Source: a virus. Taken from it: a stretch of 64,000 nt of DNA. The notes under the pieces were generated by a model. The model saw only the letters and a program-made list of their open reading frames with translations, was not told the DNA's origin and searched no databases. A program made the translations under genes and the position numbers. Numbering within the stretch: position 1 is the first letter of the stretch; each line of letters opens with the position of its first letter. The stretch is taken from the IMG/VR virus record IMGVR_UViG_3300036820_000014, positions 1-64,000 of that record. One strand, given 5' to 3'. Of the stretch, positions 1 through 64,000 are shown in pieces.

Positions 1-7
1 AGCCCGC

Positions 8-329
8 TCAACGGCTGAGCACCTAACGAATCCAACGTGCTCCCCCACACCGCATCGCACAAGTCTCGAAGGTTTAACCCTATACGCGAGTCGACCCCGG
101 CGGCGGACCGGGATCGTAAGGCCGACTCGCACTCATCCGAAGGGGGAACCTTCGATCGCGACCCTAATCATATGATTCGGGTCTCCCTGTCACGCGGATT
201 CAACGACGGTTGCCTCGGCGTGATCGTTTGGCCTGCTCGGTCCGCTTGCGACGGATAGCCACCCGCTTGTCGACTGGACGCACCGAACCGGAGTGGCGAC
301 TACGCCTCGGCGACAGACCTAGCCATTGA
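8..329 (-). ncRNA. Large structured ncRNA, raiA-motif-like (candidate)
   Basis: No credible minus-strand ORF. 9-bp terminal stem UCAAUGGCU(329-321)/AGCCGUUGA(16-8) encloses many nested helices with G-U pairs valid on the minus strand. Segments GCAGGCCAAACGAUCACG and GUGUGGGG resemble the raiA motif as I remember it. Confidence 0.7.
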
Positions 330-349
330 CCACCATCTGAGGGCATGGC

Positions 350-2431
350 CTACCGTGCCACTAAAAGTCCGAGGGCCTCGGCCCAGTGTCCGGGGTCAAT
401 CACCGGCGAGTCATCGACGTAGAGCCGGTCGCGCACTGTAGCCACGACGAGCTGAGAACTACGGCTCGCCAGGTCGCTCGGGTCAGGCACGCCACACTCG
501 ACCGCCCAACGATAGACAGACTTGGCCATCGCTGAGCAGTCCGGACCGAGGAGATCATCGGGCTTGGCATAGGGCTCGACGAGAGCCGGGCCGAGAATGA
601 ACGACACTCGCGAGTTCGAGACACCATCGAGGGTTGCGGCATGAGGTGTAGGAGTCTTGCCGCCGGCGGGCGCGTACTTGGAGCGAAGACGGGCTCCGAT
701 ACGGTCGATCGTGCGCTCGACGGCGAGCTCGCCAGCTCCAGCGATTCGGGCTGCGAGAACCTCGTACGTCCTTACGGCCATCCCGGCATCGGCTGCGACT
801 TGCTTTGCCCGATCCTCGATCACCTTCTCCGCCCCCGACGACCCCGGTTGGACGGCCTTATCGGCATCGGCCAACGGCTGAGCGGCATCTGATGGTGGCG
901 CTGGCACGACCTCGCGGATCTTGGTGAGGCGAATGGCGTCGATACGACGGGTCTGCTCTTCGATGGTTGGGCCCTCACCCTGGAGTTGGAGTGCCTCGCG
1001 CAACTCGTCGTAGCGAACGGAGCCCTGGGTCTCGTCGTGGGTGAAGACCTCGACGATCTCCCTCACCCGGTCGGGGCGACTGACGAGCTGAGTGGCATCG
1101 AAGGTCACCGCGACCTGGAGAATCTCGTCTGGGTAACCGGCGTCGGAGATGCTGTCGGGGCTGATTCCTCGGGTCATCGCCATGGTGGGCCAGAGGATGC
1201 ACACGGTGAGCGCCTCGCAGAGAAGCTCGACCAGCGGCTCTATGTAGAGCTTGAAGGTGTCGATCGAGATTTGCGCCGCGTTGGCGAAGGTCGTGTCCAT
1301 GTGGCCACGGACTGCTTCGACGGGAAGGTCGAGGCCCTGAGCGAGTCGCTGGATAGCCTCGTCGCGCTTTAGGACCCCTTCCTGGTCCTCACCTTGGAAC
1401 GGGATGTGGCGGACCTTGTCGAGCAGGTCGGCTCGGCCCGTGAGGATGTAGGGCATGAACGCTGCGGCAGAGGCAGGATCATCGATCGCCTTCGCCCCGG
1501 TGTTCAAGATGTCAACGCTGAGCGGCTGCGTCTCTTCTGAGATTTGACCGTCTGGACCGACGTCGTCGTCGGGGTTGTCGAGCTCGTCGGGGATGAGCAG
1601 GACGCCGGCAGTGGCCATACGGCTTATGGCGGCCGCGTTCACTAACCGGGTGAGGATGACGAGTTCCTGCAGGATCTCCATGCAGGAGCGCACCGACGAG
1701 TCGGCGATCATCCCGTACTGAGCGTCCGGACGCCACACTCGGATGGGCTGGACGTCAGGACCCAACTCCTCGACCGGATACCCGGGCCCACCGAAGTATT
1801 GCCATTTACCGCTGTTGCCGTTTTTGATGAGCTCCTGATTCGATAGGACGTCGTAGACCCTGCCCACCGCTGATACCGAAGGGACCAAATAGCACTCGCC
1901 AGTTACGAAAACCTTCTCGCCGAACGCCCGCATGAGCCCCGACTGGCCACCGCGCTTGGCGCGCATGGTGCCGATGATCTTCTGGGCCTCGTCGGCCAGC
2001 GCGGGATCGAAGTCGTCGATCGGCTCTTCGCCGTCCATGCCGATGTCGACGGTCCCGTCTTGGTTCCGCTTTCCGACCGCGAGCTTGATCCGGGCGAGAC
2101 AGTTTCCGACGTAGAGCTTGGCGGAGTTCAGCTCGCCGACCTGGCGGGTGTAGCCCCACGCTTGGTGCTGCCAGTTCCGGGTGGAAGCGTTAGGGCTACC
2201 GGCATTGGAGTCGGAGGGATCTTGGATCTCGGCGGCCGCCGTCAGAGCATCGAAGGTCGCGGCGAGTTGCTTCGATTGCAGATTCATGTAGGTCTCGCGT
2301 GTCATGGCGCGAGCCCGCTGTCGTGCTTCTGACCGAGGCCTAACCGTCGGTTCGGGTCGCTCGAGGACGGCCGTAGATGAACGACCGGGTCCTGAGACAG
2401 TCCCATCGATGGGAGATTTACGAGCCGGCAC
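350..2431 (-). CDS. Portal protein (actinophage type)
   Basis: 693 aa; WQHQAWGY..VGEL, GECYL, IRVWRPD, ADSSVRS, AGVLLIPDEL, AIQRLAQGLDLP motifs; downstream of TerL. Confidence 0.9.
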   Translation of the reverse strand: MPARKSPIDGTVSGPGRSSTAVLERPEPTVRPRSEARQRARAMTRETYMNLQSKQLAATFDALTAAAEIQDPSDSNAGSPNASTRNWQHQAWGYTRQVGELNSAKLYVGNCLARIKLAVGKRNQDGTVDIGMDGEEPIDDFDPALADEAQKIIGTMRAKRGGQSGLMRAFGEKVFVTGECYLVPSVSAVGRVYDVLSNQELIKNGNSGKWQYFGGPGYPVEELGPDVQPIRVWRPDAQYGMIADSSVRSCMEILQELVILTRLVNAAAISRMATAGVLLIPDELDNPDDDVGPDGQISEETQPLSVDILNTGAKAIDDPASAAAFMPYILTGRADLLDKVRHIPFQGEDQEGVLKRDEAIQRLAQGLDLPVEAVRGHMDTTFANAAQISIDTFKLYIEPLVELLCEALTVCILWPTMAMTRGISPDSISDAGYPDEILQVAVTFDATQLVSRPDRVREIVEVFTHDETQGSVRYDELREALQLQGEGPTIEEQTRRIDAIRLTKIREVVPAPPSDAAQPLADADKAVQPGSSGAEKVIEDRAKQVAADAGMAVRTYEVLAARIAGAGELAVERTIDRIGARLRSKYAPAGGKTPTPHAATLDGVSNSRVSFILGPALVEPYAKPDDLLGPDCSAMAKSVYRWAVECGVPDPSDLASRSSQLVVATVRDRLYVDDSPVIDPGHWAEALGLLVAR

Positions 2432-2439
2432 CTACGACC

Positions 2440-2799
2440 TCACGACCAGATCATGCCGAGCAGTCCGGCGGCGCCGGCGATACCGGGCCATGCCCAGACC
2501 GTCTCGGTCCAGGTGGGAACGAAGCCCGAAGCGTGGGCAAGAAGAGCGCCGGCGAGTGAGAGCCAAAGAGAAACGCACCACTGACAGTTGATGAACTTCT
2601 CGGGCCAACTCGGTTCGAGGTGTACCGACACCTTGGCATCGATCGGCCGAGAGTCCTCTTTACGAAGCGTCGGCCTCGGTTGCCATGGCCAGTGGCGATT
2701 GATCGCCACGCGTAACGGCAGCGTGATGTCATCACCAACAATGAGCCGGGTAACCCGCATCACTGCAAGAACTACTAGCGCGAGACCAATCGCCGTCAC
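2440..2799 (-). CDS. DUF1360-like membrane protein
   Basis: RVTRLIVGDDIT and CQWCVSLW motifs, hydrophobic helices, position just before portal. Confidence 0.75.
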   Translation of the reverse strand: MTAIGLALVVLAVMRVTRLIVGDDITLPLRVAINRHWPWQPRPTLRKEDSRPIDAKVSVHLEPSWPEKFINCQWCVSLWLSLAGALLAHASGFVPTWTETVWAWPGIAGAAGLLGMIWS

Positions 2800-2863
2800 G
2801 GTGAACTCGCCCTCATCGGGTCGAATGGTACTGACGCAGAAACGGATTCGTCCGGATGCAGTG

Positions 2864-2986
2864 TCAGCGGGTCATGATCTTGAGCTTCTTAACGCCCTTG
2901 GCCCTCGAGGACGAACCTTTCCGAGCCGTCTTGTGACCCGGCGCACTCTTGACATTCGCTGTCGGACGAGCTGGACGCTTTGCCAT
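2864..2986 (-). CDS. Small Lys/Arg-rich protein (40 aa)
   Basis: MAKRPARPTANVKSAPGHKTARKGSSSRAKGVKKLKIMTR; TATCAT -10 lies 8 nt before the ATG. Confidence 0.55.
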   Translation of the reverse strand: MAKRPARPTANVKSAPGHKTARKGSSSRAKGVKKLKIMTR

Positions 2987-3006
2987 CAGGCGGAATGATA
3001 GATGCG

Positions 3007-3092
3007 CGGAAGGCCGAGGACTTGAACCCCAGGGCTGTGGACCCCAATCCGTTTTCAAGACGGTTCCGGCGCGCCTGTCCGGTTGACCTTCC
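3007..3092 (-). tRNA. tRNA-Ser(TGA), 8/4 fold
   Basis: GGAAGGTC/GGCCTTCC acceptor stem, anticodon loop CT-TGA-AA, long variable arm, T loop TTCAAGT, discriminator G, no encoded CCA. Confidence 0.85.
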
Positions 3093-3094
3093 AG

Positions 3095-3175
3095 CGGAGG
3101 GCTGAGGTCTCGATCCCCACGGTGACCCGCGAGCTGGTTAGCAACCAGTCCCGTCTCCTCGACGGTTAACCCTCC
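3095..3175 (-). tRNA. tRNA-Ser(GCT), 8/4 fold
   Basis: GGAGGGTT/AGCCCTCC acceptor stem, D arm CCGTC-GAGGA-GACGG, loop TT-GCT-AA, variable arm, T loop ATCGAGA, discriminator G. Confidence 0.85.
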
Positions 3176-3225
3176 AGGTTCAGGAAGGCGAGGAACTTCG
3201 GGGGACGGTCGGAGATTAGGTCTGG

Positions 3226-3471
3226 TCACCTGCATACCCGAATGGACTCGTCAGTCTTCATCACGCGACGCGCCACCTCCGGAGGAGGACCGAGCGGCTG
3301 GTGTTCCGGGTCCACTGGATCGCACCGCTGCGAAAGATGAAACTCGACTGCGGGTGCTGTCCACACCTCTACTCGGTTGGTGTCGACTGTGATTGCGACC
3401 ACAAGCGTGCACTCATCGATCATGTCAAAAGGGCGAAGATCCGATGCTGGGAGTTCGATGACCTGCGCCAT
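3226..3471 (-). CDS. Hypothetical protein
   Basis: 81-aa ORF on the coding strand filling the gap. Confidence 0.55.
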   Translation of the reverse strand: MAQVIELPASDLRPFDMIDECTLVVAITVDTNRVEVWTAPAVEFHLSQRCDPVDPEHQPLGPPPEVARRVMKTDESIRVCR

Positions 3472-3480
3472 TTGAGGGGC

Positions 3481-3627
3481 CTATACCGCCGAAAGGCGCT
3501 CGACCTCATCATCGTTCCAGTCGAACTCGTGGCCACACTCCGAGCACATGAGCATGGGGCATCCCTCGTCGTATTCGAGATGCACGCAATGGTCACAAAG
3601 AGATACTTGAAGACGACGACGGAGCAC
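3481..3627 (-). CDS. Small zinc-ribbon protein (48 aa)
   Basis: CDHC...CSECGHEF, read manually. Confidence 0.45.
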   Translation of the reverse strand: MLRRRLQVSLCDHCVHLEYDEGCPMLMCSECGHEFDWNDDEVERLSAV

Positions 3628-3767
3628 CTTGAGGTGGAACAAAACCCGCTGTCATGGGGTCGCGGCGTCGGGATCCAGCAGCATCACGGGCACATCGAAG
3701 GCCTTGGCGATCGCTCGCGTAGCACGCCGCCTACGAGATGGTCGCATCGCTTCGGTGGCCTCGGCAG

Positions 3768-3962
3768 TCACGGGGCCGAGCGTACCGAATGTGTCCAGTG
3801 CTTGTAGAACTCATCGTTGAGGATCCGTTCGATCACGCCATCGGCGCTGGGCTCATCACGACAGCGGACTAGCCGGTAATACACGGGGAGACTGACGCCA
3901 CGTAGGGCCAGCTTCAGCCTGAGTTCGTCATCGGCCAGATCACGCCACTCATCTCGGAGCAC
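3768..3962 (-). CDS. Hypothetical protein
   Basis: C-terminal part of ORF 3768..4109 looks protein-like; start uncertain. Confidence 0.45.
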   Translation of the reverse strand: MLRDEWRDLADDELRLKLALRGVSLPVYYRLVRCRDEPSADGVIERILNDEFYKHWTHSVRSAP

Positions 3963-4293
3963 GGAAATGCTCGGCGAGGCCGAAACCATTGCCAGCGTTA
4001 TGGGTGAGATTCGTACGGTCCACCGCTGCCACGGCTTTCCGTCGATCCCCGCCTCGGAGCAACGTCCGCCACTCGTCGACGGCGGCGGCACCGCGACCAG
4101 TCGCGGCACTCAGGGCCTCGGAGCGAGCCATGCTGGCCTGATCCCTGGGCACGCCACCCTTCGACCTCGCACCTCGAACCCGGACGTCAGGTCGCCAGCG
4201 CTTTGGACGTTCGACCGGTGCCGATGTGTCCGGCGTGTCGAGGACCGGGAGCGGAGTGCCGAAGTCGTCATCGTCCAGCTCGAACTCGTCCAT
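3949..4293 (-). CDS. Hypothetical protein, acidic N-terminus
   Basis: ATG 6 nt after TAGGTT -10. Confidence 0.55.
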   Translation of the reverse strand: MDEFELDDDDFGTPLPVLDTPDTSAPVERPKRWRPDVRVRGARSKGGVPRDQASMARSEALSAATGRGAAAVDEWRTLLRGGDRRKAVAAVDRTNLTHNAGNGFGLAEHFRAPR

Positions 4294-4332
4294 ACCGACA
4301 ACCTAGTTTCAAGTTTCTAGTTACTCGTCCCC

Positions 4333-6024
4333 CTAGCCGACGCTGCCAGCTCGGATCTCCCGCTGGGCTGCTCCGGAGCCACGGGCACGCCGGACACGGT
4401 GGATCCGTGACAAGGCCTGTGAGCAGGCGTCCACCATGTCATCGTGGGTCCCCTGGTTGAACGCCGACATCTCCTCAAGGAAAACCGGCACCCAGGGCGC
4501 CCAGCCTGGCAGGTGGACATCGCCCGCTTGGATGTAGCCGGATACCGCGACTAGTCGCGTGAACTTGTCGCCCTTGACGGGCACCGAGATGATGCCGGCG
4601 AGGCCCCTGCGTCGGACCAGATTGACCGAGTGGCGCTCGGGCTTGGTCATCCCAAGCTCGCCAGCCACATCGTCTGAGATTTCGTAGCCGGGCGCCGGCG
4701 TCCGGAGCGACTCCATGACCTCGGGCCCGTAACCGGCCGCCTCCACGAGGTGGAGCCGACAGGCCGGGTATCGGACGACTACGAGCGCCATGGCGTTTGT
4801 GGTGAGCGCCTGGGGCCACTGACCGCGTAGCTGGTCGATCAGCCAGCAGTCCTTGCCGGTGACGCCCCACACCTGGCCGACCGTATAGTCACCCGACTCC
4901 TTGTCCTTCAGCTTCATGTCCCACGAGCTCACGACACGATCGAAGGTGGTGGGCCAGAACGAGTCCTCTACCACCCACCAGTCCCGCTTGATGAGAAGGC
5001 CCTCTGGCGGACTTGGGCGCTGCTGCTCAAGCGCGGAGGCGAGGTACTCGCCCAGGGCTGCCGCTCGAGCCAACACCTCCTCCCGGTTGAAACGTTCGGG
5101 CTCGAGCAACTCGCCGGGTCGACGGCCTAGCGGGTCCGGCAGGCGCAGGATGGGGTCGACGGCGAGCGGGTCCGGAGCCTCGGCGATAGCTGGGAGGCGG
5201 ACGACGGTCCACTTGTCGGCGTGCTCGATCTCGGACGACTGACGGAGCCGGGCTTGGAAATCGTTCTCGTGCCACCTGGTGCCGGCTGAGATCTTCGGGG
5301 CATCGAAGCGCTGCAGACGGAGGCGGCACTGGGAGCGGTAGACATTCCATACTGACTCTCGCTGAGCCGCTGAGTGCGCCGCCTGCCAGCCTTTGATCAG
5401 GTCGTCCAGGAGTAGGACGTCTTGAGGAAAGCCGGTGATGGCTCCGCCGATGCCGACGCAATAGAGCCCGCCGCCCTCCGACGTCGTCCACTTCCCTCGA
5501 GCTCGCTGGTCGGGGCGAAGGCGGAATCGCAGCTTCGAGGCGTACCTCTCGGCGATGTCTCGGGCCTTGCCTCCCTCGTCGACCGCCTTGTCCGCGTCGT
5601 ACGAGACGTACATGATCCGTGTCTTCGGGCTCCGATCGAGGATCCACAGTGCGCCCCACATGATGAGCGTGGTTTTCCCGAGCTGAGATGGCAACCACCA
5701 TTCCTGGTTCGGGTCCTCGCCATTTACGGACTCGGCGAACTTGCGACCGAGCAGCTTGATGTAGGGCCAGAGCTTGTACTCGCCATCGGTCAGGTGGTGA
5801 GCGAAGGTGGCCGGGTTGGCTCGCCAGGGTGTGTCGTCTTCGAGCGCCTTGTCGACCGCTTTTCGTTCAGCCGGCGTGAGCTTCTGGAGAATCCGGGCGC
5901 GCTTCGGAGACGGGAGATCGATCAGCCATTCGACATCGATCGCCTGGGTCACTCCCAGTGCTCGTCGTGAAGTAACCCGATCCGGAGTCCGATTCGCTCG
6001 ACCCAGCAGAGAACGCAGAGCCAA
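4333..6024 (-). CDS. terL: Terminase large subunit
   Basis: Walker A-like PSQLGKTT, VGIGGAITG, Walker B LLLDD, GTRWHEND, nuclease SWD and HDDMVDA; true start may be slightly downstream. Confidence 0.95.
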   Translation of the reverse strand: MALRSLLGRANRTPDRVTSRRALGVTQAIDVEWLIDLPSPKRARILQKLTPAERKAVDKALEDDTPWRANPATFAHHLTDGEYKLWPYIKLLGRKFAESVNGEDPNQEWWLPSQLGKTTLIMWGALWILDRSPKTRIMYVSYDADKAVDEGGKARDIAERYASKLRFRLRPDQRARGKWTTSEGGGLYCVGIGGAITGFPQDVLLLDDLIKGWQAAHSAAQRESVWNVYRSQCRLRLQRFDAPKISAGTRWHENDFQARLRQSSEIEHADKWTVVRLPAIAEAPDPLAVDPILRLPDPLGRRPGELLEPERFNREEVLARAAALGEYLASALEQQRPSPPEGLLIKRDWWVVEDSFWPTTFDRVVSSWDMKLKDKESGDYTVGQVWGVTGKDCWLIDQLRGQWPQALTTNAMALVVVRYPACRLHLVEAAGYGPEVMESLRTPAPGYEISDDVAGELGMTKPERHSVNLVRRRGLAGIISVPVKGDKFTRLVAVSGYIQAGDVHLPGWAPWVPVFLEEMSAFNQGTHDDMVDACSQALSRIHRVRRARGSGAAQREIRAGSVG

Positions 6025-6085
6025 GGATTATGCGCTTTGTCCCATCTCCAATGAGTGGGGCTGTTCTGAATGTAGATACCGCGCT

Positions 6086-6295
6086 TCACGGCATCCTCGG
6101 TCCGGCACCCGACGGCCTGGGCATGTTCGTCAGCTCGGGCCCGCATTCAGCCATGAGCCGATCGGCTCGTTGATACCTGATGCACTTCTCACCACAACGG
6201 CGGCAACGCTTGGTCATCGTGTGCCAGGTGTGATTTCTGTAGCGCCATCCGGATCCGATCCATGTGGTCTGGAACCGGTGGATGTGGAACCTCAC
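6086..6295 (-). CDS. Hypothetical Cys-containing protein
   Basis: CRRCG motif. Confidence 0.4.
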   Translation of the reverse strand: MRFHIHRFQTTWIGSGWRYRNHTWHTMTKRCRRCGEKCIRYQRADRLMAECGPELTNMPRPSGAGPRMP

Positions 6296-6341
6296 GGCGA
6301 CAAGCTACGACCAACGGGCACGCCGGTGCTGGGCTTACCCG

Positions 6342-6590
6342 CTATGCCAGCTCCGACGTAGACGGTACTGAGGCCGTTCGCATCGTCGGAATGCCTCCGA
6401 CGTCGGTCAGTGTTCGCCAGGTCGATCGCTTGTGACGGTCGACTCCCGATCCGGATCGCAGTCCATCGATCCGTCGCCGACCATAGCCCTCTCGAATAGT
6501 TGGCAGGCGTCCGTCGTCGTTCCATCGAGCAAACCTCGGGGGTCGCTCTGCCTGATCCCAGTGCTTACAGTCGCGGCACAAGGGATTCAC
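6342..6590 (-). CDS. Hypothetical protein
   Basis: CRDCKHW N-terminus; 4-bp overlap with upstream gene. Confidence 0.45.
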   Translation of the reverse strand: MNPLCRDCKHWDQAERPPRFARWNDDGRLPTIREGYGRRRIDGLRSGSGVDRHKRSTWRTLTDVGGIPTMRTASVPSTSELA

Positions 6591-7081
6591 AACTCGCCCC
6601 GCTCGACACTATCGAAGGTGTTGAAGAAACTCCCATGGGAGTGCCGATCGCCGTTGCCCACCGTGACTACCTGGGACTCGCTGTTGATGTTCAACATGTC
6701 GATCGAGTGCCCGCATGGGCCCAGAGAGAACTCACGCGCTCGAGGAAAGCCCGGTGTGATTAACCTAATCGTTTCCGCCCTGATCCCCCGTTCTCGCACC
6801 GTGGTAGCTGGCTCGTGACACGTCGGACAGTCGAGATCCTTGACCGTCAGGAACTCCCGAGGCTCGTGGACACCGTCCAGCTCATCGAGGACGGCCTGAA
6901 GCTCGACCAAGATCGGGTGGGAGAATCGTCCTGGGAGTTGCTCCTGCTCCAGGAGCTCACGCACTCGGCGGGCTGTCTGCACAACCGAGGCGATCTTCTG
7001 GTACTGGCTGGGGAACAAGTCGTCGTATATCGCTTGATCTAGAACCCCGCCGATAAGTTTCATGTCCAGCGGCTCGGTCAC
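6587..7081 (-). CDS. Hypothetical protein with Zn motif
   Basis: CPTC...PCGH; coupled overlaps. Confidence 0.6.
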   Translation of the reverse strand: MTEPLDMKLIGGVLDQAIYDDLFPSQYQKIASVVQTARRVRELLEQEQLPGRFSHPILVELQAVLDELDGVHEPREFLTVKDLDCPTCHEPATTVRERGIRAETIRLITPGFPRAREFSLGPCGHSIDMLNINSESQVVTVGNGDRHSHGSFFNTFDSVERGEL

Positions 7082-7449
7082 CCTTCCCCCGTCTCAACCC
7101 TGTTTTGGAACAAGAGCACCCGCTGTGTGACGAGGTGACTCAACTCGTCTGGGAAGCCTGAATCAGCCGACGGTTTTGGATCTCGTAACCTGATCGTTCC
7201 CTCGCTCATAACCCTGAAGGACGGGAATGTGGTGGTCTTCACCGTCCTAGCACTGCCGTCTGGGTGAGGATCGATACGGGCGATCAGAGCGCCCTCTTGC
7301 GTCCAATACTCGGTGACCTCCCGGATGATGTTGTCCGCCAAACCGGTCCCGACGCAGTGAACGATCACGATCACCTCTTGGATCTGCGCGTTCCTAAGAC
7401 GCCCGCTCTCGAAGTCCGACTCGAATGTGGCACCCAAGTCCCGTCTCAT
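7078..7449 (-). CDS. Hypothetical protein
   Basis: ATGA overlap with upstream gene. Confidence 0.5.
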   Translation of the reverse strand: MRRDLGATFESDFESGRLRNAQIQEVIVIVHCVGTGLADNIIREVTEYWTQEGALIARIDPHPDGSARTVKTTTFPSFRVMSEGTIRLRDPKPSADSGFPDELSHLVTQRVLLFQNRVETGEG

Positions 7450-7811
7450 GTCGAAGCCTGGGCATCGGTGCTCGACCGGGTGCCGACCATGTTGTGAGGC
7501 CGGCCCTGGCTGACCCTCCACCCGGCACGTCTCCACACTTTCGGACACGGCACGCGAGCATCCCTCCACCCGATGCAGATGGCGCGAGTCGAACGGCTGG
7601 TCCGCTTCCGTGAGCAGCGGATCTGGTAGCCGCCCGCTTCCCAGTGAAAGGCGTCGAGCTCACGGCCACCATTCGGTCGGTCGATGTCGACCATGTCGCA
7701 GATGATGCGCGCCGGGTCGATGAGCGGGTGAGCTTCGCTGACGGTCCGAGCGTCCCAGGTGATGATCAGCTTGCCGAGGATCAGGTGTCGACCGTTCAAT
7801 TCGTGAATCAT
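7446..7811 (-). CDS. Hypothetical protein
   Basis: RBS GAAAGGAAAG; coupled ORF. Confidence 0.5.
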   Translation of the reverse strand: MIHELNGRHLILGKLIITWDARTVSEAHPLIDPARIICDMVDIDRPNGGRELDAFHWEAGGYQIRCSRKRTSRSTRAICIGWRDARVPCPKVWRRAGWRVSQGRPHNMVGTRSSTDAQAST

Positions 7812-7944
7812 CGCTTCTTTCCTTTCGTCGCGAGATGAGCCTTGCGAGCCTTCTTACTTTTCGTACTTTTCGTACTCTTCGTGGCCTTCAGCCTGATCTC
7901 GGGTACCCAGACCAGCAAGAAGGCAGCCCATAACCATTTTTCCT

Positions 7945-8766
7945 TTATGCCTCCTTTTTGGTTTTCAGATTCGTTCCGCACCTCATGCACACGTCGCCGA
8001 CCCGTCGGTTCGAAGGGTGAGGGCAACCGCTCGCGTCGGTGGTCGATGGCTTTGCGCGCGATCGCGCGCTAACCGGCTTGGCGTCGATCGCAGCGATCCC
8101 GAGAGAACGCCACCAGTCGAAAAGAGATTCGCCGGACTTGTCGGCCATGGCGCGGGCCTTCGTGGCGTATTCGAGCGACACAGTGAAGCGGATCTCCACC
8201 TCATCCTTAGTCACCTGAGCACCCACCAGACGTCCGTCTTGGACCATCTGGGCGAGCCGTTCTTCGAAGCCCTCGGTGACCTCCTCGGACGGTGTCACGC
8301 GCGCGTGACGCGCACCCTCTTCCACCTCGGCTTTTACCTTGGAAACGCGCAAACTTCGCCTCGTCCCCTTGGTCGCTTTCGCTACCTTTTCGACCACCTC
8401 AGGGAGGTTGGATTTAATGGCTTCGGCCTGACGGGCAGAGACCGTGCCGGGAGGCAACTTGACCCCAGCGGCTTGCTCAAGAGCCTGGGTCACCGATGCT
8501 TGGGTAAGCAGCCGGTAAGCGTTCTGGCGAGTCATATCGAACTCGGACTCGATGTACTGCTCCCACGATCCGTAGTCGAGTGCCAACCACGCTTGCCCGT
8601 TGTATGCCTCAGCCACGAGCTGGAACAGCCCTTCGGCGCCTTTGCGGATTCGATCGGTCAACCGCTTCGCCTGGATCTTGGTGAGCGTCGCCTGAATGTC
8701 CGTCATGAGTGTCCGGTTTAGCACCCCGAACGAGGGTTCGCCCAGGGGATTGGGAATGGTGGCCAT
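7945..8766 (-). CDS. Actinophage DNA-binding protein
   Basis: AKRLTDRIR...AWLALDYGSWEQYIESEFDMTRQNAYRLL motif; RHH-like C-terminal segment; start may be 8706. Confidence 0.65.
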   Translation of the reverse strand: MATIPNPLGEPSFGVLNRTLMTDIQATLTKIQAKRLTDRIRKGAEGLFQLVAEAYNGQAWLALDYGSWEQYIESEFDMTRQNAYRLLTQASVTQALEQAAGVKLPPGTVSARQAEAIKSNLPEVVEKVAKATKGTRRSLRVSKVKAEVEEGARHARVTPSEEVTEGFEERLAQMVQDGRLVGAQVTKDEVEIRFTVSLEYATKARAMADKSGESLFDWWRSLGIAAIDAKPVSARSRAKPSTTDASGCPHPSNRRVGDVCMRCGTNLKTKKEA

Positions 8767-8952
8767 ATGCGAATCGTCACCGTCTTCTGGTCACTCATCG
8801 TGCTCATGCTCTGGGTACTCGCCGTGTCGGGGTCCTGGCTCAAGTGGTGGGCCATCACGCCTCACGTGCTCGGGGTAATCGGCATCATCGTGGTCCTCGC
8901 CTTCGTGCTCGAGATCATCGTGGGCATGAAGCGGCCGAGGCCCCAGCGTTGA
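8767..8952 (+). CDS. Small two-TM membrane protein
   Basis: Two hydrophobic helices and basic tail; fills the gap between minus-strand genes exactly. Confidence 0.65.
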   Translation: MRIVTVFWSLIVLMLWVLAVSGSWLKWWAITPHVLGVIGIIVVLAFVLEIIVGMKRPRPQR

Positions 8953-8957
8953 CGGTC

Positions 8958-9251
8958 CTAGTCGATATCTGCGACGTCCTCATCGCCGACAAGATCGCTG
9001 CCGTGAACGGGACAATTCCTGTTGCAGGCGGCATATCCGTAGTCGTATTCCTGCCTGTGCTGGTTCCCGCAGATGCAGATGCGAGCGAGGACACCGAGCA
9101 GGATTGAGCGGAGCCGGGCGCGCTCGTTCAGCTCGGCCATGGCGACGGGATCCCTGAGATCGGCAAATGTGATCCCTCCTCGGCGAAAGGTGATCTTCGG
9201 GAAGGCGTCGCCGATCGGAGTCGTCGCCGGCCACGGGGTGAACCTGGTCAT
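8958..9251 (-). CDS. Hypothetical protein
   Basis: ATGA overlap with parB-like gene; Cys/His C-terminus. Confidence 0.55.
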   Translation of the reverse strand: MTRFTPWPATTPIGDAFPKITFRRGGITFADLRDPVAMAELNERARLRSILLGVLARICICGNQHRQEYDYGYAACNRNCPVHGSDLVGDEDVADID

Positions 9252-9889
9252 CGGACGGGTGCCCCAAGCGGGTATGAGCAGCGAGGGCGATCCGAACGGT
9301 GGCCGTCCATGATCCGCACAACGTCCTCGGGCTTCGCGTCATCAGGGAGAGGCAACGATCCCAAACACACCATGCATCGGACGGTAGTCCACGTCTCGCG
9401 GCTTACAAGAGCCGAAGCTGGGAGGGGCACTCGACGCCGCCGACGGGAGGGTCGCTGCGGAGGGTCGATTAAAAGGATGCGCCGACAGATATAGGACTGG
9501 CTTCTGCCCACCCGGGCTGCCACCTCGTGTTGGCTCATTCCAGCATCGATCAAACGCTTGAAGGCTCGTGCCTCGTCAGCGGGCTCCAGGGATCGACGTT
9601 GAAGGTTTTCCGTCAGCATCACCACTTGAGCATCGAGTGGCGAAAGACCCTTCTCGACCACGGCCAGTACCTCATCGATGCCGAGCCTTTGAGCGACGGC
9701 GTGACGACGATGACCGGCGAGAATCCGAAAGCCACTCTCATCGTCATCGGGGATCACGATCAGCGGAGCGAGTATCCCGGACGCTCTAACCGACTCCTGG
9801 AGCTCGGAGAGATCGCCCATCGACGAACGGGGGTTGTCCACCGAGGGATGAAGATCGTTTATGTGAAGCAACTCCAGGGTGCGTGCCAT
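9248..9889 (-). CDS. ParB/RepB/Spo0J-family protein
   Basis: NPR, GILAPLIV, ILAGHRR, ENLQRRSL, HTH SQHEVAARVGRSQSYI. Confidence 0.9.
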   Translation of the reverse strand: MARTLELLHINDLHPSVDNPRSSMGDLSELQESVRASGILAPLIVIPDDDESGFRILAGHRRHAVAQRLGIDEVLAVVEKGLSPLDAQVVMLTENLQRRSLEPADEARAFKRLIDAGMSQHEVAARVGRSQSYICRRILLIDPPQRPSRRRRRVPLPASALVSRETWTTVRCMVCLGSLPLPDDAKPEDVVRIMDGHRSDRPRCSYPLGAPVR

Positions 9890-9934
9890 CGGCTCTCGTC
9901 ATTGTGCCCGCGACCGCGATAGGCGCTGGGGGAT

Positions 9935-10237
9935 TCAGTTCATCGGCCATAGGACCACACATCCCACGGCGTCTTCGGGTGGGGTCGGGTAGTCCTCCTC
10001 CGTGTATCCGTCAGCATCGCGTGCCTCTGGGTCCATGAAAGTTTCGCCTACCCACGGCGTCCGAGGCTCGGCACGATAGAACACCGACGAGCAATCCGAG
10101 AGTGGCGAATATCTGTTCCCTTCGCCGTCACTGCTCAGAACAACGAGGCAGTCGTCTGAGAAGTCGTCAAGCCACGACCTGAGTACGGCAACCGTTATGG
10201 CGGGAGGCTGAGGCGGTTGCGAATTCGTGTCGCTCAT
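9935..10237 (-). CDS. Hypothetical phage protein
   Basis: VVLSSDGEGNRYSPL...VVLWP motif. Confidence 0.7.
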   Translation of the reverse strand: MSDTNSQPPQPPAITVAVLRSWLDDFSDDCLVVLSSDGEGNRYSPLSDCSSVFYRAEPRTPWVGETFMDPEARDADGYTEEDYPTPPEDAVGCVVLWPMN

Positions 10238-10533
10238 CGTTTGCCATTGCCGGCCGTGGCCGTCTTCATCCGCTCCAGCTCGTCAGCCGCCACCTGAACA
10301 GCACGGGCAACCTCGGGACGTTCGAGCGCCCGTTCGAGCTCAGCCATAGAAGGCCTGCGCGTACAGAGCGTCTCGTCGGCCCAGAAGAAGACCGAGAGCA
10401 GCCCACACAGAGGACACACCATGACGTCGCCGTCGTCTGGCAAGGAGCCCTTGTCGGTCTGGCCTTCGAGGCCCGTGTTGACCACCCAGCAATGAGCACA
10501 GTGGACCTGGAGCGGTTCGGCGCTAGCTGTCAC
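10234..10533 (-). CDS. Zn-binding hypothetical protein
   Basis: CAHC...PDDGDVMVCPLCG. Confidence 0.6.
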   Translation of the reverse strand: MTASAEPLQVHCAHCWVVNTGLEGQTDKGSLPDDGDVMVCPLCGLLSVFFWADETLCTRRPSMAELERALERPEVARAVQVAADELERMKTATAGNGKR

Positions 10534-10739
10534 GGCAGAGCCGACGCCTCACGGCGCACCAGTGCGTCAGAGACACCCGAGGCCCTTGATATGGCCATCC
10601 AGGACTCGCCGGCGTCGTGAGCCTGAGCCCAGAGCCGTCTCCGCCTCTCGATCAACTGGTGACGTTCGGACATCACTTCAGCCAGGCTCAGTTGGAGCCT
10701 GACGAGTTCGTTGAGGACCTGAGCGGCCGGTGGTGTCAC
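10530..10739 (-). CDS. Small HTH protein
   Basis: AHDAGESWMAISRASGVS. Confidence 0.65.
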   Translation of the reverse strand: MTPPAAQVLNELVRLQLSLAEVMSERHQLIERRRRLWAQAHDAGESWMAISRASGVSDALVRREASALP

Positions 10740-11149
10740 GCGCTGGGCAACTCGGTGAGATCCACGAACCAGCCGCAGCGAGGGAATGCCAGAACGCCGA
10801 TCATGGAGTCCTGGTGGAGCACCTCGCCGTCAGTGGTCACCACCACGGCCTGGGACCAGATGGCTGGCACCGAGTCATCAGCATCGAGCATGTTCACGTT
10901 GTCGATCGCTAGCCGCACAGTGTCGAGAGGAGCGCCCAGCCGGCGGAGTTGCCGAGCGAAGGCCACCTCCCTGACTTCGTCCATTGAGAACCCTCGCTGG
11001 GTACCTGTTCCGTCCGCCTGTCGAACCGGGCGAATGGTACCCACGCGGATCCAGTAATCCAACTCTCGGTAGGTGCACCCGACGAGTAGGCACACATCGG
11101 TCGATGACAGAAGCTCTTCGATGGTTGGGGTCGCGCTCACAAGATCCAC
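10736..11149 (-). CDS. MerR-family transcriptional regulator
   Basis: DVCLLVGCTYRELDYW...GTGTQRGFS...LRRLGAPL. Confidence 0.85.
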   Translation of the reverse strand: MDLVSATPTIEELLSSTDVCLLVGCTYRELDYWIRVGTIRPVRQADGTGTQRGFSMDEVREVAFARQLRRLGAPLDTVRLAIDNVNMLDADDSVPAIWSQAVVVTTDGEVLHQDSMIGVLAFPRCGWFVDLTELPSA

Positions 11150-11179
11150 GCTACATCCGTACCCGAATGCGGGTGCGGA

Positions 11180-11398
11180 CTAATCCTCCTGAGCTAGTTC
11201 GATGTACAGGACCGAGGATCCTGGGATCACGACCCACCCGTTACGGGTGTCAACCGAGAGGCGCCAGCCGTCGCTCGGGTCCGAGATGACGAGGTTTTCA
11301 AACTTCTCTTTGACTTCCTCCATCTCCGCATCGCTAGGCCGCGCCCAGTCAAGCCCGCGGATGATCTTCCCACCCTTCAGGTGGATCTTCGTGATCAT
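11180..11398 (-). CDS. Hypothetical protein
   Basis: Strong RBS AAGGAGGAG before MITKIHL. Confidence 0.6.
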   Translation of the reverse strand: MITKIHLKGGKIIRGLDWARPSDAEMEEVKEKFENLVISDPSDGWRLSVDTRNGWVVIPGSSVLYIELAQED

Positions 11399-11480
11399 GG
11401 CAATCTCCTCCTTCTCGTTCGGGTTCTCCCCTACAGACCTGCCCACGCTCCGGGCGGGAAGGGACTCGGCGTTCGGAGTG

Positions 11481-11924
11481 TCAACCACCGGCGAGCACCG
11501 CCGTTCGGACCTGCTCGATTTTGCCGAGCTCAGGCGGGGTCAGAGAATTGGACCTCATCAGCTCGTAGTAATACGGCAGGCGCTCTTCCGGCGTCAGATC
11601 CGACCAGCACGATTCGCACAACGGAAAGATCCCGAATCCCCGGTCGTTATAGGTAGTGACGTGGGGTTCGTGAAGGCTCTTCGTCTCGGTCCATGCCTCG
11701 GATTCCTGCCACCCATGACCGCAGCGGAAGCAGGATCCGAACCCCAGACTGGCAGCGAACCGCGATCGGCGCTCGTAGCCAGCAAGCTTCTCGGTGGGAG
11801 CCATGACCTTGGTGCCGTCGAAGTCGCCAGCCGGGGTCATGCTGGCAAACCAGACGCCGGGGAGCTGAGGTTCTGGTGCCTCTTGGATGCGTCGCCAGAA
11901 CTTACGCACTCGCTTAGGGCCCAT
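11481..11924 (-). CDS. Zn-finger hypothetical protein
   Basis: CFRCG...FPLCESCW. Confidence 0.6.
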   Translation of the reverse strand: MGPKRVRKFWRRIQEAPEPQLPGVWFASMTPAGDFDGTKVMAPTEKLAGYERRSRFAASLGFGSCFRCGHGWQESEAWTETKSLHEPHVTTYNDRGFGIFPLCESCWSDLTPEERLPYYYELMRSNSLTPPELGKIEQVRTAVLAGG

Positions 11925-12333
11925 ATGGCGACTGGCCGACTAAGGCACTGATGCCGCTCAGTACCGCTTGCCAGTCTCCGGTGAATGGGACCGCCCGATC
12001 ATCGACGTAGGCGATGGCCCCCACCTTCTCGTGAGTGATGGCGTCGTACTCGAGGCGGTGTTTGTCCATCCAGGCGGTGATCCCGTCGAGGCCATCCTGG
12101 TGGTCGGCTCGCGTGCTGAAGATCACTATCCGGTAGCCCAGGCGGTGGAGGTTGGTGAGGAACTCGCCAGCGCCGAGGATTGGCGGTTCGTCGGCCGGCA
12201 CGCTGCCGCACCAACCAGCGGTATATGGGTGGAGCGTGCCATCGAAGTCGACACAGACGGTGCGTGCCAAGGTGGCGAACCAGTCCTTTCGTTGTTGAGC
12301 GTCAGCCCATGGTGGATAGACCTTCAGTCCCAC
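11914..12333 (-). CDS. HAD-superfamily phosphatase (PNKP/5'-nucleotidase-like)
   Basis: VCVDFDGTLH, IFSTR, YVDDRA. Confidence 0.85.
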   Translation of the reverse strand: MGLKVYPPWADAQQRKDWFATLARTVCVDFDGTLHPYTAGWCGSVPADEPPILGAGEFLTNLHRLGYRIVIFSTRADHQDGLDGITAWMDKHRLEYDAITHEKVGAIAYVDDRAVPFTGDWQAVLSGISALVGQSPYGP

Positions 12334-12596
12334 GATGCAAGCTCTGGGTTCTCCTCGATCGGGGCCTCTCGATCGAGGTAGTCGTGAGCGATCGACCAGG
12401 CGTTCTGTGGATCCTCGCCGCAAAGCTCCAAAACCTGTTCGGCCTCCTCGATCCGGGCGATGAGGCCCCGGACGTAGTGGACCCGGATGTAGATGTCGGT
12501 CTTCCGGGTGGAACGTCCCCTGGCGAAGCCCGAGAGCCTCTGCTTGACCTGGGCCAGCTGCTCGTCTGAGATCGGACTGGCAGGGAACCTAGGCAT
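12324..12596 (-). CDS. Hypothetical protein
   Basis: Overlaps neighbours on the coding strand. Confidence 0.5.
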   Translation of the reverse strand: MPRFPASPISDEQLAQVKQRLSGFARGRSTRKTDIYIRVHYVRGLIARIEEAEQVLELCGEDPQNAWSIAHDYLDREAPIEENPELASWD

Positions 12597-13248
12597 CTGA
12601 GCTGGCCGCTGGTAGGACACGGAGCGTGGGCGGTTCGGCAGCGTCTCGGGCGATCTGACGCTCACGCTTGAGACGCTCGAGCTTGGCGTTCAGCTCGCCA
12701 ACGGTGATCTGTTCCACGGTGACGTCGCCGGTGAAGGTGACCTGTGGGGCCTGCTTGTAGAAGTCCTGGACCTTGGCGTACTGGTCGAATAGCCAGCGGA
12801 GGTGGCCCATCGCCTGGTCCGCTCGTTCGGCTCGCTCGGCTCGTTCCTCCGGCGTGGCGTTTCGAGCCTTGCCGGTAGTGGAGTCGATGACCTCGGTCTC
12901 TGAGCGGGTGGACGGGTCCCACCACCTGAGGATCTGGCGCTCGAGGCGGGCGAGGTGAAGCTGACGGGCCTCCTCTGTGGCCTTGGCCGTTCGCTGCATC
13001 TCGTCGACGAACTGGGCCTTGACCGTGTTCGGCTTCTTGCCAAGGCGTCGGCCCACCTCGGCGTAGGTGGCGCCGGCGAGGACGAGTGCGACGATCTGGC
13101 GGCGCTGGTCCAAGCGTCGGGCCTTGGCCTCCATGGAGAGCCGGGCACGGCGCTGCTTGTACGTCTCGGTCCGCGCGGTCGCCTGTGTGGTTCCTCGAAC
13201 GACTGGCGCGTTGCCGTGGGCGGAGGGCTCAGTCGTCGACATGCTCAT
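12589..13248 (-). CDS. Probable terminase small subunit (HTH)
   Basis: LVLAGATYAEVGRRLG HTH, EARQLHLARLE helix, beta-rich C-terminus; resembles actinophage TerS. Confidence 0.65.
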   Translation of the reverse strand: MSMSTTEPSAHGNAPVVRGTTQATARTETYKQRRARLSMEAKARRLDQRRQIVALVLAGATYAEVGRRLGKKPNTVKAQFVDEMQRTAKATEEARQLHLARLERQILRWWDPSTRSETEVIDSTTGKARNATPEERAERAERADQAMGHLRWLFDQYAKVQDFYKQAPQVTFTGDVTVEQITVGELNAKLERLKRERQIARDAAEPPTLRVLPAASSDA

Positions 13249-13519
13249 AGGTTGCCTCAAACACGTCGGGCTTGCACGGGTACAACTCGTCCTTCACGCC
13301 ACGGATGATCCAGTCGTTTTCAACGGCCAGCATGTCGCCTTCGGGTGTCGGGATCACCAGGCCCAGACGGGCACTCCCATCGGGATACACCCACTCGCCA
13401 TGAGGCTGCGTCTCGTAATCCGTGCCCGCGCCGACGAACGCGCACATCTCCGACCAGTTATCCCATCGGAGCTGAAGCGCTTCGATGACGATCGGCTTCT
13501 TGCGGTAGCGGTCAGCCAC
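13229..13519 (-). CDS. Conserved phage protein (YRKKP...CKPDxF family), copy 1
   Basis: RYRKKPIVIEALQ...TPEGDM...DWIIRGVKDELYPCKPDVFEATYE. Confidence 0.8.
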   Translation of the reverse strand: MADRYRKKPIVIEALQLRWDNWSEMCAFVGAGTDYETQPHGEWVYPDGSARLGLVIPTPEGDMLAVENDWIIRGVKDELYPCKPDVFEATYEHVDD

Positions 13520-13597
13520 TAGCCAGCCAGATCAGGTTGCAAATGGCCGCGGCGACCAGCATGCCCCAGACGAATCCGGATACCCACGGGGTCGTCC

Positions 13598-13939
13598 TCA
13601 CTCCTGCCCCTTGAACATGACGGCAAGGAGGTGATCGTGGAGGGCTATGGCCATCCGCTCGGACCCGTCAGGCGAGTAGCCAGCGTCGAGGCATTGCTTC
13701 CTATAGCCGTCGACGGCTTCTCGCACGACCTTGAGGCTTTCGATGACCATCAGCATCGCTTCGGTGGCCTCGGCTAGTGGGTCAACCTTGGGTGTCTCTT
13801 CGGGTGTGACATTGGTGGCCATAACATTCCCTTCCTCTTTAAGAGCGCGGAAGCTCTCGCACAGGCATATCTCGCACGCGCCTCCGGTGCTGTAGTCGTG
13901 ATCGCTTTCGAGGTCGGAGCAGAGGCATCGGTTGGGCAT
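13598..13939 (-). CDS. Hypothetical protein
   Basis: TGATG overlap; possible second start with RBS at 13822. Confidence 0.5.
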   Translation of the reverse strand: MPNRCLCSDLESDHDYSTGGACEICLCESFRALKEEGNVMATNVTPEETPKVDPLAEATEAMLMVIESLKVVREAVDGYRKQCLDAGYSPDGSERMAIALHDHLLAVMFKGQE

Positions 13940-14264
13940 CAGCGAACCTCTTCGAAGCTGTAAGGCCGAAGCTCTCTGGGTCCGGGTGGTCGAGCAGATG
14001 TTCCGGCTTGCTCGTCCTGAGCGCGTAGAGGTTGATCACGCTCATCGAGCCGTAACCCCATCGGTCGGCGAATCGCATGCAGCGCCCGATCGTCCGATCG
14101 TCGATGAAGCTGTCGGCTGTGGACGGGTTGAGCATGATCCAACAGAGCCGGGGGAGTCCGCTCCAGGACCGCACAAGTCGGTAGCGGTAAAGCTCATCGC
14201 CCGAGATGTCGGCGGACTTTACGACCAGTGGGGGATCGACCATGTCAGTAAGCCCGAGGATCAT
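13939..14264 (-). pseudogene. DUF1643-family gene, internally deleted/frameshifted
   Basis: YRYRL, WIMLNPSTAD, DDRTIGRC, VINLYA present; C-terminal AWG/HPLY motifs missing. Confidence 0.6.
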
Positions 14265-14285
14265 CGTCGCTGAATAACTCCGAGC

Positions 14286-14537
14286 TCACCGTGCTGGCCT
14301 CATGTGGGGCGAATCGCTATAGCGGGCGAGGAACTCCATCAGCTCGTCTGTCGAGTCCCACCTGATGTCGCCACGCCGGCCGCACCAGCAGAGGAGGCGG
14401 TAGTCATCGCCCTTCCGCTCAAGCGCCACGTAGGTCCCGGGGTCGAGGCATGGGCAAGGTGGGAACCCTGGCCAGTCCGAAACGTCTCGATAGCCGAAGA
14501 CGATCTCCCAGCCCGGGTCGATGGTCGGCTGGCTCAC
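14286..14537 (-). CDS. Zn-ribbon hypothetical protein
   Basis: CPC...CWCG; GTGA overlap. Confidence 0.5.
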   Translation of the reverse strand: MSQPTIDPGWEIVFGYRDVSDWPGFPPCPCLDPGTYVALERKGDDYRLLCWCGRRGDIRWDSTDELMEFLARYSDSPHMRPAR

Positions 14538-15241
14538 GTCGCCTCCGTGGCGTCGAGGGCTGCCAGGGCGTCGACAAGTGCCCCGAACTCGCATTCACGA
14601 TCGTGCTCGTTGGAGCCTTCCTCCACGTTCCTGATGTGAACGTGGCAAAACACGCACTCATGCGGCGAGTAGCCGCCGAACCCAAAGCCGTCGTCGAAGG
14701 CACATATCTTCCGCGCCGCTTTCACAACCCGCTCCATCTTTTCAAGGTCAGCCCAGATGTCCTCGTTGTCAGTGCGCGATCTATCCACCTCTTCGATGGC
14801 TTCTTCGTTAAGCCCCTTTTCGCAAAGTTGGCGGTCGAACTTGGATTGCATCTCGGTTGGCTTGGCTCCGAGCCGGATAGCGAGGTTGCGGTAGTAACAG
14901 GTCAAATCGATCCACCGCTGCTCTTCGTTCTCCAGGGCTTCTGCCTTACGTGCTGCGGTCACGGACTCAGCTGCTTCCACGACGTCGCACAGACGATTGA
15001 GTTCTCGGGCGAGGGCAGTGAGTTTCAACTCAGCTGCTCTACCGAGTCGCTCCTGTTCCGTTGTCCCACTCCGCCATGCGAGCGGAAGAGGCACGTACGC
15101 AATGACGGTCTCGTCGGCCACCGCTTCCCGAACGATGTTCATTCGTAGCGTTCCGAGGAGGCCGTAACTCAACTTCCACTTACCAGGCGTGATCCCTGAG
15201 AGAAGGGCCTGGATCTGCGCTAGTCGTTCGGGGCTGATCAC
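14534..15241 (-). CDS. Hypothetical protein (Ead/Ea22-like N-terminus)
   Basis: ITPGKW motif, coiled coil, CVFC...H...C. Confidence 0.6.
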   Translation of the reverse strand: MISPERLAQIQALLSGITPGKWKLSYGLLGTLRMNIVREAVADETVIAYVPLPLAWRSGTTEQERLGRAAELKLTALARELNRLCDVVEAAESVTAARKAEALENEEQRWIDLTCYYRNLAIRLGAKPTEMQSKFDRQLCEKGLNEEAIEEVDRSRTDNEDIWADLEKMERVVKAARKICAFDDGFGFGGYSPHECVFCHVHIRNVEEGSNEHDRECEFGALVDALAALDATEAT

Positions 15242-15304
15242 AACGTCACGCTCTCATCCTCTCGGTAAGAGTTGGCGTCATTGCACATCGCATGGCAGGT
15301 GTGT

Positions 15305-15733
15305 CTAGGCACGACGCACCGTCCCGATCGCCGCAACGATGAGAGCTCCGGCCTTTATAAGACGTTCCTGGAGGCTGTCGATTGGCTTGCCATCGTTCGC
15401 CGAGATGAAACCCTTCTCGTCCCACGGCCACATCGACGATTCCGCCAGCAGGTACGCCACAGCTGCGCTCGAGAACTGTTCCGGGTCGTGCAGATCGTCG
15501 TGCGCCAGCGTGTATCCGAGCTCGATCTGACGCCGGCGTTCAATGGCGATCAGGTCAAGAGCTGCCCGATCGTCGTCCTGGATCTGCGCTCGGTGTTCGG
15601 GGGTGATCACAATGTCACCCTCGCTAACGTGCAGCATCACGACTGGAGGCCGGTGGCAGTCATCGTCGTGTCCGAACTTGGCAATGTCTGCACCACACCA
15701 CGGGCAGAAACGGGGCTGGCTTTCCTCACGCAT
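15305..15733 (-). CDS. Conserved phage hypothetical protein
   Basis: ERRRQ...GYT.AHDD...WPW...LIKAGALIVA. Confidence 0.7.
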   Translation of the reverse strand: MREESQPRFCPWCGADIAKFGHDDDCHRPPVVMLHVSEGDIVITPEHRAQIQDDDRAALDLIAIERRRQIELGYTLAHDDLHDPEQFSSAAVAYLLAESSMWPWDEKGFISANDGKPIDSLQERLIKAGALIVAAIGTVRRA

Positions 15734-16024
15734 CACTCTTCCTCCAATGCCCAATGCAGCATCCCAATGCGTGCAGACGGGCCGAGGCCCGGCGTGCTGA
15801 CACATCGAAGCGTCTCTGAATCGCTTACGCCCCCGTCGCTCACTCTCACTACAAGCACAGCGCCCGTGACGATCGGAGGACCCTCGAAGTCCACCGCATC
15901 AACTCCGTCCAGAAGTTCTTCGGTGTGAGCGGAGACCCATTCGGACAGAACTTCTCTGCAACTATCGAGCCTCATCTGTCGTCTCGTCTCCCCTCGTTGT
16001 CGGAGCGGTGACCGGCGAAAAGGG

Positions 16025-16423
16025 TCACTGAAAACATCCGATCTTGGCGGCGAAGTCGAGCATCGAACCTTCACCGTCTTCCCGCCAGATCATGGGCACC
16101 CACATCAGATGGAGGCCAAGGCACCGCGCCTTGTCGTGAAAACACGATGGGCAATAGGTACCTCCTCGACTGCCGTGGACCCGTACGTAGAGATCGTCGC
16201 TCGACATCCACACCACGTACCTGCGCCCGCATTCGGAGCACACCTGCACATTGTCTCGGTGCCAGATGACCCGCCACATGGCGCGACACATCGCCCGATA
16301 CTTTCGCCGGCCTCCGAACCTCCGAATATCCGACTTGAGCAGGGCAAGCCAGTAGGAGAGATTGAGGTCGTGCGATACGCCCCTCGCCCCACCCTCGCTA
16401 CTCGTCACGGCCTGGCTTCCCAT
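16025..16423 (-). CDS. Zn-finger protein, paralog A
   Basis: CSECGRRY..W...GTYCPSCF. Confidence 0.6.
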   Translation of the reverse strand: MGSQAVTSSEGGARGVSHDLNLSYWLALLKSDIRRFGGRRKYRAMCRAMWRVIWHRDNVQVCSECGRRYVVWMSSDDLYVRVHGSRGGTYCPSCFHDKARCLGLHLMWVPMIWREDGEGSMLDFAAKIGCFQ

Positions 16424-16462
16424 GCTTTGCGAACGTCCCCCACCTCAGCCTCGCTTAGCGGG

Positions 16463-16774
16463 TCAGGCATCGGTGACCTTCTCGTACGTCGCTTCGAAGA
16501 TGTCGGGCTTGCAGGAGTAGAACTCGTCCCTCAAACCTCGGATGATCCAGTCGCCTATATTCGCAGCCATCGTTCCTTCAAGCGTGCGAACAAGCATCAG
16601 CGGACTCCTGCCGCCCTCAAAGCGAAACAGCTCGGTGAGGGAGTATGTGTTGCCCTCGGGATTCTCCAGGTGGGGCCTCGCCCAGTCGCATATAGCTATG
16701 TAACTCTCGAAGCCCTTGAACTGCATTGCCTCAACGACAAAGGGCACGGGCTTCTTGCGGTATCGGTCACTCAT
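16463..16774 (-). CDS. Conserved phage protein (YRKKP...CKPDxF family), copy 2
   Basis: RYRKKP...TLEGTM...GDWIIRG...CKPDIFEATYE. Confidence 0.8.
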   Translation of the reverse strand: MSDRYRKKPVPFVVEAMQFKGFESYIAICDWARPHLENPEGNTYSLTELFRFEGGRSPLMLVRTLEGTMAANIGDWIIRGLRDEFYSCKPDIFEATYEKVTDA

Positions 16775-16999
16775 TTACTCGCTCCTCTCGTCGGGTCGGT
16801 TGGGGGGTGCGTCCATCGCTATCCAATGGCGCTTCATGACCCGTTCCGCTGTGTCACGGATCTCTTTGGCGTACCCGCCTTGCGGATCACGCATGATCGA
16901 GTCCACAGCTCTCAGCACGTCGCGGGTCCCAGCGTTCGGCCGCGCTATCTGCACGCGTGCAACCCATAGCTCTCGGATGACGTTGTCGAGACCGCTCAC
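16775..16999 (-). CDS. Hypothetical protein
   Basis: Contiguous ORF. Confidence 0.5.
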   Translation of the reverse strand: MSGLDNVIRELWVARVQIARPNAGTRDVLRAVDSIMRDPQGGYAKEIRDTAERVMKRHWIAMDAPPNRPDERSE

Positions 17000-17032
17000 G
17001 TCGTCCCACCCGCCCGGTCTGTGACGGGGTGG

Positions 17033-17332
17033 TCAGACATCGGCGTCCTCCACTTCGTCTTCCATGAGCCAGCCGAAGTGCGCGGCGACGAGACGGCGGG
17101 CCTTGGTGAGAACGTCGCAGGGGACATGCTCGGTATAGCGACGTTCCAAGAGCTCAAAGCCACGAAACCTGGAAATGAGGGGGAGGACGCCGTACTCTGA
17201 GTTGGTCGCTTCAACGATGCAACGGTGCATCATCTCGCTGGCCTCCTCCATTTGTTGCTGGGTCACGTCATCAGGAAGCGCTCCGGTCGCGATGTGGAGT
17301 GGTTCCCCTCCGCAAGTCCCGCAGACGCTCAC
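17033..17332 (-). CDS. Hypothetical protein
   Basis: Contiguous ORF. Confidence 0.45.
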   Translation of the reverse strand: MSVCGTCGGEPLHIATGALPDDVTQQQMEEASEMMHRCIVEATNSEYGVLPLISRFRGFELLERRYTEHVPCDVLTKARRLVAAHFGWLMEDEVEDADV

Positions 17333-17643
17333 CGTCGCGCCCCAAGTGCCAGCCGATCACGACACCGGATCACGAGACGTCCTCAGGCAGTTCGCCGAGC
17401 ACCATCCGCGTCGCCTTCTCGCAAATGAAAATCTCGTCGTGAGTGAGGTGACGATCCCACCAGAAGATTGAGTCCGACGGGCTAGAAGTGTCGACGTACT
17501 GCGGTTGCAGCCCGGCCTCGCTGATGGCAACCTCGAACTCGGCGGCAGCACTGATGCGCCATGCGTCGTACTCCCAGCGCTTCTCCCAATCGAAGGGCGC
17601 CCCAAGTGCCAGCCGACAGGTGGTCATGAGGCGACGGGGGTAG

Positions 17644-18207
17644 TCAGACATTCCGCTGAGGCTCCACGCGCTCTGGGCACGGCTCGGTTCCGCACCTGTG
17701 ATCGCTTGCAGTCGGATGCAGTACGCGATGTGCCGACTGGGAGTCCATGTGCTGCTCCGCTTCGGCATTCACACGGCTGTCGCGATAGGTGACGCCCGGC
17801 ATCGTGTCCTCACGGTTCTCGTCCGGGTAGGGCGTCTCGTAGGGCCAGCCGAGCAGCCGAGCGATCGCACCCCAGTGGCCCTGCGGCACCTGAGCCTTCT
17901 CGTTGTCGTGAAAGTGCGGATCGGGTTCGCCCATAAGCAGCCGGTCGCGGACCGGATCGCCCCACCAGTTCGTCGTTGCGACGCCATCTCGGCGAGTCAC
18001 GATTGGAGTCCACGTCAGTCGGATACCTGCTTCATGGGCCAGCTTCTCGAAGCACCGAGGGCAGCGGGTGCCGTGGTAGTGGCCGATCAGCTCGTCCCAC
18101 AATGGTTGTGGAGAGTGCCAGAGCATGTACCCACGTCCGCAGATCCCGCAGACCTCGTGGCCATCGTGATCGGGATGAGTCATGTCCTCGAACGCCAGCT
18201 CGGACAT
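17644..18207 (-). CDS. Zn-finger protein, paralog B
   Basis: CGICGRGY..W...GTRCPRCF; TGATG overlap. Confidence 0.6.
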   Translation of the reverse strand: MSELAFEDMTHPDHDGHEVCGICGRGYMLWHSPQPLWDELIGHYHGTRCPRCFEKLAHEAGIRLTWTPIVTRRDGVATTNWWGDPVRDRLLMGEPDPHFHDNEKAQVPQGHWGAIARLLGWPYETPYPDENREDTMPGVTYRDSRVNAEAEQHMDSQSAHRVLHPTASDHRCGTEPCPERVEPQRNV

Positions 18208-18584
18208 CAATTCTCGTCTCCCTCGCAATCACGCCGGAACGTGTTGAGTTCCGGATCCCACTGGTAGCAGCACGCACCGACCAGCTTGTAGACGTCGTTG
18301 AGCGCATCCATATCGGGCTCGAACACGGTCATGCGCTTGCAATGGAGACACTGGCCACCATCGACAAGCCGACCGCAAAGCCGCAGAGCAGCGGTGGTCG
18401 GATTCCCTGCGGCGGCGGTCTCGAACCGTCCATCGGAGTACTTGGCAACGACGAACCACACCGTGGGCTCCTCGTCGTCGGACCACCGGACCTGGACCTC
18501 GTTGACGCCGGTTCGCCGCATGAGGTCAAAGGCAGCCCTGAACTGAGGCGGCATCGGGTTTGCCGTCTCGGTCATCGAATGCAC
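18207..18584 (-). CDS. Conserved actinophage hypothetical protein
   Basis: SDDEEPTVW...VDGGQCLHCKR...WDPELNTF. Confidence 0.7.
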   Translation of the reverse strand: MHSMTETANPMPPQFRAAFDLMRRTGVNEVQVRWSDDEEPTVWFVVAKYSDGRFETAAAGNPTTAALRLCGRLVDGGQCLHCKRMTVFEPDMDALNDVYKLVGACCYQWDPELNTFRRDCEGDEN

Positions 18585-18922
18585 CGCTTGACTCGCTCGG
18601 TCCCGTCGACGCGAAGCTCCGCCGTTAGGCCACCCAAGTCATCGTGCAACTCAGCCCCGGGAACGAGGAGGATGTCTCCGAGCTCGACGGCTCCGCACGG
18701 GACGAGTTCGGTCCTCTGAAACTGTTGCGGTGTCACTTCGGCTTCCGGTTGAACCAGGCCACGGCCACGAGCGCGGCCAAGAGAGCCACGAAGCAGATGA
18801 CGATCGATTCCTCAAGCCCGGTCACAATCGCTCCGTGTAGTTGGCGAGCATCGTGAGGTCGTGCTCTAAGACGATGAAGAGATCGGCGACCGCGTCAGCA
18901 TCGACAAGCTGGCTGGAGGTCC

Positions 18923-19315
18923 TCATCGTTCCTCGACACGTTCATCCTGGGAGTTCTTATGAACGATCCGGCTCTTCCACAGCACCTTCGACGGTGCCCA
19001 GATACGCCACGAGTTCTGGCCCTCGGCGAGAAGCCAGACACCTCGCCATCGAGAGTGGGTGCTGGTGCCTACGCGAAGACCGAAGAGCACCCGACGGATT
19101 CGAGTATGCCAGCCGGTCGGGTCGGTCGACCTCTGAGGCGAGAGCACCCAGGCATTGAATGAGGCACCACACGCGGCGCATAGCTCGAACTCATCCCACT
19201 CATCGGGGGGCAGCACTCCCCACCATCCCTGAGGCATCTCGAAGGTGTTGCCGCGGAGACGCCCGCCAGCGTCAGCCACGGTGCGACATCGCCGACACTC
19301 GATTTTGCCTCTCAC
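18923..19315 (-). CDS. Zn-finger hypothetical protein
   Basis: CRRC...PQGW...LCAAC; GTGA overlap. Confidence 0.5.
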   Translation of the reverse strand: MRGKIECRRCRTVADAGGRLRGNTFEMPQGWWGVLPPDEWDEFELCAACGASFNAWVLSPQRSTDPTGWHTRIRRVLFGLRVGTSTHSRWRGVWLLAEGQNSWRIWAPSKVLWKSRIVHKNSQDERVEER

Positions 19316-19548
19316 GTCGCCGGCTCCCGGTTGCGAGCTGAGAGCTTGAGCGCCGCCGGTGTCACGCCGGCAACCCTGGCGATGCGGGACCAAGAAAGGC
19401 CGAGCTCCCTGAGCCGATCGACGATCCGGATTCGAGCATCGACGGCATCGCGCCGCTCATCGACGGCGAGCGAGAGCCGGGCTCCGACCGCGACCAGGTC
19501 CGCCAAGAGTTCCGGGATCTCGTCGTCGCCAGCCTTGACATGGGCCAT
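19312..19548 (-). CDS. Small HTH protein
   Basis: LRELGLSWSRIARVAGVT; TACCAT 8 nt before ATG. Confidence 0.7.
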   Translation of the reverse strand: MAHVKAGDDEIPELLADLVAVGARLSLAVDERRDAVDARIRIVDRLRELGLSWSRIARVAGVTPAALKLSARNREPAT

Positions 19549-19583
19549 CGGGCCGCATGGTAGCCCGCTACACCCGCAGCCAC

Positions 19584-20288
19584 CTACCCGTTCCTCTCGT
19601 AGACGTACAGGGCGTCATGGATCCCCTCCCATTGGGGGATGTCGACCTCTCTCACGACGTGCCAGCGCTTCTCGATCTGACGCCAGAACAGCCACCCGGC
19701 GCAGCATCCCCAGGACTCTTCGCCGACGTAGATGAACCGGTCGCCCGTGTAGAGACGGAGGGCGTTGTAGGCCATGCATTGACGCTGCTTGCGTGCCGTG
19801 GCCAGGTCGAACGGCTCAGTCCCCTCGAAGGGTGGCCAGCATAGAAACAGGGTTCGATCGGGTTCGATCCGGACCCACGACTCGGTTCCATAGTCGACAC
19901 GGGTCCACGTGGGGCTGCCCTGGAACCACCAGTTATCGCAAGAGTCGGGTGGATGACGATCGACGGCCACGACGTCGGCTCGAGCAAGGCGCAAGAGCCA
20001 TGCCCAGTAGCCCGTGCCGGCCCCGATTTCGAGGATGGGTGAGTAGCTGGCTATTGCCTCGATGGCCTCAGGTGTGGGGATGGCGTACGAGTAGCGGTTG
20101 ACAAGTCGATTGCGATCGTGGCGCGCGTCCTCCCATTGCTGCGCCCACAGGATGAGGTCATCCTGCGAGGACGACCTTGGGAGCGGGTCGCGGCGGACAC
20201 GCTGGAACTCGGTCAGGTACGGGTTGCCCATCATCGGGTCGATGGTGACTAGGGCCATCGAGGTCACGATCGTGCGTGCGTCGCTCAC
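19584..20288 (-). CDS. Class I SAM-dependent methyltransferase-like protein
   Basis: YSYAIP, ILEIGAGTGYW, VVAVD, LFLCWPP, IYVGE. Confidence 0.8.
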   Translation of the reverse strand: MSDARTIVTSMALVTIDPMMGNPYLTEFQRVRRDPLPRSSSQDDLILWAQQWEDARHDRNRLVNRYSYAIPTPEAIEAIASYSPILEIGAGTGYWAWLLRLARADVVAVDRHPPDSCDNWWFQGSPTWTRVDYGTESWVRIEPDRTLFLCWPPFEGTEPFDLATARKQRQCMAYNALRLYTGDRFIYVGEESWGCCAGWLFWRQIEKRWHVVREVDIPQWEGIHDALYVYERNG

Positions 20289-20505
20289 GGCCGCAGGCTC
20301 CCCAGCCTGTGCTGGACCTGGTACTCGAGCCATCTGATCCCCCAGCCACGGGTGAGCGGGAACGACGCCCTCTCTCGGCCGACCCGCAGGGAAGCGTGAC
20401 CTCGCCAGCCAGAGTCGGCGTGCAGCCCGAGGATGCGCATCACCTGGACCGGAGTGCCGGCGAGCATGCGGATCCCGACGCCTGAGCGTGAGTAGCGGAA
20501 GACCG

Positions 20506-20916
20506 TCAGCGTTTCCGGGTCGGCCGCTGTGGCTTCCCGATGTCCGTGGGGTCCCACCCGTAGGTCCCCGGAGCCGTTGCCGGGGTAGCGAGCCAGCGGG
20601 CTATCTGGCTCAGATCGTCGGTGGGTCTGAGCACCCACGCGCGTCCAGTCGGGATGGCGGCGAACCGGGCGAGCCATTCGATCTGACCCTCCTGGAATGG
20701 CGTCGGCTTGCCCCGTGAGTCGAAGCCCTTTACCTCGATCGCCAGGATGAATGTCTGGCGGAGGCCCACCAAATCTGGCCAACCCTTCGCCGTTGTCGGA
20801 GTACGCCATCCGTGCTTGGTCCTCAACGGATACACGTGCATCGTGTCCCAGTGAAAGACGGTCAACGTCTCGACGAGGAGTTTCTGAAATTCGCTCTCCG
20901 GTAGGAGGTCCGTCAC
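20506..20916 (-). CDS. VRR-NUC domain nuclease
   Basis: ESEFQ, KGWPDL, IEVK, Q.EW, VLRP.D. Confidence 0.85.
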   Translation of the reverse strand: MTDLLPESEFQKLLVETLTVFHWDTMHVYPLRTKHGWRTPTTAKGWPDLVGLRQTFILAIEVKGFDSRGKPTPFQEGQIEWLARFAAIPTGRAWVLRPTDDLSQIARWLATPATAPGTYGWDPTDIGKPQRPTRKR

Positions 20917-20950
20917 GCACGCCTACTCCCTTTCAGTCCCGACGACGTCG

Positions 20951-20994
20951 GGCACGGTCCCCTCCCGTTAGGCCCGAGATTCTGGGACCGTGCC
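20951..20994. terminator. Stem-loop, probable terminator
   Basis: 11-bp inverted repeat GGCACGGTCCC/GGGACCGTGCC in intergenic space. Confidence 0.5.
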
Positions 20995-21022
20995 GTTAGC
21001 CGTCAGGAAACCTACGGCCTTG

Positions 21023-21418
21023 TCAGGCGGATTTCGCAATCGCCGTCTTCGGACGAGGCGTGACCTGCTTGCGAGCAAGAGTCGCTTTCGACGGCGCTGG
21101 AATGCGGATGGCCGCTACCACCTTGTCTCCGCCAGACGGTGACCGCTTGGCTCTTACGGCCTTGACCTTCGAGGTGCTCGCTCGATGGCCAATTGCTACG
21201 CCGTTCGGCAATTCGACGTCCCAGTCGGTGCCGAGAGGATCCTTTACTCCGAGCCGCTTCAGGATCTCCGTCAGACGCTTCGTGCTCACACGGTCTGGCG
21301 ATTTGTTGTCGATACCTGAGGTCTGAAAGTAGGCGACCCCGGAGAGACTGTTTTGTCCCTTCCCCGGAGCGCTACTCAGCTGCTTTCCGCGGACGATAAA
21401 GTGTCCCTGGTCAGCCAT
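21023..21418 (-). CDS. Basic protein with Lys/Ala-rich tail
   Basis: RBS AAGGGAG; CCAACCCA leader. Confidence 0.6.
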   Translation of the reverse strand: MADQGHFIVRGKQLSSAPGKGQNSLSGVAYFQTSGIDNKSPDRVSTKRLTEILKRLGVKDPLGTDWDVELPNGVAIGHRASTSKVKAVRAKRSPSGGDKVVAAIRIPAPSKATLARKQVTPRPKTAIAKSA

Positions 21419-21493
21419 GATCTGACTCCCTTCCCTTGGGTTGGATGTTGCGCAACCAAGGTTCGCTTCTTCCATTGCGGAAAGCAAGCGGGA

Positions 21494-22582
21494 TCAGATC
21501 GGCTCCGCACCCAGCCCTCCGACACATCCAGGAGACAACCAAGCCCGCTCTCGGCCTCGGTTGGCTGAATTCCTTGTCTCTCCGGATGAGTTGCCCATCG
21601 CTCGACGAGCTCGCCACCACACGGTCCGCCAACCCGGCAAGTCAAAATCCTCGTTGTATCCCGCCACCACGATCCTCATCCCAGGAAGTGCTTCATTCTC
21701 TCGGCACCAACCCTGGATGGCATCGTGAAGATCATCGTCGACCTCGTGCGCATAAACCTCGGATCGCTCATTGAGCCGGTATGGGGGATCGAGGAATACG
21801 CCCATGCTGTTGGCACCACTCATCGCTCCCGTCGTAACGATGCGTGACCAGTTCCCCGACGCACATCGGACGCTTCGCAGACGGGCCGACAGATGACCGA
21901 ACCAGTCTTGGAGGTCTTCGTAGCTCCGCACTGTTGACTTACTGGCGTTCTGGGCATTGACCCGAGGGATGTGCCGGGTGACACCCTGGGCGCTCGTCAT
22001 GTGAGGCCGTTTGCGATCGACCCCATTGGCTTCACTGATGCGAGGGATTTGCTTTCTAAATCCTTTCGCCTCAGAGCGCCGACTCTTTTGGACTCGTCCA
22101 TCGACTACGCGCCACGGGCCAGTTCCGGAACACCAACCTGAGCCAATCCAATTCGATAGGCCCCACGCCCACCACCCGGCGATCTTTGCATCGCAGTAGT
22201 CCGGGTCGGCCTCGAGTCGGCTGGCTAACTCCGAGCCGTGGTTAACCAACCAGAGATGTCGTGCGGTGAGGTCCAGCTCGTGGACGTGGCTGTCGGCCCA
22301 GCGAGCGACCTCATCGGGGTCGGACTTGATCGCGCGCCAGAAGTTGGCGACATATCCATCCTTGTCATTAACCAATTCCCGACGTCGAGCACATTCTTGG
22401 ATCTCGAGCGGTCGCCTGAGCAGGACCGCCAGTGATCCGCCAAATGGCTCTGCGAAGACGTCCGGATTGCCGAGAGCCCTCCACACAAGAGGAGCGAGTT
22501 GGCTCTTTCCGCCGAAGTAGGGAAAGGGTGCCGCCAGCCGAGGGTCTATTGCTTCAGCCACTCGGTCCCACACTTCGGGCAC
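21494..22582 (-). CDS. DNA adenine methyltransferase (Dam/D12 class)
   Basis: PFPYFGGKS, EPFGGS, VND, FLDPPY. Confidence 0.9.
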   Translation of the reverse strand: MPEVWDRVAEAIDPRLAAPFPYFGGKSQLAPLVWRALGNPDVFAEPFGGSLAVLLRRPLEIQECARRRELVNDKDGYVANFWRAIKSDPDEVARWADSHVHELDLTARHLWLVNHGSELASRLEADPDYCDAKIAGWWAWGLSNWIGSGWCSGTGPWRVVDGRVQKSRRSEAKGFRKQIPRISEANGVDRKRPHMTSAQGVTRHIPRVNAQNASKSTVRSYEDLQDWFGHLSARLRSVRCASGNWSRIVTTGAMSGANSMGVFLDPPYRLNERSEVYAHEVDDDLHDAIQGWCRENEALPGMRIVVAGYNEDFDLPGWRTVWWRARRAMGNSSGETRNSANRGRERAWLSPGCVGGLGAEPI

Positions 22583-23223
22583 TGGAGCGTCTCGGGCTCC
22601 TTGCGCGCATCGAAGCTGACTCGCTCGGTCTGAGCCGAGTCCTCAGCCTGGATCGAATCGAGGATCGCTCCGACGTCGACCTGGTCGAATCCGATTCCTT
22701 CAAGCGAGCCGGCGTTCGCGTGGGTCTCGATGATGGCGGTCAGGTTCGGGACGTGCCATCCGCCTAACTCCACAAGTCGGTTGACCCCGACGAGCATGGC
22801 CCGTGCCTCGTCGTCATCGATGGAGGACCAGCCCTCGTAGACCGGAGCCATCCAGACTCCGTCCTCGTCTATCACGATCCCCTCAGGTAAGTCTTCGGCA
22901 GAGTCCGCCATCTCGGCCAGTAGCGCATCCGTGCGGCCGTGGCCTTCGGCTATCAGACCCGTGCGTCCGTCGATGACGATGGGAGAGATGAAGCCGAAGC
23001 GTCGGATCGATGCTCGAATCTCTGCGTCAGCGTGGAGCTTCGGGTTGTCCGGATTCGGCGGGAGGTCCGTGATCCGCCTATAGCCGAGGCTCCTGGGCGA
23101 GATCACCGCGTCGGGGACGGCCGCGTCGGGAGTTGCAAGATCTGTCACTGGCCGGATGTTACGGCCGGGCGAGCCATCCCGCTTCTCTTGCTTCGATCGG
23201 ATGCTGGTTATGGATCCAGTCAT
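22546..23223 (-). CDS. ParB-like N-terminal domain protein with C-terminal Zn ribbon
   Basis: NPKLH, SIRRFGF.SPIVID, EGHGR, NRL.E.GGW, CPKCG. Confidence 0.8.
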   Translation of the reverse strand: MTGSITSIRSKQEKRDGSPGRNIRPVTDLATPDAAVPDAVISPRSLGYRRITDLPPNPDNPKLHADAEIRASIRRFGFISPIVIDGRTGLIAEGHGRTDALLAEMADSAEDLPEGIVIDEDGVWMAPVYEGWSSIDDDEARAMLVGVNRLVELGGWHVPNLTAIIETHANAGSLEGIGFDQVDVGAILDSIQAEDSAQTERVSFDARKEPETLQCPKCGTEWLKQ

Positions 23224-23533
23224 GGCACTCGAGGCAGATGTGCAAGAGGTTGGTCAGGAGATTCTTGCCCCCGTCAGAGACGGGAAGGACGTGATGGCGG
23301 TGCTCGCCCCAGTAGTGGCACTTGGCCGAGACGAGGATCTCGCACACACCGTGCGACCTCTCGAGCAACGCCGGCGTGATGGCGTCCAACTCGTCGAGGA
23401 AGGCCCGTTTCTCCGGACTGATCCGACGCAGCCCTTTCCGACGCGGCCGAAGCGGAGCGCGCTTTAAGCGGGTTTCCGAACGCTTCATCTCGGTCCGTTT
23501 CATCTGAACCGGATGCCGGCTTTCACCGCTCAT
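23159..23533 (-). CDS. HNH endonuclease
   Basis: CEI...HH...GG...NLLHICLECHDWIH. Confidence 0.85.
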   Translation of the reverse strand: MSGESRHPVQMKRTEMKRSETRLKRAPLRPRRKGLRRISPEKRAFLDELDAITPALLERSHGVCEILVSAKCHYWGEHRHHVLPVSDGGKNLLTNLLHICLECHDWIHNQHPIEAREAGWLARP

Positions 23534-23728
23534 CTTTCCGTGGCCACTCAGCGAGGACCTGAGGTGTTCCCTTCACGTACTCCCGGTGCTTGCCGCTGTG
23601 AGCTGGCGGACGGTTGCAGACCGGATCACGCTCGAGTTTCCACCGGGTCATCTCGACTCGCTGGTCCCAGGTCGGGGTCTCGCCGCATAGGTGTGCCGCT
23701 ACGACTGGCGGTGTGCCGCGTCGAGGAC

Positions 23729-23983
23729 TCACGCCGGTGCGAGATGGCCAAGCGAGCGACGGAACTGACCGCGGCGCCTGCGTCTCTGGTTCTCCATGAT
23801 CCCTTCGAACCCGGTCCCGCAAGCCGGACAGAGATCATGGACCAGGCCATCCCACTCACGACGGGCCCAGCCTTTTCTCTGGGCTCGGTGCCGGGCGTCT
23901 CCGATGGTCAGCACCGTGTCGCCGACCGCTATGTCGATGCGGTTCCGACAGAGGTCGCAACGGATGGTGATGAGGGCGATCAC
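23729..23983 (-). CDS. Zn-finger hypothetical protein
   Basis: CDLC...GW...DLCPAC. Confidence 0.65.
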   Translation of the reverse strand: MIALITIRCDLCRNRIDIAVGDTVLTIGDARHRAQRKGWARREWDGLVHDLCPACGTGFEGIMENQRRRRRGQFRRSLGHLAPA

Positions 23984-24201
23984 TCAGATGACTCCTTTGC
24001 CGCGTCTAGGGCGATGCCCTGGACGACTTCTGAATCGACGAAGTTCACGACCAGGCCACCGCGGTAGCCGACCATTGCCGCCAGAAGCCAGCGAGGAAGG
24101 CCGCAGAGCATGACGATCGCTCGCTCCGGATCATCACGGACGAGGGTCGTGTACTCGGTGGAGGCTCGGATGGCAGCGAGATTGTCAGGACTGAGATCCA
24201 C
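23980..24201 (-). CDS. Hypothetical protein
   Basis: Follows operator/promoter at 24218. Confidence 0.55.
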   Translation of the reverse strand: MDLSPDNLAAIRASTEYTTLVRDDPERAIVMLCGLPRWLLAAMVGYRGGLVVNFVDSEVVQGIALDAAKESSE

Positions 24202-24217
24202 CGCCGCACCTCTTCGA

Positions 24218-24234
24218 CTATAGCCACGCTTTAG
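24218..24234. promoter_or_regulatory. 17-bp operator copy, overlapping TATAGT -10 (minus strand)
   Basis: CTATAGCCACGCTTTAG fits CTAWA-N7-TWTAG. Confidence 0.6.
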
Positions 24235-24298
24235 CCAAGCGGCTCGTTGGCACCCGCTCGAAGAGTACGCGGGACCGACCCTGGGATGGCGGTCCTTT

Positions 24299-24484
24299 TC
24301 ACCGCCTCGGTCCGGCGTACCAACGACGAATCTCCTCCTGGTCGCGCGTCAGCCCTTCGACCTCATCTACAGCCTGCATCGTGGCGAACACGATGAAGTC
24401 AGCCATGCTGGTCTGCAACCCAGCGCAGACGGTCTTGATGCGTGTTATCTGAGACGGCGAGAACTGGACATCTCGATTGCCCAA
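24299..24484 (-). CDS. Small RHH-like protein
   Basis: VQFS...IKTVCAGLQTSMADFIVFA. Confidence 0.5.
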   Translation of the reverse strand: MGNRDVQFSPSQITRIKTVCAGLQTSMADFIVFATMQAVDEVEGLTRDQEEIRRWYAGPRR

Positions 24485-24497
24485 GTCCTAGTCCTCG

Positions 24498-24926
24498 TCA
24501 CCATCGTCGTCGTTCAGGGTCATCTTCCTCGCCGACTGGGTCGACCCCTACCAACCTGAACTGGCCTTTCGCTTCTTGCGTATCGCGCTCGCGCTTGTCT
24601 GCCACCTTGCCAACCATCTTGTCGAGCCGCGTGCCGGTGTCTTTGCGATCATCGATCATCACGATCACCGCATCAAACTCCTCGATCTGATGTATTCCAA
24701 GCAGCAAGCCGTCCTCTTTCGAGTAGACGTTGGCATAGCTGGTCTTGCGCTGGCGGATCCGCATCAGACAGTCCTCGTAGCCGTCTGTCTGGAAGACGTG
24801 CGGTGCTATGTCCACCGAGTCCTCCAGCCCGTTGCCCGTCTTCTTGATGACGATCGACTGGCCGAGAATCGGTAGCCCGTTGTGCTCGCCGAGGTCGTTG
24901 TCTTCGTCAGTGTTTGCCACGGTCAT
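24498..24926 (-). CDS. Conserved actinophage hypothetical protein
   Basis: RBS GAGAGGAA; KKTGNGLEDSV; ATGA overlap. Confidence 0.65.
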   Translation of the reverse strand: MTVANTDEDNDLGEHNGLPILGQSIVIKKTGNGLEDSVDIAPHVFQTDGYEDCLMRIRQRKTSYANVYSKEDGLLLGIHQIEEFDAVIVMIDDRKDTGTRLDKMVGKVADKRERDTQEAKGQFRLVGVDPVGEEDDPERRRW

Positions 24927-26644
24927 TTGGTTCCTCTCTGTTGTTGGATCATGCGTCGGCCTATCCACTCTGCGACCGGAACGCAAACGGCATTGCCGAG
25001 CGTGCGGTATCGAGCTGAGTCGTTCAGAGTCGAGGTCCAGTCATCGGGGAATCCCTGGAGTCGTTCCACCTCCAGGGGCGTTAATCGTCGGACAGCGAGA
25101 CTCCCCTGTGCTGATTCGTTTTCACCGCTCGTGGATCGCCCCACCGCTTGAACCTCTGATAATGCTTGTCGCACAGGCCCAAGCCCTTCTGAGGCTTGCC
25201 ACATACCGTGCAAAGTGCACGTCCGCAATGCTCCTTCATGTGACAGGAACGACAAATACGTATCAAGTTGGTCGGCGAGTTGTTCAGGTGGTCGCCGTCC
25301 CGGTGGTGGACGTCCCTCGCTGAGGATCTCCCGCACTTCGAGCATGGTCCCGGTGGACAGATGGCCCGCGCTCGTCTGTGCGTTGTGGACCAGTTCGGGG
25401 TCTTGCTCAGGTATCGCCCAGTGAACCCCATCGCCATGCACTTCTGATGGCAGAACTTCCGGCGTTCGAAGTGGAACAAGGACTCCAAGACACCATTCGA
25501 CAAACGCTTCCTCTCCAACCTCTTCCCGCAGGACTCGCAGTACCGCTCCGGATCTGGCTTCCTCGGCATCGGCACGCGAATCACTGTAACCACCGGGTGA
25601 GGCTAGGACAGCAGTCGCGGTCCTAGCCGTGTGCCCGATCGCATCGAGGGTGTCGGTGCGGTCAGTCTCTTCCCATCGCTCGCAATCATCGGAGTCATGC
25701 GCCCGTTGCGCCTTGCGGTAGGCCACGACACGAACGCCTCGCTCGGTCGTCTTTGCTCCGTCGGTAGCCGAGATGGTCGGTGCCAGGTCGGTCGGAGTGG
25801 CCACCAGATCGGCTCCTTGCCCTGACTCTGGGTAGATCGAGAAGGCGACCAGGTGATGGGGTTCTTTTGCCTCATGGGCCGCAATTGGCGCGATCTGCTC
25901 CACCTCGTCCCACCATTCGTGGCCCGTCTCGGACGACACCGATACGCGCTCGTGCACGGCTACTCGGGCGCTGATGGCTGCTCCAGATTGGCCGACTGCT
26001 CCAGCGCTTGCCGCAAGCGTCCCGGCAACTCGCGACCCCGTCTCCCTGCTCGGCGGAGAATCCCCATCGCAGCTCTCGGGCTCAAAAAGTACCGAGAGTG
26101 CACCGGCTCTGTCTCCAAGACATCCGACAATGAAGACACGGCGGCGGCGCTGGGCCACTCCGAAGAATTGAGCGTCAAGCACCCGGTAGGCCCACCCATA
26201 CCCGAGTTCGGCCAGGGTTCCGAGAACCGTTGCCATGTCAGCTCCAGGACAGCATCCGGCACACTCGGCGTCATCGCATCCGGTGGGCTTGTGGCCCGAC
26301 GAAAGCAGTCCAGGGACGTTCTCGATGAGAACCCAACGGGGAGCAAGCGCCTCACTGACACGTACGAACTCGGTGAAAAGTCCGGATCGCTCGCCAGCCA
26401 GTCCCTTACGACGTCCAGCCACACTGACGTCTTGGCACGGGAATCCTCCGCAGAGAACATCGACTCTTGGGGCATCGGGACCTATCTCTTTCACATCATC
26501 GAAGCGGAGCATCTCCGGCCAGTGGAACTCCAGAACTTTGCGCGCGTCGGGATCGATCTCGCACTGCCAGGCACACGTCATCCCCGCTCGTTCGAGCCCC
26601 AGTCCTATGCCTTCGATCCCACTGAAGAGGGAACCGAATCTCAC
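24923..26644 (-). CDS. C5-cytosine DNA methyltransferase
   Basis: Motifs I SLFSGIEG, IV GGFPCQD, VI ENVPG, VIII QRRRRVF, IX RRLTPLEVERLQGFP, X RYRTLGNAV. Confidence 0.92.
   Translation of the reverse strand: MRFGSLFSGIEGIGLGLERAGMTCAWQCEIDPDARKVLEFHWPEMLRFDDVKEIGPDAPRVDVLCGGFPCQDVSVAGRRKGLAGERSGLFTEFVRVSEALAPRWVLIENVPGLLSSGHKPTGCDDAECAGCCPGADMATVLGTLAELGYGWAYRVLDAQFFGVAQRRRRVFIVGCLGDRAGALSVLFEPESCDGDSPPSRETGSRVAGTLAASAGAVGQSGAAISARVAVHERVSVSSETGHEWWDEVEQIAPIAAHEAKEPHHLVAFSIYPESGQGADLVATPTDLAPTISATDGAKTTERGVRVVAYRKAQRAHDSDDCERWEETDRTDTLDAIGHTARTATAVLASPGGYSDSRADAEEARSGAVLRVLREEVGEEAFVEWCLGVLVPLRTPEVLPSEVHGDGVHWAIPEQDPELVHNAQTSAGHLSTGTMLEVREILSEGRPPPGRRPPEQLADQLDTYLSFLSHEGALRTCTLHGMWQASEGLGPVRQALSEVQAVGRSTSGENESAQGSLAVRRLTPLEVERLQGFPDDWTSTLNDSARYRTLGNAVCVPVAEWIGRRMIQQQRGTK
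25081..25575 (-). CDS. HNH endonuclease nested out of frame in the C5-MTase gene
   Basis: CESCGK...KFCHQKC, CSKCG...DVHHRDGDHLNNSPTNLIRICRSCHMKEH, CTVCGK...GLCDKHYQRFKRWGDP; TACAGT 7 nt before GTG. Confidence 0.85.
   Translation of the reverse strand: MPMPRKPDPERYCESCGKRLERKRLSNGVLESLFHFERRKFCHQKCMAMGFTGRYLSKTPNWSTTHRRARAICPPGPCSKCGRSSARDVHHRDGDHLNNSPTNLIRICRSCHMKEHCGRALCTVCGKPQKGLGLCDKHYQRFKRWGDPRAVKTNQHRGVSLSDD
25960..26475 (-). CDS. Alternative-frame polypeptide within C5-MTase (M.EcoHK31I beta-like)
   Basis: WPNSGM...SEWPSAAAVSSLSDVLE...YFLSPRAAMGILRRAGRRGRELP. Confidence 0.7.
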   Translation of the reverse strand: MPQESMFSAEDSRAKTSVWLDVVRDWLASDPDFSPSSYVSVRRLLPVGFSSRTSLDCFRRATSPPDAMTPSVPDAVLELTWQRFSEPWPNSGMGGPTGCLTLNSSEWPSAAAVSSLSDVLETEPVHSRYFLSPRAAMGILRRAGRRGRELPGRLRQALEQSANLEQPSAPE

Positions 26645-26874
26645 GCGTGGGCCCTGCCCCTGCAGGTGGCGAAGTGAGCGAAGCGACGTGGGCCTTCATG
26701 GACCTCGTCCTTTTTCAGGATCCTCACCATTGGCACATCGGAGTCTGGATCGATCATCACGACCTTGGCCTTGTCGCCTTTGTCTGGCCACGGGTTGACG
26801 GGCATGCGCTTGCCCTTCTCAGTCACACACCACACGATCGCCACGCCGCAACGATTGCATTTGGTTGTCTTCAC
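26641..26874 (-). CDS. Conserved phage Zn-binding protein
   Basis: CNRCG.AIVW..T..GKRMPV...HFATC. Confidence 0.75.
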   Translation of the reverse strand: MKTTKCNRCGVAIVWCVTEKGKRMPVNPWPDKGDKAKVVMIDPDSDVPMVRILKKDEVHEGPRRFAHFATCRGRAHA

Positions 26875-28193
26875 GCCGTCTCCTCCTCTACGCCACGTCC
26901 TAACTCGAGCAACCGGCCTGCGGGAGACGCTGGCGTCGTGTCCTCGACAGACAGGAACATCCCAACCCGCTCGCGTGCCAGGTCGGCGTTCCGCCCATCG
27001 ATGTCAATCCCCACGGCGGTACGACCGTGACCAGTGGCCACCATGAGCGTCGTGCCACTGCCGGCGAATGGATCCAAGACGCACCCAGGGCGGTAGTCGT
27101 CGTGAGAGCAGGCTGTCCAACCGAGGGTGGTGGCGACTCGGTCCATGGTTGGCTTTCCAGCTGCACCCGTTCCGTTCGTGCGTCCATCGGGTTCTTTCAG
27201 GTCACGTCGCTGCCCAGTGGTCCCACCTGACCCGCGGACGTAAGAGACATCGACCATCCGCCTCGACGGCTCCCCACACACCCGACAAACACGTTCCGGG
27301 CACATCGACTTGATAAAGGGCACACACAGGTCGGCCGGCCAGGTCGCATAGTGCGATCCCTTGTAGGGCGATGTCGGGATCACCAGGTAGGACGGGAACT
27401 CCTGGTCTTCGTCCATCTCGATCCAGTCGAGGGGTGGCGCGCCCGCCTCGTTGATCGGTGAATTGCGAAATCGCTCTCCCTTGTCGTTCAGCGACACGTC
27501 CTTGCGCTCGTGGCGGTTGTCATCGGGGAACTTGTGCGGCGTCCGCACCGCGTCCTGGTCGTAGTAACGCGTCCGGCTCTTGCACGCCACGGTCAGATAG
27601 CTCGTAGCGGGTCTGAACTTGTCCCCCAGCGCGCCGACGGGTGGGTTCGGACGATTCCACGCCACCAGATTCCTGATGCGCCAGGGGTCGATGGTGCGCT
27701 CTGGACGGAGCAGGTTGCGCCCGTAGGCGAGCGACCAGGCGAAGAGGGTGGGGATGCCGGTGAGGGACTTGTCAAGGGGCCAGCCGAGGCGAGCCTTCGT
27801 CATTCGCCCCGGGCCCGTGCGCTCCATCGTGGACTCGACGCGGCGGGCATAGGCGCTGCCCGTGAACGCGGGCTGAGCGGCTCGCAGGCCGTTGTCGGTG
27901 TAGTCCCCGCCCGCCCCGCCGCTTCCGCTGTAGGTGTCGCCGAGCTCGAACACCAGCGAACCGTGCGGCGCGAGCACGCGGTCACAGGCCTCCACCACGT
28001 CGAGCAAGTCGTCGAGGAAGCCAGCCGGCGTCGGCTCCGATCCGATCTCCTTGGATTTCTCGGGATGATCGGGTGGTAGGTAACTCCGCAGAGCAAGAAA
28101 CGGAGGAGAACTCAGTATCAGGTCGACGGATTCGTCTGGCAACGAAGCCAGGCCATCGAGGACGTCGCCGACGATGAACCGCGCGGTGCTCAC
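26871..28193 (-). CDS. Amino (N4-C/N6-A) DNA methyltransferase, beta class
   Basis: SSPPFLALRSY before HYAT.P and VLDPFAGSGTT; CRVC...CSH insert. Confidence 0.9.
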   Translation of the reverse strand: MSTARFIVGDVLDGLASLPDESVDLILSSPPFLALRSYLPPDHPEKSKEIGSEPTPAGFLDDLLDVVEACDRVLAPHGSLVFELGDTYSGSGGAGGDYTDNGLRAAQPAFTGSAYARRVESTMERTGPGRMTKARLGWPLDKSLTGIPTLFAWSLAYGRNLLRPERTIDPWRIRNLVAWNRPNPPVGALGDKFRPATSYLTVACKSRTRYYDQDAVRTPHKFPDDNRHERKDVSLNDKGERFRNSPINEAGAPPLDWIEMDEDQEFPSYLVIPTSPYKGSHYATWPADLCVPFIKSMCPERVCRVCGEPSRRMVDVSYVRGSGGTTGQRRDLKEPDGRTNGTGAAGKPTMDRVATTLGWTACSHDDYRPGCVLDPFAGSGTTLMVATGHGRTAVGIDIDGRNADLARERVGMFLSVEDTTPASPAGRLLELGRGVEEETA

Positions 28194-29971
28194 CCAGCAT
28201 CCAAGAACAAGACATCGCAGGCCACCACATAGCCCTTGTCGGGATAGTCGATGAGACCCAGGGTCCTCAGACGGCCGAGGATGTTTCCGAAGGTGCCTCC
28301 GATATTGGGTCCGACCGAGTACCCCGCGATCTCGCCGGCGTGCTGCTTGGTGAGTGCGTCAGGGTAGGCCGCGATGATCCCCGAGAGCACCCGGCCTTCC
28401 GGATCGGTGAGCTTAGAGAGGACCTCACCCTGCAACCCCTCGCTCGTGCGCTCGATGTCCGGCGCGACAGCGAGATGGCGCCCCTCGTCCGTGAGCCGCA
28501 CCCGTCCGGATACCGGATAGTCGAGGAGCCCAGCGCCTCGAAGCTGACCCAGGAGATTGCCGAACGTGCCGCCCACACTCTTTCCGACCCGATAGCCGGC
28601 GATGAAACCCGTCTGGATCTTCGTGGGTTGATCGAACCCGACCTCGCGGAGCCAGGCGAGGGCATCCAAGATCCTGTGCTGCGGCTTGGTGAGGTTGTAG
28701 AGGTCGGTACCGGAGACGGGCTTAGGCGCTCTGACGGAGTCGTGGTCAGAGCCGTGGCGCACCGATTCGCCGCGCGCCTTGGCGGGAGTGGCCACGCGCT
28801 GGTTGAGTTTGCGCTCGAACTCGATCACATTGCCGCGCTGAGTCGTCTCCCATCTCAGTCGCTCCTGGACCTCGCCGAGTAACCCGCTCCAAGGCTCAAG
28901 CGCTTCTTCGAGCCGGATGACAAGCGATTCATCGATGACTGGAACCTCTATGCGCTCGATGATGCGCTCGGGCTCGGGTAGGACGATCGTTCCAGCCTTG
29001 ACCAACTCGGCTGTGAGCTCGGCGATGCGGCGCTTGAGCTCCTTCGGGTCATCGGCCTTGGCGCGCTCGATCGTGTCGGCCATCTGTTCCTTGATCGCAG
29101 CCAGGTCGACGTCGGCCAGCTTCACTGGCGGACGAGTGGCCTTCCTGCCGACGAGTGGCGTCGCACCCGAGTCGAAGGTACGCCGCCGGCGGAAGCGGAC
29201 CCGATCGATCGCCTTCAGCCAGCTCGGCGAGATTACGAAGGACTCTCCGTCGTCCAGCGTCGGCAGCTCGCGGACGAGGTCGGCACCGCTCGCGTGGTAG
29301 TCACACCATCCGAGGATCTTCTTGCGGTCAGGAGGCCCGGTCGTCCGCATGGCAAAGAGCGTGCCCACCTGAGTGAGCACGTCGTTGTTGAGCGATGCTG
29401 ACCGTTGGGTTATTAGCGTGGCTCCGATGCCTCGGAATCGGCCACGCTTGACGATCTGCTCAAACGCTCCGACGACCTCGGCCGCTTCGCCTCGGACCAT
29501 CTGAGGGATGTACTCGTCGGCCTCTTCGCAGAACAGGTGAAGCGGTTCGCGGTTGAACCGGTAGAGCCGCTTGGCGAAGTCCCGGAGGAACCGGCGCTGG
29601 TCGGCTCTCGTCATCTCCGACACATCGAGCACGCACGTGAGACGGTGCTCTACGACAAGATCGGCGATGAGGTTGCCAGATGACGGCTCGAGCGGGACGT
29701 CGCCGTGCAGGCCGCCGAACACGACGATCGACAGGCCAGCCCCAGAGCCATCGCCCGATGACCTGAGGCCCCACCAATCACCCTTCGGATCCACCGCCAC
29801 CCAGGGAAGCTCATGGTCGTACATCTCCTCAGCGAGGACAGCGGCGGCGTTCGACTTGCCGGCACCTTTCACCGCCAAGATCCCGAAGGTCTCGGTCACT
29901 CCTTGCAGCGGGATCTTGAACGTCGCGCCAGCTTCGGACTTACCGAGATGGAGGTACTGGTCCCTACTCAC
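28190..29971 (-). CDS. HerA/DUF87-like P-loop ATPase with tandem C-terminal winged helices
   Basis: Walker A AVKGAGKS, VDPKGDWWGL, Walker B FCEEA, RGRFRG, TQRSA. Confidence 0.85.
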   Translation of the reverse strand: MSRDQYLHLGKSEAGATFKIPLQGVTETFGILAVKGAGKSNAAAVLAEEMYDHELPWVAVDPKGDWWGLRSSGDGSGAGLSIVVFGGLHGDVPLEPSSGNLIADLVVEHRLTCVLDVSEMTRADQRRFLRDFAKRLYRFNREPLHLFCEEADEYIPQMVRGEAAEVVGAFEQIVKRGRFRGIGATLITQRSASLNNDVLTQVGTLFAMRTTGPPDRKKILGWCDYHASGADLVRELPTLDDGESFVISPSWLKAIDRVRFRRRRTFDSGATPLVGRKATRPPVKLADVDLAAIKEQMADTIERAKADDPKELKRRIAELTAELVKAGTIVLPEPERIIERIEVPVIDESLVIRLEEALEPWSGLLGEVQERLRWETTQRGNVIEFERKLNQRVATPAKARGESVRHGSDHDSVRAPKPVSGTDLYNLTKPQHRILDALAWLREVGFDQPTKIQTGFIAGYRVGKSVGGTFGNLLGQLRGAGLLDYPVSGRVRLTDEGRHLAVAPDIERTSEGLQGEVLSKLTDPEGRVLSGIIAAYPDALTKQHAGEIAGYSVGPNIGGTFGNILGRLRTLGLIDYPDKGYVVACDVLFLDAG

Positions 29972-30237
29972 TTGCGTCTCCCCTTCGGTTGGCTAGCCGC
30001 CTGGCACCGCGGGTGCGTGCAGATGGCCTTGTCGTGGTCGATCTTCATATGGCCACCTGACCAGTAGTCCCAGTCCCCCGGCTTGCATATCTGGCACGGT
30101 CGTTCGAATGCATAGCCACGACCGTCTGTGGTCCGGACGGTTCCGACCGGGATCTCATCAGTCCCACCGCACTCGGGACACGGCCCGGGCGGATCCATGC
30201 CCGAGGTGAGGATGAGCGGCGCTCCGTCGTCGGTCAC
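29968..30237 (-). CDS. Zn-finger protein
   Basis: CPECGG...PCQIC. Confidence 0.6.
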   Translation of the reverse strand: MTDDGAPLILTSGMDPPGPCPECGGTDEIPVGTVRTTDGRGYAFERPCQICKPGDWDYWSGGHMKIDHDKAICTHPRCQAASQPKGRRK

Positions 30238-30788
30238 GGTGCCCTTCCCAGCGCCAGGAACTCGTCAGCTCGCCCTAGAGCCCCACACTTGTCGAGATAG
30301 GTCGCCAGGGCTGGTGGAACCGTCTGGCCCGCCACGCGGTGCCTCGCCGAGCTGGACCCGTAGACCTTGGCGAACTGGCCGCGCAGGACACCGGGCTCGG
30401 TCGAGTTACAAATCTCCTCCCAGCCGAGAGCGGACACGGCCGAGGCGATAGCCGGGTGCGACCACTCAGGAGTGGCGTACCGACCGACCGAGCGGACCTT
30501 GTCGAGCATCTCGGTCATGGCCTCGTCGACATCGGGGATCCTCGGCGCATCGATTGCCATCGCTTGGATGCTTTGAGCCTGCTCGCGTACCTTGCCCGGC
30601 GCCGGTGGGAACTCACGGTAGGCCAGGCTGGCAAGAGCGGCCTGGACCAGGTCGGCGTCGAGATCCCCGAGCACGTCGCGCCAGACCTTGAGCCGGACCT
30701 CCTGGAGGAACTGATGTTCCGGAATCCGGAAGGCGGTCCAGGTCTCCTCGCACCAGAGCCACGCGAGTTGGATCTCGCCGTCGGTCAC
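30234..30788 (-). CDS. Replicative helicase loader/inhibitor (G39P-like)
   Basis: VWRDVLGDLD...FPP.P; AVSALGWEEIC...RGQF.KVY; follows Rep. Confidence 0.75.
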   Translation of the reverse strand: MTDGEIQLAWLWCEETWTAFRIPEHQFLQEVRLKVWRDVLGDLDADLVQAALASLAYREFPPAPGKVREQAQSIQAMAIDAPRIPDVDEAMTEMLDKVRSVGRYATPEWSHPAIASAVSALGWEEICNSTEPGVLRGQFAKVYGSSSARHRVAGQTVPPALATYLDKCGALGRADEFLALGRAP

Positions 30789-31531
30789 CGTGCCTCCTCG
30801 GGTCGGTATCGAGACACCAGGCGATCGGCGACGCCAGAGGCACCCGAGGTGCCGCTGCGGGGTCGAGCCTTCGAGATGGCTGTCTGGAGGCCAGCCACGG
30901 TCCACGTGATGTCGCCCGCCTTGATCGCCCGCTCGACATCGGGGACGGAGCGACCTTTGCGAAGAGCGCGCTCGATGAGTTTCATCACAGCAGGGAACAC
31001 GTTGCCGTTCGCTCGGGCGAGGTCGGGCTTCTCGGGCTGCTCGAAAGCAAGGATGGTGAGCCGGTGAGCTGCACGCGTCAGAGGGTCATCGGTTGGCTTT
31101 GCCGCCGCGCCGTTAGGCGCAAGAGTTGGGTTGCTTGGGTTGTCTTTGGTTAGTAACAGTGCGTTGTCACCGTTGTCACCCTTTACGGTCGCCGTTGTCA
31201 CCCTTTCGCGCTCCTCATGTCCCCCTTTAGCCTCCCCCGAAAGGGTGACAGATTGTCCCGCTTTAGGACGGAGCAACCGGTACTCCGGAGTCCTTCCACG
31301 TCCGGTCGTCGAGGACAGCGCTTCGAGGTAGCCAGTTTCCACGAGGGCAGCCAATGTGCGAGTCACCGTCCGCTCCGAGCACCGGGCCTTGCGGGCCAGG
31401 TCCGCCCGTTTCAGCCAGAGGCGGTTGTCGTTCATGTCGTTCGCCACGTCGGCGAGGGCCAGGTGAACGACGAGCATGTCACCGGAGCACGGTGAGTGAT
31501 CGAAGACCCAGCCGACAGCGGACGCGCTCAT
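30785..31531 (-). CDS. Replication initiator (HTH_36 type)
   Basis: LALADVAN...LARKARCSERTVTRTLAALVETGYL; internal iterons. Confidence 0.85.
   Translation of the reverse strand: MSASAVGWVFDHSPCSGDMLVVHLALADVANDMNDNRLWLKRADLARKARCSERTVTRTLAALVETGYLEALSSTTGRGRTPEYRLLRPKAGQSVTLSGEAKGGHEERERVTTATVKGDNGDNALLLTKDNPSNPTLAPNGAAAKPTDDPLTRAAHRLTILAFEQPEKPDLARANGNVFPAVMKLIERALRKGRSVPDVERAIKAGDITWTVAGLQTAISKARPRSGTSGASGVADRLVSRYRPEEAR
31162..31264. repeat. Iteron cluster, probable replication origin
   Basis: TGTC(A/C)C(C/G)CTTT repeats near 31174, 31196, 31218, 31254, a partial copy near 31165 and an inverted copy 31240-31250. Confidence 0.7.
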
Positions 31532-31643
31532 GCCATTGGACCTCCCGTCTCCGACACACCGACTCGGTGACGGTACCTGCAAGACCCGGGTGCTTCCAGA
31601 GGTGTAACCGGTGGAAATGTTGCGGGCGACGTGTGGAAAACAC

Positions 31644-31922
31644 CTAGACATCCAGGGGAAGAGGGGGGACAAACTCGACGAATCCCAGGCGGGAGGCGAT
31701 CTGGAGCGGTTGGGTCGGGTGCCGGTCGAAAAAACCTCTACAGACGGCGTTGTCTTTCCCGAGCGTTGAGTGACAGATGATGGCCGACTCGTTCGCCTTG
31801 GCATCGCTGACCATCTCGGCGAGCCGACCAGGGTTGAGGTGCATCAGGTTCCCAGGCCGGAATACACAAGTTGCACACAATTGTGCACAAACGTGGACAC
31901 GTCCGTGCCGGTAGGCGTTCAC
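31644..31922 (-). CDS. Cys-rich phage protein
   Basis: CATCVFRPGN...ICHST...CRGF. Confidence 0.7.
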   Translation of the reverse strand: MNAYRHGRVHVCAQLCATCVFRPGNLMHLNPGRLAEMVSDAKANESAIICHSTLGKDNAVCRGFFDRHPTQPLQIASRLGFVEFVPPLPLDV

Positions 31923-32479
31923 GTGCTTGGCTTGCCCATGACCGCGCGATATATCGCGCGGGCCCACCTGGCATCTCCGAGTGCGGTATGACGAGCGAAC
32001 TGGTCGGGGTTCACTCCCACCAGACCGGACAGGTACTCCGAATCCCACGGAGGCTCCTCGATATGGTCGAACCCCCCCTGGGAAGACGAACCGGCGACAA
32101 AGCCCGCCGCCAGAGCCTCAACATCGATGAGGTGGTAATGCCACCGAGGCGACCGGCCGTGATGCCACATGAGCCGACGTAGGCGCTCCTCGTCGAAACT
32201 GGGGACGGCACCGACGATGTGAGTGCCGGACTCGATGTAAAGCCATAGGCGCGAGGCGGCATATGCGGGATGGACCGCAGCCCGAGCGTTATACCGATCA
32301 TGAAAGCCGCTGATCTCAAGCGCCTTGGGGTGAGCGAGAGAGATGTCTCGGTCGGTCACCTGGATTTGGAACTCCACCTCCTCGCCAGATGGCAGGATCA
32401 ACCCCACTTCCCATACGGGGTTGAAGTCCGGATCCAGACCAAGGGTTTCGGTATCGAGGAAACAGACCGGTGCGCTCAC
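31919..32479 (-). CDS. DEDDh 3'-5' exonuclease
   Basis: LDTETLG, PSFDEE, HTALGDA. Confidence 0.9.
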   Translation of the reverse strand: MSAPVCFLDTETLGLDPDFNPVWEVGLILPSGEEVEFQIQVTDRDISLAHPKALEISGFHDRYNARAAVHPAYAASRLWLYIESGTHIVGAVPSFDEERLRRLMWHHGRSPRWHYHLIDVEALAAGFVAGSSSQGGFDHIEEPPWDSEYLSGLVGVNPDQFARHTALGDARWARAIYRAVMGKPST

Positions 32480-34161
32480 TCTGGGTCCCTCGCTCCGGCT
32501 GCCTCACGGGCAAGCAGCGTGATTAGTTGGTGGCGACGGACGACTTCGTCCTCCTGGTGAGGTATGGCGCCCCGCTCCAAGAGCGAGTTAATCACTCCGT
32601 CGTTATCGATGAACGAGACGAACTCGAGCAGCACATCGGCCATGGCGCTTGGTAATCCCTCGGGCATGCCGGCTCCGGGGTCATCGGCTGACGCCACATC
32701 CTTCGGGCACAGAGGCGGGTGAGGAAGGAAGTCGCCGGGCTCGTGGTCGGCAATCGTGTGGCCTTCGATCCGCTCTCCACACCAGCACCAGACGGGTCGA
32801 CTTGGCGGCGTGTCTACGGCATGGGGATCGGTCGGAGGAGCCTCGTCTTCAGCCGATGCCTCAGGTTGCTCCTGAGCGCCAGCGGGCTCGTCGGTAGGTG
32901 GTTCCGGAACCGGTTTGGTACCGGTTCCCAGCCCGATCCAAAAAGCGAGACCTCGTGCGAGGTCTGCGAGCACGGCTGTACCCGCTGCGGACTGGTCCCA
33001 GCCCCGAGACTTGGCCTGGGCCTGGATCCCTCGGATGAGCGCCGTAGCCACCCTCACCTGTGGGCCCGTCGTGAGATCCCGAGGGCTCGCCGGTAGCTTC
33101 TGTCCCGATACCTGGGCGTTGTTCCACCGGTCCCTCAGATCCTTACGACCATCTGGGTCGAGGGCCATCGCAGCGATCTGGAGCTCGACGAGCGCGTGGG
33201 GATCGGCCGGCTCGTCGGTCGACTGTGAACCAGAGTGTGAAGTGCCGCCCTTCGAGTCGAAGCCCTCAGGGAGTTCGAGCGTGTCCAGGTCGATGGGATC
33301 CCCGTTCTGATCCGTCAGTGCGCCAAGCTCGTCAGGGTTGTAGAGCCCGAGCGCCGCCTCCGGGAAGTAGACGTCGGAGCACCGCTGAGCGGCTCGCCAC
33401 CAGAGCATGTCCCTCGGGTACGTCTGATAGTTGTTCTTGCACCGCATCCGGACGTGGTCCTGGTTGTAGTCGTGCTTGGCGTTCCATCTCCGGCAATGCT
33501 CGGCGTGGTCATCGGGCTTGCAGTCATCGCACACCAGGTCGGCGCGCTGAGCGTCCTCCCAGGTGAAAGAGATCGGGTCGACCGGCTTACCATCGACTGG
33601 ATCCAACAGAGCCTTTCCGTCAGGACCGACGGCATAGGCCTGAGAGGCGAAGATGCTGTTGCCTCGTCCCGGACGGATCGACCCGGAGCCGAGCTGACGG
33701 AGGCGGGCGTTCAGGAGCTTCGGAGCGATCGAGGGCTTGCCATCGATCACGTAGATGAGGTTCACCGCTGCGGTCAGCGGGACACCCAGATCCCGGCCGG
33801 TCAGAAGGATCACCAGCATGTCGTAGGGCTTGCCTCGAAGCGCCTTCGGTGCCAACTCGGACGACGACAGCATCTTCGCCATGAGACATAGCTGGAGGAA
33901 CTCGTCACGCCCGGGGATCCCCGGCTGGTCGATCGCATACTCAGCCGCCCTTGTGATGGCGACCTCGGCGGCCGTGGGCTCTTTGCGATTGCGGACCTCG
34001 AGGGCCACCTCATCGACGAGTACGGCTTCCGGCTGAGGCGATTCAGCGGTGGCGGGTTTGCCGCGCTCTTCTTCGGGAACCTCCGAAGTCTCACCCTCTG
34101 GTTCTGGTTGAGGGCCGAGGTCTTTTAACGCCTTGGCCCGTATGGCATCGGTGATGGTCAT
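32476..34161 (-). CDS. RecT-like ssDNA-annealing protein
   Basis: PKALRGKP.D...GRDLG...IYVIDGKPS, FTWEDAQRA, YPRDML..RA, LYNPDEL. Confidence 0.8.
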   Translation of the reverse strand: MTITDAIRAKALKDLGPQPEPEGETSEVPEEERGKPATAESPQPEAVLVDEVALEVRNRKEPTAAEVAITRAAEYAIDQPGIPGRDEFLQLCLMAKMLSSSELAPKALRGKPYDMLVILLTGRDLGVPLTAAVNLIYVIDGKPSIAPKLLNARLRQLGSGSIRPGRGNSIFASQAYAVGPDGKALLDPVDGKPVDPISFTWEDAQRADLVCDDCKPDDHAEHCRRWNAKHDYNQDHVRMRCKNNYQTYPRDMLWWRAAQRCSDVYFPEAALGLYNPDELGALTDQNGDPIDLDTLELPEGFDSKGGTSHSGSQSTDEPADPHALVELQIAAMALDPDGRKDLRDRWNNAQVSGQKLPASPRDLTTGPQVRVATALIRGIQAQAKSRGWDQSAAGTAVLADLARGLAFWIGLGTGTKPVPEPPTDEPAGAQEQPEASAEDEAPPTDPHAVDTPPSRPVWCWCGERIEGHTIADHEPGDFLPHPPLCPKDVASADDPGAGMPEGLPSAMADVLLEFVSFIDNDGVINSLLERGAIPHQEDEVVRRHQLITLLAREAAGARDPE

Positions 34162-34793
34162 TTGCGGGTCTCCTTTTCCAGCTCGTAGCTGAACCTGTCC
34201 TCGGCCGGTTTGAAGAAGGTCACGCCAGGAACGGGCACCGGCTCGGCTCCCTCCTCGGCTGGCGGCAAGAGGACAGGGACGGCTTTCCCTTTCTCGCCGC
34301 CCTCGGTGGCCTCAGCGGCCATCTTGTCGGCCACTCGTGGCAGCTTCCCAAGCGCCTGGCGGTTGACATCGACGTTCACCCGTACCAACTCGTCATGGCC
34401 CGAAGTCAGCGCCCAGGCCTTGAACGCGTCCTCATCGGCCACAACGACCCGGCCGGGGAGTGCCTTCATCCGGACGGTGCCGTGAGGCAGCGACAGGGTC
34501 TTCACCTTGGCTTGCTTCATCTCAGGGCGGGCATAGGCCTCGACGATCGCTTCGATCCGTCTGAGTTGCGCCTCGGCCGCTTTGGTGCGGTCGGCCAGCC
34601 AGCCGTCCAGACGCTCACGTTCGGCGTCGTAGACGACCTTGACATCTCGGAGATCGGCCTGGAGCCGCATGCCCTTTCGGAGCAGCCAGTCCAGCTGCTC
34701 TCGGCTATTGGGCGGTGGGACATCCTCGCCCTCGGGAAGCGGATCCCCGATGAATTCATCGAGGTCGCGCTCCCAGAAACCAGAGTCGCTCAC
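34158..34793 (-). CDS. Mu Gam-like host-nuclease inhibitor
   Basis: DWLLRK coiled coil, KTLSLPHGTV; RBS AAGGAGG. Confidence 0.8.
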   Translation of the reverse strand: MSDSGFWERDLDEFIGDPLPEGEDVPPPNSREQLDWLLRKGMRLQADLRDVKVVYDAERERLDGWLADRTKAAEAQLRRIEAIVEAYARPEMKQAKVKTLSLPHGTVRMKALPGRVVVADEDAFKAWALTSGHDELVRVNVDVNRQALGKLPRVADKMAAEATEGGEKGKAVPVLLPPAEEGAEPVPVPGVTFFKPAEDRFSYELEKETRK

Positions 34794-34822
34794 GGTCCTC
34801 CTTGTCTGATGGGTTGGAGTTA

Positions 34823-34839
34823 CTAAAACGGAACTATAG
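34823..34839. promoter_or_regulatory. 17-bp operator over TATAGT -10 of recombination/replication operon
   Basis: CTAAAACGGAACTATAG. Confidence 0.7.
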
Positions 34840-34954
34840 CGACGGGTTGCGACATCGGCCCAGACGCGGCGAAGGCGGAGCACTGAGGCCCCGCCTTCTC
34901 GCCCGCACTGAATCTCCAACCCAAAATTGGGAACCAGTGGCGAAGTGGTGAAAG

Positions 34955-35326
34955 TTAGTCGCGTGCGGCCGTGGATGCCCGTTGGACAGCGGCCAGAAAA
35001 GCCGCCGCCGCTGGGGAATAGTCGCCGCTGACCAGATGGATGGGACGGGGCACTACACCGAAGGGCCAGCCCAGGCGCTCGAACTGGATCACCACACCCA
35101 TGAGGGCTGAGAGCATCCGACTCTCGGCATGGCTGAGGGTCGGCAATCCGTGGAGTTGCCACTCGGCGGCACGCTCCCATGCTCGCTGGAACGTGAACAC
35201 ATCGAGGTGGGTGAGTGCCTCGAAAGCATCACTGCCTCGGCGCTCACATTCTCGGCATCCATCCACAAGGATCTGGCCCGGGTCGTAACCGGGCAGCGAT
35301 GAGTGAGCAGCGTGTGTGCTCATCAT
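34955..35326 (-). CDS. Hypothetical protein
   Basis: QILVDGCRECERRG; ATGA overlap. Confidence 0.6.
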   Translation of the reverse strand: MMSTHAAHSSLPGYDPGQILVDGCRECERRGSDAFEALTHLDVFTFQRAWERAAEWQLHGLPTLSHAESRMLSALMGVVIQFERLGWPFGVVPRPIHLVSGDYSPAAAAFLAAVQRASTAARD

Positions 35327-35607
35327 CGTTCCATCGTCTCCTCGTGAACGTGGTCGTGCTCTCGGTTGCGGTGGTCGGCGGCGTGAACGGCACGGAAGTA
35401 CCGGGCCGGAGCGTCACTACCCAACCAGGCGGCGAAGTCGATCTCGTTCATGGACCACCGGAATCCGCTGTCCTGATCGGCCTCGTCCCACGCGGTGCCG
35501 AGCGGACCCTTGTGCTCAACCCTCAAGTGAAAGATGAGGGTTGACTCCTCATCGGATCCATCAAGCGGTGCGTCATCTATGTGACCCGAGGCTCGGAAGT
35601 TGCTCAT
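35323..35607 (-). CDS. Hypothetical protein
   Basis: Coupled overlaps. Confidence 0.5.
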   Translation of the reverse strand: MSNFRASGHIDDAPLDGSDEESTLIFHLRVEHKGPLGTAWDEADQDSGFRWSMNEIDFAAWLGSDAPARYFRAVHAADHRNREHDHVHEETMER

Positions 35608-35834
35608 CCGATGCACTCCACCAGCGAGGTCTCGGACTCGTAGAGGAAAGTGACAACGATGCCCCAGGTCTCAAGCGACGCACCAGCGATTCCAGCGTCA
35701 GCGAGCAGGCGTGCCCGTAGGTGGGCGTCAGTGGCCACCTCCTCGGCGGTAACGACACCGTCGGCACAAGCGATGATCCGTGCGGCCTTGCGGGCACGTG
35801 CAGCCGTGGCGTAGGCGTTGTAGGCGGCGCTCAT
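35604..35834 (-). CDS. Hypothetical protein
   Basis: NAYATAARARKA...ASLETW. Confidence 0.55.
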   Translation of the reverse strand: MSAAYNAYATAARARKAARIIACADGVVTAEEVATDAHLRARLLADAGIAGASLETWGIVVTFLYESETSLVECIG

Positions 35835-35995
35835 TGTCCCGCCTCGCCCAGAAGCGAGAGTTCGTGCTCCCACTCGGCTATAGACTTGTTGATCCGTTCG
35901 ACCTCGTACTCCATGCCGTGGCGCTCGGCCACGGCGAGCATCCGCCTGTAGCCCTTGAGTTGGCGCTCGGCCGTCGCCCTAGAAGGCCCTCTCAC
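35831..35995 (-). CDS. Hypothetical protein (54 aa)
   Basis: GTGA and ATGA overlaps at both ends. Confidence 0.5.
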   Translation of the reverse strand: MRGPSRATAERQLKGYRRMLAVAERHGMEYEVERINKSIAEWEHELSLLGEAGQ

Positions 35996-36330
35996 GCCGC
36001 CATCCCCTTTTCAATGGCGGATGCAACGCGGAGGGCGACCCCGGACTTGCTGAGCCGGTAGTACCCGCCAGTCAGGCCAGCGTGACCACCGACCGAGGCT
36101 CCATCGGTGCCCCACACGCTGCCTGGGCGGACCATCGGAAGCCTCGAAAGGAGCGACGGGCCGATGCCGTCACAGCGGACGTAGGCGCTCCTGTCGCCAG
36201 CGGTGAAGGTCGTGGTGACCGAGACGACCGCGTCGCCACCGTGACTCCTGATCTCGACGGTGAAGCCCTCGGCCACACAGGCTGCGAGGAACTCGTTGGC
36301 TATGGTGCCGGCCTTGCTGGTGCTTGCCAT
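35992..36330 (-). CDS. Early hypothetical protein
   Basis: GSVWGTDGASVGG motif; first gene after promoter; RBS AAGGGAGG. Confidence 0.7.
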   Translation of the reverse strand: MASTSKAGTIANEFLAACVAEGFTVEIRSHGGDAVVSVTTTFTAGDRSAYVRCDGIGPSLLSRLPMVRPGSVWGTDGASVGGHAGLTGGYYRLSKSGVALRVASAIEKGMAA

Positions 36331-36357
36331 TGCTGGCCTCCCTTTGGGTTGGAGTTA

Positions 36358-36396
36358 CTAAAATCCGATTATAGCGGAGGCCATTGGAACAGCCAA
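36358..36396 (-). promoter_or_regulatory. SigA-type promoter TTGGCT-N17-TATAAT with operator 36358-36374
   Basis: Read directly; operator CTAAAATCCGATTATAG overlaps the -10. Confidence 0.75.
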
Positions 36397-36411
36397 GTCG
36401 GGAAACCCCGG

Positions 36412-36981
36412 CTACCCCGGATTGCAATGATTGGGTGCCGAGGCGCAGAGACCAGCCAGCTTTGTGTCGATCGAGCTGAGCTCGGCGAGGATGAGCGCCT
36501 GCTTGGATTCGAGAACCGTGACCGTCAGGCCAGCCTCCTTGAGAATCTGGCCGACCGTCGTGTTGCCTGACACCTGGAGGGTCTGTTCTCTTTTGATCTC
36601 CACGACGAGCGACTTGATATCGGCATCCTCGGCGGCCAACTCGTTTGTCTGAGCCTTGATTGCGTTGAGAGTTCCGGTGTGGTTGTTCAGACCCGTCTGG
36701 AGATCTCCGAGCGCTGTCTGGAGGTCCATCTCTGTCGTGGCGAGGCCCGAGACGATTGTTGTGAGTTGGGTTACCTCCGAGTTGGTCGATTTCGAGTTCG
36801 AGTCGCTCTTGGTAAAAGCCAGAGAGCCGAGGACTATTGCAACGATCAGACCGACCACCGTTATGGCCGTGATCCATGCGGATCCCTTGTCGAGGAACCG
36901 GCTCCAGAGAGAACGGTCCTCCTTCTTTGCACGCATCTCCGCGCCGTTGTCGTAGACGGCGACTGCCTCATCGGAGGTCAC
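36412..36981 (-). CDS. TM + coiled-coil protein (lysis accessory)
   Basis: One TM, long heptad region, C-terminal Cys pair. Confidence 0.65.
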   Translation of the reverse strand: MTSDEAVAVYDNGAEMRAKKEDRSLWSRFLDKGSAWITAITVVGLIVAIVLGSLAFTKSDSNSKSTNSEVTQLTTIVSGLATTEMDLQTALGDLQTGLNNHTGTLNAIKAQTNELAAEDADIKSLVVEIKREQTLQVSGNTTVGQILKEAGLTVTVLESKQALILAELSSIDTKLAGLCASAPNHCNPG

Positions 36982-37214
36982 TTGTGCCGCCTGTCGTCGG
37001 GCATGTTGTGAATCTCCCAATCCCCCATGTGGAGTTCCATGCGCTTTATCGAGCCCGGTTGGATCTCTCCGTTCGAGTCTTTGTACCCGAGGAGAGACGC
37101 CTTCTCTAGTCTCCATTGGCGGTTCTCCTTTGCTTTCTGGCTTACGTATCGAGCTGAGCCTCCCGCTAATAGAACGGTCAAGCCAGCGATGACTGCCCAT
37201 ATGCCGTCACTCAT
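36978..37214 (-). CDS. Single-TM protein (lysis accessory)
   Basis: N-terminal TM; follows endolysin. Confidence 0.6.
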   Translation of the reverse strand: MSDGIWAVIAGLTVLLAGGSARYVSQKAKENRQWRLEKASLLGYKDSNGEIQPGSIKRMELHMGDWEIHNMPDDRRHK

Positions 37215-37247
37215 CTGCTCCCCGCTCCACGAACCTCAAAGCAGTTA

Positions 37248-37979
37248 CTAGGGCTCCACCGTGTACGGACCGGCGTCAGGGAATCTGGTGAGCCCGTTCT
37301 GGGTAGCGTCATCAACCCCCCAGTTCTCCTTACCTGGCGGCTGACCGCCGGCTGCGCGGAAGTGCAACAGATGGCCGAGTCCCACCTTCACACTCGAGGC
37401 GACCCCGAAGCAGTGGATGGTTCCGTCGGAACCTTCGAACGCGGTTAGAGCCATGTCTTCTTCTCCTTCTGGTAGCGGTGGTGTGGGCAATGGACTGGGT
37501 GGAGCGGGATCAAACGCCGTGATACGTGCGACACCCATGAGGAAAATGTCGACATCGTTAGGGACCTGCGATATCTCTACCCGCCCTCGCACTCCTGGCG
37601 CGACAAATGTTTCGGGGGCCTGGATCATCTGGCCGTTCCCGAGATAGACGCCGGTGTGGGCTGGCTGGGACTGGCTGTCGCTGGGGACATTGAACTCGAG
37701 GAGGTCGCCTGGCAGAGCCTTGGCCAGGGCCTGTCCAATATTTTGGACAGCGAAGGGGTCAGGGCTAACCCATATGGCCTTCAGGTTGTTTCTGCCGGCC
37801 TTGGCGTCGGCCCACATCTCCTCGGTGGTTCGCGAGAGAGCAACTCCTTGTCTGCCGGCGCTGTACTGCTCAATGCCCGAGCAGTCGAAGCCGACGTCAG
37901 GGGAGCTCCCGCCGAGCACGTAGAGGATGCCCAGCTGTGCATGAAGGACGGCCAGGAAACCGCCGACGGAGCCGGGCAC
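37248..37979 (-). CDS. Endolysin, NlpC/P60 (C40) peptidase
   Basis: YVLGG..GFDCSG, PGDLL.F, HTGVYLGNGQMIQAP; Pro linker. Confidence 0.85.
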   Translation of the reverse strand: MPGSVGGFLAVLHAQLGILYVLGGSSPDVGFDCSGIEQYSAGRQGVALSRTTEEMWADAKAGRNNLKAIWVSPDPFAVQNIGQALAKALPGDLLEFNVPSDSQSQPAHTGVYLGNGQMIQAPETFVAPGVRGRVEISQVPNDVDIFLMGVARITAFDPAPPSPLPTPPLPEGEEDMALTAFEGSDGTIHCFGVASSVKVGLGHLLHFRAAGGQPPGKENWGVDDATQNGLTRFPDAGPYTVEP

Positions 37980-38326
37980 TAGCCCGCTCCTATTCCGAAG
38001 CGAGCGGTTGCTCGAGCGATGCGGTCAGAGGCACCCGTCGGGCGATAGAGCCCGTAGTAGCTGGCGACCGAGGTGACCCAGGCGACCGCTATGGCCAGAA
38101 GGATCTGCTCCCAGTGTGCGACGTCGAGGATCCCACCGCTGAGAGCTGACGAGAGGACACCAGCCACAGCCGACAGTAACAAGTTCGCAATTGCTTTCAG
38201 CCATGCCGGCGCGGTCAACTGAGTGAGCACCGCCGTTAGTGCGGGCACGACGGCCGTGCCGGCGAGTGCCGACCAGAGCGCCGTCGGGGCAAGTGTGGCG
38301 GCAGCGATGAGGACGAGGAGCATCAT
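37979..38326 (-). CDS. Holin
   Basis: 3-4 TM helices, YYGLYRPTG tail, next to endolysin. Confidence 0.8.
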   Translation of the reverse strand: MMLLVLIAAATLAPTALWSALAGTAVVPALTAVLTQLTAPAWLKAIANLLLSAVAGVLSSALSGGILDVAHWEQILLAIAVAWVTSVASYYGLYRPTGASDRIARATARFGIGAG

Positions 38327-39240
38327 CGATCTTTGATGAGGTGCTCGATGTCCTCGATTACATCCTCGGCCTCATGCTCGACACGCTTGATGAAGCCCTC
38401 GCCGGGCTCGGTCGGTGCAGGAGGGTTGGCCGACTGAGGGATCTGGGCGAGGTCGCTTTCGAGCTGCGTCTCGTTGAACCCGCCGTCCGGGTCAGTACCG
38501 TTGGCGGCGATCCAGTCGCTTGAGACGGGAGCCCAAATCTCCTCGAGGTAGGCGGTCCGGAACGCCGGCGTGACGATGTACCAACCACCCCAACTCGGCG
38601 TCTTCCAGTTCTCCGAGGCGGCATAAGCGGCGGCCAGAGTGGAGTGGCCACCCCATGAGCCAGGCTCCCAGTCCCCGGTCAACGGCTGGCCCGCAGGGAC
38701 ATCCCAGGTAGTCCCCATGGACTGAGCCGCGACCGGGAGCGCCCACGCTAGATCGAGACCACCGCAGAGCCACATCATCTGTTGAGCGAGCGAGTTGTTG
38801 TCGAGTGGCACCGACGCGAACGCCCCGAGCTTGTGGACCTTGCCGTTCTGATCCACGATCCCGGTCGACTTCAGGTAGCCAAGAACGTTCGAGATGACCG
38901 CTCCCTGGTCGGTTGAGGGGTTGCCGGGGACATAGCCGCCGACTACCTCGTAGAGCTTCTCGATGATCGCGTCAGGAAGGGTGAGGACGACGCCCAAGGC
39001 GATCGCCGTCCACAACTGGATCTGGTGGCCGACCTCGGCACACGTGCAGTCGCCGAGCTGATCGTTCAGCATCATGCCCAGATTCGTTATGAGGGTCGTC
39101 TGATCCCACAGCGGTGGGTTTTCAGGAAGCCCAGACAGGGTCATGTACCGAGCAACGGTCAACCTCTCGGCATCGAAGAGCGACTCCTGGCGTCCGAGTC
39201 GCTTGCCTTCTACGGTGACGAGTTCGTTACGAGCGGCCAT
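38323..39240 (-). CDS. Papain-like (C1-type) cysteine peptidase
   Basis: GMMLNDQLGDCT, TDQG, WGGH, SWG. Confidence 0.75.
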   Translation of the reverse strand: MAARNELVTVEGKRLGRQESLFDAERLTVARYMTLSGLPENPPLWDQTTLITNLGMMLNDQLGDCTCAEVGHQIQLWTAIALGVVLTLPDAIIEKLYEVVGGYVPGNPSTDQGAVISNVLGYLKSTGIVDQNGKVHKLGAFASVPLDNNSLAQQMMWLCGGLDLAWALPVAAQSMGTTWDVPAGQPLTGDWEPGSWGGHSTLAAAYAASENWKTPSWGGWYIVTPAFRTAYLEEIWAPVSSDWIAANGTDPDGGFNETQLESDLAQIPQSANPPAPTEPGEGFIKRVEHEAEDVIEDIEHLIKDR

Positions 39241-39280
39241 CGGCGGATGCTATCTATCGACGCCCGAAAGACGGCGGACT

Positions 39281-39826
39281 TCAAACCGTGGTGTCGAGGC
39301 TGGCGAGCTGGACCTGGGCTCCGACAAGTACCGAACCACCTGTGCCAGTAGTGAGTGCTCCAGTCGATACCGTCACGTTCTCGGAATCGACCACCGTGAG
39401 TATCTGCGTGCCTGTTGCGAATATGCCGGGAGCAAAGAGGTACGAGCCAATGTCATCATCGGTGAAGTCGCCCGAGTCCGACTCGAGCGTTAGGTCGCCC
39501 TGAGTCGTGACGGCGTCACTAAGTTGCCTCGAACCGGGTGGTTCGGACGGGACCGAGATGTAGTAGCTCCGTACGGTGGCGCCGGAGATGTTCTCGACGA
39601 CCTCGTACAAAGTCGCTGGCACCGTCTGGTCGTTGGCAACAAGCGACTGAGCAATGGCGCCATTGACGAGCTCGGCCGGGACCTTGGTCTGGGGAACAGA
39701 CTCGCCGGTGTCCTCGTTGGTCATCGCCGCTGTGAGAGTGAATTCGACATCGCCATTGGGCGTCGAGCCGTCGGACCCGGTCCAGTCCCTCAAGACCATG
39801 ATCGTCGTCAACTGGCGGAGAATCAC
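39281..39826 (-). CDS. Virion structural/minor tail protein
   Basis: Beta-rich; G.V.FT, L.AND..P..T.Y.V.E; repeated module at C-terminus. Confidence 0.65.
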   Translation of the reverse strand: MILRQLTTIMVLRDWTGSDGSTPNGDVEFTLTAAMTNEDTGESVPQTKVPAELVNGAIAQSLVANDQTVPATLYEVVENISGATVRSYYISVPSEPPGSRQLSDAVTTQGDLTLESDSGDFTDDDIGSYLFAPGIFATGTQILTVVDSENVTVSTGALTTGTGGSVLVGAQVQLASLDTTV

Positions 39827-40074
39827 GGCTTCCTCTCGTAGGGCGGTACCTCTGGCGAGTGCCTGATTAGATGGTCGAGTTTTTCATGCAGCTCACCGAG
39901 AAAGTGGCGATGCACCCAGCCCTTTACCTTGTTGCGGAGCAACGGCCAGACGGCCGTGGCCACACACATCCCAACGAGGGTGTACTCGGCCGAGGCGAGG
40001 AGATCACCCCAGATACCTCCAGATCCGCCAGCCGGCCAGATCCAGATAGGAAAGAACCCAGTCGCCAGGACCAC
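39823..40074 (-). CDS. Small membrane protein
   Basis: GIWGDLLAS, TM, HEKLDHL. Confidence 0.55.
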   Translation of the reverse strand: MVLATGFFPIWIWPAGGSGGIWGDLLASAEYTLVGMCVATAVWPLLRNKVKGWVHRHFLGELHEKLDHLIRHSPEVPPYERKP

Positions 40075-40086
40075 GACGGTCCTCTG

Positions 40087-40434
40087 CTATTCGCCTGACG
40101 AATCCCCGTCTCCGTCAACGATCTCGGCGTCCACGACATCGTCGTCATCGCCGTCGTCATCCGTGACGGGTTCGCCATGCTCGGACACTCCAGCGGGCGT
40201 ATGCGTCCGCTGCACGCCGGGAGTCGTCACGTTGTCCTGAATCACCCCGGCGAATGGATAGGGCTCGGCATGTTCGGCTTCGGACGTCTCGGGTTCTGGC
40301 TCAGCTACCTCTTCGGGATCCGAGTCATCGAGCTTGGGTGCTGGGTTCGGAGGTGGAGTCTCGCCAGGCCGAGGGGGGATCGGGACCTTGGGTGCAGGAA
40401 CGCCTGCCTTCTTCTCACCGGACTGGTCTGACAA
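40087..40434 (-). CDS. Acidic Pro-rich disordered protein
   Basis: RBS GGGAGGA. Confidence 0.55.
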   Translation of the reverse strand: MSDQSGEKKAGVPAPKVPIPPRPGETPPPNPAPKLDDSDPEEVAEPEPETSEAEHAEPYPFAGVIQDNVTTPGVQRTHTPAGVSEHGEPVTDDDGDDDDVVDAEIVDGDGDSSGE

Positions 40435-40446
40435 CGGGGATCCTCC

Positions 40447-40863
40447 CTACTTGACGATGACGATGCCCGATACGGGCCTGGACTTGATGTGCGAACCGCT
40501 TATTTCAATGACGCTTACGCCAGCAGAAGTCGGGTGCTCTTGCAAGGTGCAATACCTCAGGAGATCGTCCCCGTCGGAAAACTCAATCGTTTCGATTGAG
40601 TCAGGGAAGACGCCGACCGTGGCCATTCCGAATCCCGTGGCATCGAGTGCGATCGCTATCGGATAGCCCTCGCGGATCTCTTGCTTTTCGGCGACCGGTT
40701 CCACCGGTTCCGTCACTGGTCCCGGATCGTCCTCGTCCTCGTCTTCGGTCGCGAACACCTCTGCCGAATCGATCCCATCGGCGAGCACGGCGCTCCCGGT
40801 CATTGCCTCCGGTGCCTCGTCTTCGGAGTCGTGATCCACGGCGCGGATGATAGTTACCCTCAA
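40447..40863 (-). CDS. Acidic hypothetical protein
   Basis: Contiguous ORF; start uncertain. Confidence 0.5.
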   Translation of the reverse strand: MRVTIIRAVDHDSEDEAPEAMTGSAVLADGIDSAEVFATEDEDEDDPGPVTEPVEPVAEKQEIREGYPIAIALDATGFGMATVGVFPDSIETIEFSDGDDLLRYCTLQEHPTSAGVSVIEISGSHIKSRPVSGIVIVK

Positions 40864-40881
40864 GGAGTGGTACGGGGACGG

Positions 40882-41973
40882 TCAGGCCGTCGTGCCGACT
40901 GCCCAGTTCCCCGACGCCGGTGCCGGCTTTAAGCCCACTGCGATGAAGAGACCGAGGGCCTCGGACCAGCAGATGTCCTGAATGATGAAGCCATCGAGCG
41001 GAGTTGTCTGGAGGGTCCAACTATTGAAGCCGTCTGTACTCGTAATGATGCTGGCGGCAGCTCCATCTGTGGAGAAAACACTGGCGACCCAGGTGTCCGT
41101 GTTCCCGAAGCACAGGCCCCAAATGCCGTAGGGAATCGAGTCCGCTCCGGTAGGAGCAAAGTCCGAGCCGTCGGCGCTCGAGAAGACATACATGGTGTTC
41201 GACGGCCCGCTAAGCGGCTGGTAGCCCAAGCACATAAACATGTCGTCGCCATAGGCGATGGCTCCGGCGACCGGCCCTCCGTCGCCTTCATCAACACCGG
41301 CGAGCATGTCCTGGGGCGTTTGCCATGAGCCGGAACTCCATTGGGTCGCAATGAGGTGCTCGGGGAGCAGGACACCGTCGGACGTTTCCCACGAGGCGAT
41401 AACCACCACGTTCTCCCCGTCTGAGGCATACCCGTAATACTCGATGATCCCTGACGCTCCCCCCGTAGCCCAGGCGGGTTCTGGGTCAGATGCCCAACCA
41501 ATCGGATCCCCTGTACCGAGATTCGTCAGGACGGATGTATTGATCGGAGCCGAAAACACCCCATCGGCAATGCTGCTGTCGGCGAAGCCGTTAATCGGTG
41601 GCCCGTTGTCAGGTATAGACCCGGCGTATTGCCCGAGATCGGTCCAGCTAAGACCGTCATCGGATTGCTGCGTGTCGGTTGTATCGCCTGGCGCGATCGA
41701 ACCGACGACCCACAGACCTAATTCGGGTAGCCACCGCACTGATCCCGATGAGGAGTTGAACCCTGGGAAGCCGCCGACCAGCGAACTCGTAACGGCATCC
41801 CACGTAACCCCATCTGTGCTCGTCACAAGCGGGTTCGTAGCTCCGACGCTGAGAGCCACGATTCGATCCTCGTTGGCTGACACTGACGCGCCGAAGCCGC
41901 CGCTGTCCCAAGTGGGGTTGTCTTGGAGCGTCCAGGTCACCCCGTCGGGGCTCGTCATGATCGTGTCGGCCAT
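40882..41973 (-). CDS. Minor tail/receptor-binding protein with Asp-box repeats
   Basis: TSPDGVTW, TSTDGVTW, QSDDGLSW, SSADGSDF, TSTDGFNSW. Confidence 0.7.
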   Translation of the reverse strand: MADTIMTSPDGVTWTLQDNPTWDSGGFGASVSANEDRIVALSVGATNPLVTSTDGVTWDAVTSSLVGGFPGFNSSSGSVRWLPELGLWVVGSIAPGDTTDTQQSDDGLSWTDLGQYAGSIPDNGPPINGFADSSIADGVFSAPINTSVLTNLGTGDPIGWASDPEPAWATGGASGIIEYYGYASDGENVVVIASWETSDGVLLPEHLIATQWSSGSWQTPQDMLAGVDEGDGGPVAGAIAYGDDMFMCLGYQPLSGPSNTMYVFSSADGSDFAPTGADSIPYGIWGLCFGNTDTWVASVFSTDGAAASIITSTDGFNSWTLQTTPLDGFIIQDICWSEALGLFIAVGLKPAPASGNWAVGTTA

Positions 41974-42551
41974 TAGGCCGTCGCCAGTCCTACGGTTACG
42001 CCCAACTCAACATGGATCACGAGGTCCGAATTGCTCTCCCCAATGTCGGTGGTAACGATCGTGAGTAGATCCGTGTAGGGCACGAGTTGCTGCACCGTCG
42101 TCACCAGCATCCGCCCCGAGCTCGCTGCATCGAAGCTGAATGATTGCAGCACCGTGCCGTTGTAAAGCAAGTTGAACTCGACCGGCCCAGTGTCAAAGGC
42201 TCCGAGATCAGCCGCCACGGCGACCGGGGCGCATGGGAATCGCGAATGCCATGGAGGAGAGCTGGCGAGGCTAAGTGCGCCCTGAAGGTGGAACGTGGCC
42301 TCGGCGAACGTCGGGCGAGGCCAGAACCCCCCGCTTGCAACATCCATGCTGGCGGCGTGACCGTCTTGGGCCTGCGACATTTGGTTCGAGTCCGCGAGCT
42401 GGTGAAGCAGGAGGTTGGCCTGGGCTCGGTTCGCCTGGAGGGCATAGATGGCGCGATCAATGTCGTCCAGCTTTCGAATGAGCGTGGACCAATCGACCGG
42501 TGCCTTCGACGTCGGTCCAGTCGGGTAGGGGATCGGTCCGGTCGTAGTCAT
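41973..42551 (-). CDS. Minor tail protein
   Basis: Short coiled coil then beta domain; position. Confidence 0.65.
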   Translation of the reverse strand: MTTTGPIPYPTGPTSKAPVDWSTLIRKLDDIDRAIYALQANRAQANLLLHQLADSNQMSQAQDGHAASMDVASGGFWPRPTFAEATFHLQGALSLASSPPWHSRFPCAPVAVAADLGAFDTGPVEFNLLYNGTVLQSFSFDAASSGRMLVTTVQQLVPYTDLLTIVTTDIGESNSDLVIHVELGVTVGLATA

Positions 42552-44476
42552 GATGCGTTGATGGTCATGAGACCGAGTGCTAACTCCTCGGTCGGGGGGT
42601 AGAGGGTTATCTGGGCGATCCTCATCAACTCGGGGCCGTAGGTCAGCCAGCCGTAGGAGAACCTCGCGGGGATCACATCACCAGTCGCCACCCGGCCCAT
42701 GAGGCCCCGAGGCCCGTCCGCGCGCTGGCGAGCGGTGGGCAACGCCTGAGCTCGAAGCGTCTTTGTCAGGTAGGCCTCGGCCGTACCGGTCAACGTCGAG
42801 AGTGGCTGATCGGGGTAGGCCGATTGTGATTTGTCCAGGATGATTCCGCCGACCCCGAGGGTCTCGCCGGAAAGGCTCAACTGCGCCGGCTTCGTCATCA
42901 CGACGGTTGTGGACGAACTCACGCTTTCGATAGTCGTGCCGATGCTGAGTGCACCGTGTCGGCTGTAGATCCCCTGGCCAATGTCATCGTCGGTGAAGTC
43001 GGCCGTGGCTGACGTGGCCGTAGTCGAGCCTTGGGTGAAGACCCCATCGAATACGACTCGACCGCCGAGGGAGCTCGGGAACGCTGCGTAACCGATCTCC
43101 GCTGCAGGACCGGTCTGGCCTTGACCGAGGACACGCTGAGCGGTGGCAACCTGGGAACCGTCGACGCCACCTTCTAGGTCGGTCACATCGCCAAGGTCGA
43201 TCTCGACCGGATAGTTATATTTCGTAGAGCCCTTGCCGGGGTTCGAGTACAGATGCAGCCATCGCTGGTGGCCGGTGGCATCCCATTGGAACTCGTAGTC
43301 GGCCACGCCGATCGATGGGAACTCCTGGAGCGCGTCGAGGATCCCCTGGTTGTCGGAAAACTGGTAGGCCCGCTGCAGGACAGTTCCCGTCAGACCGCCG
43401 GTGGTCGGGCCCCAAGCCATCGGGGACTTGCCACGGTTCGGGTCTTGGGCGTAATGGATGATGAGACTGACGATGTCGAAGACGTCAGAACCGTCCGAAG
43501 CCGATGACACCGACTCGGGAACCGCTGCCGTGCATGCGTCCCAGACGACGCTCGTTGCCGGGCAGTAGAGACGGAAGTCGAGTGTCCAGGTCGTGAACGG
43601 TGGGACCTCGATCGTGGTTTCCAGCCGGGTCCAGATGCCCTTCGGCGTTGTATTCGTGATCTCCTGGAAAGAGACCGCGACGAGGTTGTCGTCCGAATCG
43701 GTTGCCTGGAGATAGAGCCCTCGCTGTTGCCATGCCTGACCGTGCCAAGCCACGGCGGGGTCGATCCACACCCAGGCGGCGAAGTCGATCTCATCGCCGT
43801 CTCCGCCCGAGGTGAACGTAACCTCCTGGTGGAGGTAGACGTTGGCCTCGAGCGTCCCCTGCGCGAGCCGCGCGGCCTTCTTGCCGACCAGGACAACGCG
43901 CGTTTCCTCCTCGATGAAGATGTCCGACGTCGCTGACCAGTTCACGAGCGGGCCCAGCTCGAAGCTCGGGTTCAGGAGGTAGTTGGTGGTGACCGGTCCG
44001 AAAAGCAACTGTTGGAGAACCCATAGGAAGCCCTGGCACGTGAGGTGCACCTGGTCCTTGTCGAAGGTCGCGCTCACCGGCCAGCCCCACCAGATGAGCA
44101 CCTGGTCTCGCCATATCTGAATCTCAGCAACGCCCGGGATTGACTCGATCGGCAAGAGCGAAGCGTGCGGATCGGTGATCGAGAAGTCGATGAGCGCTTG
44201 GCCGAGGTCGTCTAGGTCCCACTCGACCTGAGTCGGAACGGCCGTAGTGAGTTTGCCGGTAGCGATGCCGTACTTGTCACAGACGATGACCTCGTAATCG
44301 TGCAAGCCGCCGGGCCCCGGAACAGGGTTCGGCATTGGTGGCTCCGCGTAAGCGCTGAACCATGCACGAGAGACGGCGCGTGAAAAGAACGCTGCGTCGG
44401 TCGGCGGCGGCGGCGGCGGCGTTGGGGCAAACCATGCGCGCGATACCGCACGTGAGAAGAAGGCCGCGTCGGTCAT
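42548..44476 (-). CDS. Minor tail (hub/Tal-like) protein with CBM-like insert
   Basis: EIQIWRDQVLIWWGWP; NYLLNPSFE...W carbohydrate-binding-like domain; GDVI at C-terminus. Confidence 0.8.
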   Translation of the reverse strand: MTDAAFFSRAVSRAWFAPTPPPPPPTDAAFFSRAVSRAWFSAYAEPPMPNPVPGPGGLHDYEVIVCDKYGIATGKLTTAVPTQVEWDLDDLGQALIDFSITDPHASLLPIESIPGVAEIQIWRDQVLIWWGWPVSATFDKDQVHLTCQGFLWVLQQLLFGPVTTNYLLNPSFELGPLVNWSATSDIFIEEETRVVLVGKKAARLAQGTLEANVYLHQEVTFTSGGDGDEIDFAAWVWIDPAVAWHGQAWQQRGLYLQATDSDDNLVAVSFQEITNTTPKGIWTRLETTIEVPPFTTWTLDFRLYCPATSVVWDACTAAVPESVSSASDGSDVFDIVSLIIHYAQDPNRGKSPMAWGPTTGGLTGTVLQRAYQFSDNQGILDALQEFPSIGVADYEFQWDATGHQRWLHLYSNPGKGSTKYNYPVEIDLGDVTDLEGGVDGSQVATAQRVLGQGQTGPAAEIGYAAFPSSLGGRVVFDGVFTQGSTTATSATADFTDDDIGQGIYSRHGALSIGTTIESVSSSTTVVMTKPAQLSLSGETLGVGGIILDKSQSAYPDQPLSTLTGTAEAYLTKTLRAQALPTARQRADGPRGLMGRVATGDVIPARFSYGWLTYGPELMRIAQITLYPPTEELALGLMTINAS

Positions 44477-45384
44477 ACCCAAGCGGGGTAGTACGAGATC
44501 GAACCGCCGATCGTGTCCGGAGAAACAGCCAGTTCGGTTGTGCCGACAGGAGCCACCAGCATTGGCGTCTCCAAATTGCGCAGGTAGTAGTAGTTGTTCC
44601 CGTCAGCGTCTTCGATCGTTTCGTTGTAGAAGTCGATGACGAGTGTCGACGGGATGTTTCCCAGCGTTGGTGCGCCGGCCGGCACTGTGGGCTTCCTAAT
44701 CTGCATGACCAGGCTGCCGAGAGTGAGGCTGATCGGCCCATCGCCGCCCCCTGTATCGGTGAGCGTCACCACCATGTTCGAGCTGGGCGTATTGCCGCTG
44801 TTCGCGATGTTGAGCGTCCCGTCAGAAAGGTCAGCGGTGGAGGCTTCCTGGGTGTACTTGAACGGGTCCTCGGCGTAGAACTCCAATTCCGCCTTGAACA
44901 GATAGACGGTCGACCCCGGCGGTATCCCGACTAACGGATCCAGGTCTCCTTCCTGGCTCTGAGCCGCGAGTGTGGTGTACCCCAGATCGGTGTAGGTCAG
45001 CTTTCCTTGATTCGAGTTGCCAGACCGCACGATCGTTATCTGCTTCGGCACCTCCTCATAGACGTAGAAGGTGCCAGTCGCGCCGGTCAGGTCGAGTGCG
45101 CCGGCGAGCAAGTACTTAGAGGCCTGGCGATTGACCTCAGTGGTGGCGTGCCCGTAGATCGTCATTACGATCGAGCGTCCGCGATAGTGCAAGTCGGAGG
45201 GGATCTCTCCTTGAGCTCGTGGAGTGTTGCCGATCTTCGTGAGCATCGACACACGCATGTCCGGAGAATCCCAGCCTCCGACGTCGTCTTGAAGTGTCCA
45301 GTAGGTGCCCTCGGCGTCGGCAGTCCCGGTGTTAACCGGGATCACTCCGTTGATGTTGTATTCGGTAAATCCGAAGTCATTCAT
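44473..45384 (-). CDS. Distal tail (Dit-like) protein
   Basis: GGWDSPD, GRSIVM, AEDPFKY, NSGNTP; follows tape measure. Confidence 0.8.
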   Translation of the reverse strand: MNDFGFTEYNINGVIPVNTGTADAEGTYWTLQDDVGGWDSPDMRVSMLTKIGNTPRAQGEIPSDLHYRGRSIVMTIYGHATTEVNRQASKYLLAGALDLTGATGTFYVYEEVPKQITIVRSGNSNQGKLTYTDLGYTTLAAQSQEGDLDPLVGIPPGSTVYLFKAELEFYAEDPFKYTQEASTADLSDGTLNIANSGNTPSSNMVVTLTDTGGGDGPISLTLGSLVMQIRKPTVPAGAPTLGNIPSTLVIDFYNETIEDADGNNYYYLRNLETPMLVAPVGTTELAVSPDTIGGSISYYPAWV

Positions 45385-48300
45385 CGGGCGAGCTTCGCTC
45401 CTACGGTGCGGCCAGCCGCTCGAGATGCCCCGTCACTGGCGGACCTCGGAAGCCCCGCTCCTGGCATCAGGGTGAGTTTCTGCGTCTTCTGCATCTCTTC
45501 GAGTTGCTGACGCATGAGAAGAGCCATGGCTCGAAGTTGCGTTAGCTCCTGCTGGTGCAGAGAGAACTCGCGCTCGGCGAGCTCGTGGCCTTGGCTGAAG
45601 TGAGCTGTGCAGTCAGCGAGCGCCTGGTTGGCCGAAGCCGCGAGCGCGGACGTCGAGGCTTCGATCTCGGTGATAAGGCGGATCTTCTCGACGCCTTGCT
45701 GCACCTCGGCGGTCTCCAAGATCACCAGACGAGAGAGGCTGTCCTTCTGTGTCGTGGATAGCTCCAGGCCTCGGATCTGGAGTTCGGATCCGGACAATGC
45801 CAGCGTGAGCATCCGATCATCGGTGAAGTTGACCTGCTCGAGCACCTGGGTCTGGCGGAGAAGCGAGTCCACCTGGCGCTGCAATAGCGAGAGCGTCACT
45901 GCTGGAGCGATAGGCGCGGCCTCGACGCGGTGCTCGGCGAACGACCGAGCCATGAGCGCCAGTTTCTCTCTGGTGATGGTGACGTCGTCTCTGATCGCCA
46001 GAGTGAGAACCTCAATTGCTGGGATGAGATCCTGCTCCACGCGCGCCGAGTTCCGCAGCGTCGCAATCGACTCGTTGAGACGAAGCGCGAGAGAAGGCAC
46101 CGAAGCCTGGAGACGGGTCATGGATTGCACAAGGCCCGGTGTCTCTGCAACAAGCTGAGCCAGCGTCGCCGTAAGCCGTTCGTACAATTCGCGTGTCTGG
46201 GTTCTGACCACCGCCGTTGAGGAGCCTTCAGCGTGAGCCTGAAGTCCAATGTTCAAAGTCGGATTCAGGCGAGCGAACTCCGCCGTTATCTTGGCCACGA
46301 ACTGACGGATGGCTTCGACCATGACGCTGAAGCGAGAGGTGAATCCCACCGCGATCCCTTCGGGAATGGCTTCTCCGATAGGCACCATCGTCTTTGCTGG
46401 CGAAGCGACACCGAAGTCAGCCGAAATCTTGTCGATCGTCGCAGCCGTCATCTTGCCCGCCGCCGCTAGAAGGTTTGGATTGCTGTTGATGATTCCGGCG
46501 ACCACGCCAGCGGTCACCTCCTGGCCGGCGTTGGTGGCGAGGCCTGCCGCCTTCTTCCACCGAGCATTGAACTCGGCGACGAACTTGTCGGCTTGTGCTG
46601 TCTGGCCAGTCGAGATCAGGTTCGTGAATGTGACGAGGTTTCCCTTCTTGGCAAAGTCCGACAACTCCGCTCCGGTGATGTGCAGCTGGTTGGCGAGAGC
46701 TCCGAGGTTCGGGATGGCCTTCGAAACGAGGTCCTGGTGCTTGACGAAGACATCGTTCGTTCCGGCCAGAGATGCTCCAAGTTTGTAGAGGGGGTCCTTC
46801 GTCGAGTCGGCCCACTTAGCGATGCTCTGTATGCCGCCCACAAGACCGGTGATCAGCTTGATGAAGGGCTGAAGGATCGCGGTGATGATCTTGACCGCAC
46901 CGGCTAGAGCGCCGCCCAGCACCTTCGCGACGTCAGCGATGACTCCGGACAGCGGCGTCAGGAGTTTGAGCAGCGGAGAAATCAGATCGACCACCAGGGT
47001 CAACAGTGGTGCGAGCAGCGGAGTAAGGGCCTTCAATAACTGACCGAGTGGTGCGAGCAACGGAGTAAGTGCCGAGAGCACCTGGCCGATGGCCTTACCG
47101 AGCGAGCCGATCACCGGTGCAATAACCGCGAGGATCGACTGGAGCGGGCCAGCAAGGGCCTTGACGATCTGTTCGATTATCGGCGCGAGCACCTTGAAGA
47201 GTCCAGCAACGACGGTGAGAGCCGGGCCCAGAATCGAGGACAGCGCCGACACCAGGGTTCCGATGACCGGGGCTAGGGCTCGGATAACCGGAGCAAGAGT
47301 CTGTCCAAGCTGGCTGACGAGCTGACCCAGAATCGTGATGATCTGATCGATAGGCGGCATCAGCGCCTTGAACGCCGGCATGAGGGCTTGGATCAAAGTC
47401 TCATTGAGGAATGCGATCGCAGAAAGCAAAGGCTCGAGTCCCTTGACGATCTCGGCGAAGGCTGGACCCAGCGCCTTTACGAGGTCATCGACGATCGCTT
47501 CGATGGGTGGCAAGAGATCCGCCAGTGCCGGCGCCAGGTCCTTAACGATGCTGTCGACAAGGCCCCCGATCGGCACAAGCAATTGGATCAACGGTGGGAG
47601 CAGGAGCCCCACCGCCTTTATCACCGTGTCGAACACGGGAGCGAGAAGCTTGATGGCATCGACCAGGCCGACCCCGAGGATCTTGACCAGGTTCCCGATG
47701 ACCGGGCCGAGCGTGTTGAACACCGGACCGAGCGCCGTGAAAGCGGCCGACAGTTCCTTTCCCAAGATGGCGATGACCGGCGTGAGCGGCTTCAGAAGTT
47801 CTGTCAGCGCCTTGAGCACGACCTGGCCGAGCGGGATCAGAGCGTCTTCGACCGAGGCCTTGAGTGACTTCCATGTGCCGGAAAACGTGTTCAGTTTGTC
47901 CTGGGCCGCTTTGCTTGCGGCACCTGAACGAGTGACAGCTGCGGCGGCCTTGTCGTAGGCCGGCACTCCGGCCTCGATGATCTGCCCGACCTTCTGTGCC
48001 GAGGTCGCGCCGAAGAGGTTCTGATCGGCGAGATCCCGAGCCGCTGGCGTGAGTTTCGCCAGAGCTGGTTGCAACTGAGCGATCAGCTTCCGCATGCCCT
48101 CGAACTTGCCGCCGACGTCGATCGTCGAGATGCCGAGCTGCTTCAGGGTGGCGTTGACCTTGCTGTTGCCGACAGCCGACCCGTCTTGGATGTTCTTCAG
48201 GCTCGTCGCCGCCTGCCCCGCCTTCGTCTGAGCCGCAGCGACATTCTGGAGTGCGACCGAGTGGCGTTGCTGGGCAGCGGTCACGGCAAGTTCGGCCGAC

Positions 48301-49562
48301 TTAATCGCTTCCTGCTGAGCGATCGTCGGATCGGCCGCGTCGTTGTATTCGGTCGTTGCGGCAGTGAGACGTTGTTGAGCGGCAATAACCGAACTCATCG
48401 ATTCGGTCGCCGAGTTTTGGGCTGACTTGATCGAGAGGCCAGCCTTGGTGACGGAATCCTGAGCGGTTTGAAGCGATTTGGCGGTCGCGGTGCCGGCGTT
48501 ACCGACCTCACCCAAGAAGTGCTGGAACGCTGAGCCCAGAGCGTTGATGCCTCGGGTCCCTTGGAGCCCGGCGCTATTGGCCGCGTCGATGATCAGGGTC
48601 GAGGTGCCGGCGAGACTGGGCGACAGATCGCCGAGTGTGGAGTGAAGACGAGCGAGTGATGTAGTCAGGCTGGTAACAGGCACTCCAAGCGCGCTCGAGG
48701 TATTGAACAGGACGTTGCTCGCGGCGGCCGTTCCTTTGACCTGGATCGAGAATGCGCGCATGACTGTCGCCAAAGCCGAAGTGGTGGCTCCGAGGTCGCT
48801 GTTCGATGCCTCTGCCAGATCCGCCGCTGACTTCATAAACAGGAGGTCTTGGCTCGCAGTCAGTGCATGGCCTTGGAGTGTGGCGAGCTGAGCCGACACG
48901 GGCGCGAGCGCCGCAACCATTTGAGACGCGCCGAAGGTCGTGGTCCCGGCCGTGCTCAGCAGCGCCTTGCCGATAGCGTTCGCCTGCGCCTGGGTAATCC
49001 CAGCAACTCCTTGCAACTGAGCGACGGCCGTCTGGAACTTCACCGCCGTATCGGCAGCGATCCCTCCGATGGCGGCAATGCCCAGCGCCGTTCCGCCTAC
49101 GATTTTCGACCCCAACGATGCGAAGATCCCACCGCTCGCCTCGGCGTCTGAAGCAGCGGACTTCTGTGCTGCAGCGGCCTCGCCCGCGGCGACCTTCTGT
49201 GTCTCGGCCGTCTTGACGCTGGCCCCACGAATCGCATCGGACGCGGCCGTGATTCGCTCGGCCGAAGTCTCGGACGCCGCTGCCAGGCCGGCCAGCGAGT
49301 CCGCCCCTACCGACTCCGTCAGCTTGAGTTGGTCGGCGATGCTCTTGTTGGAATCATCGATCTTGACGCCAGCACCTTCGACCTTGGCGGCGGCGTCGTC
49401 GGCGCTTGTGCCCAACTTGTCGTAGGCACCCTGGTCTGCTGTCGTGTCGAGCGTCGGCGTCGCAGTCTGAGCGGCGAACGCCGCGTCGATCTTGGCCTGG
49501 GTCTCCTCATCGAACCCGGTAAGGAGGGGCCGCAGGGCGACCCAGGCCTCGCCGACGATCAC
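45381..49562 (-). CDS. Tape measure protein
   Basis: 1393 aa, Ala-rich helical, MIVGEAWV start, L.P amphipathic repeats, FGVASP. Confidence 0.95.
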   Translation of the reverse strand: MIVGEAWVALRPLLTGFDEETQAKIDAAFAAQTATPTLDTTADQGAYDKLGTSADDAAAKVEGAGVKIDDSNKSIADQLKLTESVGADSLAGLAAASETSAERITAASDAIRGASVKTAETQKVAAGEAAAAQKSAASDAEASGGIFASLGSKIVGGTALGIAAIGGIAADTAVKFQTAVAQLQGVAGITQAQANAIGKALLSTAGTTTFGASQMVAALAPVSAQLATLQGHALTASQDLLFMKSAADLAEASNSDLGATTSALATVMRAFSIQVKGTAAASNVLFNTSSALGVPVTSLTTSLARLHSTLGDLSPSLAGTSTLIIDAANSAGLQGTRGINALGSAFQHFLGEVGNAGTATAKSLQTAQDSVTKAGLSIKSAQNSATESMSSVIAAQQRLTAATTEYNDAADPTIAQQEAIKSAELAVTAAQQRHSVALQNVAAAQTKAGQAATSLKNIQDGSAVGNSKVNATLKQLGISTIDVGGKFEGMRKLIAQLQPALAKLTPAARDLADQNLFGATSAQKVGQIIEAGVPAYDKAAAAVTRSGAASKAAQDKLNTFSGTWKSLKASVEDALIPLGQVVLKALTELLKPLTPVIAILGKELSAAFTALGPVFNTLGPVIGNLVKILGVGLVDAIKLLAPVFDTVIKAVGLLLPPLIQLLVPIGGLVDSIVKDLAPALADLLPPIEAIVDDLVKALGPAFAEIVKGLEPLLSAIAFLNETLIQALMPAFKALMPPIDQIITILGQLVSQLGQTLAPVIRALAPVIGTLVSALSSILGPALTVVAGLFKVLAPIIEQIVKALAGPLQSILAVIAPVIGSLGKAIGQVLSALTPLLAPLGQLLKALTPLLAPLLTLVVDLISPLLKLLTPLSGVIADVAKVLGGALAGAVKIITAILQPFIKLITGLVGGIQSIAKWADSTKDPLYKLGASLAGTNDVFVKHQDLVSKAIPNLGALANQLHITGAELSDFAKKGNLVTFTNLISTGQTAQADKFVAEFNARWKKAAGLATNAGQEVTAGVVAGIINSNPNLLAAAGKMTAATIDKISADFGVASPAKTMVPIGEAIPEGIAVGFTSRFSVMVEAIRQFVAKITAEFARLNPTLNIGLQAHAEGSSTAVVRTQTRELYERLTATLAQLVAETPGLVQSMTRLQASVPSLALRLNESIATLRNSARVEQDLIPAIEVLTLAIRDDVTITREKLALMARSFAEHRVEAAPIAPAVTLSLLQRQVDSLLRQTQVLEQVNFTDDRMLTLALSGSELQIRGLELSTTQKDSLSRLVILETAEVQQGVEKIRLITEIEASTSALAASANQALADCTAHFSQGHELAEREFSLHQQELTQLRAMALLMRQQLEEMQKTQKLTLMPGAGLPRSASDGASRAAGRTVGAKLAR

Positions 49563-49950
49563 TTAGGTAGTCGCTTCCGGAAGAGCCGTGGCTTGTCGCT
49601 TCTGGAACTCCTCGAGGTCTCGTTGCCGTTGCGCCCAGGCGCGCTCGACAAAGGCGTCGACGTTTCTGACTCCCAGTCCCTTCGCCGTCCGACGTGCCGA
49701 AGCGTCCTGCTCGCGTGCCGCCTGCTCGGCGGACTTGCGGGCTTTCTCCTCTGGCCAGTCCAGGGACAGGTCGATCTCTCTTCGCCTGTCCGGGTCGAAC
49801 GCGACGTTCTCGACAATGAGCGCGTAGGCCAGATTGAGCAGCCGACGGAGCGGCAGATCAGTCGGGTCGACGTTGGCAAGAACGCAACGTGCATCTATCA
49901 GAGGCCAGTTTTCGTCCGCCCACGCCGCGAGGGCGAGGACGGCGTGGTAG
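49563..49950 (-). CDS. Tail assembly chaperone, frameshifted C-terminal part
   Basis: W..IDA......DPTDLPLRRLLNLAY; entered by -1 shift. Confidence 0.75.
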
Positions 49951-50287
49951 GGCGGCCGGTATCTACCTCCGTAACCCACGCAATGATGTCTCCAAGGACC
50001 GCTGCGTCGATGATCGGAGACCCGGGGCCAGTGCGTTGACAGAACTCCGCGAACCGCGCGTACTCCTCCTTGTCCATGGCTTTACGGAAAAACTCCAACC
50101 ACGAGTCGGTGTCTTGAGACACGGCGGACCCGGTAACGCGAAGCGTCGTGAATTGAGGCACCCGATGGGGATAGACAACGAACTGCTCGGACAGCGACGT
50201 CCCTTCATCGTCTTGGTAAGCGAGCTTGAACGTCTCGCTCTGTTCTTCCTTCGCCCTGTGGGCGATTTCGAATTGCTTCACTGGCAC
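49898..50287 (-). CDS. Tail assembly chaperone
   Basis: RBS AAAAGGAG; IIAWV.E..TGRPT ending. Confidence 0.8.
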   Translation of the reverse strand: MPVKQFEIAHRAKEEQSETFKLAYQDDEGTSLSEQFVVYPHRVPQFTTLRVTGSAVSQDTDSWLEFFRKAMDKEEYARFAEFCQRTGPGSPIIDAAVLGDIIAWVTEVDTGRPTTPSSPSRRGRTKTGL

Positions 50288-50309
50288 TTGGGGGTTGCTC
50301 CTTTTCTCG

Positions 50310-50777
50310 TCAGACTCCGCCGCCGGATTCGAGGCACACGGCCTGCATGGCTCTAGTGACGAAGTCGTTCTTTTTGGGGGGTGGGTGTGACTTGACGTAC
50401 TTGCGAAAAACGGGAGCGCCGTCCTTGAACCACCGCAGGACGCCATCGGGATCTTTGGGCTCGATCGGGTACGGTCCGCCGGACGGAGCGACCAGTAGCC
50501 CGAGCGCGGAAACGTCCGAGCTCGATCCGCCGCCGCGTGTGAGCGTCGATCCGATCAGGATCATGGGTGTCTCACCGAAGATCAGTCGGCGCTCCATGGT
50601 GTCGCGCAGGTGCTTGCTGGTTCGTGGCTGGCCGTCGTCGCCCGCCTCTTTGCCAACAGGGCAGTCGGCGATTGCCACCGCCAGGATCCGGTCGGCGAAC
50701 TGGCGCCATTGCGGGCTCTGGGATACGGCGGAGTTCAGAACTGGCTGACCGTACGAGACATAACGAGCGCCCGTCAC
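50310..50777 (-). CDS. Neck/tail-completion protein (HK97 gp10-like)
   Basis: CPV...HLRD, I.PK....LRW, F.K.V..HP...NDF..RAM. Confidence 0.7.
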   Translation of the reverse strand: MTGARYVSYGQPVLNSAVSQSPQWRQFADRILAVAIADCPVGKEAGDDGQPRTSKHLRDTMERRLIFGETPMILIGSTLTRGGGSSSDVSALGLLVAPSGGPYPIEPKDPDGVLRWFKDGAPVFRKYVKSHPPPKKNDFVTRAMQAVCLESGGGV

Positions 50778-50977
50778 TTGTTGCCACAGCACATCTGGGT
50801 GAGCACCTCAGGAGGCGCCTCGCCTCGGTTGCCGGTCTCTGAGATGAGGCCAGCTGCAAGCCATCCTTCAAGGCGCGCGTCGTTCTCGTCGACGTCGGCC
50901 CAGCGACCGGCGGTCAGCCGACCTACGCCGCAATTGGCGAAGACTCGCCTCTTTCCCGCTTCGAGTCGCCCGGCCAT
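50774..50977 (-). CDS. Small hypothetical protein
   Basis: GTGA overlap with neck gene. Confidence 0.55.
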   Translation of the reverse strand: MAGRLEAGKRRVFANCGVGRLTAGRWADVDENDARLEGWLAAGLISETGNRGEAPPEVLTQMCCGNK

Positions 50978-50987
50978 TCATGAATGG
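50974..50987. promoter_or_regulatory. Perfect 14-bp palindrome CCATTCATGAATGG
   Basis: Covers the start codon at 50977, in divergent intergenic region. Confidence 0.45.
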
Positions 50988-51068
50988 TTCACGATTCATG
51001 ACCCATTAGATAGCCCTATGGCGACTAGGTAATGCGCCAGAGTTTCAGGGCGATTAGAAACGGCACCC

Positions 51069-51554
51069 ATGGAAGAGGACCGTCTGACCTACTGGACGCG
51101 ATACCCAGACCTAGAAACAGGACCGCTCTGGGTGGGATTGCACCTGCACCGCAGAGCTGGCGCAACTGTGCTCGTCGGGCTCGAAACCTGGACCGAGGCA
51201 CCCGGACGGGCCAGACGCTCGCTCGGTCCGGAAGCACCTGACAACGATGAGCTCCAGCTCTGGCCACCTCGGCCGTTGCATCTGGCGGATCTGCGCCGGC
51301 TGAGGTTCCGGGAGTTGCTCGACCAGCTATTCGCTGCGCTCCGAGATCGGGACCTCGCCGTGAACTGGCGGCCAGCTCGGCCAGGACGGCCAAAGGTCTA
51401 CGACGATGCCCACTACGAGCGAGTCGCTGGTATTTACCTCAGGGCGAGGGCCAGCAAGAGCCCGCCTGTACAGGCCGTACAGGCGACCTGGAACGTCTCA
51501 CGGGGCACAGCGGCCGGTTGGGTGGCCAAGGCTCGAGCCGCCGGTTGGTTGTGA
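51069..51554 (+). CDS. DNA-binding protein with C-terminal HTH (DUF6214-like)
   Basis: HYERVAGIY..A......PVQAV...WNVSRGTAAGWVAKARAAGWL. Confidence 0.75.
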   Translation: MEEDRLTYWTRYPDLETGPLWVGLHLHRRAGATVLVGLETWTEAPGRARRSLGPEAPDNDELQLWPPRPLHLADLRRLRFRELLDQLFAALRDRDLAVNWRPARPGRPKVYDDAHYERVAGIYLRARASKSPPVQAVQATWNVSRGTAAGWVAKARAAGWL

Positions 51555-51688
51555 CCCCACACGCGCAGCGACTCCGAGCCTGGGACCGGATCACCATGCT
51601 GGGCATCGGTCCTTCATCAGCTCGGGGCCACGGACTCCAGCCAATGGAAGAGACGGGAGGCTGCGCCGTTAGGTAAGAGTGAGGACTC

Positions 51689-52222
51689 TTACCCGGTGAC
51701 GCTCATCGTCAGCTCGGCGGCTTCCCCCGCGCTGACCGTGACCTCTACCGAACCGGACTCGCCGAAAGGCTGACCGGAAGGGTCATCAACCGCAGAGCCG
51801 TCCGAGTTGATGAGAGGAACCGGAGCGAGGTTCGCTGTGCCCTCGGCAACCATCGTGAGAGGCGCCGACCACAGGCCAGGCGTGGCTCCAGCTACGGCAT
51901 CGCCTACGGTCAGAGCCGCCGGATTGTCCGAGGTCGCGGAGGGTGCGATCGGGAAACCTGTAACCGAGTCGTTCGGCCCGGCGGTGTCGTCCAGGTGGTC
52001 ATCGGTGAATTGGAAAACGGCTGCGCCATCGGTGGTGTCGACGGTAAAACTTGTTCCCATTTTGGGCTCCTTAGTGACGGTCATGGCGAGCCACGATGCT
52101 CTCCGGGGATTCGGTACGACCTGGACCTGAAGCGGTTGCTCAGGCCAGTGGAAGTGGACGTGTAGCTCGATCGACGTCGGCGCCAGAGCGTCGACTGCGG
52201 GAACCTCGTCGTCTGCGTCCAC
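51689..52222 (-). CDS. Ig-like beta-rich protein, possible internal start at 52060
   Basis: TSDNPA.LTV, G.ANL, VTVSAGEA; RBS TAAGGAG before 52060. Confidence 0.6.
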   Translation of the reverse strand: MDADDEVPAVDALAPTSIELHVHFHWPEQPLQVQVVPNPRRASWLAMTVTKEPKMGTSFTVDTTDGAAVFQFTDDHLDDTAGPNDSVTGFPIAPSATSDNPAALTVGDAVAGATPGLWSAPLTMVAEGTANLAPVPLINSDGSAVDDPSGQPFGESGSVEVTVSAGEAAELTMSVTG

Positions 52223-52276
52223 CGCGGCGCACGATAGCGCGGGAAGTCGGTCATCGCTCAGCTCGGTGGTTGGTGG

Positions 52277-52543
52277 TCATCCTCCAGCCACATGGAGCCC
52301 AGTCGCTTCACGGAGTAGCTGGTGGGCCATCGCTGTGGCCATCTCCAAAGGGAAGGGGAAGATCTGGCTACCTGTCGAGTGCTCGATCCTGAGCGCTACG
52401 GCCGGCACGGCCTTCCCCTGGTCGTCTTGACCCATGACCCGTTCCACGCCGAACGCCATGGGTAGCCCAAGCATGACGTTCATGAAGGGTTCGAGGGTGG
52501 TTCTTTGTGTCCCGTCAGGATCGTGTCCGTTGTCCGCTGCCAT
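52277..52543 (-). CDS. Hypothetical protein
   Basis: TAGGTT 7 nt before ATG. Confidence 0.6.
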   Translation of the reverse strand: MAADNGHDPDGTQRTTLEPFMNVMLGLPMAFGVERVMGQDDQGKAVPAVALRIEHSTGSQIFPFPLEMATAMAHQLLREATGLHVAGG

Positions 52544-52661
52544 CGTCGGCAACCTAGTACCGAGACGCGAAGGGAGCCAGGGTCGGACGAACCCTGGCTC
52601 TCCCTCCGAGGACGGCGTGAACGTCCGGCTCGCACGCTATCGAATGCGGCCCTCAAATAAC

Positions 52662-52700
52662 CGAGGCCCCGGGGTGGGGGGAACCCGACCCGGGGCCTCG
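52662..52700 (-). terminator. Intrinsic terminator
   Basis: 12-bp stem CGAGGCCCCGGG/CCCGGGGCCTCG followed by GTTATTT on minus strand. Confidence 0.65.
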
Positions 52701-52728
52701 ACGGCGGTGCAGATACATCAGCTAGCGG

Positions 52729-52884
52729 TTACCGCCTGCCGATGAGCAGGTCCGCAGCCGCCTCTTCGATGAGCCACGAGGCGACGCCTCCCACGGGTTC
52801 CCTCACAGCCCCCGTAGCGGTCACCTCGTACCCGCACCCATCGAGCACTTCGAGCGTCTGGTTGTGCTTCCAATTCTGTGGCAT
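52729..52884 (-). CDS. Small protein (51 aa)
   Basis: MPQNWKHNQTLEV...; RBS CGGAGG; own promoter. Confidence 0.6.
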   Translation of the reverse strand: MPQNWKHNQTLEVLDGCGYEVTATGAVREPVGGVASWLIEEAAADLLIGRR

Positions 52885-52916
52885 TTGGTTCCTCCGTTTG
52901 GGTTGGTGCCCACAGT

Positions 52917-52933
52917 CTATAACTCTGTTTTAG
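52917..52933. promoter_or_regulatory. 17-bp operator within TTGGCA-N18-TAGACT promoter
   Basis: CTATAACTCTGTTTTAG. Confidence 0.7.
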
Positions 52934-52953
52934 CGGATGCCAATCGAGTCCCC

Positions 52954-53118
52954 TCAGGCGCTCGCCGCCAGTTTCCAGAACCTCCTGTCGAGGCAGACCC
53001 GGCAGGTCCGGTCAGTTACGGATTCGCTCACCTGGTGCTCCCAGACGAAGATGCCGCACTCAGTCACGACCGGGCGACCTGATCGGAGGTCGGCATCGTT
53101 GACCAGGTGGAGCATCAT
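52954..53118 (-). CDS. Small His/Cys Zn-finger protein
   Basis: H...TECG...TCRVC. Confidence 0.5.
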   Translation of the reverse strand: MMLHLVNDADLRSGRPVVTECGIFVWEHQVSESVTDRTCRVCLDRRFWKLAASA

Positions 53119-53275
53119 GGGAGCGATCTCAGTGCCCGGTGAGAGAAAGGGTCAGGCACAAGACGCCATCCGGAGGGAGGCGCCATCTTGAGGTCCCAGA
53201 ACCGCGACCAGTCGAACGGCCATCCTCCTCTTTCCCAATAGCCCAGCCACCCATCCTCGAAGCACCCGAAAGGAC

Positions 53276-53644
53276 TCATTGGCGCTCCAGCCGCCTCAGA
53301 TCCTCAAGACTTACAGCCGCCGCATGGGCCAGCTCACGTGCCCGATCAGCGGTAAAGGCGTAATCGTTCAGTTGGCTCACTTCCCAGGCCACGTCGACTC
53401 TCGCCCCACAGGGATGTGTGAACCTCGCTATGACGGGGTGAGCACGGTCATTGAGGCGCACAATCACGGTTGGATCGGGTGCTGGCACGTCCCCACCGCA
53501 CCCTCGACACTCCGAGAACGGAGAGCCGAGGACGACCAGCCAACGGCGGCGGATGCCTGTCATCGGATCCAGGCCGGAATGGACAGCCGCCGATAGAGCG
53601 GGGTCGATTTCTTGCACCGCCTCGGTGACCTCGGCGTACTGCAT
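53276..53644 (-). CDS. Zn-binding hypothetical protein
   Basis: CRGCG...HPCG. Confidence 0.55.
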   Translation of the reverse strand: MQYAEVTEAVQEIDPALSAAVHSGLDPMTGIRRRWLVVLGSPFSECRGCGGDVPAPDPTVIVRLNDRAHPVIARFTHPCGARVDVAWEVSQLNDYAFTADRARELAHAAAVSLEDLRRLERQ

Positions 53645-53649
53645 GGGTC

Positions 53650-54036
53650 TCACGATGCCCGGGCCCTGAGTTCGGCGGTCGGACCGAGGAAGACATCCTC
53701 CGGCTCGATGAACCCGTCTGCCGTCTTGAGCGGCCGGCACGACACACAATCCGTGCCTCGGTGCCAGACTCCTCGCTCCCGAATGACGAGCTGACCACCG
53801 CAATTCTGGCAATAGAAGACCCGAGGATTGGTGGGCTTGGCGGCACAATCCCCGCAGCACTTGACCGTTTGCCAGACGCCGCCGAAAGCCGGAGCGCCCG
53901 TATCGAGGTAACGATTCCCGATAGCGATGGTCCCCCGGCACTCACCGCACCGGTGCTCCTTCTTGCGGGCGGTCCGCCAGACCACCCGCTTGCCATGCAC
54001 CGATCGCCAGAAGCCTTCGACGGTCAGCGTGCTCAC
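53650..54036 (-). CDS. Multi-Cys Zn-finger protein
   Basis: RTARK.EHRCGECRGTI..G.RY; CQNCG; CVSC. Confidence 0.65.
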   Translation of the reverse strand: MSTLTVEGFWRSVHGKRVVWRTARKKEHRCGECRGTIAIGNRYLDTGAPAFGGVWQTVKCCGDCAAKPTNPRVFYCQNCGGQLVIRERGVWHRGTDCVSCRPLKTADGFIEPEDVFLGPTAELRARAS

Positions 54037-54194
54037 TGGTGGCACCTACACCCGCCGTCCGAACAGTTCTCGGCGACCCGGTTGCAACCATCCTCGTCTT
54101 GGCGAGGACAGCCGCACCCGACGCACAGGTGGTTGCCGTAGCCGCCGAGTGGCGACTTGCTTTCGAGGTCGGGCTTCGTCTCCGGAAGGTTCAT
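54033..54194 (-). CDS. Small Cys-rich protein
   Basis: ATGA/GTGA overlaps. Confidence 0.45.
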   Translation of the reverse strand: MNLPETKPDLESKSPLGGYGNHLCVGCGCPRQDEDGCNRVAENCSDGGCRCHQ

Positions 54195-55708
54195 AGCGCC
54201 ACCTCTTCTTCGGGCTTGCCCATTCCGAGAAGCTCGCGGAGAGCCCCGCAATTCGAGACGTCCAACTCCAACTTCGCCCGGGTCACCGCGACGTACAGGA
54301 GCCGTAGCTCGCTGCTCAAGTCCTTAGGACGACCGTCAGGCCCTATGGATGGCATCAGGTCCTCGGCGAAGTCATCCGCCAGCCGTACCTTCGGGAACTC
54401 CAGGCCCTTGGCTTTGTGTGCCGTCGAGACGACCACGTCGGCCGAGGTGCGCCTGTCCATGCGCCCGAGGGCATCAAGGATGACCTCGCACCCGAACTCC
54501 TCGACCAGCGACACCATGAGGCGCAATTCGTCACCTTGTGGGTCGATCCTGGAGTACTCGATCACTTCATCCCAAGAACGGAAACATGCCAATTCTGGGT
54601 GAGCGGTCCAGCCTCGTTCCATGAGGTCGGTCGCCGCCCTGGCAAACGATGCGACCTCGGCACCACCGCCCACCAGATAGACACCTCGGCCAGCCGCCTG
54701 CAGCCTGAGCACCGTCGTGACGGCCCCGGCGTTGGTCCTGGTAAGAATCGCCGATGGGTTCGGCATCCTTTCCACCAGCCGCGAGGACACCTCAGGGTTG
54801 CCCGAGAGCATGAACGGGGAATCGAGGCGACGCAGGAGCGTGTTGGCCACGGTGGCGATCTCATCGCCGAAGCGGAAGGACTTGGTCAGGTAAGACCTGA
54901 GATCGGCCGGCACCCGCTCCAAGGCGTTGACCGCCCCACGCCACTCATAAATCTGCTGCTGGGAGTCACCCACGAATACAAGCTGGGTTCCCCTGGCCAC
55001 CTGCTGCTCGACGATCGACAGCATGACCGGCGCGGCGTCCTGGGCCTCATCGAAGAGGACGAAGTCTGCCGCCATCTTCGGGTCGTTCAGCTCGAACATC
55101 TTGAGGTAGTGATCGTGCTCGAACTTGAGCCGGCCGCCCGGGTCGCAGATGTCCGCCCAAGCGGCACCGAGGAACGGGGCGATGTGAGCGCGCACCGCGT
55201 TGTTGTTGTCGAACGACCGCTCGTGGGTGGTCTCGTTGGGCAGGTCGATCCCGTCGATGTATGGCACGTGGTGGACGCCTGGGACCTTGTCGGTGGACTG
55301 GCAGAAGTTCCGGACCCCACGCATGACAAGCGAGGCCAGATAGCCCCGCTGGAGCACCTTGGACTCAGACCCATAGCGGATCACGAATTGCGTGATGCCC
55401 ATCTGTCGGGCGATCTCGTCGGAACGGACCCGAGACGCACCGAGGCGGTGGCGATACCGCTGCCCGATCGCCCTCATGGCGAGAGAGTGGGCCGTCGAGG
55501 CGCGGACGTTGTCGGGGCAGCGACGTCCGAAGTCATCGACGATCGCCCGGTTGAACGCGACGTACTGGCCATGCCCTCTCGGTGCCGACTCGGCGCACAT
55601 GATGAGTGTCGATGTCTTGCCCGTTCCGGCTCCCGCTTCGATCGCGAGACCCATCCCGGTTCCGAACGCCTCGACCGCCGCTACTTGCTCATCGGTTGGC
55701 TTGGGCAT
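54191..55708 (-). CDS. UvrD/Rep-like SF1 helicase
   Basis: AGAGTGKT, TAHSLA, FDEAQD, VGDSQQQIYEWRGA, LTKSFRFG, STAHKAKGLEF, LLYVAVTRAK. Confidence 0.93.
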   Translation of the reverse strand: MPKPTDEQVAAVEAFGTGMGLAIEAGAGTGKTSTLIMCAESAPRGHGQYVAFNRAIVDDFGRRCPDNVRASTAHSLAMRAIGQRYRHRLGASRVRSDEIARQMGITQFVIRYGSESKVLQRGYLASLVMRGVRNFCQSTDKVPGVHHVPYIDGIDLPNETTHERSFDNNNAVRAHIAPFLGAAWADICDPGGRLKFEHDHYLKMFELNDPKMAADFVLFDEAQDAAPVMLSIVEQQVARGTQLVFVGDSQQQIYEWRGAVNALERVPADLRSYLTKSFRFGDEIATVANTLLRRLDSPFMLSGNPEVSSRLVERMPNPSAILTRTNAGAVTTVLRLQAAGRGVYLVGGGAEVASFARAATDLMERGWTAHPELACFRSWDEVIEYSRIDPQGDELRLMVSLVEEFGCEVILDALGRMDRRTSADVVVSTAHKAKGLEFPKVRLADDFAEDLMPSIGPDGRPKDLSSELRLLYVAVTRAKLELDVSNCGALRELLGMGKPEEEVAL

Positions 55709-55709
55709 G

Positions 55710-56219
55710 TCACTCGTCTGTCGTCGGGATAAGGCTATCTACAGGCTCCATCGGGACAACGTGATAGACGTACGCACCGCATCGCTCACAAAGGGTGCGC
55801 GTGCCGAACGGCCGCAGGCACGAGGAGCACTCGCGAACCCATGAGATCGGCTTGCCGTTGATCTCGGTGACACTCTCGGCCAGGTACACCTTGTTTTGGT
55901 TCTCGACTATGCCGAAGGCCAGGTCTCCGTCGTAGTCGCAGAGGGCGTCGACCGTTCCTTCGATGACCTGAGCCACGCCATCCCAGAACCGCATGCTCAC
56001 GCGGTAACCGGGCTTGAGGACGGCGTCAGCATCAGGTACCACCCAGAGGCCGAACCGCTCGCGGGCGCACGCACCGTGTAACCACTGGCCTCGGTATAGA
56101 GCCGGGATCTCATCGAGCGCACCATCGGGATCGGACTTGATGTCATCGCCGCATAGTTGGCACATCTCGAAGTCGGGGGCGTCGTCAGCGGAGTCGTAGG
56201 TTTCGCCGTTCCTATCCAC
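55710..56219 (-). CDS. Zn-finger hypothetical protein
   Basis: RBS GAAAGGA; CQLC, H..C, CSSC, CERC. Confidence 0.6.
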   Translation of the reverse strand: MDRNGETYDSADDAPDFEMCQLCGDDIKSDPDGALDEIPALYRGQWLHGACARERFGLWVVPDADAVLKPGYRVSMRFWDGVAQVIEGTVDALCDYDGDLAFGIVENQNKVYLAESVTEINGKPISWVRECSSCLRPFGTRTLCERCGAYVYHVVPMEPVDSLIPTTDE

Positions 56220-56263
56220 TTGGTCGGTTCCTTTCATTTGGGTTGGAGCTTTCACTGGTCACA

Positions 56264-56280
56264 CTATAACCGAGTTTTAG
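56264..56280. promoter_or_regulatory. 17-bp operator between divergent promoters
   Basis: CTATAACCGAGTTTTAG; TATAGT on minus strand, TATGCT on plus strand. Confidence 0.7.
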
Positions 56281-56298
56281 CCGCTATGCTCTCGGATC

Positions 56299-56586
56299 AT
56301 GCCCACAGCCACTCAGCCCACGGCGTCCACAGAATCCCCAGAGGATGTCGATGGGGTGCTCGCCAGCCTTGAGAGTGCCCGTCTGTGCGTCGAGAACTCG
56401 AAGATCGCCTTCGATGAGGCCCGGTACGTGGCAGTGACCACCCTGGAGGCGACCGGCTGGACCCGAGAGAAGATCGGCGAGGCTCTGGGGTGCTCGCCCA
56501 TGAGGGTCCGCCAGCTCGCGGGGTCTAGGAAGGACGGCGGTCCGAAGGGTCCGCCGAGAGGCCGATGGGCTCCCAGGACGACCTAG
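56299..56586 (+). CDS. Small HTH regulator (candidate repressor)
   Basis: GWTREKIGEALGCSPMRVRQL; TATGCT 8 nt before ATG. Confidence 0.75.
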   Translation: MPTATQPTASTESPEDVDGVLASLESARLCVENSKIAFDEARYVAVTTLEATGWTREKIGEALGCSPMRVRQLAGSRKDGGPKGPPRGRWAPRTT

Positions 56587-56795
56587 GCGAGACCGAGGTC
56601 CGGCGCCTGGGCCGATCTGGTGATCGTCATGCCCGCATCGCCACCTGTGCCCGCTTGCCGAAGGACGTCCACGAGGCGCTCAGGATCGCCGCCGAGGACC
56701 GCGGGGTCTCGATGAATTGGCTGATCTGTCGGGCCGTCGCCGAGTATCTGGACCGCCTGGTCCCGGTCGAAGAGATGCTCCTAACCCGGGACTGA
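56565..56795 (+). CDS. Ribbon-helix-helix protein
   Basis: TCARLPKDVHEALRIAAEDRGVSMNWLICRAVAEYL. Confidence 0.8.
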   Translation: MGSQDDLGETEVRRLGRSGDRHARIATCARLPKDVHEALRIAAEDRGVSMNWLICRAVAEYLDRLVPVEEMLLTRD

Positions 56796-56818
56796 GGTCC
56801 GAGAACCGGGGATCCCGG

Positions 56819-58120
56819 TTAGTTCGGCAGGGCCGGTACCGCCGGCGGGACGATGGCCGGGAGTTGGCTCGGACACGCTGCATCGAAGGCGACACCCGTA
56901 GGTGTCTTGTTCCCGCAAGCGAGTGACGAGGACTTCCCCAGCGTCGCGAAGGGATAACCCGTGCCACCGATCGAGGGCAACGGATCGGTGTTGCCCATCA
57001 CCAGCACGTCCACCGTATTTAGGACGTTCACAGGTGACCGGTTAGGCCACGTGCTCGAGGCCGTCGATGTGTTGCCCGAGATCAGGACGTTGGCGTTCGC
57101 CGAACCGCCGAAGTTGTGAGGTGCCACGAAGATCCGGATCTGGGCACCAGTGACGAGCTGGAGGTCCGTGATGGCCACCCGCTGGAGCTCGGTACCGGTA
57201 TACGCAGCGAACAGGTAGCCGTAGTTCTGACCGATGATCTTGTCGTGGGTGATGTCGATATCCGTGTCGATTGCCGCCGCATAAGTGACGTCGGTCTCGT
57301 CATCGAACATGGTCAGTCCGGCACCTTGGAAGGTGTCCTGGCTGATGAGCACGCGGTGGGCACCGTTCGTCTCGGAGATCCCCATCCGGCCGGCGTAGGA
57401 GAACCTCGAGTGCTCGATCGTGACGTCCGTGCTCGGCATCCCACCACCACCGCCGGGAGCCTCGTGTAGCCCCGAGATGGTTACGAAGTCGCCCCATGGA
57501 CCGTGCTCGGTGTCGTCCAAAAGGAGGACGCGCTGAGCCCCGTCGATCGAGATGAAGGAGTCCGGCTGAAGCGCCGGGGTATCGCCTGACTTAGACGAGT
57601 GCGAGCCGGTGATTGTGAGGTCTTTGATGGTGAGGTCACACCCGCCATCGAGCGTGAGTAGCTCGACCTGAGACGTGATGCCCGAATAGAGATCGTTCAT
57701 ATATGCCGTCGAGCCGCAGTACGGAGCGACAGACGGGTTGTCACGGCCACCAACCACCGTGTCGGGGACGGTCGTCGAGGTCTCTCGAATCGTCGCTCCG
57801 TTGCCGTCCAGGTCGATATTCCTGGCTCCTCGCCACCACCAGGAGCCGTTGACCAGGTAGCAGGCACCCTTCTTGAGTTTGGCGATGGAGTCGTGGCCCG
57901 GCGTTCCATCCCGGACGCTCATCAACCATGCTCCGAGACTGGCCGTGTCATCGACCTTGCAGGTGGTGTCGATCGTCTTAGGTGGGGTGAAAGTGGTCGG
58001 TGCCTTGATGGTCACTTTCGGCTTCGGTGCCGGCGAGCTGACGGCTAAGCCGATCCCGACACCAGCACCGGCCAAGACTACGGCGAGGGCTCCAATAAGT
58101 AGCTTGCGGCGGCGAGTCAC
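56819..58120 (-). CDS. Membrane-anchored/secreted right-handed beta-helix (pectate lyase-like) protein
   Basis: RRRK + hydrophobic helix, Pro/Lys linker, DDTASL, LDGNGATI, repeated V.I..N rungs. Confidence 0.75.
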   Translation of the reverse strand: MTRRRKLLIGALAVVLAGAGVGIGLAVSSPAPKPKVTIKAPTTFTPPKTIDTTCKVDDTASLGAWLMSVRDGTPGHDSIAKLKKGACYLVNGSWWWRGARNIDLDGNGATIRETSTTVPDTVVGGRDNPSVAPYCGSTAYMNDLYSGITSQVELLTLDGGCDLTIKDLTITGSHSSKSGDTPALQPDSFISIDGAQRVLLLDDTEHGPWGDFVTISGLHEAPGGGGGMPSTDVTIEHSRFSYAGRMGISETNGAHRVLISQDTFQGAGLTMFDDETDVTYAAAIDTDIDITHDKIIGQNYGYLFAAYTGTELQRVAITDLQLVTGAQIRIFVAPHNFGGSANANVLISGNTSTASSTWPNRSPVNVLNTVDVLVMGNTDPLPSIGGTGYPFATLGKSSSLACGNKTPTGVAFDAACPSQLPAIVPPAVPALPN

Positions 58121-58130
58121 CCGCGCGGGT

Positions 58131-58736
58131 TTACCAGCCGAGGTCGACCATGGTAGCGATACTGGCTAGACCTCCGGCGGGGCCCTTCGAGCGGCTCTCT
58201 CCGACCAGTGCTCGCCCGTAGCCAGGGCTCTGGATCGGCGGGTCCAGCGTTACACCGCCGAGCGAGTACGCGAGGAGAGCCGAACGCACTATGAAATGGT
58301 CGCGCCAGAGCCCGTGACGGGCTGCGATGACCTCGTCCGGATCGGCGTACTTGCCTGTCTCACCACCTCGGATCGTTGGCCACGGGTGCACAACGTCAAC
58401 GACGAAGGTAGTGACCCGCAGAGCGACCTTTCCGAACTCTCCACTCACATCCTGGAACTGCTGCTGGCCAGCTCGCCCAGGAAGCAGCGTTGGCATCGCG
58501 ACGATCAGCTGCTTACCTCCGCCGATCCACCATGGTGCCGCTTCTGAGTGCACTACCTGGCGACGCGCGTATTCGTCTCCTCGTTGGAAGTAATCGAGAG
58601 ACTGCCCGGCGATCGCCAGAAGCCCTTCTCCCATGAGCGAGAGAAGCTGCTGGTTCGGGATCCACTGAGGGGCGGGAGGGAAGCTGACCGTGAACGGTTG
58701 CATCCCCTCCGGAGGCAGGTCGAAGTCATCGCTCAT
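58131..58736 (-). CDS. Probable tail terminator/tail completion protein
   Basis: Position after adaptor; QL.V, GP.GG C-terminal motif. Confidence 0.55.
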   Translation of the reverse strand: MSDDFDLPPEGMQPFTVSFPPAPQWIPNQQLLSLMGEGLLAIAGQSLDYFQRGDEYARRQVVHSEAAPWWIGGGKQLIVAMPTLLPGRAGQQQFQDVSGEFGKVALRVTTFVVDVVHPWPTIRGGETGKYADPDEVIAARHGLWRDHFIVRSALLAYSLGGVTLDPPIQSPGYGRALVGESRSKGPAGGLASIATMVDLGW

Positions 58737-58879
58737 GCGTCGGAGTCCTCAAGGGTGCAGAACACCTGGAGCCACATCTCCTCCCAATATCGAGCGACCG
58801 GGTCATCTCGGCTCACGCCGTCGTCAATGATGTCGTGCTCGTTGTTGCGGATCTTGCGACGTCGACGACGACGTATCAC
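58733..58879 (-). CDS. Small protein (48 aa)
   Basis: GTGA and ATGA overlaps at both ends. Confidence 0.4.
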   Translation of the reverse strand: MIRRRRRRKIRNNEHDIIDDGVSRDDPVARYWEEMWLQVFCTLEDSDA

Positions 58880-59730
58880 TGGCCGTATGGCATCGAACGG
58901 CCCTGGACCGAGTTCGGAGCAAGGAACGACGCTCGCCGGCGTAGCCCGTTGGGATTCTTCGCCTTCAGGAAGGCCGCGCACCAAGGGAGCGGGATGATGT
59001 TGTCGCGCAGGTGCGCGATCGAGTCGGCCACCTGGACGCTCACGCCCTCGGATGCCATCGACACGACCCGGTTGGAAAGCACCGACAGGTCGCTTCCTGA
59101 GAACGACAGGGCCAACTCGATGGTCAACTCGACGCAGGCCGCCCACCCGGATGCCGGGACCGGTCGGCCCCACTCGTAGTCGATCAGCCAGGTCCCCGGA
59201 TAGCTGAGCGGAAGCTGAAGTTGCTGCTCCCACGGCCACGCTGACGCGCCCTGGGAGGCGGGGTTGATGTTGCGGACCAGGCGTCTTCGGTCGTAGAGGG
59301 TGTAGTCGGCACCCTCTACGAGCTCGACGCCGTTCACAAGCACCTGGTTGATCCGGGTGACCGGTCCCTGGAGGACGACCTCTGCGAGGTCCTGGCCGTT
59401 GTTCCACCAACCCATCCCCGGTGCCGTCCAGGCCCAGCCGGCAGCGAAGCCCCACGCCGAGCCGTAGCCCGACATCGATGAGTAGGGATAGAGGAAGCTC
59501 TGGTTGGCGTATGACGAGTTGATTGTGGTCGGCCGAATCCGAGAGCGCCCAGTGCGGTACTGGCGGCCGCTGAAGCAGTAGAGCAGGTCAGTGGCCACGC
59601 CGATCATCCGCCCGATGTCGATGTCTTGGACCTTGGCTAGCCGTCTCGTCGGGATGTCGTCCTCGTTGCACCATGGCGAGAGCCACGTCTCGGCTGCTGG
59701 CGCTACTGTGGCGATGGCTGGGGCACCCAT
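58876..59730 (-). CDS. Head-tail adaptor
   Basis: ATDLLY..SGRQY, L.GPV..I..V.VNG, WP..Q.L, Y.WG.PVP, RV.S...EGVS. Confidence 0.8.
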   Translation of the reverse strand: MGAPAIATVAPAAETWLSPWCNEDDIPTRRLAKVQDIDIGRMIGVATDLLYCFSGRQYRTGRSRIRPTTINSSYANQSFLYPYSSMSGYGSAWGFAAGWAWTAPGMGWWNNGQDLAEVVLQGPVTRINQVLVNGVELVEGADYTLYDRRRLVRNINPASQGASAWPWEQQLQLPLSYPGTWLIDYEWGRPVPASGWAACVELTIELALSFSGSDLSVLSNRVVSMASEGVSVQVADSIAHLRDNIIPLPWCAAFLKAKNPNGLRRRASFLAPNSVQGRSMPYGQ

Positions 59731-60371
59731 CAGGAGGCCTGCTCGTAGGTGATCCCGGTGTCTGAGGGGAAGGTGATCGTGCCGGCTCCGGTCAAGACGA
59801 TCGTGCCGTCCGGTTGGGCAACGAACTGGCCCGAGCTCGATGGCGTAATCGGATCCCCACCCTCTGTCGCTGAGATGTTGACAAGGTCGGCACTCACGAC
59901 CGTGACCACCCAATACTGAGTATCTGTCGTGAACCCCGTCGGGATCCCTGTGTTCGAGAGAGCAGGATCTTCGTAAAGCCGGATCACGTCGTTCACGCTG
60001 AGGCCGTGTGCGGGAATGATGATGTCGTCATCGGTGCCGACGGCGCAGCACCCCATCGGTTGACCGGCCAAAGGCCAGCCTGCGAGGAAGGTGCCACCCG
60101 TCTGAGCTGTCCAGAAGCCGACCCAGGGGATCGTCTCCGCTCCAGCGACATCGATCGAGAGATCGCCCGAATTGTTCTCGGTGCCGTCCGTGCCACTGAA
60201 GGTGATCTGTTGGCGACCATCTGCTCCAGTGCCGCTCGTTATCTCGTTCGCGCCCGTTCCACCCGGACTCCCTGAGTGAAGCGACAGCCAGACCTCAGAG
60301 ATGTCATAGCTGGTGTTCTCACAAAGCGCCTGAGCGAGCCCCTGTAGTTGTGCAGTGGTCAGCCCCATCAA
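59730..60371 (-). CDS. Virion structural (fibre-like) protein
   Basis: LSLHSGSPGGTGANE, GFWTAQTGGTFL; HGLSVNDVI beta-barrel insert. Confidence 0.75.
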   Translation of the reverse strand: MMGLTTAQLQGLAQALCENTSYDISEVWLSLHSGSPGGTGANEITSGTGADGRQQITFSGTDGTENNSGDLSIDVAGAETIPWVGFWTAQTGGTFLAGWPLAGQPMGCCAVGTDDDIIIPAHGLSVNDVIRLYEDPALSNTGIPTGFTTDTQYWVVTVVSADLVNISATEGGDPITPSSSGQFVAQPDGTIVLTGAGTITFPSDTGITYEQAS

Positions 60372-60384
60372 AATCCCCTATCCG

Positions 60385-60882
60385 TCACTCGCTTGATGAT
60401 AAGGCTCCGACCATGAACCATCCGGGACATTGAGGGTCGGCCATGAGTTCAACGACGGTGAGCCCCACCTCGCTTGCGAGCGACCGGAGCGCACCCGCTG
60501 AGAATCGCCAGTAATCCGGCGGATTGTGCACCGGGAACGCTCCCCTCTGAGCGTCGTATCCGCGACAGGTGAGTATGAGCGTGCCGTTGTATCGCAGGAG
60601 TCGAGCGATCTCCTTGAACGTTTCCCATGGTCGAGGATCGTGCTCGAGCATCTCGGTCGTCACCACGACATCAAATGATCCGGTGGAGAACGGGATGATG
60701 CCCGGCTCAACGACGAAGTCGACCCCTGGTCCTTGGGCTAGATCGACCCCCATGTAGTCGCCGGTAAAGAAGCGTCTTATCGACCCGTTTACGTCTGCCG
60801 ACCCGATCTCTAATACCGACCGATGTGACAAGGAAAACTGATCGACCTTTCTTTCCACCCACTCCATGACCGATTCATGCAC
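60385..60882 (-). CDS. Class I SAM-dependent methyltransferase (type 11)
   Basis: VLEIGSADVNGS, GVD...GPGVD, EMLEH, H.PPDYWRF. Confidence 0.88.
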   Translation of the reverse strand: MHESVMEWVERKVDQFSLSHRSVLEIGSADVNGSIRRFFTGDYMGVDLAQGPGVDFVVEPGIIPFSTGSFDVVVTTEMLEHDPRPWETFKEIARLLRYNGTLILTCRGYDAQRGAFPVHNPPDYWRFSAGALRSLASEVGLTVVELMADPQCPGWFMVGALSSSE

Positions 60883-60927
60883 GGGCTCGGCGTTGGACAG
60901 AGCCGGTCATCCCCCGGCTGTCCTCCA

Positions 60928-61140
60928 TCACGCCGCCAGCTTGTCGAAGACCATTTCACCATCGACTACCAGGCTGAGGTCTCCGTCGACGCCGACGAAG
61001 GCTGTCCAGTTGCACTCATCGGGACTGATCCAACCCTGGTAACGATCCGCTGGCCATTGACAGCCCGGATTGGACTCCTCAAGCTCGGCTCGCTGCTCGT
61101 CGGTCGGCACGGGATACCTCCCCACGCTGATGTTGCACAT
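60928..61140 (-). CDS. Small hypothetical protein (70 aa)
   Basis: Strong RBS AAAGGAGGTG; overlaps GT 3' end. Confidence 0.6.
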   Translation of the reverse strand: MCNISVGRYPVPTDEQRAELEESNPGCQWPADRYQGWISPDECNWTAFVGVDGDLSLVVDGEMVFDKLAA

Positions 61141-62959
61141 TCGCTTCACCTCCTTTCGTGCTTTTGGTTGCGACTTTTTCATAGCCCACACGGGCCTTTT
61201 CCTGCTCAGCAAACCAATCGACGTTGTTCGCGTCGAACGTGGCATGACCATCGTGGTGGACATAGCACCCGTCAGCGATGACCAGGTCGCCGAAGGCCTT
61301 CAGCTTCCGGCAGAGGTCGTCGTCTTCATAGCCGCCCATCGAGTCGTTGAACTTCCGGAAGCGCCCGACCTTGTTGAACATCTCAGCCTCGACCGCCAGG
61401 CAGAAGCCGACGAGACGATCCGTCTTACGACTACGACCCTGGTGAGACTTGAGCCATTCGGCGGAGAACTCCTCGAGGTCATCGATCTCCGGCGCCTCCT
61501 CGACAATTTGCGGCCCGCTCACGCATCCCGCTCGAGCGCCTGATGCGACAACGGTCTCGGAGCGAAGGTGACCGATCAGCTCGTTTAGCCAGCCCTCGGT
61601 GACGATGACGTCGTTGTTCAAGAACACCAGCGTCGGGTTGGTAGCCGCCTCTGCCCCGGCGTTGCAGGCTGCGGCGAACCCGCGGTTGGGCGCGGCCCAG
61701 CCGATCTCCTTTAGTCGCTTGTCCTTGAATCGCCACTGAACTGAACAGATCGCGCCAACACCAGCTGTTTTATCTGTCGAACCGTCATTGACAAGAACAA
61801 CCTCGTCATCGGTGTTGAGTGTCGGGAGTAGCGCGTCGAGGCACCGTTCGGTCATGGCCCAGGCGTTCCACACCGGCACGATTACAGAGACGGCAGGACG
61901 ACCCCAGTGGGCGCGCATCTTCGAGAGATCGGCTAGGAGTTGACCATCGACCGCGTAGCCTTCCGCCGCCTTGGCTCCGAGTTCCAGTTCCTCGAGCGAC
62001 CTATCGAGATCCCCGAGCCGCTCGAAAGCGACGGCGAGGTAGTGGTGAAACCGCCACGGCAACGAGTCGTCTCGGAGGTAGTGGGTAACAGGCGGACACG
62101 CGAGCCCACGCTCGGCGGCTTCGATCACATCGACATGGCGCTTGAGGTCCGATGACCACGCGGCCTTGGCGAACCATGCTCCGGGCTCGTCGGGTGCCTC
62201 GACGGTTCCCTGGTGAACCCAGAAGAGCACGTCCTCGTCTTGAGCTCCCGTCTTCGAGCTGGCCATCGCCAGCCATCGACACGTCGCGGCCCGCTCGTTC
62301 GGCGTTCCTGTCGTGAGGTCCATCGCCCGTTGGCCTGTTCTGAGGACCTCGAGCCAGTCCTGACGTAGCCCGTACTCTCGGCTCAGGTAGGCCCACATGC
62401 GGAAATCACTGGGCTGCTCCGAGACGGCGAGCTCCAAGAGGCCGAGGTATTGAGTCCTCGGCTTTGAGTTGTCAGGCCGATGCTTGATGAGCGCACCTTC
62501 GATGAAGACAGCATGCTCCTCTCGCATGGGATAGGGCACCGCGACCTCGTGACACGGTGCGACCCACCGGTAGCCCTTGCGGCCGTGGATCCGATTGACC
62601 TGCCACCGCGCGCCAGTGTCGATCTCGATGAAGCCTCGCTCGAACGGACCTGCCTTTTCCCACGCACGCCGGACGGCCTTGATGAATCCAGGAGCGAGGA
62701 CCTCGTCCATGTCGAGCGAGATGCACAGGTCCACGTCGACCGGCAGAAGCGCCAGTGCAGCGTTCCTGGCGTCATCGAACCGCCAGGGGTCGATCGAGAT
62801 GGACGAGACGGTGACACCGACATTCCTTAGCGCCTTGACCGTTCCATCCGTCGAGCCGGTATCAGCGACGAACCGGAAGTCAGCTTGCGCGCACGAGGTC
62901 GCCCACCGTCTCGCGTGAGCGACCTCGTTGTAAGCAACTGTATAGACCGCGATCTTCAC
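61079..62959 (-). CDS. Double GT2 glycosyltransferase with central TPR region
   Basis: GT-A 1: KIAVY..AYNE, DTGSTD, PWRFDDARN, LDMDE, HE. GT-A 2: VSVIVPVWN, VNDGSTD, GFAAACN, FLNND, GYEDDD. Confidence 0.9.
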   Translation of the reverse strand: MKIAVYTVAYNEVAHARRWATSCAQADFRFVADTGSTDGTVKALRNVGVTVSSISIDPWRFDDARNAALALLPVDVDLCISLDMDEVLAPGFIKAVRRAWEKAGPFERGFIEIDTGARWQVNRIHGRKGYRWVAPCHEVAVPYPMREEHAVFIEGALIKHRPDNSKPRTQYLGLLELAVSEQPSDFRMWAYLSREYGLRQDWLEVLRTGQRAMDLTTGTPNERAATCRWLAMASSKTGAQDEDVLFWVHQGTVEAPDEPGAWFAKAAWSSDLKRHVDVIEAAERGLACPPVTHYLRDDSLPWRFHHYLAVAFERLGDLDRSLEELELGAKAAEGYAVDGQLLADLSKMRAHWGRPAVSVIVPVWNAWAMTERCLDALLPTLNTDDEVVLVNDGSTDKTAGVGAICSVQWRFKDKRLKEIGWAAPNRGFAAACNAGAEAATNPTLVFLNNDVIVTEGWLNELIGHLRSETVVASGARAGCVSGPQIVEEAPEIDDLEEFSAEWLKSHQGRSRKTDRLVGFCLAVEAEMFNKVGRFRKFNDSMGGYEDDDLCRKLKAFGDLVIADGCYVHHDGHATFDANNVDWFAEQEKARVGYEKVATKSTKGGEANVQHQRGEVSRADRRAASRA

Positions 62960-62972
62960 GGCCTGGATTCTG

Positions 62973-63167
62973 TCAGGCGCCAGTCGGCCCCGTCGGCCCC
63001 GTCGGGCCAGTGACACCTGTTCCGCCTGTCCCACCCGTGCCACCGGTTGGACCGGTAGCGCCAGCGGGCGTGGCAAAGACGAAGGCAGTGCCATTCCAGG
63101 TCGGGACCTGACCGGTCAGAGGGGGAGGACCGGTGACAACTGGCGGATTCGGGAACTCGGTAGCCAT
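62973..63167 (-). CDS. Mini collagen-like protein (64 aa, G-x-T repeats)
   Basis: RBS AAGGAG; GQVPTWNG then GATGPTGGTGGTGGTGVTGPTGPTGPTGA. Confidence 0.8.
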   Translation of the reverse strand: MATEFPNPPVVTGPPPLTGQVPTWNGTAFVFATPAGATGPTGGTGGTGGTGVTGPTGPTGPTGA

Positions 63168-63202
63168 GTCTTCTCCTTGTCGAAACGGATTCGGACGAGC
63201 GC

Positions 63203-64000
63203 TTAGGCGACGGGCAGCGTCTGGTAGCCAGGCTGGAGCGGGGACGGAAGCTCGAAGTCGCAAAGCTGGTCGCAGAACGCCGTGGTATCGACGGGAGCGC
63301 CGACGGCCGGCATCGCCGAGGTGCGCCAGTCATCGAGAGGCCCGGTTCCAAAGTTCGGGTTCTCGATCGCCCACCCTCGGAACATCGGAGTCTCTTCTTT
63401 GTCTTCCTTCGACCAACCGTCCCAGAAGAGGAACGCACGGAAGACGCCGACTCTGAGCCACGCTGAACCCGGAATCGTGGCCGTGCCGGCCGAAGGGTAC
63501 GGCGTGGTGCCCTGGTAACCGGTGCCTCGGACGATGAGCCTCGACCAGACCTCGATCGACACTCCGTTCGGACACGGCACGGTGAGCAGATGCGGGAACG
63601 CATACCCGATCGTCGAGACGGGTTGGGCACCCAAGGTGATCGAGACGCCGGTCAAGCTTGTGGTCGACACGGCGCTAACACGCACCTCTGTGGCCGAGAT
63701 GTACTCCGAGACGTAGGCCCCGGTCGCGACGCCAGTGCCGGTGACGGAGCGGCCGACGTCAGTGTCCACAAAGGATGCGTCGGCGGCCGAGGTGATGATG
63801 TTCGATTCGAATGCCACGACGCCATCGGCGAAGGTGCGCCCCGCCGTGCCGGAAGCCGTGAGGATCTGGCCACCGCCGAGGAGTTCCTGCTGTTCGGGAT
63901 CCCAGTCACCGAGGCTGAGGTTCACGTCCCACCGCTTGTAGCGGTCGCAGTCCTTGTAACTGATGACCGGGACGCCGCACGCGGACTTCGGAGTGATCTC
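63203..64000 (-). CDS. Major tail protein (5' end outside window)
   Basis: Open to the edge: EITPKSACG..ISYKDCDRYKRWDVNL..DPE..ELLGGG; NGVSIEVWS; ENPNFGTGP. Confidence 0.85.
   Translation of the reverse strand, partial: EITPKSACGVPVISYKDCDRYKRWDVNLSLGDWDPEQQELLGGGQILTASGTAGRTFADGVVAFESNIITSAADASFVDTDVGRSVTGTGVATGAYVSEYISATEVRVSAVSTTSLTGVSITLGAQPVSTIGYAFPHLLTVPCPNGVSIEVWSRLIVRGTGYQGTTPYPSAGTATIPGSAWLRVGVFRAFLFWDGWSKEDKEETPMFRGWAIENPNFGTGPLDDWRTSAMPAVGAPVDTTAFCDQLCDFELPSPLQPGYQTLPVA

What the first reader, a model, noticed from the sequence alone, without database searches (positions are those of the whole stretch)
25081..25588. Complete HNH endonuclease overprinted inside an uninterrupted C5-methyltransferase frame
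A 164-aa Zn-finger/HNH/Zn-finger protein lies wholly in the +1 frame between the MTase target-recognition region and motif IX. The MTase frame stays open across it, reading as non-MTase filler, and resumes at AVRRLTPLEVERLQGFP; the HNH stop falls inside the motif IX codons. I see no intein or intron signature. It has its own apparent leaderless promoter (TACAGT-N7-GTG). Inference: a homing endonuclease that avoids disrupting its host gene by dual coding instead of splicing. Caveat: high GC makes long alternative frames less rare.
Basis: partly seen in the sequence, partly recalled or inferred. Interest (0 to 1): 0.82.

Follow-up and report, generated by a model that had tools for sequence, protein, structure and literature searches.

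The report
Hidden HNH nuclease gene inside methyltransferase
A probably selfish HNH nuclease gene sits in a shifted reading frame inside a soil phage's DNA cytosine-methyltransferase gene, and selection keeps the methyltransferase frame stop-free so it can be read straight through; this splicing-free trick was first published in 2025, so this is a new variant and not a new kind.

Summary
On the minus strand a 573-aa C5-methyltransferase ORF (24923-26644) runs uninterrupted across a 162-170-aa zinc-finger/HNH/zinc-ribbon ORF (25081-25569/25593) in its +1 frame. The HNH stop (TAA) lies in the Leu521-Thr522 codons of motif IX.

It is not a high-GC accident. Synonymous shuffling of the HNH codons leaves the methyltransferase frame open in 0.3% of trials here, and in 2 or fewer of 5000 trials in 14 of 16 related loci (GC 33-66%, several phyla). 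All of these loci keep both frames open and the third closed. Free-standing relatives carry 8-45 stops in that frame.

The closest methyltransferase found (Virus Rctr41k) lacks the insert. No intron or intein signature was found.

The filler's amino-acid conservation is almost entirely a by-product of HNH conservation.

The principle is published (ShiLan domain, Arsenault et al. 2025). That case is in amino-methyltransferases, uses another frame and involves an unrelated HNH lineage. This scan already logged 22 similar findings on other DNA.

The same gene also carries an M.EcoHK31I-beta-like ORF.

Homing and read-through are inferred, not shown.

The parts
24923..26644 (-). C5 cytosine DNA methyltransferase, alpha chain, 573 aa, uninterrupted. 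Motifs I-VIII lie in aa 1-188, a TRD with APTISA in aa ~189-355, the insert read-through in aa ~356-515, and motifs IX-X in aa 517-557.
   Evidence: In the AF2 model, aa 1-188 and 519-573 are confident and 189-518 have pLDDT 22-44.
25081..25569 (-). HNH endonuclease ORF in the +1 frame, 162 aa from the family-conserved ATG (MPRKPDPERYC...). N-terminal zinc finger C11..C44 is at 25438-25539, the HNH core C76..H114 at 25228-25344, and the C-terminal zinc ribbon C120..H136 at 25162-25212.
   Evidence: (invariant C, H and N residues).
25570..25600 (-). Upstream leader of the HNH frame. There is no good Shine-Dalgarno site before the ATG in this phage.
25100..25579 (-). MTase-frame read-through of the cassette ('filler', aa 356-515). 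It is stop-free, of low predicted confidence and partly helical.
25081..25083 (-). HNH stop codon TAA, formed by the TTA(Leu521)-ACG(Thr522) codons of MTase motif IX. TTA makes up 3.3% of Leu codons in neighbouring genes.
25043..25096 (-). MTase motif IX (AVRRLTPLEVERLQGFPD), where homology to insert-less MTases resumes. It is the likely part of the nuclease's target (inferred).
25960..26475 (-). Second +1-frame ORF, 171 aa (P0003), overlapping motifs IV-VIII. It is an M.EcoHK31I-beta-like accessory chain and belongs to the host gene, not to the cassette.
   Evidence: phrog_16143, 9e-7; relatives in the same relative frame in 10 loci, including both insert-less alleles; L027 is the one hit in another frame.

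Best explanation
A roughly 0.5-kb cassette encoding a three-module HNH nuclease (zinc finger, HNH core, zinc ribbon) is inserted in the phage's C5-methyltransferase gene. It lies at the junction between the variable target-recognition region and motif IX, in the +1 phase.

The cassette's other reading frame is kept free of stop codons. Ribosomes translating the methyltransferase therefore read through it as a roughly 160-aa, poorly structured, partly helical loop and then resume at motif IX. This would give one full-length enzyme without RNA or protein splicing.

The nuclease is made separately by internal initiation at a conserved ATG. That ATG is Shine-Dalgarno-led in most relatives, but the signal is weak or absent in this phage. 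The nuclease ORF ends at a stop supplied by the Leu-Thr codons of motif IX.

The nuclease most likely acts as a homing enzyme that cuts insert-less methyltransferase alleles near the conserved motif IX sequence and is copied in by repair.

Shown here: the dual coding, the selection for the open frame, the intact catalytic residues of both proteins, the patchy distribution and the multiple insertion sites.

Inferred: translation of both products, methyltransferase activity with the loop, and cleavage and homing.
For: - Anatomy.
- 17 loci (GC 33-66%; Staphylococcus phage CUB-EPI_14, Dokdonella, Peptococcaceae, Acidobacteriia, Virgibacillus, Treponema, Actinomycetes and Dehalococcoidales MAGs, IMG/VR contigs) have the HNH frame open for 147-200 aa, the MTase frame open across it, and the third frame closed.
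- Synonymous-shuffle probability that the MTase frame stays open is 0.003 here, and 2 or fewer of 5000 in 14 of the other 16 loci (0 of 5000 in 12 of them). 2.4-12.9 stops are expected.
- Free-standing relatives have 8-45 stops in that frame.
- HNH amino-acid identity is 0.47. MTase-frame identity is 0.27, against 0.24 expected from the HNH constraint alone, so the HNH frame is the primary coding frame and the filler is mainly selected to lack stops. Only 5 database hits were found for the filler, against 104 for the HNH.
- The Zn-ligand and H/N catalytic columns are invariant in 41 homologues. Fold.
- The conserved ATG has an SD core in at least 13 of 17 loci. An HNH-frame stop lies 1-11 codons upstream in 12 of 17 loci, which argues against a frameshift fusion there.
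- The insert-less closest MTase, Rctr41k, aligns at aa 1-207 and 511-572.
- The element lies before motif IX in most loci, between motifs IX and X in L009 and L011, and at both sites in L015.
- HNH copies are more alike (0.47) than their carrier MTase catalytic domains (0.37), r = 0.5.
- Decayed copies are present. L010 is 5'-truncated with the MTase frame still open. In L013 the MTase is broken and stops have appeared.
- No Rfam intron and no Hint/intein domain were found.
- The element is identical, with no indels, in contigs from three soil-metagenome studies, two of which may be the source of this DNA.
- The published precedent for the principle is PMC11855218.
Against: - No expression, protein, splicing or cleavage data exist for this or any family member (no RNA holder is listed).
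- This phage lacks a recognisable Shine-Dalgarno site before the conserved ATG, so its HNH may be poorly made.
- No insert-less allele of this same phage was seen in the three metagenomes, so recent mobility is not shown.
- HNH and carrier divergence are partly correlated (r = 0.5), so much of the inheritance is vertical.
- The whole aa 189-518 stretch of the MTase model, which includes the native TRD, has low confidence with only 11 sequences. The model therefore says little about how the loop is accommodated.
Confidence: 0.78

Rival explanations
1. Domesticated nuclease. The HNH is no longer (or never was) a homing enzyme. It serves the phage instead, for example in packaging, degradation of host or competitor DNA, or as a nuclease whose damage the carrier methyltransferase prevents. 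It is simply stored inside the methyltransferase gene.
For: Catalytic and zinc residues are invariant across 41 homologues. The HNH is intact in 17 of about 21 loci. There is partial co-divergence with the carrier, r = 0.5. No empty allele was found in the same phage population.
Against: The same HNH family occurs in MTases with different TRDs and subfamilies and at two different sites. Close MTase relatives lack it. Truncated and decayed copies exist. This phage has a separate free-standing HNH gene at 23159-23533.
Confidence: 0.14
2. Spliced element. The segment is a divergent group I/II intron or an unconventional intein that is removed, and the open MTase frame is incidental.
For: HNH genes are common intron passengers (general knowledge, and PMC11855218). 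Rfam covers only described intron families.
Against: A spliced intron is under no pressure to keep the host frame open, yet the frame is open in 17 of 17 intact loci, with per-locus probabilities mostly below 2e-4. No Rfam hit at E<=1 lies inside the MTase gene; the single hit, an lncRNA model at E 0.17, lies just upstream of it. The HNH is out of frame and Pfam finds no Hint domain, so it is not an intein. The HNH ORF overlaps motif IX codons that must remain in the mature message.
Confidence: 0.04
3. Chance or artefact. This would be a spurious long ORF in a GC-rich gene, or a nuclease domain that is really in frame and was displaced by two assembly frameshifts.
Against: PHROG HNH hit at 1e-11 and a pLDDT 92 model. 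There are 104 homologous clusters at 36-66% identity. The same two-frame layout is present in a 33% GC Staphylococcus phage. Contigs from three studies are colinear with no indels, though two may be the source of this DNA.
Confidence: 0.01

Closest known systems
ShiLan domain: hidden out-of-frame HNH endonuclease in mycobacteriophage DNA methylases (Gosselin et al. 2023, PMC9957025; Arsenault, Gosselin & Gogarten 2025, Genes 16:178, PMC11855218)
   Same: An insertion of about 0.5-0.6 kb lies inside a phage DNA methylase gene. The host frame has no internal stop. Another frame encodes a zinc-finger/HNH/zinc-finger nuclease. No intron or intein signature is found. Distribution among related methylases is patchy. 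The HNH ORF ends in TAAC at the 3' junction.
   Different: - The ShiLan carriers (ShiLan_65, PopTart_63) are DPPY...DPFAGSGTT amino-methyltransferases, not C5 enzymes.
- That HNH is 195 aa, in the third frame, with a GTG start and proposed leaderless translation.
- tblastn with this HNH finds no mycobacteriophage at E<=1e-5.
- The ShiLan in-frame reading is Ala/Ser/Thr-rich and unlike the filler here.
- The family here spans several bacterial phyla, has an ATG with an SD, and occupies at least two sites.
Pacc40 gp60 insertion (same 2025 paper)
   Same: A roughly 160-aa hidden nuclease-like ORF inside a methylase domain. Free-standing relatives lie next to methylase genes in other phages.
   Different: The carrier is a helicase-methylase fusion. 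The ORF's HNH assignment is uncertain and AP2-like. It was not detected by tblastn with this HNH.
M.EcoHK31I (two-polypeptide C5-methyltransferase with beta encoded in another frame inside alpha)
   Same: A conserved second ORF (P0003, 25960-26475) lies in another frame inside the alpha gene. It is also present in insert-less relatives (background in PMC2836561).
   Different: In M.EcoHK31I, motif IX is on beta and alpha lacks it. Here alpha keeps its own motif IX. The beta-like ORF is 171 aa and carries a start-of-TRD-like segment. Whether it is a subunit was not tested.
Intron-encoded and free-standing HNH homing endonucleases (I-HmuI type)
   Same: The HNH beta-beta-alpha-metal core (Z 4.0 to 1u3e), and insertion next to a highly conserved coding motif of a phage gene.
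   Different: There is no intron RNA, the host gene is not interrupted, and the flanking DNA-binding modules are different zinc modules.

Membership tests
HNH (His-Me finger) endonuclease | Sequence match to curated HNH family models | tested here: inconclusive
   Pfam HNH_3 scores 18.8 bits, below its 24.8 cut-off. PHROG HNH families hit at 1e-11, 6e-6 and 3e-4. Several homologues carry precomputed PF13392/PF01844, and NCBI names two of them 'HNH endonuclease signature motif containing protein'.
HNH (His-Me finger) endonuclease | Catalytic His...Asn...His motif with a flanking CxxC...CxxC zinc site | tested here: met
   C76, C79, H89, N101, C106, C109, H110 and H114 are invariant and H88 and N97 are at least 90% conserved in 41 homologues. 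The motif reads DVHHRDGDHLNNSPTNLIRICRSCHMKEH.
HNH (His-Me finger) endonuclease | Beta-beta-alpha-metal fold | tested here: met
   The AF2 model has pLDDT 92. In VIA-align, residues 55-117 match EcoKMcrA (Z 5.2), the IscB HNH (4.8), the GVE2 HNH (4.7), the Gme HNH (4.6) and I-HmuI (4.0). HNH nucleases dominate the list, although the Z values are modest. Foldseek alone was not significant.
Hidden out-of-frame HNH insertion in a phage methylase (ShiLan-type element) | Insert present in some methylases and absent from close homologues, with no stop in the host frame | tested here: met
Hidden out-of-frame HNH insertion in a phage methylase (ShiLan-type element) | No self-splicing intron or intein signature | tested here: met
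   No Rfam intron family matched; the only hit at E<=1 is an lncRNA model outside the MTase gene. Pfam finds only PF00145 in the 573-aa protein.
Hidden out-of-frame HNH insertion in a phage methylase (ShiLan-type element) | Homology to the ShiLan HNH, with the same carrier family and the same frame | tested here: not met
   The carrier here is PF00145, whereas the ShiLan carriers are DPPY amino-MTases. The frame here is +1, against 'third' in ShiLan. No mycobacteriophage hit at 1e-5. The ShiLan nucleotide record itself could not be fetched, so a direct alignment was not done.
C5 cytosine DNA methyltransferase (PF00145) | Motifs I, IV (PCQ), VI (ENV), VIII (QxRxR), IX and X (GN) in order | tested here: met
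   PF00145 at 4.9e-62. Motifs read.
Group I intron with an HNH ORF | Intron RNA core, with the host frame interrupted | tested here: not met
   No Rfam match. The host frame is open under selection.
Intein | In-frame Hint splicing blocks flanking the endonuclease | tested here: not met
   The HNH is out of frame. No Hint domain was found.
M.EcoHK31I-type two-frame methyltransferase | Second polypeptide encoded in another frame within the alpha gene and needed for activity | tested here: inconclusive
   The ORF is conserved in the same relative frame in 10 loci, including the insert-less ones, and hits a PHROG 'DNA methyltransferase' family. Requirement for activity cannot be tested here, and alpha keeps motif IX, unlike M.EcoHK31I.

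The most novel reading that the evidence does not exclude
The nuclease and its carrier may be functionally coupled and not merely co-located. Under this reading the HNH would attack DNA (competitor phages, host, or unmodified alleles) that the carrier methyltransferase's modification protects. One stretch of DNA, read in two frames, would then be a self-contained, mobile restriction-modification-like or addiction module. The slight excess conservation of the read-through peptide (0.27 against 0.24 expected) would reflect a real role in the enzyme. Nothing here excludes this reading. However, the same HNH family sits in methyltransferases with different recognition domains, which argues against it.
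Probability: 0.08. Interest if true: 0.8.

Novelty: new variant of a known kind. Interest (0 to 1): 0.45.

Why it matters
The finding shows that the splicing-free 'hide in another frame' strategy of a mobile nuclease is not a curiosity of a few mycobacteriophage methylases.

A distinct HNH lineage uses the same strategy in C5-methyltransferase genes of phages and prophages from several bacterial phyla. It always uses the same phase, and there is measurable selection to keep the carrier frame stop-free.

For annotation, methyltransferases of about 550-700 aa with an unexplained block before motif IX should be checked for this overlooked gene.

For biology, the family gives a tractable test of how much foreign peptide a methyltransferase tolerates at the TRD/motif IX junction, and of how overlapping genes are maintained. 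The cultured Staphylococcus phage CUB-EPI_14 carries the same layout.

In this phage, one 1.7-kb gene appears to encode three proteins.

Tried and rejected
- **ShiLan genome.** Two accession numbers guessed from memory were wrong (one search returned phage LinStu; one search was a 41.6-kb record). No direct nucleotide comparison was therefore made, and the carrier family was read from the 2023 paper's supplement instead.
- **Cluster J mycobacteriophage methyltransferases** (NihilNomen, Omega). These are split into two adjacent genes, no gene is annotated inside them, and they were not scanned for a hidden HNH, so they gave no help.
- **megablast** of the region against phages found no match. 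**tblastn** of the HNH against plasmids found no match.
- **Foldseek** against the PDB gave nothing at E<=0.001. A profile search against PDB sequences gave no hit.
The context of the NCBI-named Phenylobacterium and Methylorubrum HNH proteins could not be checked.
- **Expression.** No RNA holder is listed for this DNA.
- **Laying contigs of three soil metagenomes** showed no insert-less allele of this phage. The one 'joint' is another organism's methyltransferase matching only at conserved motifs.
- **Promoter scan** found no sigma-70-type site on the minus strand near the HNH start.
- **'Recoded duplication'** at the cassette borders, a lead from an earlier scan note. I compared the flanking peptides by eye and found no convincing repeat in this window. 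The apparent likeness of the filler's start (AVLRVLREEVGEE) to motif IX is also present in L009 and L011, where an intact motif IX precedes the cassette, so it belongs to the cassette.
- **Frameshift fusion of MTase and HNH** was rejected for most loci. A stop lies 1-11 codons upstream of the conserved ATG in 12 of 17 loci.
Full report
**What is in the sequence**

On the minus strand a 573-aa ORF (24923..26644) and a 170-aa ORF (25081..25593) overlap completely. The short ORF lies in the +1 frame of the long one.

The long ORF is a C5 cytosine methyltransferase. It matches PF00145 at 4.9e-62 and phrog_116 at 3e-88. Motifs I, IV, VI, VIII, IX and X are intact and in canonical order.

The short ORF has three modules: an N-terminal four-Cys zinc finger, an HNH core (DVHHRD...NN...CRSCH...H) and a C-terminal CxxC...CxxH ribbon.
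- It matches PHROG HNH families at 1e-11.
- With 41 homologues, AlphaFold gives mean pLDDT 92.3.
- Residues 55-117 align structurally to EcoKMcrA, the IscB HNH, the GVE2 HNH, the Gme HNH and I-HmuI at Z 4.0-5.2.

The HNH stop TAA is formed by TTA(Leu521)-ACG(Thr522) of motif IX. TTA makes up only 3.3% of Leu codons in neighbouring genes.

**Is it chance?**

No. I kept the HNH protein and its own codon pool and shuffled synonymous codons. The methyltransferase frame stayed open in 0.32% of 5000 trials, and 4.8 stops were expected.

The decisive evidence is comparative.
- tblastn found the same HNH (45% identity) inside the annotated DNA-cytosine methyltransferase gp45 of Staphylococcus phage CUB-EPI_14. 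That genome is 33% GC, and again both frames are open.
- Scans of IMG/VR and GTDB genomes gave 31 loci.
- Counting the window and CUB-EPI_14, 17 loci (GC 33-66%, several phyla) have an intact HNH of 147-200 aa, the methyltransferase frame open across it, and the third frame closed.
- In 14 of the other 16 loci the shuffle probability is 2e-4 or less; it is 0 of 5000 in 12 of them.
- Free-standing relatives of the HNH carry 8-45 stops in the equivalent frame.

**Which frame is the real gene?**

Both are, but unequally.
- Mean pairwise identity is 0.47 in the HNH frame and 0.27 in the methyltransferase frame over the same codons.
- A null model that keeps each HNH protein and forbids stops in the other frame already gives 0.24.
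- The filler's conserved look (ILRxLREExGEEA...LW...LRQAL) is therefore almost wholly a by-product of HNH conservation. The excess is small and may be residual ancestry.
- A word-based database search found 104 clusters for the HNH but only 5 for the filler.
- A profile search found 163 representative proteins at E<=1e-30.
- In the AlphaFold model of the whole enzyme, aa 1-188 and 519-573 are confident and aa 189-518 have pLDDT 22-44. With only 11 sequences this also blurs the native recognition domain, so it is weak evidence.

**Where the cassette sits and how it starts and stops**

The closest methyltransferase found, Virus Rctr41k, lacks the insert. It aligns at aa 1-207 (51%) and aa 511-572 (63%).

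In most loci the cassette lies just before motif IX. In L009 and L011 it lies between motifs IX and X. L012, L031 and L032 are a third methyltransferase type. L015 carries two HNH cassettes, one at each site, in the same +1 frame.

The HNH start is a conserved ATG 10-12 codons before the first CxxC; in one locus it is a GTG. At least 13 of 17 loci have a GGAG/GAGG core 4-12 nt upstream of that start (or of an in-frame ATG two codons upstream of it), encoded as Gly-Gly, Lys-Glu or Gly-Glu in the methyltransferase frame. An HNH-frame stop lies 1-11 codons upstream in 12 of 17 loci, which argues against a frameshift fusion there.

In this window the conserved ATG is at 25569 and has no good Shine-Dalgarno site. 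A GGTGG lies 5 nt before the GTG at 25584.

In at least seven loci, this one included, the stop falls in the Leu-Thr codons of motif IX.

**Mobility**

Several observations fit a homing cycle of invasion, residence and decay:
- HNH copies are more alike (0.47) than the catalytic domains of their carriers (0.37), with r = 0.5.
- The window's HNH is closest to copies in a different methyltransferase subfamily (L028, 59%), while its closest carrier is insert-less.
- L010 has a 5'-truncated HNH with the methyltransferase frame still open.
- L014 has a broken HNH.
- L013 has a disrupted methyltransferase, and there the carrier frame has filled with 11 stops.

Against recent mobility, three soil-metagenome studies hold this phage at 95-100% of the sampled words, with the cassette colinear and no empty allele seen; two of them may be the source of this DNA.

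**Alternatives**

- No Rfam family scores E<=1 inside the gene, and there is no Hint domain.
- An intron would not need an open host frame.
- An assembly artefact is excluded by the many independent assemblies.

**Comparison with the literature**

A full-text search found Arsenault, Gosselin & Gogarten 2025 (PMC11855218) and its 2023 precursor (PMC9957025). These describe the 'ShiLan domain': a 202-aa in-frame insert in mycobacteriophage methylases that hides a 195-aa zinc-finger/HNH/zinc-finger ORF in the third frame. It has a GTG start 18 bp into the insert, ends in TAAC, has no intron or intein signature, and leaderless translation is proposed. They also describe a second case in Pacc40 gp60.

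The principle is therefore known, but the present element is not a member of that lineage.
- ShiLan_65 and PopTart_63 are DPPY...DPFAGSGTT amino-methyltransferases.
- The frame differs.
- tblastn with this HNH finds no mycobacteriophage at 1e-5.

What this family adds is a C5-methyltransferase carrier, cross-phylum spread, a Shine-Dalgarno-led ATG, at least two insertion sites, and a quantified selection signal.

This scan had already logged 22 similar findings in at least 21 other genomes, and the eight follow-up reports shown were all filed as variants of the ShiLan case.

**Context**

The same gene holds a second +1-frame ORF (25960-26475, 171 aa). It hits phrog_16143 'DNA methyltransferase', and relatives lie in the same relative frame in 10 loci, including both insert-less alleles. 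This resembles the beta chain of M.EcoHK31I, although alpha here keeps its own motif IX.

The gene lies in a phage DNA-metabolism block. The block also holds two further methyltransferases, a ParB-like protein, a free-standing HNH, a terminase-like protein and RecT-like and replication proteins. The methyltransferase stop overlaps the next gene's ATG, as ATGA at 24923-24926.

**Verdict**

This is a new variant of a kind published in 2025. Translation, methyltransferase activity with the loop, and homing remain to be shown.

Noticed in passing
window 25960-26475 (-): A 171-aa ORF in the same +1 frame overlaps methyltransferase motifs IV-VIII. It carries ...SEWPS.AAVSSLSDVLE..RYFLSPRAAMGILRRAGRRGRELP. 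It hits phrog_16143 'DNA methyltransferase' at 9e-7. Relatives lie in the same relative frame in 10 loci, including the insert-less alleles L034 and L035. It is M.EcoHK31I-beta-like, so one gene would encode three proteins.
   Followed up: partly
L015:1-1419: One methyltransferase ORF is read through two different HNH cassettes in its +1 frame. One is 5'-truncated and lies before motif IX. The other, a divergent HNH, lies between motifs IX and X. A beta-like segment is also present in the same frame.
   Followed up: partly
L009:661-1122 and L011:2486-2938: The same HNH family is inserted after an intact motif IX (VRRLTP.ECARLQGFPDDY) and before motif X. This is a second insertion site, in the same phase.
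   Followed up: partly
L003:1544-3126, L027:1313-3312: The carrier methyltransferase is itself spread over two frames (L003) or three frames (L027). In L003, motifs I-VI run directly into the beta-like segment in one frame, and motifs VII-X with the cassette are in another frame. This suggests frameshifting or a multi-chain enzyme.
   Followed up: no
L013:421-3123: This is a decayed version. The methyltransferase N-domain is at 421-1050. The carrier frame is broken, with 11 stops across the HNH. The HNH lacks its C-terminal ribbon. Motifs IX-X survive as a separate 83-aa ORF with its own ATG, overlapping the HNH 3' end.
   Followed up: partly
L030:3-3225: In a 33% GC Treponema MAG, the methyltransferase is split by about 1.6 kb that holds another 238-aa endonuclease-like ORF. 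The C-terminal piece still reads through the HNH cassette.
   Followed up: no
window 26240-26296 (-), MTase aa 117-135: A Cys-rich extra segment (HKPTGCDDAECAGCCPGAD) lies between motifs VI and VII. It replaces a 4-residue link in Rctr41k, a net insertion of 15 aa, and is not seen in the other relatives. Its model confidence is low.
   Followed up: no
window 21494-23533 and 26871-28193 (-): The block around the gene holds a ParB-like protein (22546-23223), two further methyltransferases (21494-22582, phrog_56; 26871-28193, SPPF...DPFAGSGTT type with a Cys-rich insert) and a free-standing 124-aa HNH (23159-23533). The phage therefore carries three methyltransferases and two HNH genes within 7 kb.
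   Followed up: partly
window 24923-24926 (-): The methyltransferase stop TGA overlaps the ATG of the next gene (ATGA). That gene encodes a 142-aa protein with no PHROG match. The overlap suggests translational coupling.
   Followed up: no

Follow-up and report, generated by a model that had tools for sequence, protein, structure and literature searches.

The window analysed here, positions 1 to 64,000 of the 78,258-nt virus record IMGVR_UViG_3300036820_000014, carries on its minus strand a 64-aa ORF (63167..62973) with an ATG start and a TGA stop (62975-62973). The ATG lies 5 bases past an AAGGAG, a strong ribosome-binding site. The earlier note on this DNA had described a short collagen-like protein at this place, and its details hold: the motif GQVPTWNG occupies residues 19 to 26, and nine unbroken G-x-T triplets (GAT, GPT, GGT, GGT, GGT, GVT, GPT, GPT, and GPT) are followed by a final GA. 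Residues 1 to 35 (63063..63167) form an N-terminal module with the pattern M..FPNPP...GQV..W.G....TP, and residues 36 to 64 (62973..63062, including the stop codon) comprise the triplets and the final GA. This stretch is the sole run of at least five G-x-y triplets in all frames of the whole record, and the longest G-x-T run in 20 mononucleotide shuffles of the window was 2. The repeat uses four glycine and four threonine codons, with diversified synonymous codons, and a 9-nt tandem repeat at the DNA level is limited to its last 2.6 units. No cysteine is present among the 64 residues. Despite the nine uninterrupted triplets, the peptide did not match the Pfam Collagen family (PF01391) at an E value of 0.01 or better; the 55-aa mini form of L039 reached 22.6 bits against that family's cut-off of 27.2. 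No Pfam family covers the N-terminal module, and GC content by codon position did not discriminate the reading frame of the peptide.

A word-based search with residues 1 to 40 for small homologues returned nothing, but an exhaustive HMMER search did find them, including a 58-aa form with 74% identity (P0133) and a 62-aa form (P0201), both with G-x-T repeats. Four independent short forms (55, 58, 62, and 64 aa) share the N-terminal module, stop at equivalent points, and are 41% to 74% identical. The same module stands at the head of 15 or more longer proteins of the collagen-like type, and in related phages it opens exchangeable ORFs in the slot of the peptide, namely, a 316-aa ORF in L211 and ORFs of 110 to 733 aa in L210. 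By sequence comparison, the 64-aa peptide is the product of a real, conserved small gene, and related phages carry its module, which is anchor-like, at the front of exchangeable appendage proteins. When viral contigs were scanned with the three mini forms, 11 loci were returned, each of them an internal motif match inside a fibre-like ORF of 413 to 949 aa; tblastn of nine cassette and neighbour proteins gave no match to these 11 loci, and megablast of positions 56000-64000 gave no match to phage records. The many longer proteins with the module, together with a collagen-like protein of 726 aa that a syntenic relative (L033) encodes in this region, could also mean that a longer collagen-like fibre gene is decaying here and that the 64-aa ORF is its N-terminal remnant, without a function of its own. 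Given the equivalent ends of the four short forms, the strong ribosome-binding site, and the codon diversity of the repeat, we consider such a remnant very improbable.

In a three-copy complex prediction, the peptide scored an ipSAE of 0.67, compared with 0.00 for the best control; in the calibration of this score, which was made with two copies and not three, 21 of 30 solved same-chain pairs and 0 of 23 single chains reached the mark. The runs agreed in at least 99% of contacts, the partner pLDDT was at least 87, and the predicted trimer interface comprises residues 34 to 64 and parts of residues 3 to 26. This pass may stem from resemblance of the repeat to solved collagen helices.

Exactly 13 nt past the stop codon of the peptide, a GTG at position 62959 is the start codon of a 626-aa ORF, which extends to 61079 on the same strand. 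No Shine-Dalgarno sequence precedes this start. The aligned homologues all begin at the residue encoded by this GTG (M-K/R-I-A-V-Y), which rules against a longer reading from an ATG at 63094 that would overlap the peptide. A single frameshifted or overlapping gene for peptide and enzyme was also rejected, because the homologues start at this position and because translation past the TGA does not enter the frame of the enzyme.

The order of domains previously proposed for this protein, a glycosyltransferase (GT) domain of the GT2 type, a TPR region, and a second GT2 domain, was confirmed. The family phrog_13126 spans residues 1 to 349 (E value, 4e-63), and the Pfam GT2 family PF00535 matches the C-terminal half (E value, 5e-26); nowhere else in the record does PF00535 match apart from this gene's two GT domains. 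The AlphaFold2 model (mean pLDDT, 83) contains a GT-A domain at residues 1 to 165, ten helices at residues 170 to 352, and a second GT-A domain, modelled at low confidence, from residue 357 to about residue 570. On the minus strand, the first GT-A domain corresponds to 62465..62959 (pLDDT, 96 to 98), the TPR-like repeat to 61904..62452, and the second GT-A domain, taken as residues 355 to 575, to 61235..61897, from where the gene runs on to its stop at 61079. The 626-aa protein itself gave no match to Pfam TPR families at an E value of 0.01 or better; homologues of 338 to 367 aa carry precomputed Pfam TPR families. Residues D83, D85, and E86 are invariant in alignments of 76 and 20 rows and represent the conserved acidic D-x-D-type motif of metal-dependent GT-A enzymes, and the C-terminal half retains N-D-D and E-D-D-D stretches. 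The same fusion is present in P0005, P0118, and L033. A Pfam scan of 55 further ORFs of the window and of 11 ORFs of the record beyond it identified no GT or sugar-pathway family.

In Foldseek searches with the model of the enzyme, the top matches were SunS and ThuS (E values, 2e-16 to 5e-14; TM scores of 0.55 to 0.66 on the target), followed by the chondroitin polymerase K4CP and then by polypeptide GalNAc-transferases. SunS and ThuS (PDB 7msn, 7msk, and 7msp) are glycocin S-glycosyltransferases and, among solved structures, come closest in fold to the N-terminal half, with which they align structurally at 14% to 17% sequence identity. Their acceptor is a small ribosomal peptide whose gene lies nearby, and sublancin is encoded in a prophage. 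With a small substrate encoded next door, the peptide and a SunS-like enzyme could thus be read as a glycocin-type ribosomal peptide system that makes a secreted glycosylated bacteriocin. However, SunS and ThuS act on cysteines, their acceptor peptides are Cys-rich helical hairpins that depend on genes for export and for disulfides, and glycocins have nested disulfides. The phage peptide is free of cysteine, neither an ABC transporter/peptidase family nor a thiol-disulfide oxidoreductase family emerged when the neighbours and 55 further ORFs were scanned with Pfam and PHROGs, and the combination of module and collagen fits the design of phage fibre proteins. The glycocin reading was rejected on these grounds and retains hardly any likelihood.

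The second GT-A domain had its best PDB sequence match in 5hea (E value, 2e-10), and the C-terminal half gave weak NCBIfam matches to EPS and teichuronic-acid enzymes. The latter matches, the fact that GT2 acceptors are commonly lipid-linked or polysaccharide, and the placement of phrog_13126 by PHROGs in the category "moron, auxiliary metabolic gene and host takeover," under the name beta-1,4-glycosyltransferase, would suit enzymes that act on the host envelope or polysaccharide in surface conversion or superinfection exclusion. The genes, however, lie within the late structural block, no membrane-spanning segment was noted, the fold is nearest to soluble peptide glycosyltransferases, and the enzyme is linked to collagen genes. 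We therefore give an envelope target very little credence.

The N-terminal half had been likened to SgtA of Clostridioides difficile (CD3350), which we compared by its published description. In SgtA, a protein of 358 aa, residues 1 to 260 form a GT-A domain and residues 262 to 358 are TPR; its gene adjoins bclA3, it adds beta-O-GlcNAc to threonines of collagen-repeat peptides in vitro, and BclA3 is reported to carry further sugars and a cap (PMC7157674). The likeness holds for the architecture, a GT-A domain followed by TPR within about 350 aa, and in both systems the enzyme gene adjoins a co-oriented gene for a Thr-rich G-x-T collagen-like protein. The phage enzyme differs from SgtA in being fused to a second GT2 domain, and its putative substrate has only 64 aa, whereas BclA-type proteins are long and have a C-terminal globular domain. 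In addition, the putative substrate gene is upstream of the enzyme gene here and downstream in the SgtA/BclA3 system, and the setting here is a phage structural module. In Bacillus anthracis, BclA, a collagen-like surface protein, bears O-linked, partly methylated sugars on its GPT repeats; unlike the phage peptide, it is a bacterial spore protein, and to our knowledge its priming enzyme has not been defined as a GT2-TPR neighbour.

Alignments place the N-terminal half of the phage enzyme in a large GT2-TPR family. Across phages, metagenomes, and bacteria, we scored a locus as linked when the upstream distance from a GT2-TPR homologue to the end of a same-strand G-x-T collagen ORF was at most 700 nt, and a locus was scorable when at least 300 nt of upstream sequence was available. 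Linkage was found in 56 of the 169 scorable loci (16 of 29 viral, 13 of 61 metagenome, and 27 of 79 genome loci), and such adjacency was absent from the other 13, 48, and 52 loci, respectively, which makes the linkage anything but universal. The density of G-x-T collagens near GT2-TPR genes was 3.3 to 7.9 per 10 kb, compared with 0.09 to 0.11 per 10 kb at distances of more than 3 kb, a 30- to 90-fold enrichment. A collagen gene was present in about half of 23 clusters defined at 70% identity, and, because the linkage trait needs 25 changes on a tree of 138 GT N-terminal halves, it is found in many clades. The relatives adjoin Thr-rich collagen genes in Clostridia and Bacilli as well as in many phages; the bacterial neighbours, also those in named Clostridia, are BclA-like, with a Cys-rich N terminus, GPT repeats, and a globular C terminus, as exemplified by a Clostridium minihomine locus (L157).

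The third gene of the putative cassette encodes a 165-aa class I SAM methyltransferase (60882..60385, minus strand). It matches phrog_32762 (E value, 9e-22), Methyltransf_23 (E value, 5e-10; 39.8 bits against a cut-off of 27), and Methyltransf_11 (37.9 bits against a cut-off of 21.2), and its best PDB match, a weak one (E value, 0.004), is a D-glucose O-methyltransferase. The glycine-rich loop is atypical (LE.GS.D.NGS), a feature common to a 34% identical homologue in L029. There, a phrog_32762 methyltransferase directly follows a GT fusion, and the two genes stand behind a 62-aa ORF that has the N-terminal module. As to the co-occurrence for which the earlier note proposed a survey, the enzyme-collagen pairing recurs in many clades of the family, and the pairing of fusion and methyltransferase recurs in L029, but the small ORF of L029 is devoid of collagen repeats.

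The methyltransferase had been placed next after the enzyme; it is real, but an overlooked 70-aa ORF (61140..60928, minus strand) lies between the two and overlaps the final 62 nt of the GT gene. This ORF belongs to no known family, has a strong AAAGGAGGTGA ribosome-binding site, and has one 68% identical homologue. Its 72-aa homologue in L209 is placed elsewhere, after the adaptor gene and a 201-aa gene, and the 70-aa ORF is probably outside the glycosylation set.

On the other side of the peptide, the 3' part of a 317-aa structural gene lies within the window (63203..64000, minus strand; the whole gene covers 63203-64156 of the record). A structural gene had been expected at this position, but the label "major tail" given to it is uncertain: the match to phrog_792, a family called "major tail protein" in some records, is weak (E value, 8e-6), and the AlphaFold2 model, built from 13 rows, has a mean pLDDT of 45, too poor to fix the identity of the protein. 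Beyond the methyltransferase lies, as a context gene, the gene for a 213-aa protein with a Gp80-like fibre-monomer domain (59730..60371, minus strand; PF23140, E value, 4e-12; phrog_240), homologues of which precede the adaptor in L210 and L211; the role of gp80 has been described (PMC13730344). The head-tail adaptor (58876..59913, minus strand; phrog_783, E value, 4e-33), conserved in L209, L211, and L033, forms the downstream border of the variable slot. The 70-aa, Gp80-like, 201-aa, and 433-aa proteins gave no tblastn match in 103 GT loci. A scan of positions 58500-64000 yielded 0 promoter-like and 2 terminator-like sites, the latter being no commoner than in shuffled sequences.

L209, a close relative, has a 55-aa mini-collagen at the same position, with five G-x-Q triplets and one G-A-T. 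Its complete record contains no match to phrog_13126, with our own record serving as the positive control. In this one genome pair, therefore, a G-x-T peptide occurs with the GT2-TPR enzyme and a G-x-Q peptide occurs without it. Because L209 keeps a mini-collagen in the absence of the enzyme, the existence of the peptide is independent of the GT cassette.

L209 also carries other, unrelated GT genes just ahead of its capsid genes, encoding a GT2-methyltransferase fusion and a TOD1/MUCI70-like protein, and therefore the GTs of this phage group may act on capsid or tail proteins. The GT and methyltransferase of the present locus could in the same way have virion proteins other than the peptide as targets, for example the capsid or the 317-aa product, with the mini-collagen being simply a neighbouring appendage gene. 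The persistence of the L209 peptide without a GT2-TPR gene is in line with this, as are the two GT genes right before the noted major tail protein gene of Gordonia phage Sixama and the capsid-protein glycans of the mycobacteriophages Che8 and Rita (PMC11256854, citing Freeman 2023). In those actinobacteriophages, as here, the GTs are thought to modify virion proteins, but the targets reported in that source are capsid proteins and not a collagen-like peptide (PMC11256854). The GT2-TPR family, however, is specifically tied to G-x-T collagen genes, with a spacer of only 13 nt in the present case, and Ser/Thr-rich tails are absent from the structural ORFs of the record (highest content, 10 of 20 residues). 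Moreover, in a tblastn search of 50,697 phage records with the GT, 13 records matched, and none of these was from a Mycobacterium phage. The capsid gene is common to this phage and to phages of Gordonia, Microbacterium, and Arthrobacter. We consider it unlikely that the enzymes are directed at other virion proteins.

The reading that we favour, with a probability of about 60%, is an SgtA/BclA3-like O-glycosylation of the threonines of the peptide, extended by the second GT domain and followed by methylation. The 64-aa product would be a minimal collagen-like virion appendage, in which the 35-residue N-terminal module would trimerise and/or dock the peptide and be followed by a stalk of nine G-x-T triplets. 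Transfer of the first sugar to the threonines of this stalk would fall to the GT-A/TPR half at the N terminus of the enzyme, in the manner of SgtA acting on BclA3; the second GT2 domain fused to it would attach a further sugar, and the 165-aa SAM methyltransferase would O-methylate the glycan. The threonines as acceptors, the sequence in which the enzymes act, the identities of the sugars, and the location of the peptide in the virion are inferred. To judge from its genes, this soil phage probably equips its particle with a minute whisker coated in sugars. What is new here is the putative mini substrate and the fused double enzyme.

The sugars would also enable so short a stalk to fold, because, when bare, Ac-(Gly-Pro-Thr)10 has a random-coil conformation and turns triple-helical only with galactosylated threonines (PMC11923368). 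Worm cuticle collagen and (Gly-Pro-Thr)10, both treated in that source, have threonine in the Y position, as in the phage peptide, and are stabilised by sugar, with ten triplets in the synthetic peptide compared with nine here; they differ from the phage peptide in being animal or synthetic, in having galactose as the sugar, and in having no linked dedicated enzyme gene (PMC11923368). A more far-reaching proposal, which we regard as possible but doubtful, is that glycosylation acts as a folding switch. The G-x-T stalk would then form no triple helix without sugar, the methylated glycan would be the working tip (an adhesin or a shield) in place of a protein head, and the stalk would sit on a standard N-terminal plug that is reused for exchangeable appendages. 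TGP triplets are anomalously frequent in viruses, and glycosylation has been suggested as the reason for viral Thr-rich triplets, although whether and when it occurs is unknown according to this 2025 analysis (PMC11923368). Such a switch, together with the family-wide linkage, would explain the high frequency of Thr-Gly-Pro in viral collagens. A full-text literature search, the coverage of which mostly excluded subscription journals, returned no paper tying phage collagen-like proteins to a neighbouring glycosyltransferase.

With a putative 64-residue substrate, nine putative acceptor threonines, a fused two-domain enzyme, and one methyltransferase, the locus is about the smallest natural test system for collagen glycosylation of this kind. 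L209, which has glutamine for threonine in its mini-collagen and is without the GT2-TPR enzyme, provides a natural comparison. If the proposed glycosylation is correct, an enzyme would be named for the glycosylation of viral collagens, and the question of whether very short collagens owe their folding to sugars would be open to a direct test. It would also represent a second kind of virion glycosylation beside the one known in actinobacteriophages.

The virus record is 78,258 nt long, with direct terminal repeats, a 100% complete rating in IMG/VR, and a GC content of ~0.62, and its genome is of the siphovirus type. A Dit-like gene comes after the tape-measure gene (1393 aa; 45381 to 49562), and the portal gene and the gene for a 766-aa major head protein lie past the window end. 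Among named genes, the capsid gene is nearest to those annotated "major capsid hexamer" in phages of Gordonia, Arthrobacter, and Microbacterium (~30 to 35% identity), and no close phage record was detected by megablast. On the minus strand, a 317-aa gene (record positions 63203 to 64156) precedes a 64-aa ORF (63167 to 62973), a 626-aa glycosyltransferase (62959 to 61079), a 70-aa ORF (61140 to 60928), a 165-aa methyltransferase (60882 to 60385), a 213-aa Gp80-like protein (60371 to 59730; Pfam and PHROGs), and a head-tail adaptor (59913 to 58876; PHROGs). The earlier note had the peptide, the glycosyltransferase fusion, and the methyltransferase in place, but it overlooked the 70-aa ORF. This ORF has one homologue at 68% identity and a 72-aa homologue at a different place in the related contig L209, and it is probably a conserved phage gene unrelated to the cassette.

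At 54191 to 56795, the stretch of structural genes that runs from the region of the head-tail adaptor to the tail genes is broken by a helicase for DNA (phrog_1967), an ORF of 181 aa, and a pair of small plus-strand ORFs, one of them RHH/CopG-like. A 433-aa ORF at 56819 to 58120, surrounded by structural genes, has an Arg/Lys stretch and then a hydrophobic segment in its N-terminal part; it had no family match and no counterpart in the glycosyltransferase loci. A 281-aa ORF similar to glycoside hydrolase family 12 (E value, 4e-16; record positions 76366 to 77211, L002:13467-14312) adjoins the portal and head morphogenesis genes.

The 64-aa ORF has AAGGAG 5 bases before its ATG and, as claimed from the sequence earlier, contains a GQV.TWNG motif (GQVPTWNG, residues 19 to 26) and nine uninterrupted G-x-T triplets (residues 36 to 62). 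No other run of at least five G-x-y triplets occurs in any frame of the entire record, and G-x-T runs in shuffled sequence reach 2 at most. The repeat codons are varied (four Gly and four Thr codons), and the stalk registers as a DNA tandem repeat only at its end, where a 9-nt unit occurs 2.6 times. An exhaustive HMMER search with the peptide gave 413 matches at E values of ≤0.001, including the end-to-end mini homologues P0133 (58 aa; 74% identity) and P0201 (62 aa), both with G-x-T repeats. The N-terminal module of ~35 residues (M.I.FPN.P ... W.W.G..W), for which no Pfam family was found, opens at least 15 longer collagen-like proteins (211 to 1111 aa), where it is likewise followed by G-x-T. 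In the lake phage locus L039, a 55-aa mini-collagen lies 23 nt ahead of the glycosyltransferase. The trimer predicted for the peptide had an ipSAE of 0.67 versus 0.00 in the best of three controls, but as solved structures are rich in collagen helices, this score may only mirror likeness to them. Its contacts agreed by at least 99% between runs, the partner pLDDT was at least 87, and the interface comprised residues 34 to 64 and parts of residues 3 to 26. In a calibration with two copies, the mark was reached by 21 of 30 solved same-chain pairs and by 0 of 23 single chains.

The glycosyltransferase starts at a GTG (62959), as set by its homologues, and the 13-nt gap from the peptide reported earlier is exact. 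Its reading as a GT2-TPR-GT2 fusion was borne out by a Pfam GT2 match in the C-terminal half (E value, 5e-26), a phrog_13126 match to residues 1 to 349 (E value, 4e-63), and an AlphaFold2 model built on a 76-row alignment (mean pLDDT, 83). The model consists of a GT-A domain (residues 1 to 165) and ten helices (residues 170 to 352), both with a pLDDT of 95 to 98, and a second GT-A domain (residues 357 to ~570) of lower confidence. Residues D83, D85, and E86 are invariant in the alignment. The N-terminal half (residues 1 to ~350) has at least 990 homologues, most of them 338 to 367 aa long and carrying precomputed TPR families; fusions (575 to 604 aa) are few, and the C-terminal half is shared with the homologous proteins P0005 and P0118. 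Pfam identified no other glycosyltransferase or sugar pathway genes among 55 further ORFs of the window and 11 ORFs of the record beyond it, and the PF00535 matches in the record are confined to the two domains of this enzyme. None of the structural proteins has a Ser/Thr-rich tail. No mycobacteriophage record in the searched phage collection was related in sequence to the enzyme.

In Foldseek searches against the PDB, the glycocin S-glycosyltransferases SunS and ThuS came first (E values, 2e-16 to 5e-14), followed by the chondroitin polymerase K4CP and then by polypeptide GalNAc-transferases. The predicted fold is that of SunS and ThuS. A glycocin system was rejected, because the peptide lacks Cys and the Pfam and PHROGs scans showed no export or disulfide genes.

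The SAM methyltransferase noted earlier was confirmed by Pfam and PHROGs. Its best PDB match was weak, to a D-glucose O-methyltransferase (E value, 0.004). In L029 (5793 to 8122), a viral contig with a GC content of 0.49, a homologue (34% identity; likewise phrog_32762) that shares the unusual LE.GS.D.NGS loop directly follows a 575-aa glycosyltransferase fusion, and the 62-aa ORF preceding the fusion has the module without collagen repeats. A second module-only ORF (63 aa; L029:3336-3527) is located 2.3 kb upstream.

Relatives of the N-terminal half were examined in 30 viral, 73 metagenome, and 80 genome loci; 67 of the 73 metagenome loci were scored, omitting five without a tblastn match and one matching only from residue 122. 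An ORF counted as a collagen ORF if it was 30 aa or longer, contained five or more G-x-y triplets of which no fewer than half had Thr in the y position, and had an unbroken stretch of four or more G-x-T/S triplets. Where 300 nt or more of upstream sequence was available, a same-strand G-x-T ORF ended within 700 nt upstream of the glycosyltransferase in 16/29 viral, 13/61 metagenome, and 27/79 genome contigs, loci that are not independent: clustering at 70% identity reduces the viral and metagenome enzymes to 23 groups, about half with a collagen gene. Collagen ORF density per 10 kb was 3.3 to 7.9 in the 700-nt zone versus 0.09 to 0.11 beyond 3 kb. The filter is conservative: it overlooks a protein of 242 aa in L004 and L005 whose G-x-T triplets fall into three short blocks and whose end is only 4 nt from the glycosyltransferase downstream. 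In a FastTree tree of 138 N-terminal halves, 51 of them collagen adjacent, the trait needs 25 changes versus ~41 in shuffles. The relatives in the genome collection are mostly from Clostridia and Bacilli, and their neighbours, as in L157 (Clostridium minihomine), L121, and L078, are BclA-like, with a Cys-rich N terminus, GPT repeats, and a globular C terminus. In five loci resembling bacterial chromosomes (L077, L081, L087, L089, and L094; GC content, 0.62 to 0.67), the GT2-TPR gene comes after a multidomain protein of 1170 to 1250 aa that has glycosyltransferase-like and methyltransferase-like parts; L081 also has, 5 kb away and on the opposite strand, a 938-aa ORF with G-x-T in 159 of 163 triplets.

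The adjacency of GT2-TPR and G-x-T collagen genes fits the published SgtA/bclA3 pair. SgtA (358 aa; GT-A domain and TPR) is encoded beside bclA3 and in vitro adds beta-O-GlcNAc onto Thr of collagen repeat peptides (PMC7157674). Judged by this published description, the present system probably works alike. Full-text searches returned no paper that, by title or abstract, connected collagen-like proteins of phages with a glycosyltransferase encoded nearby.

The "major tail gene" label given earlier to the 317-aa gene is not secure. A phrog_792 match does exist, but it is limited to residues 8 to 100 (E value, 8e-6). The homologue in the Gordonia phage GodonK record is named "major tail protein," whereas the homologue in Gordonia phage Sixama, gp83, was first deposited as hypothetical and bears that name only in the RefSeq copy, the "major tail protein" note of Sixama being on a different gene, gp94. 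The location of the gene, with capsid genes on one side and the head-tail adaptor on the other, and a model too poor for use (13 rows; mean pLDDT, 45) add to the doubt. In Sixama (L208; 49002 to 51916), the annotated glycosyltransferase genes gp91 and gp92 lie a little ahead of gp94.

Close relatives identified via the 317-aa protein were contigs L209 (61% identity), L210 (56%), and L211 (55%). The slot between this gene and the adaptor/Gp80-like gene varies: each relative has from one to four ORFs there (55 to 733 aa), all opening with the module (M..FPNPP...GQ...W..TP) and continuing into C-terminal parts that are unrelated and are Gly-rich, made of GPDGNLW repeats, or mini-collagen. In L209 (7174 to 7341), the slot contains a mini-collagen of 55 aa whose triplets are five G-x-Q and one G-A-T; in L211 (7191 to 8141), a 316-aa Gly-rich protein; and in L210 (7217 to 11628), four ORFs of 110, 182, ~190, and 733 aa. 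In the syntenic but more distant L033, a collagen-like protein of 726 aa and a glycosyltransferase fusion of 589 aa lie ahead of the adaptor. Judged from these sequences, the module could be a common plug for exchangeable appendages.

No phrog_13126 match was found in L209, L210, or L211, with our own record positive as a control. Since L209 lacks it, Thr occupies the Y position with the GT2-TPR enzyme and Gln without it, in one genome pair only. However, L209 has glycosylation genes of its own, which count against this simple picture: a GT2-Methyltransf_11 fusion of 431 aa and a glycosyltransferase of the TOD1/MUCI70-like kind, both encoded shortly ahead of the capsid genes (L209:218-2186). 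These may represent a second, nonhomologous glycosylation set in the phage group.

This locus stands out by its presumed substrate of 64 aa, by a GT-TPR-GT fusion with the methyltransferase encoded apart from it, by the putative plug module that it shares with its relatives, and by a relative that bears Gln and lacks a GT2-TPR gene. The earlier interpretation is partly supported: the anatomy, linkage, fold, and conservation behind it have now been computed, whereas the priming, extending, and capping steps and the docked whisker are what we infer. Ac-(Gly-Pro-Thr)10 folds into a triple helix only when galactose is attached to its Thr residues and is otherwise a random coil, and viruses have an anomalously high frequency of TGP triplets (PMC11923368); the same source gives as unknown whether such glycosylation takes place on unfolded chains or on folded helices. 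By analogy with the galactosylated peptide, the sugar could plausibly be a folding requirement of the stalk. The N-terminal half of the enzyme would prime the nine stalk threonines, the fused GT2 domain would extend the glycan, and the methyltransferase would cap it, so that the product would be a short glycosylated trimeric whisker docked via the module.
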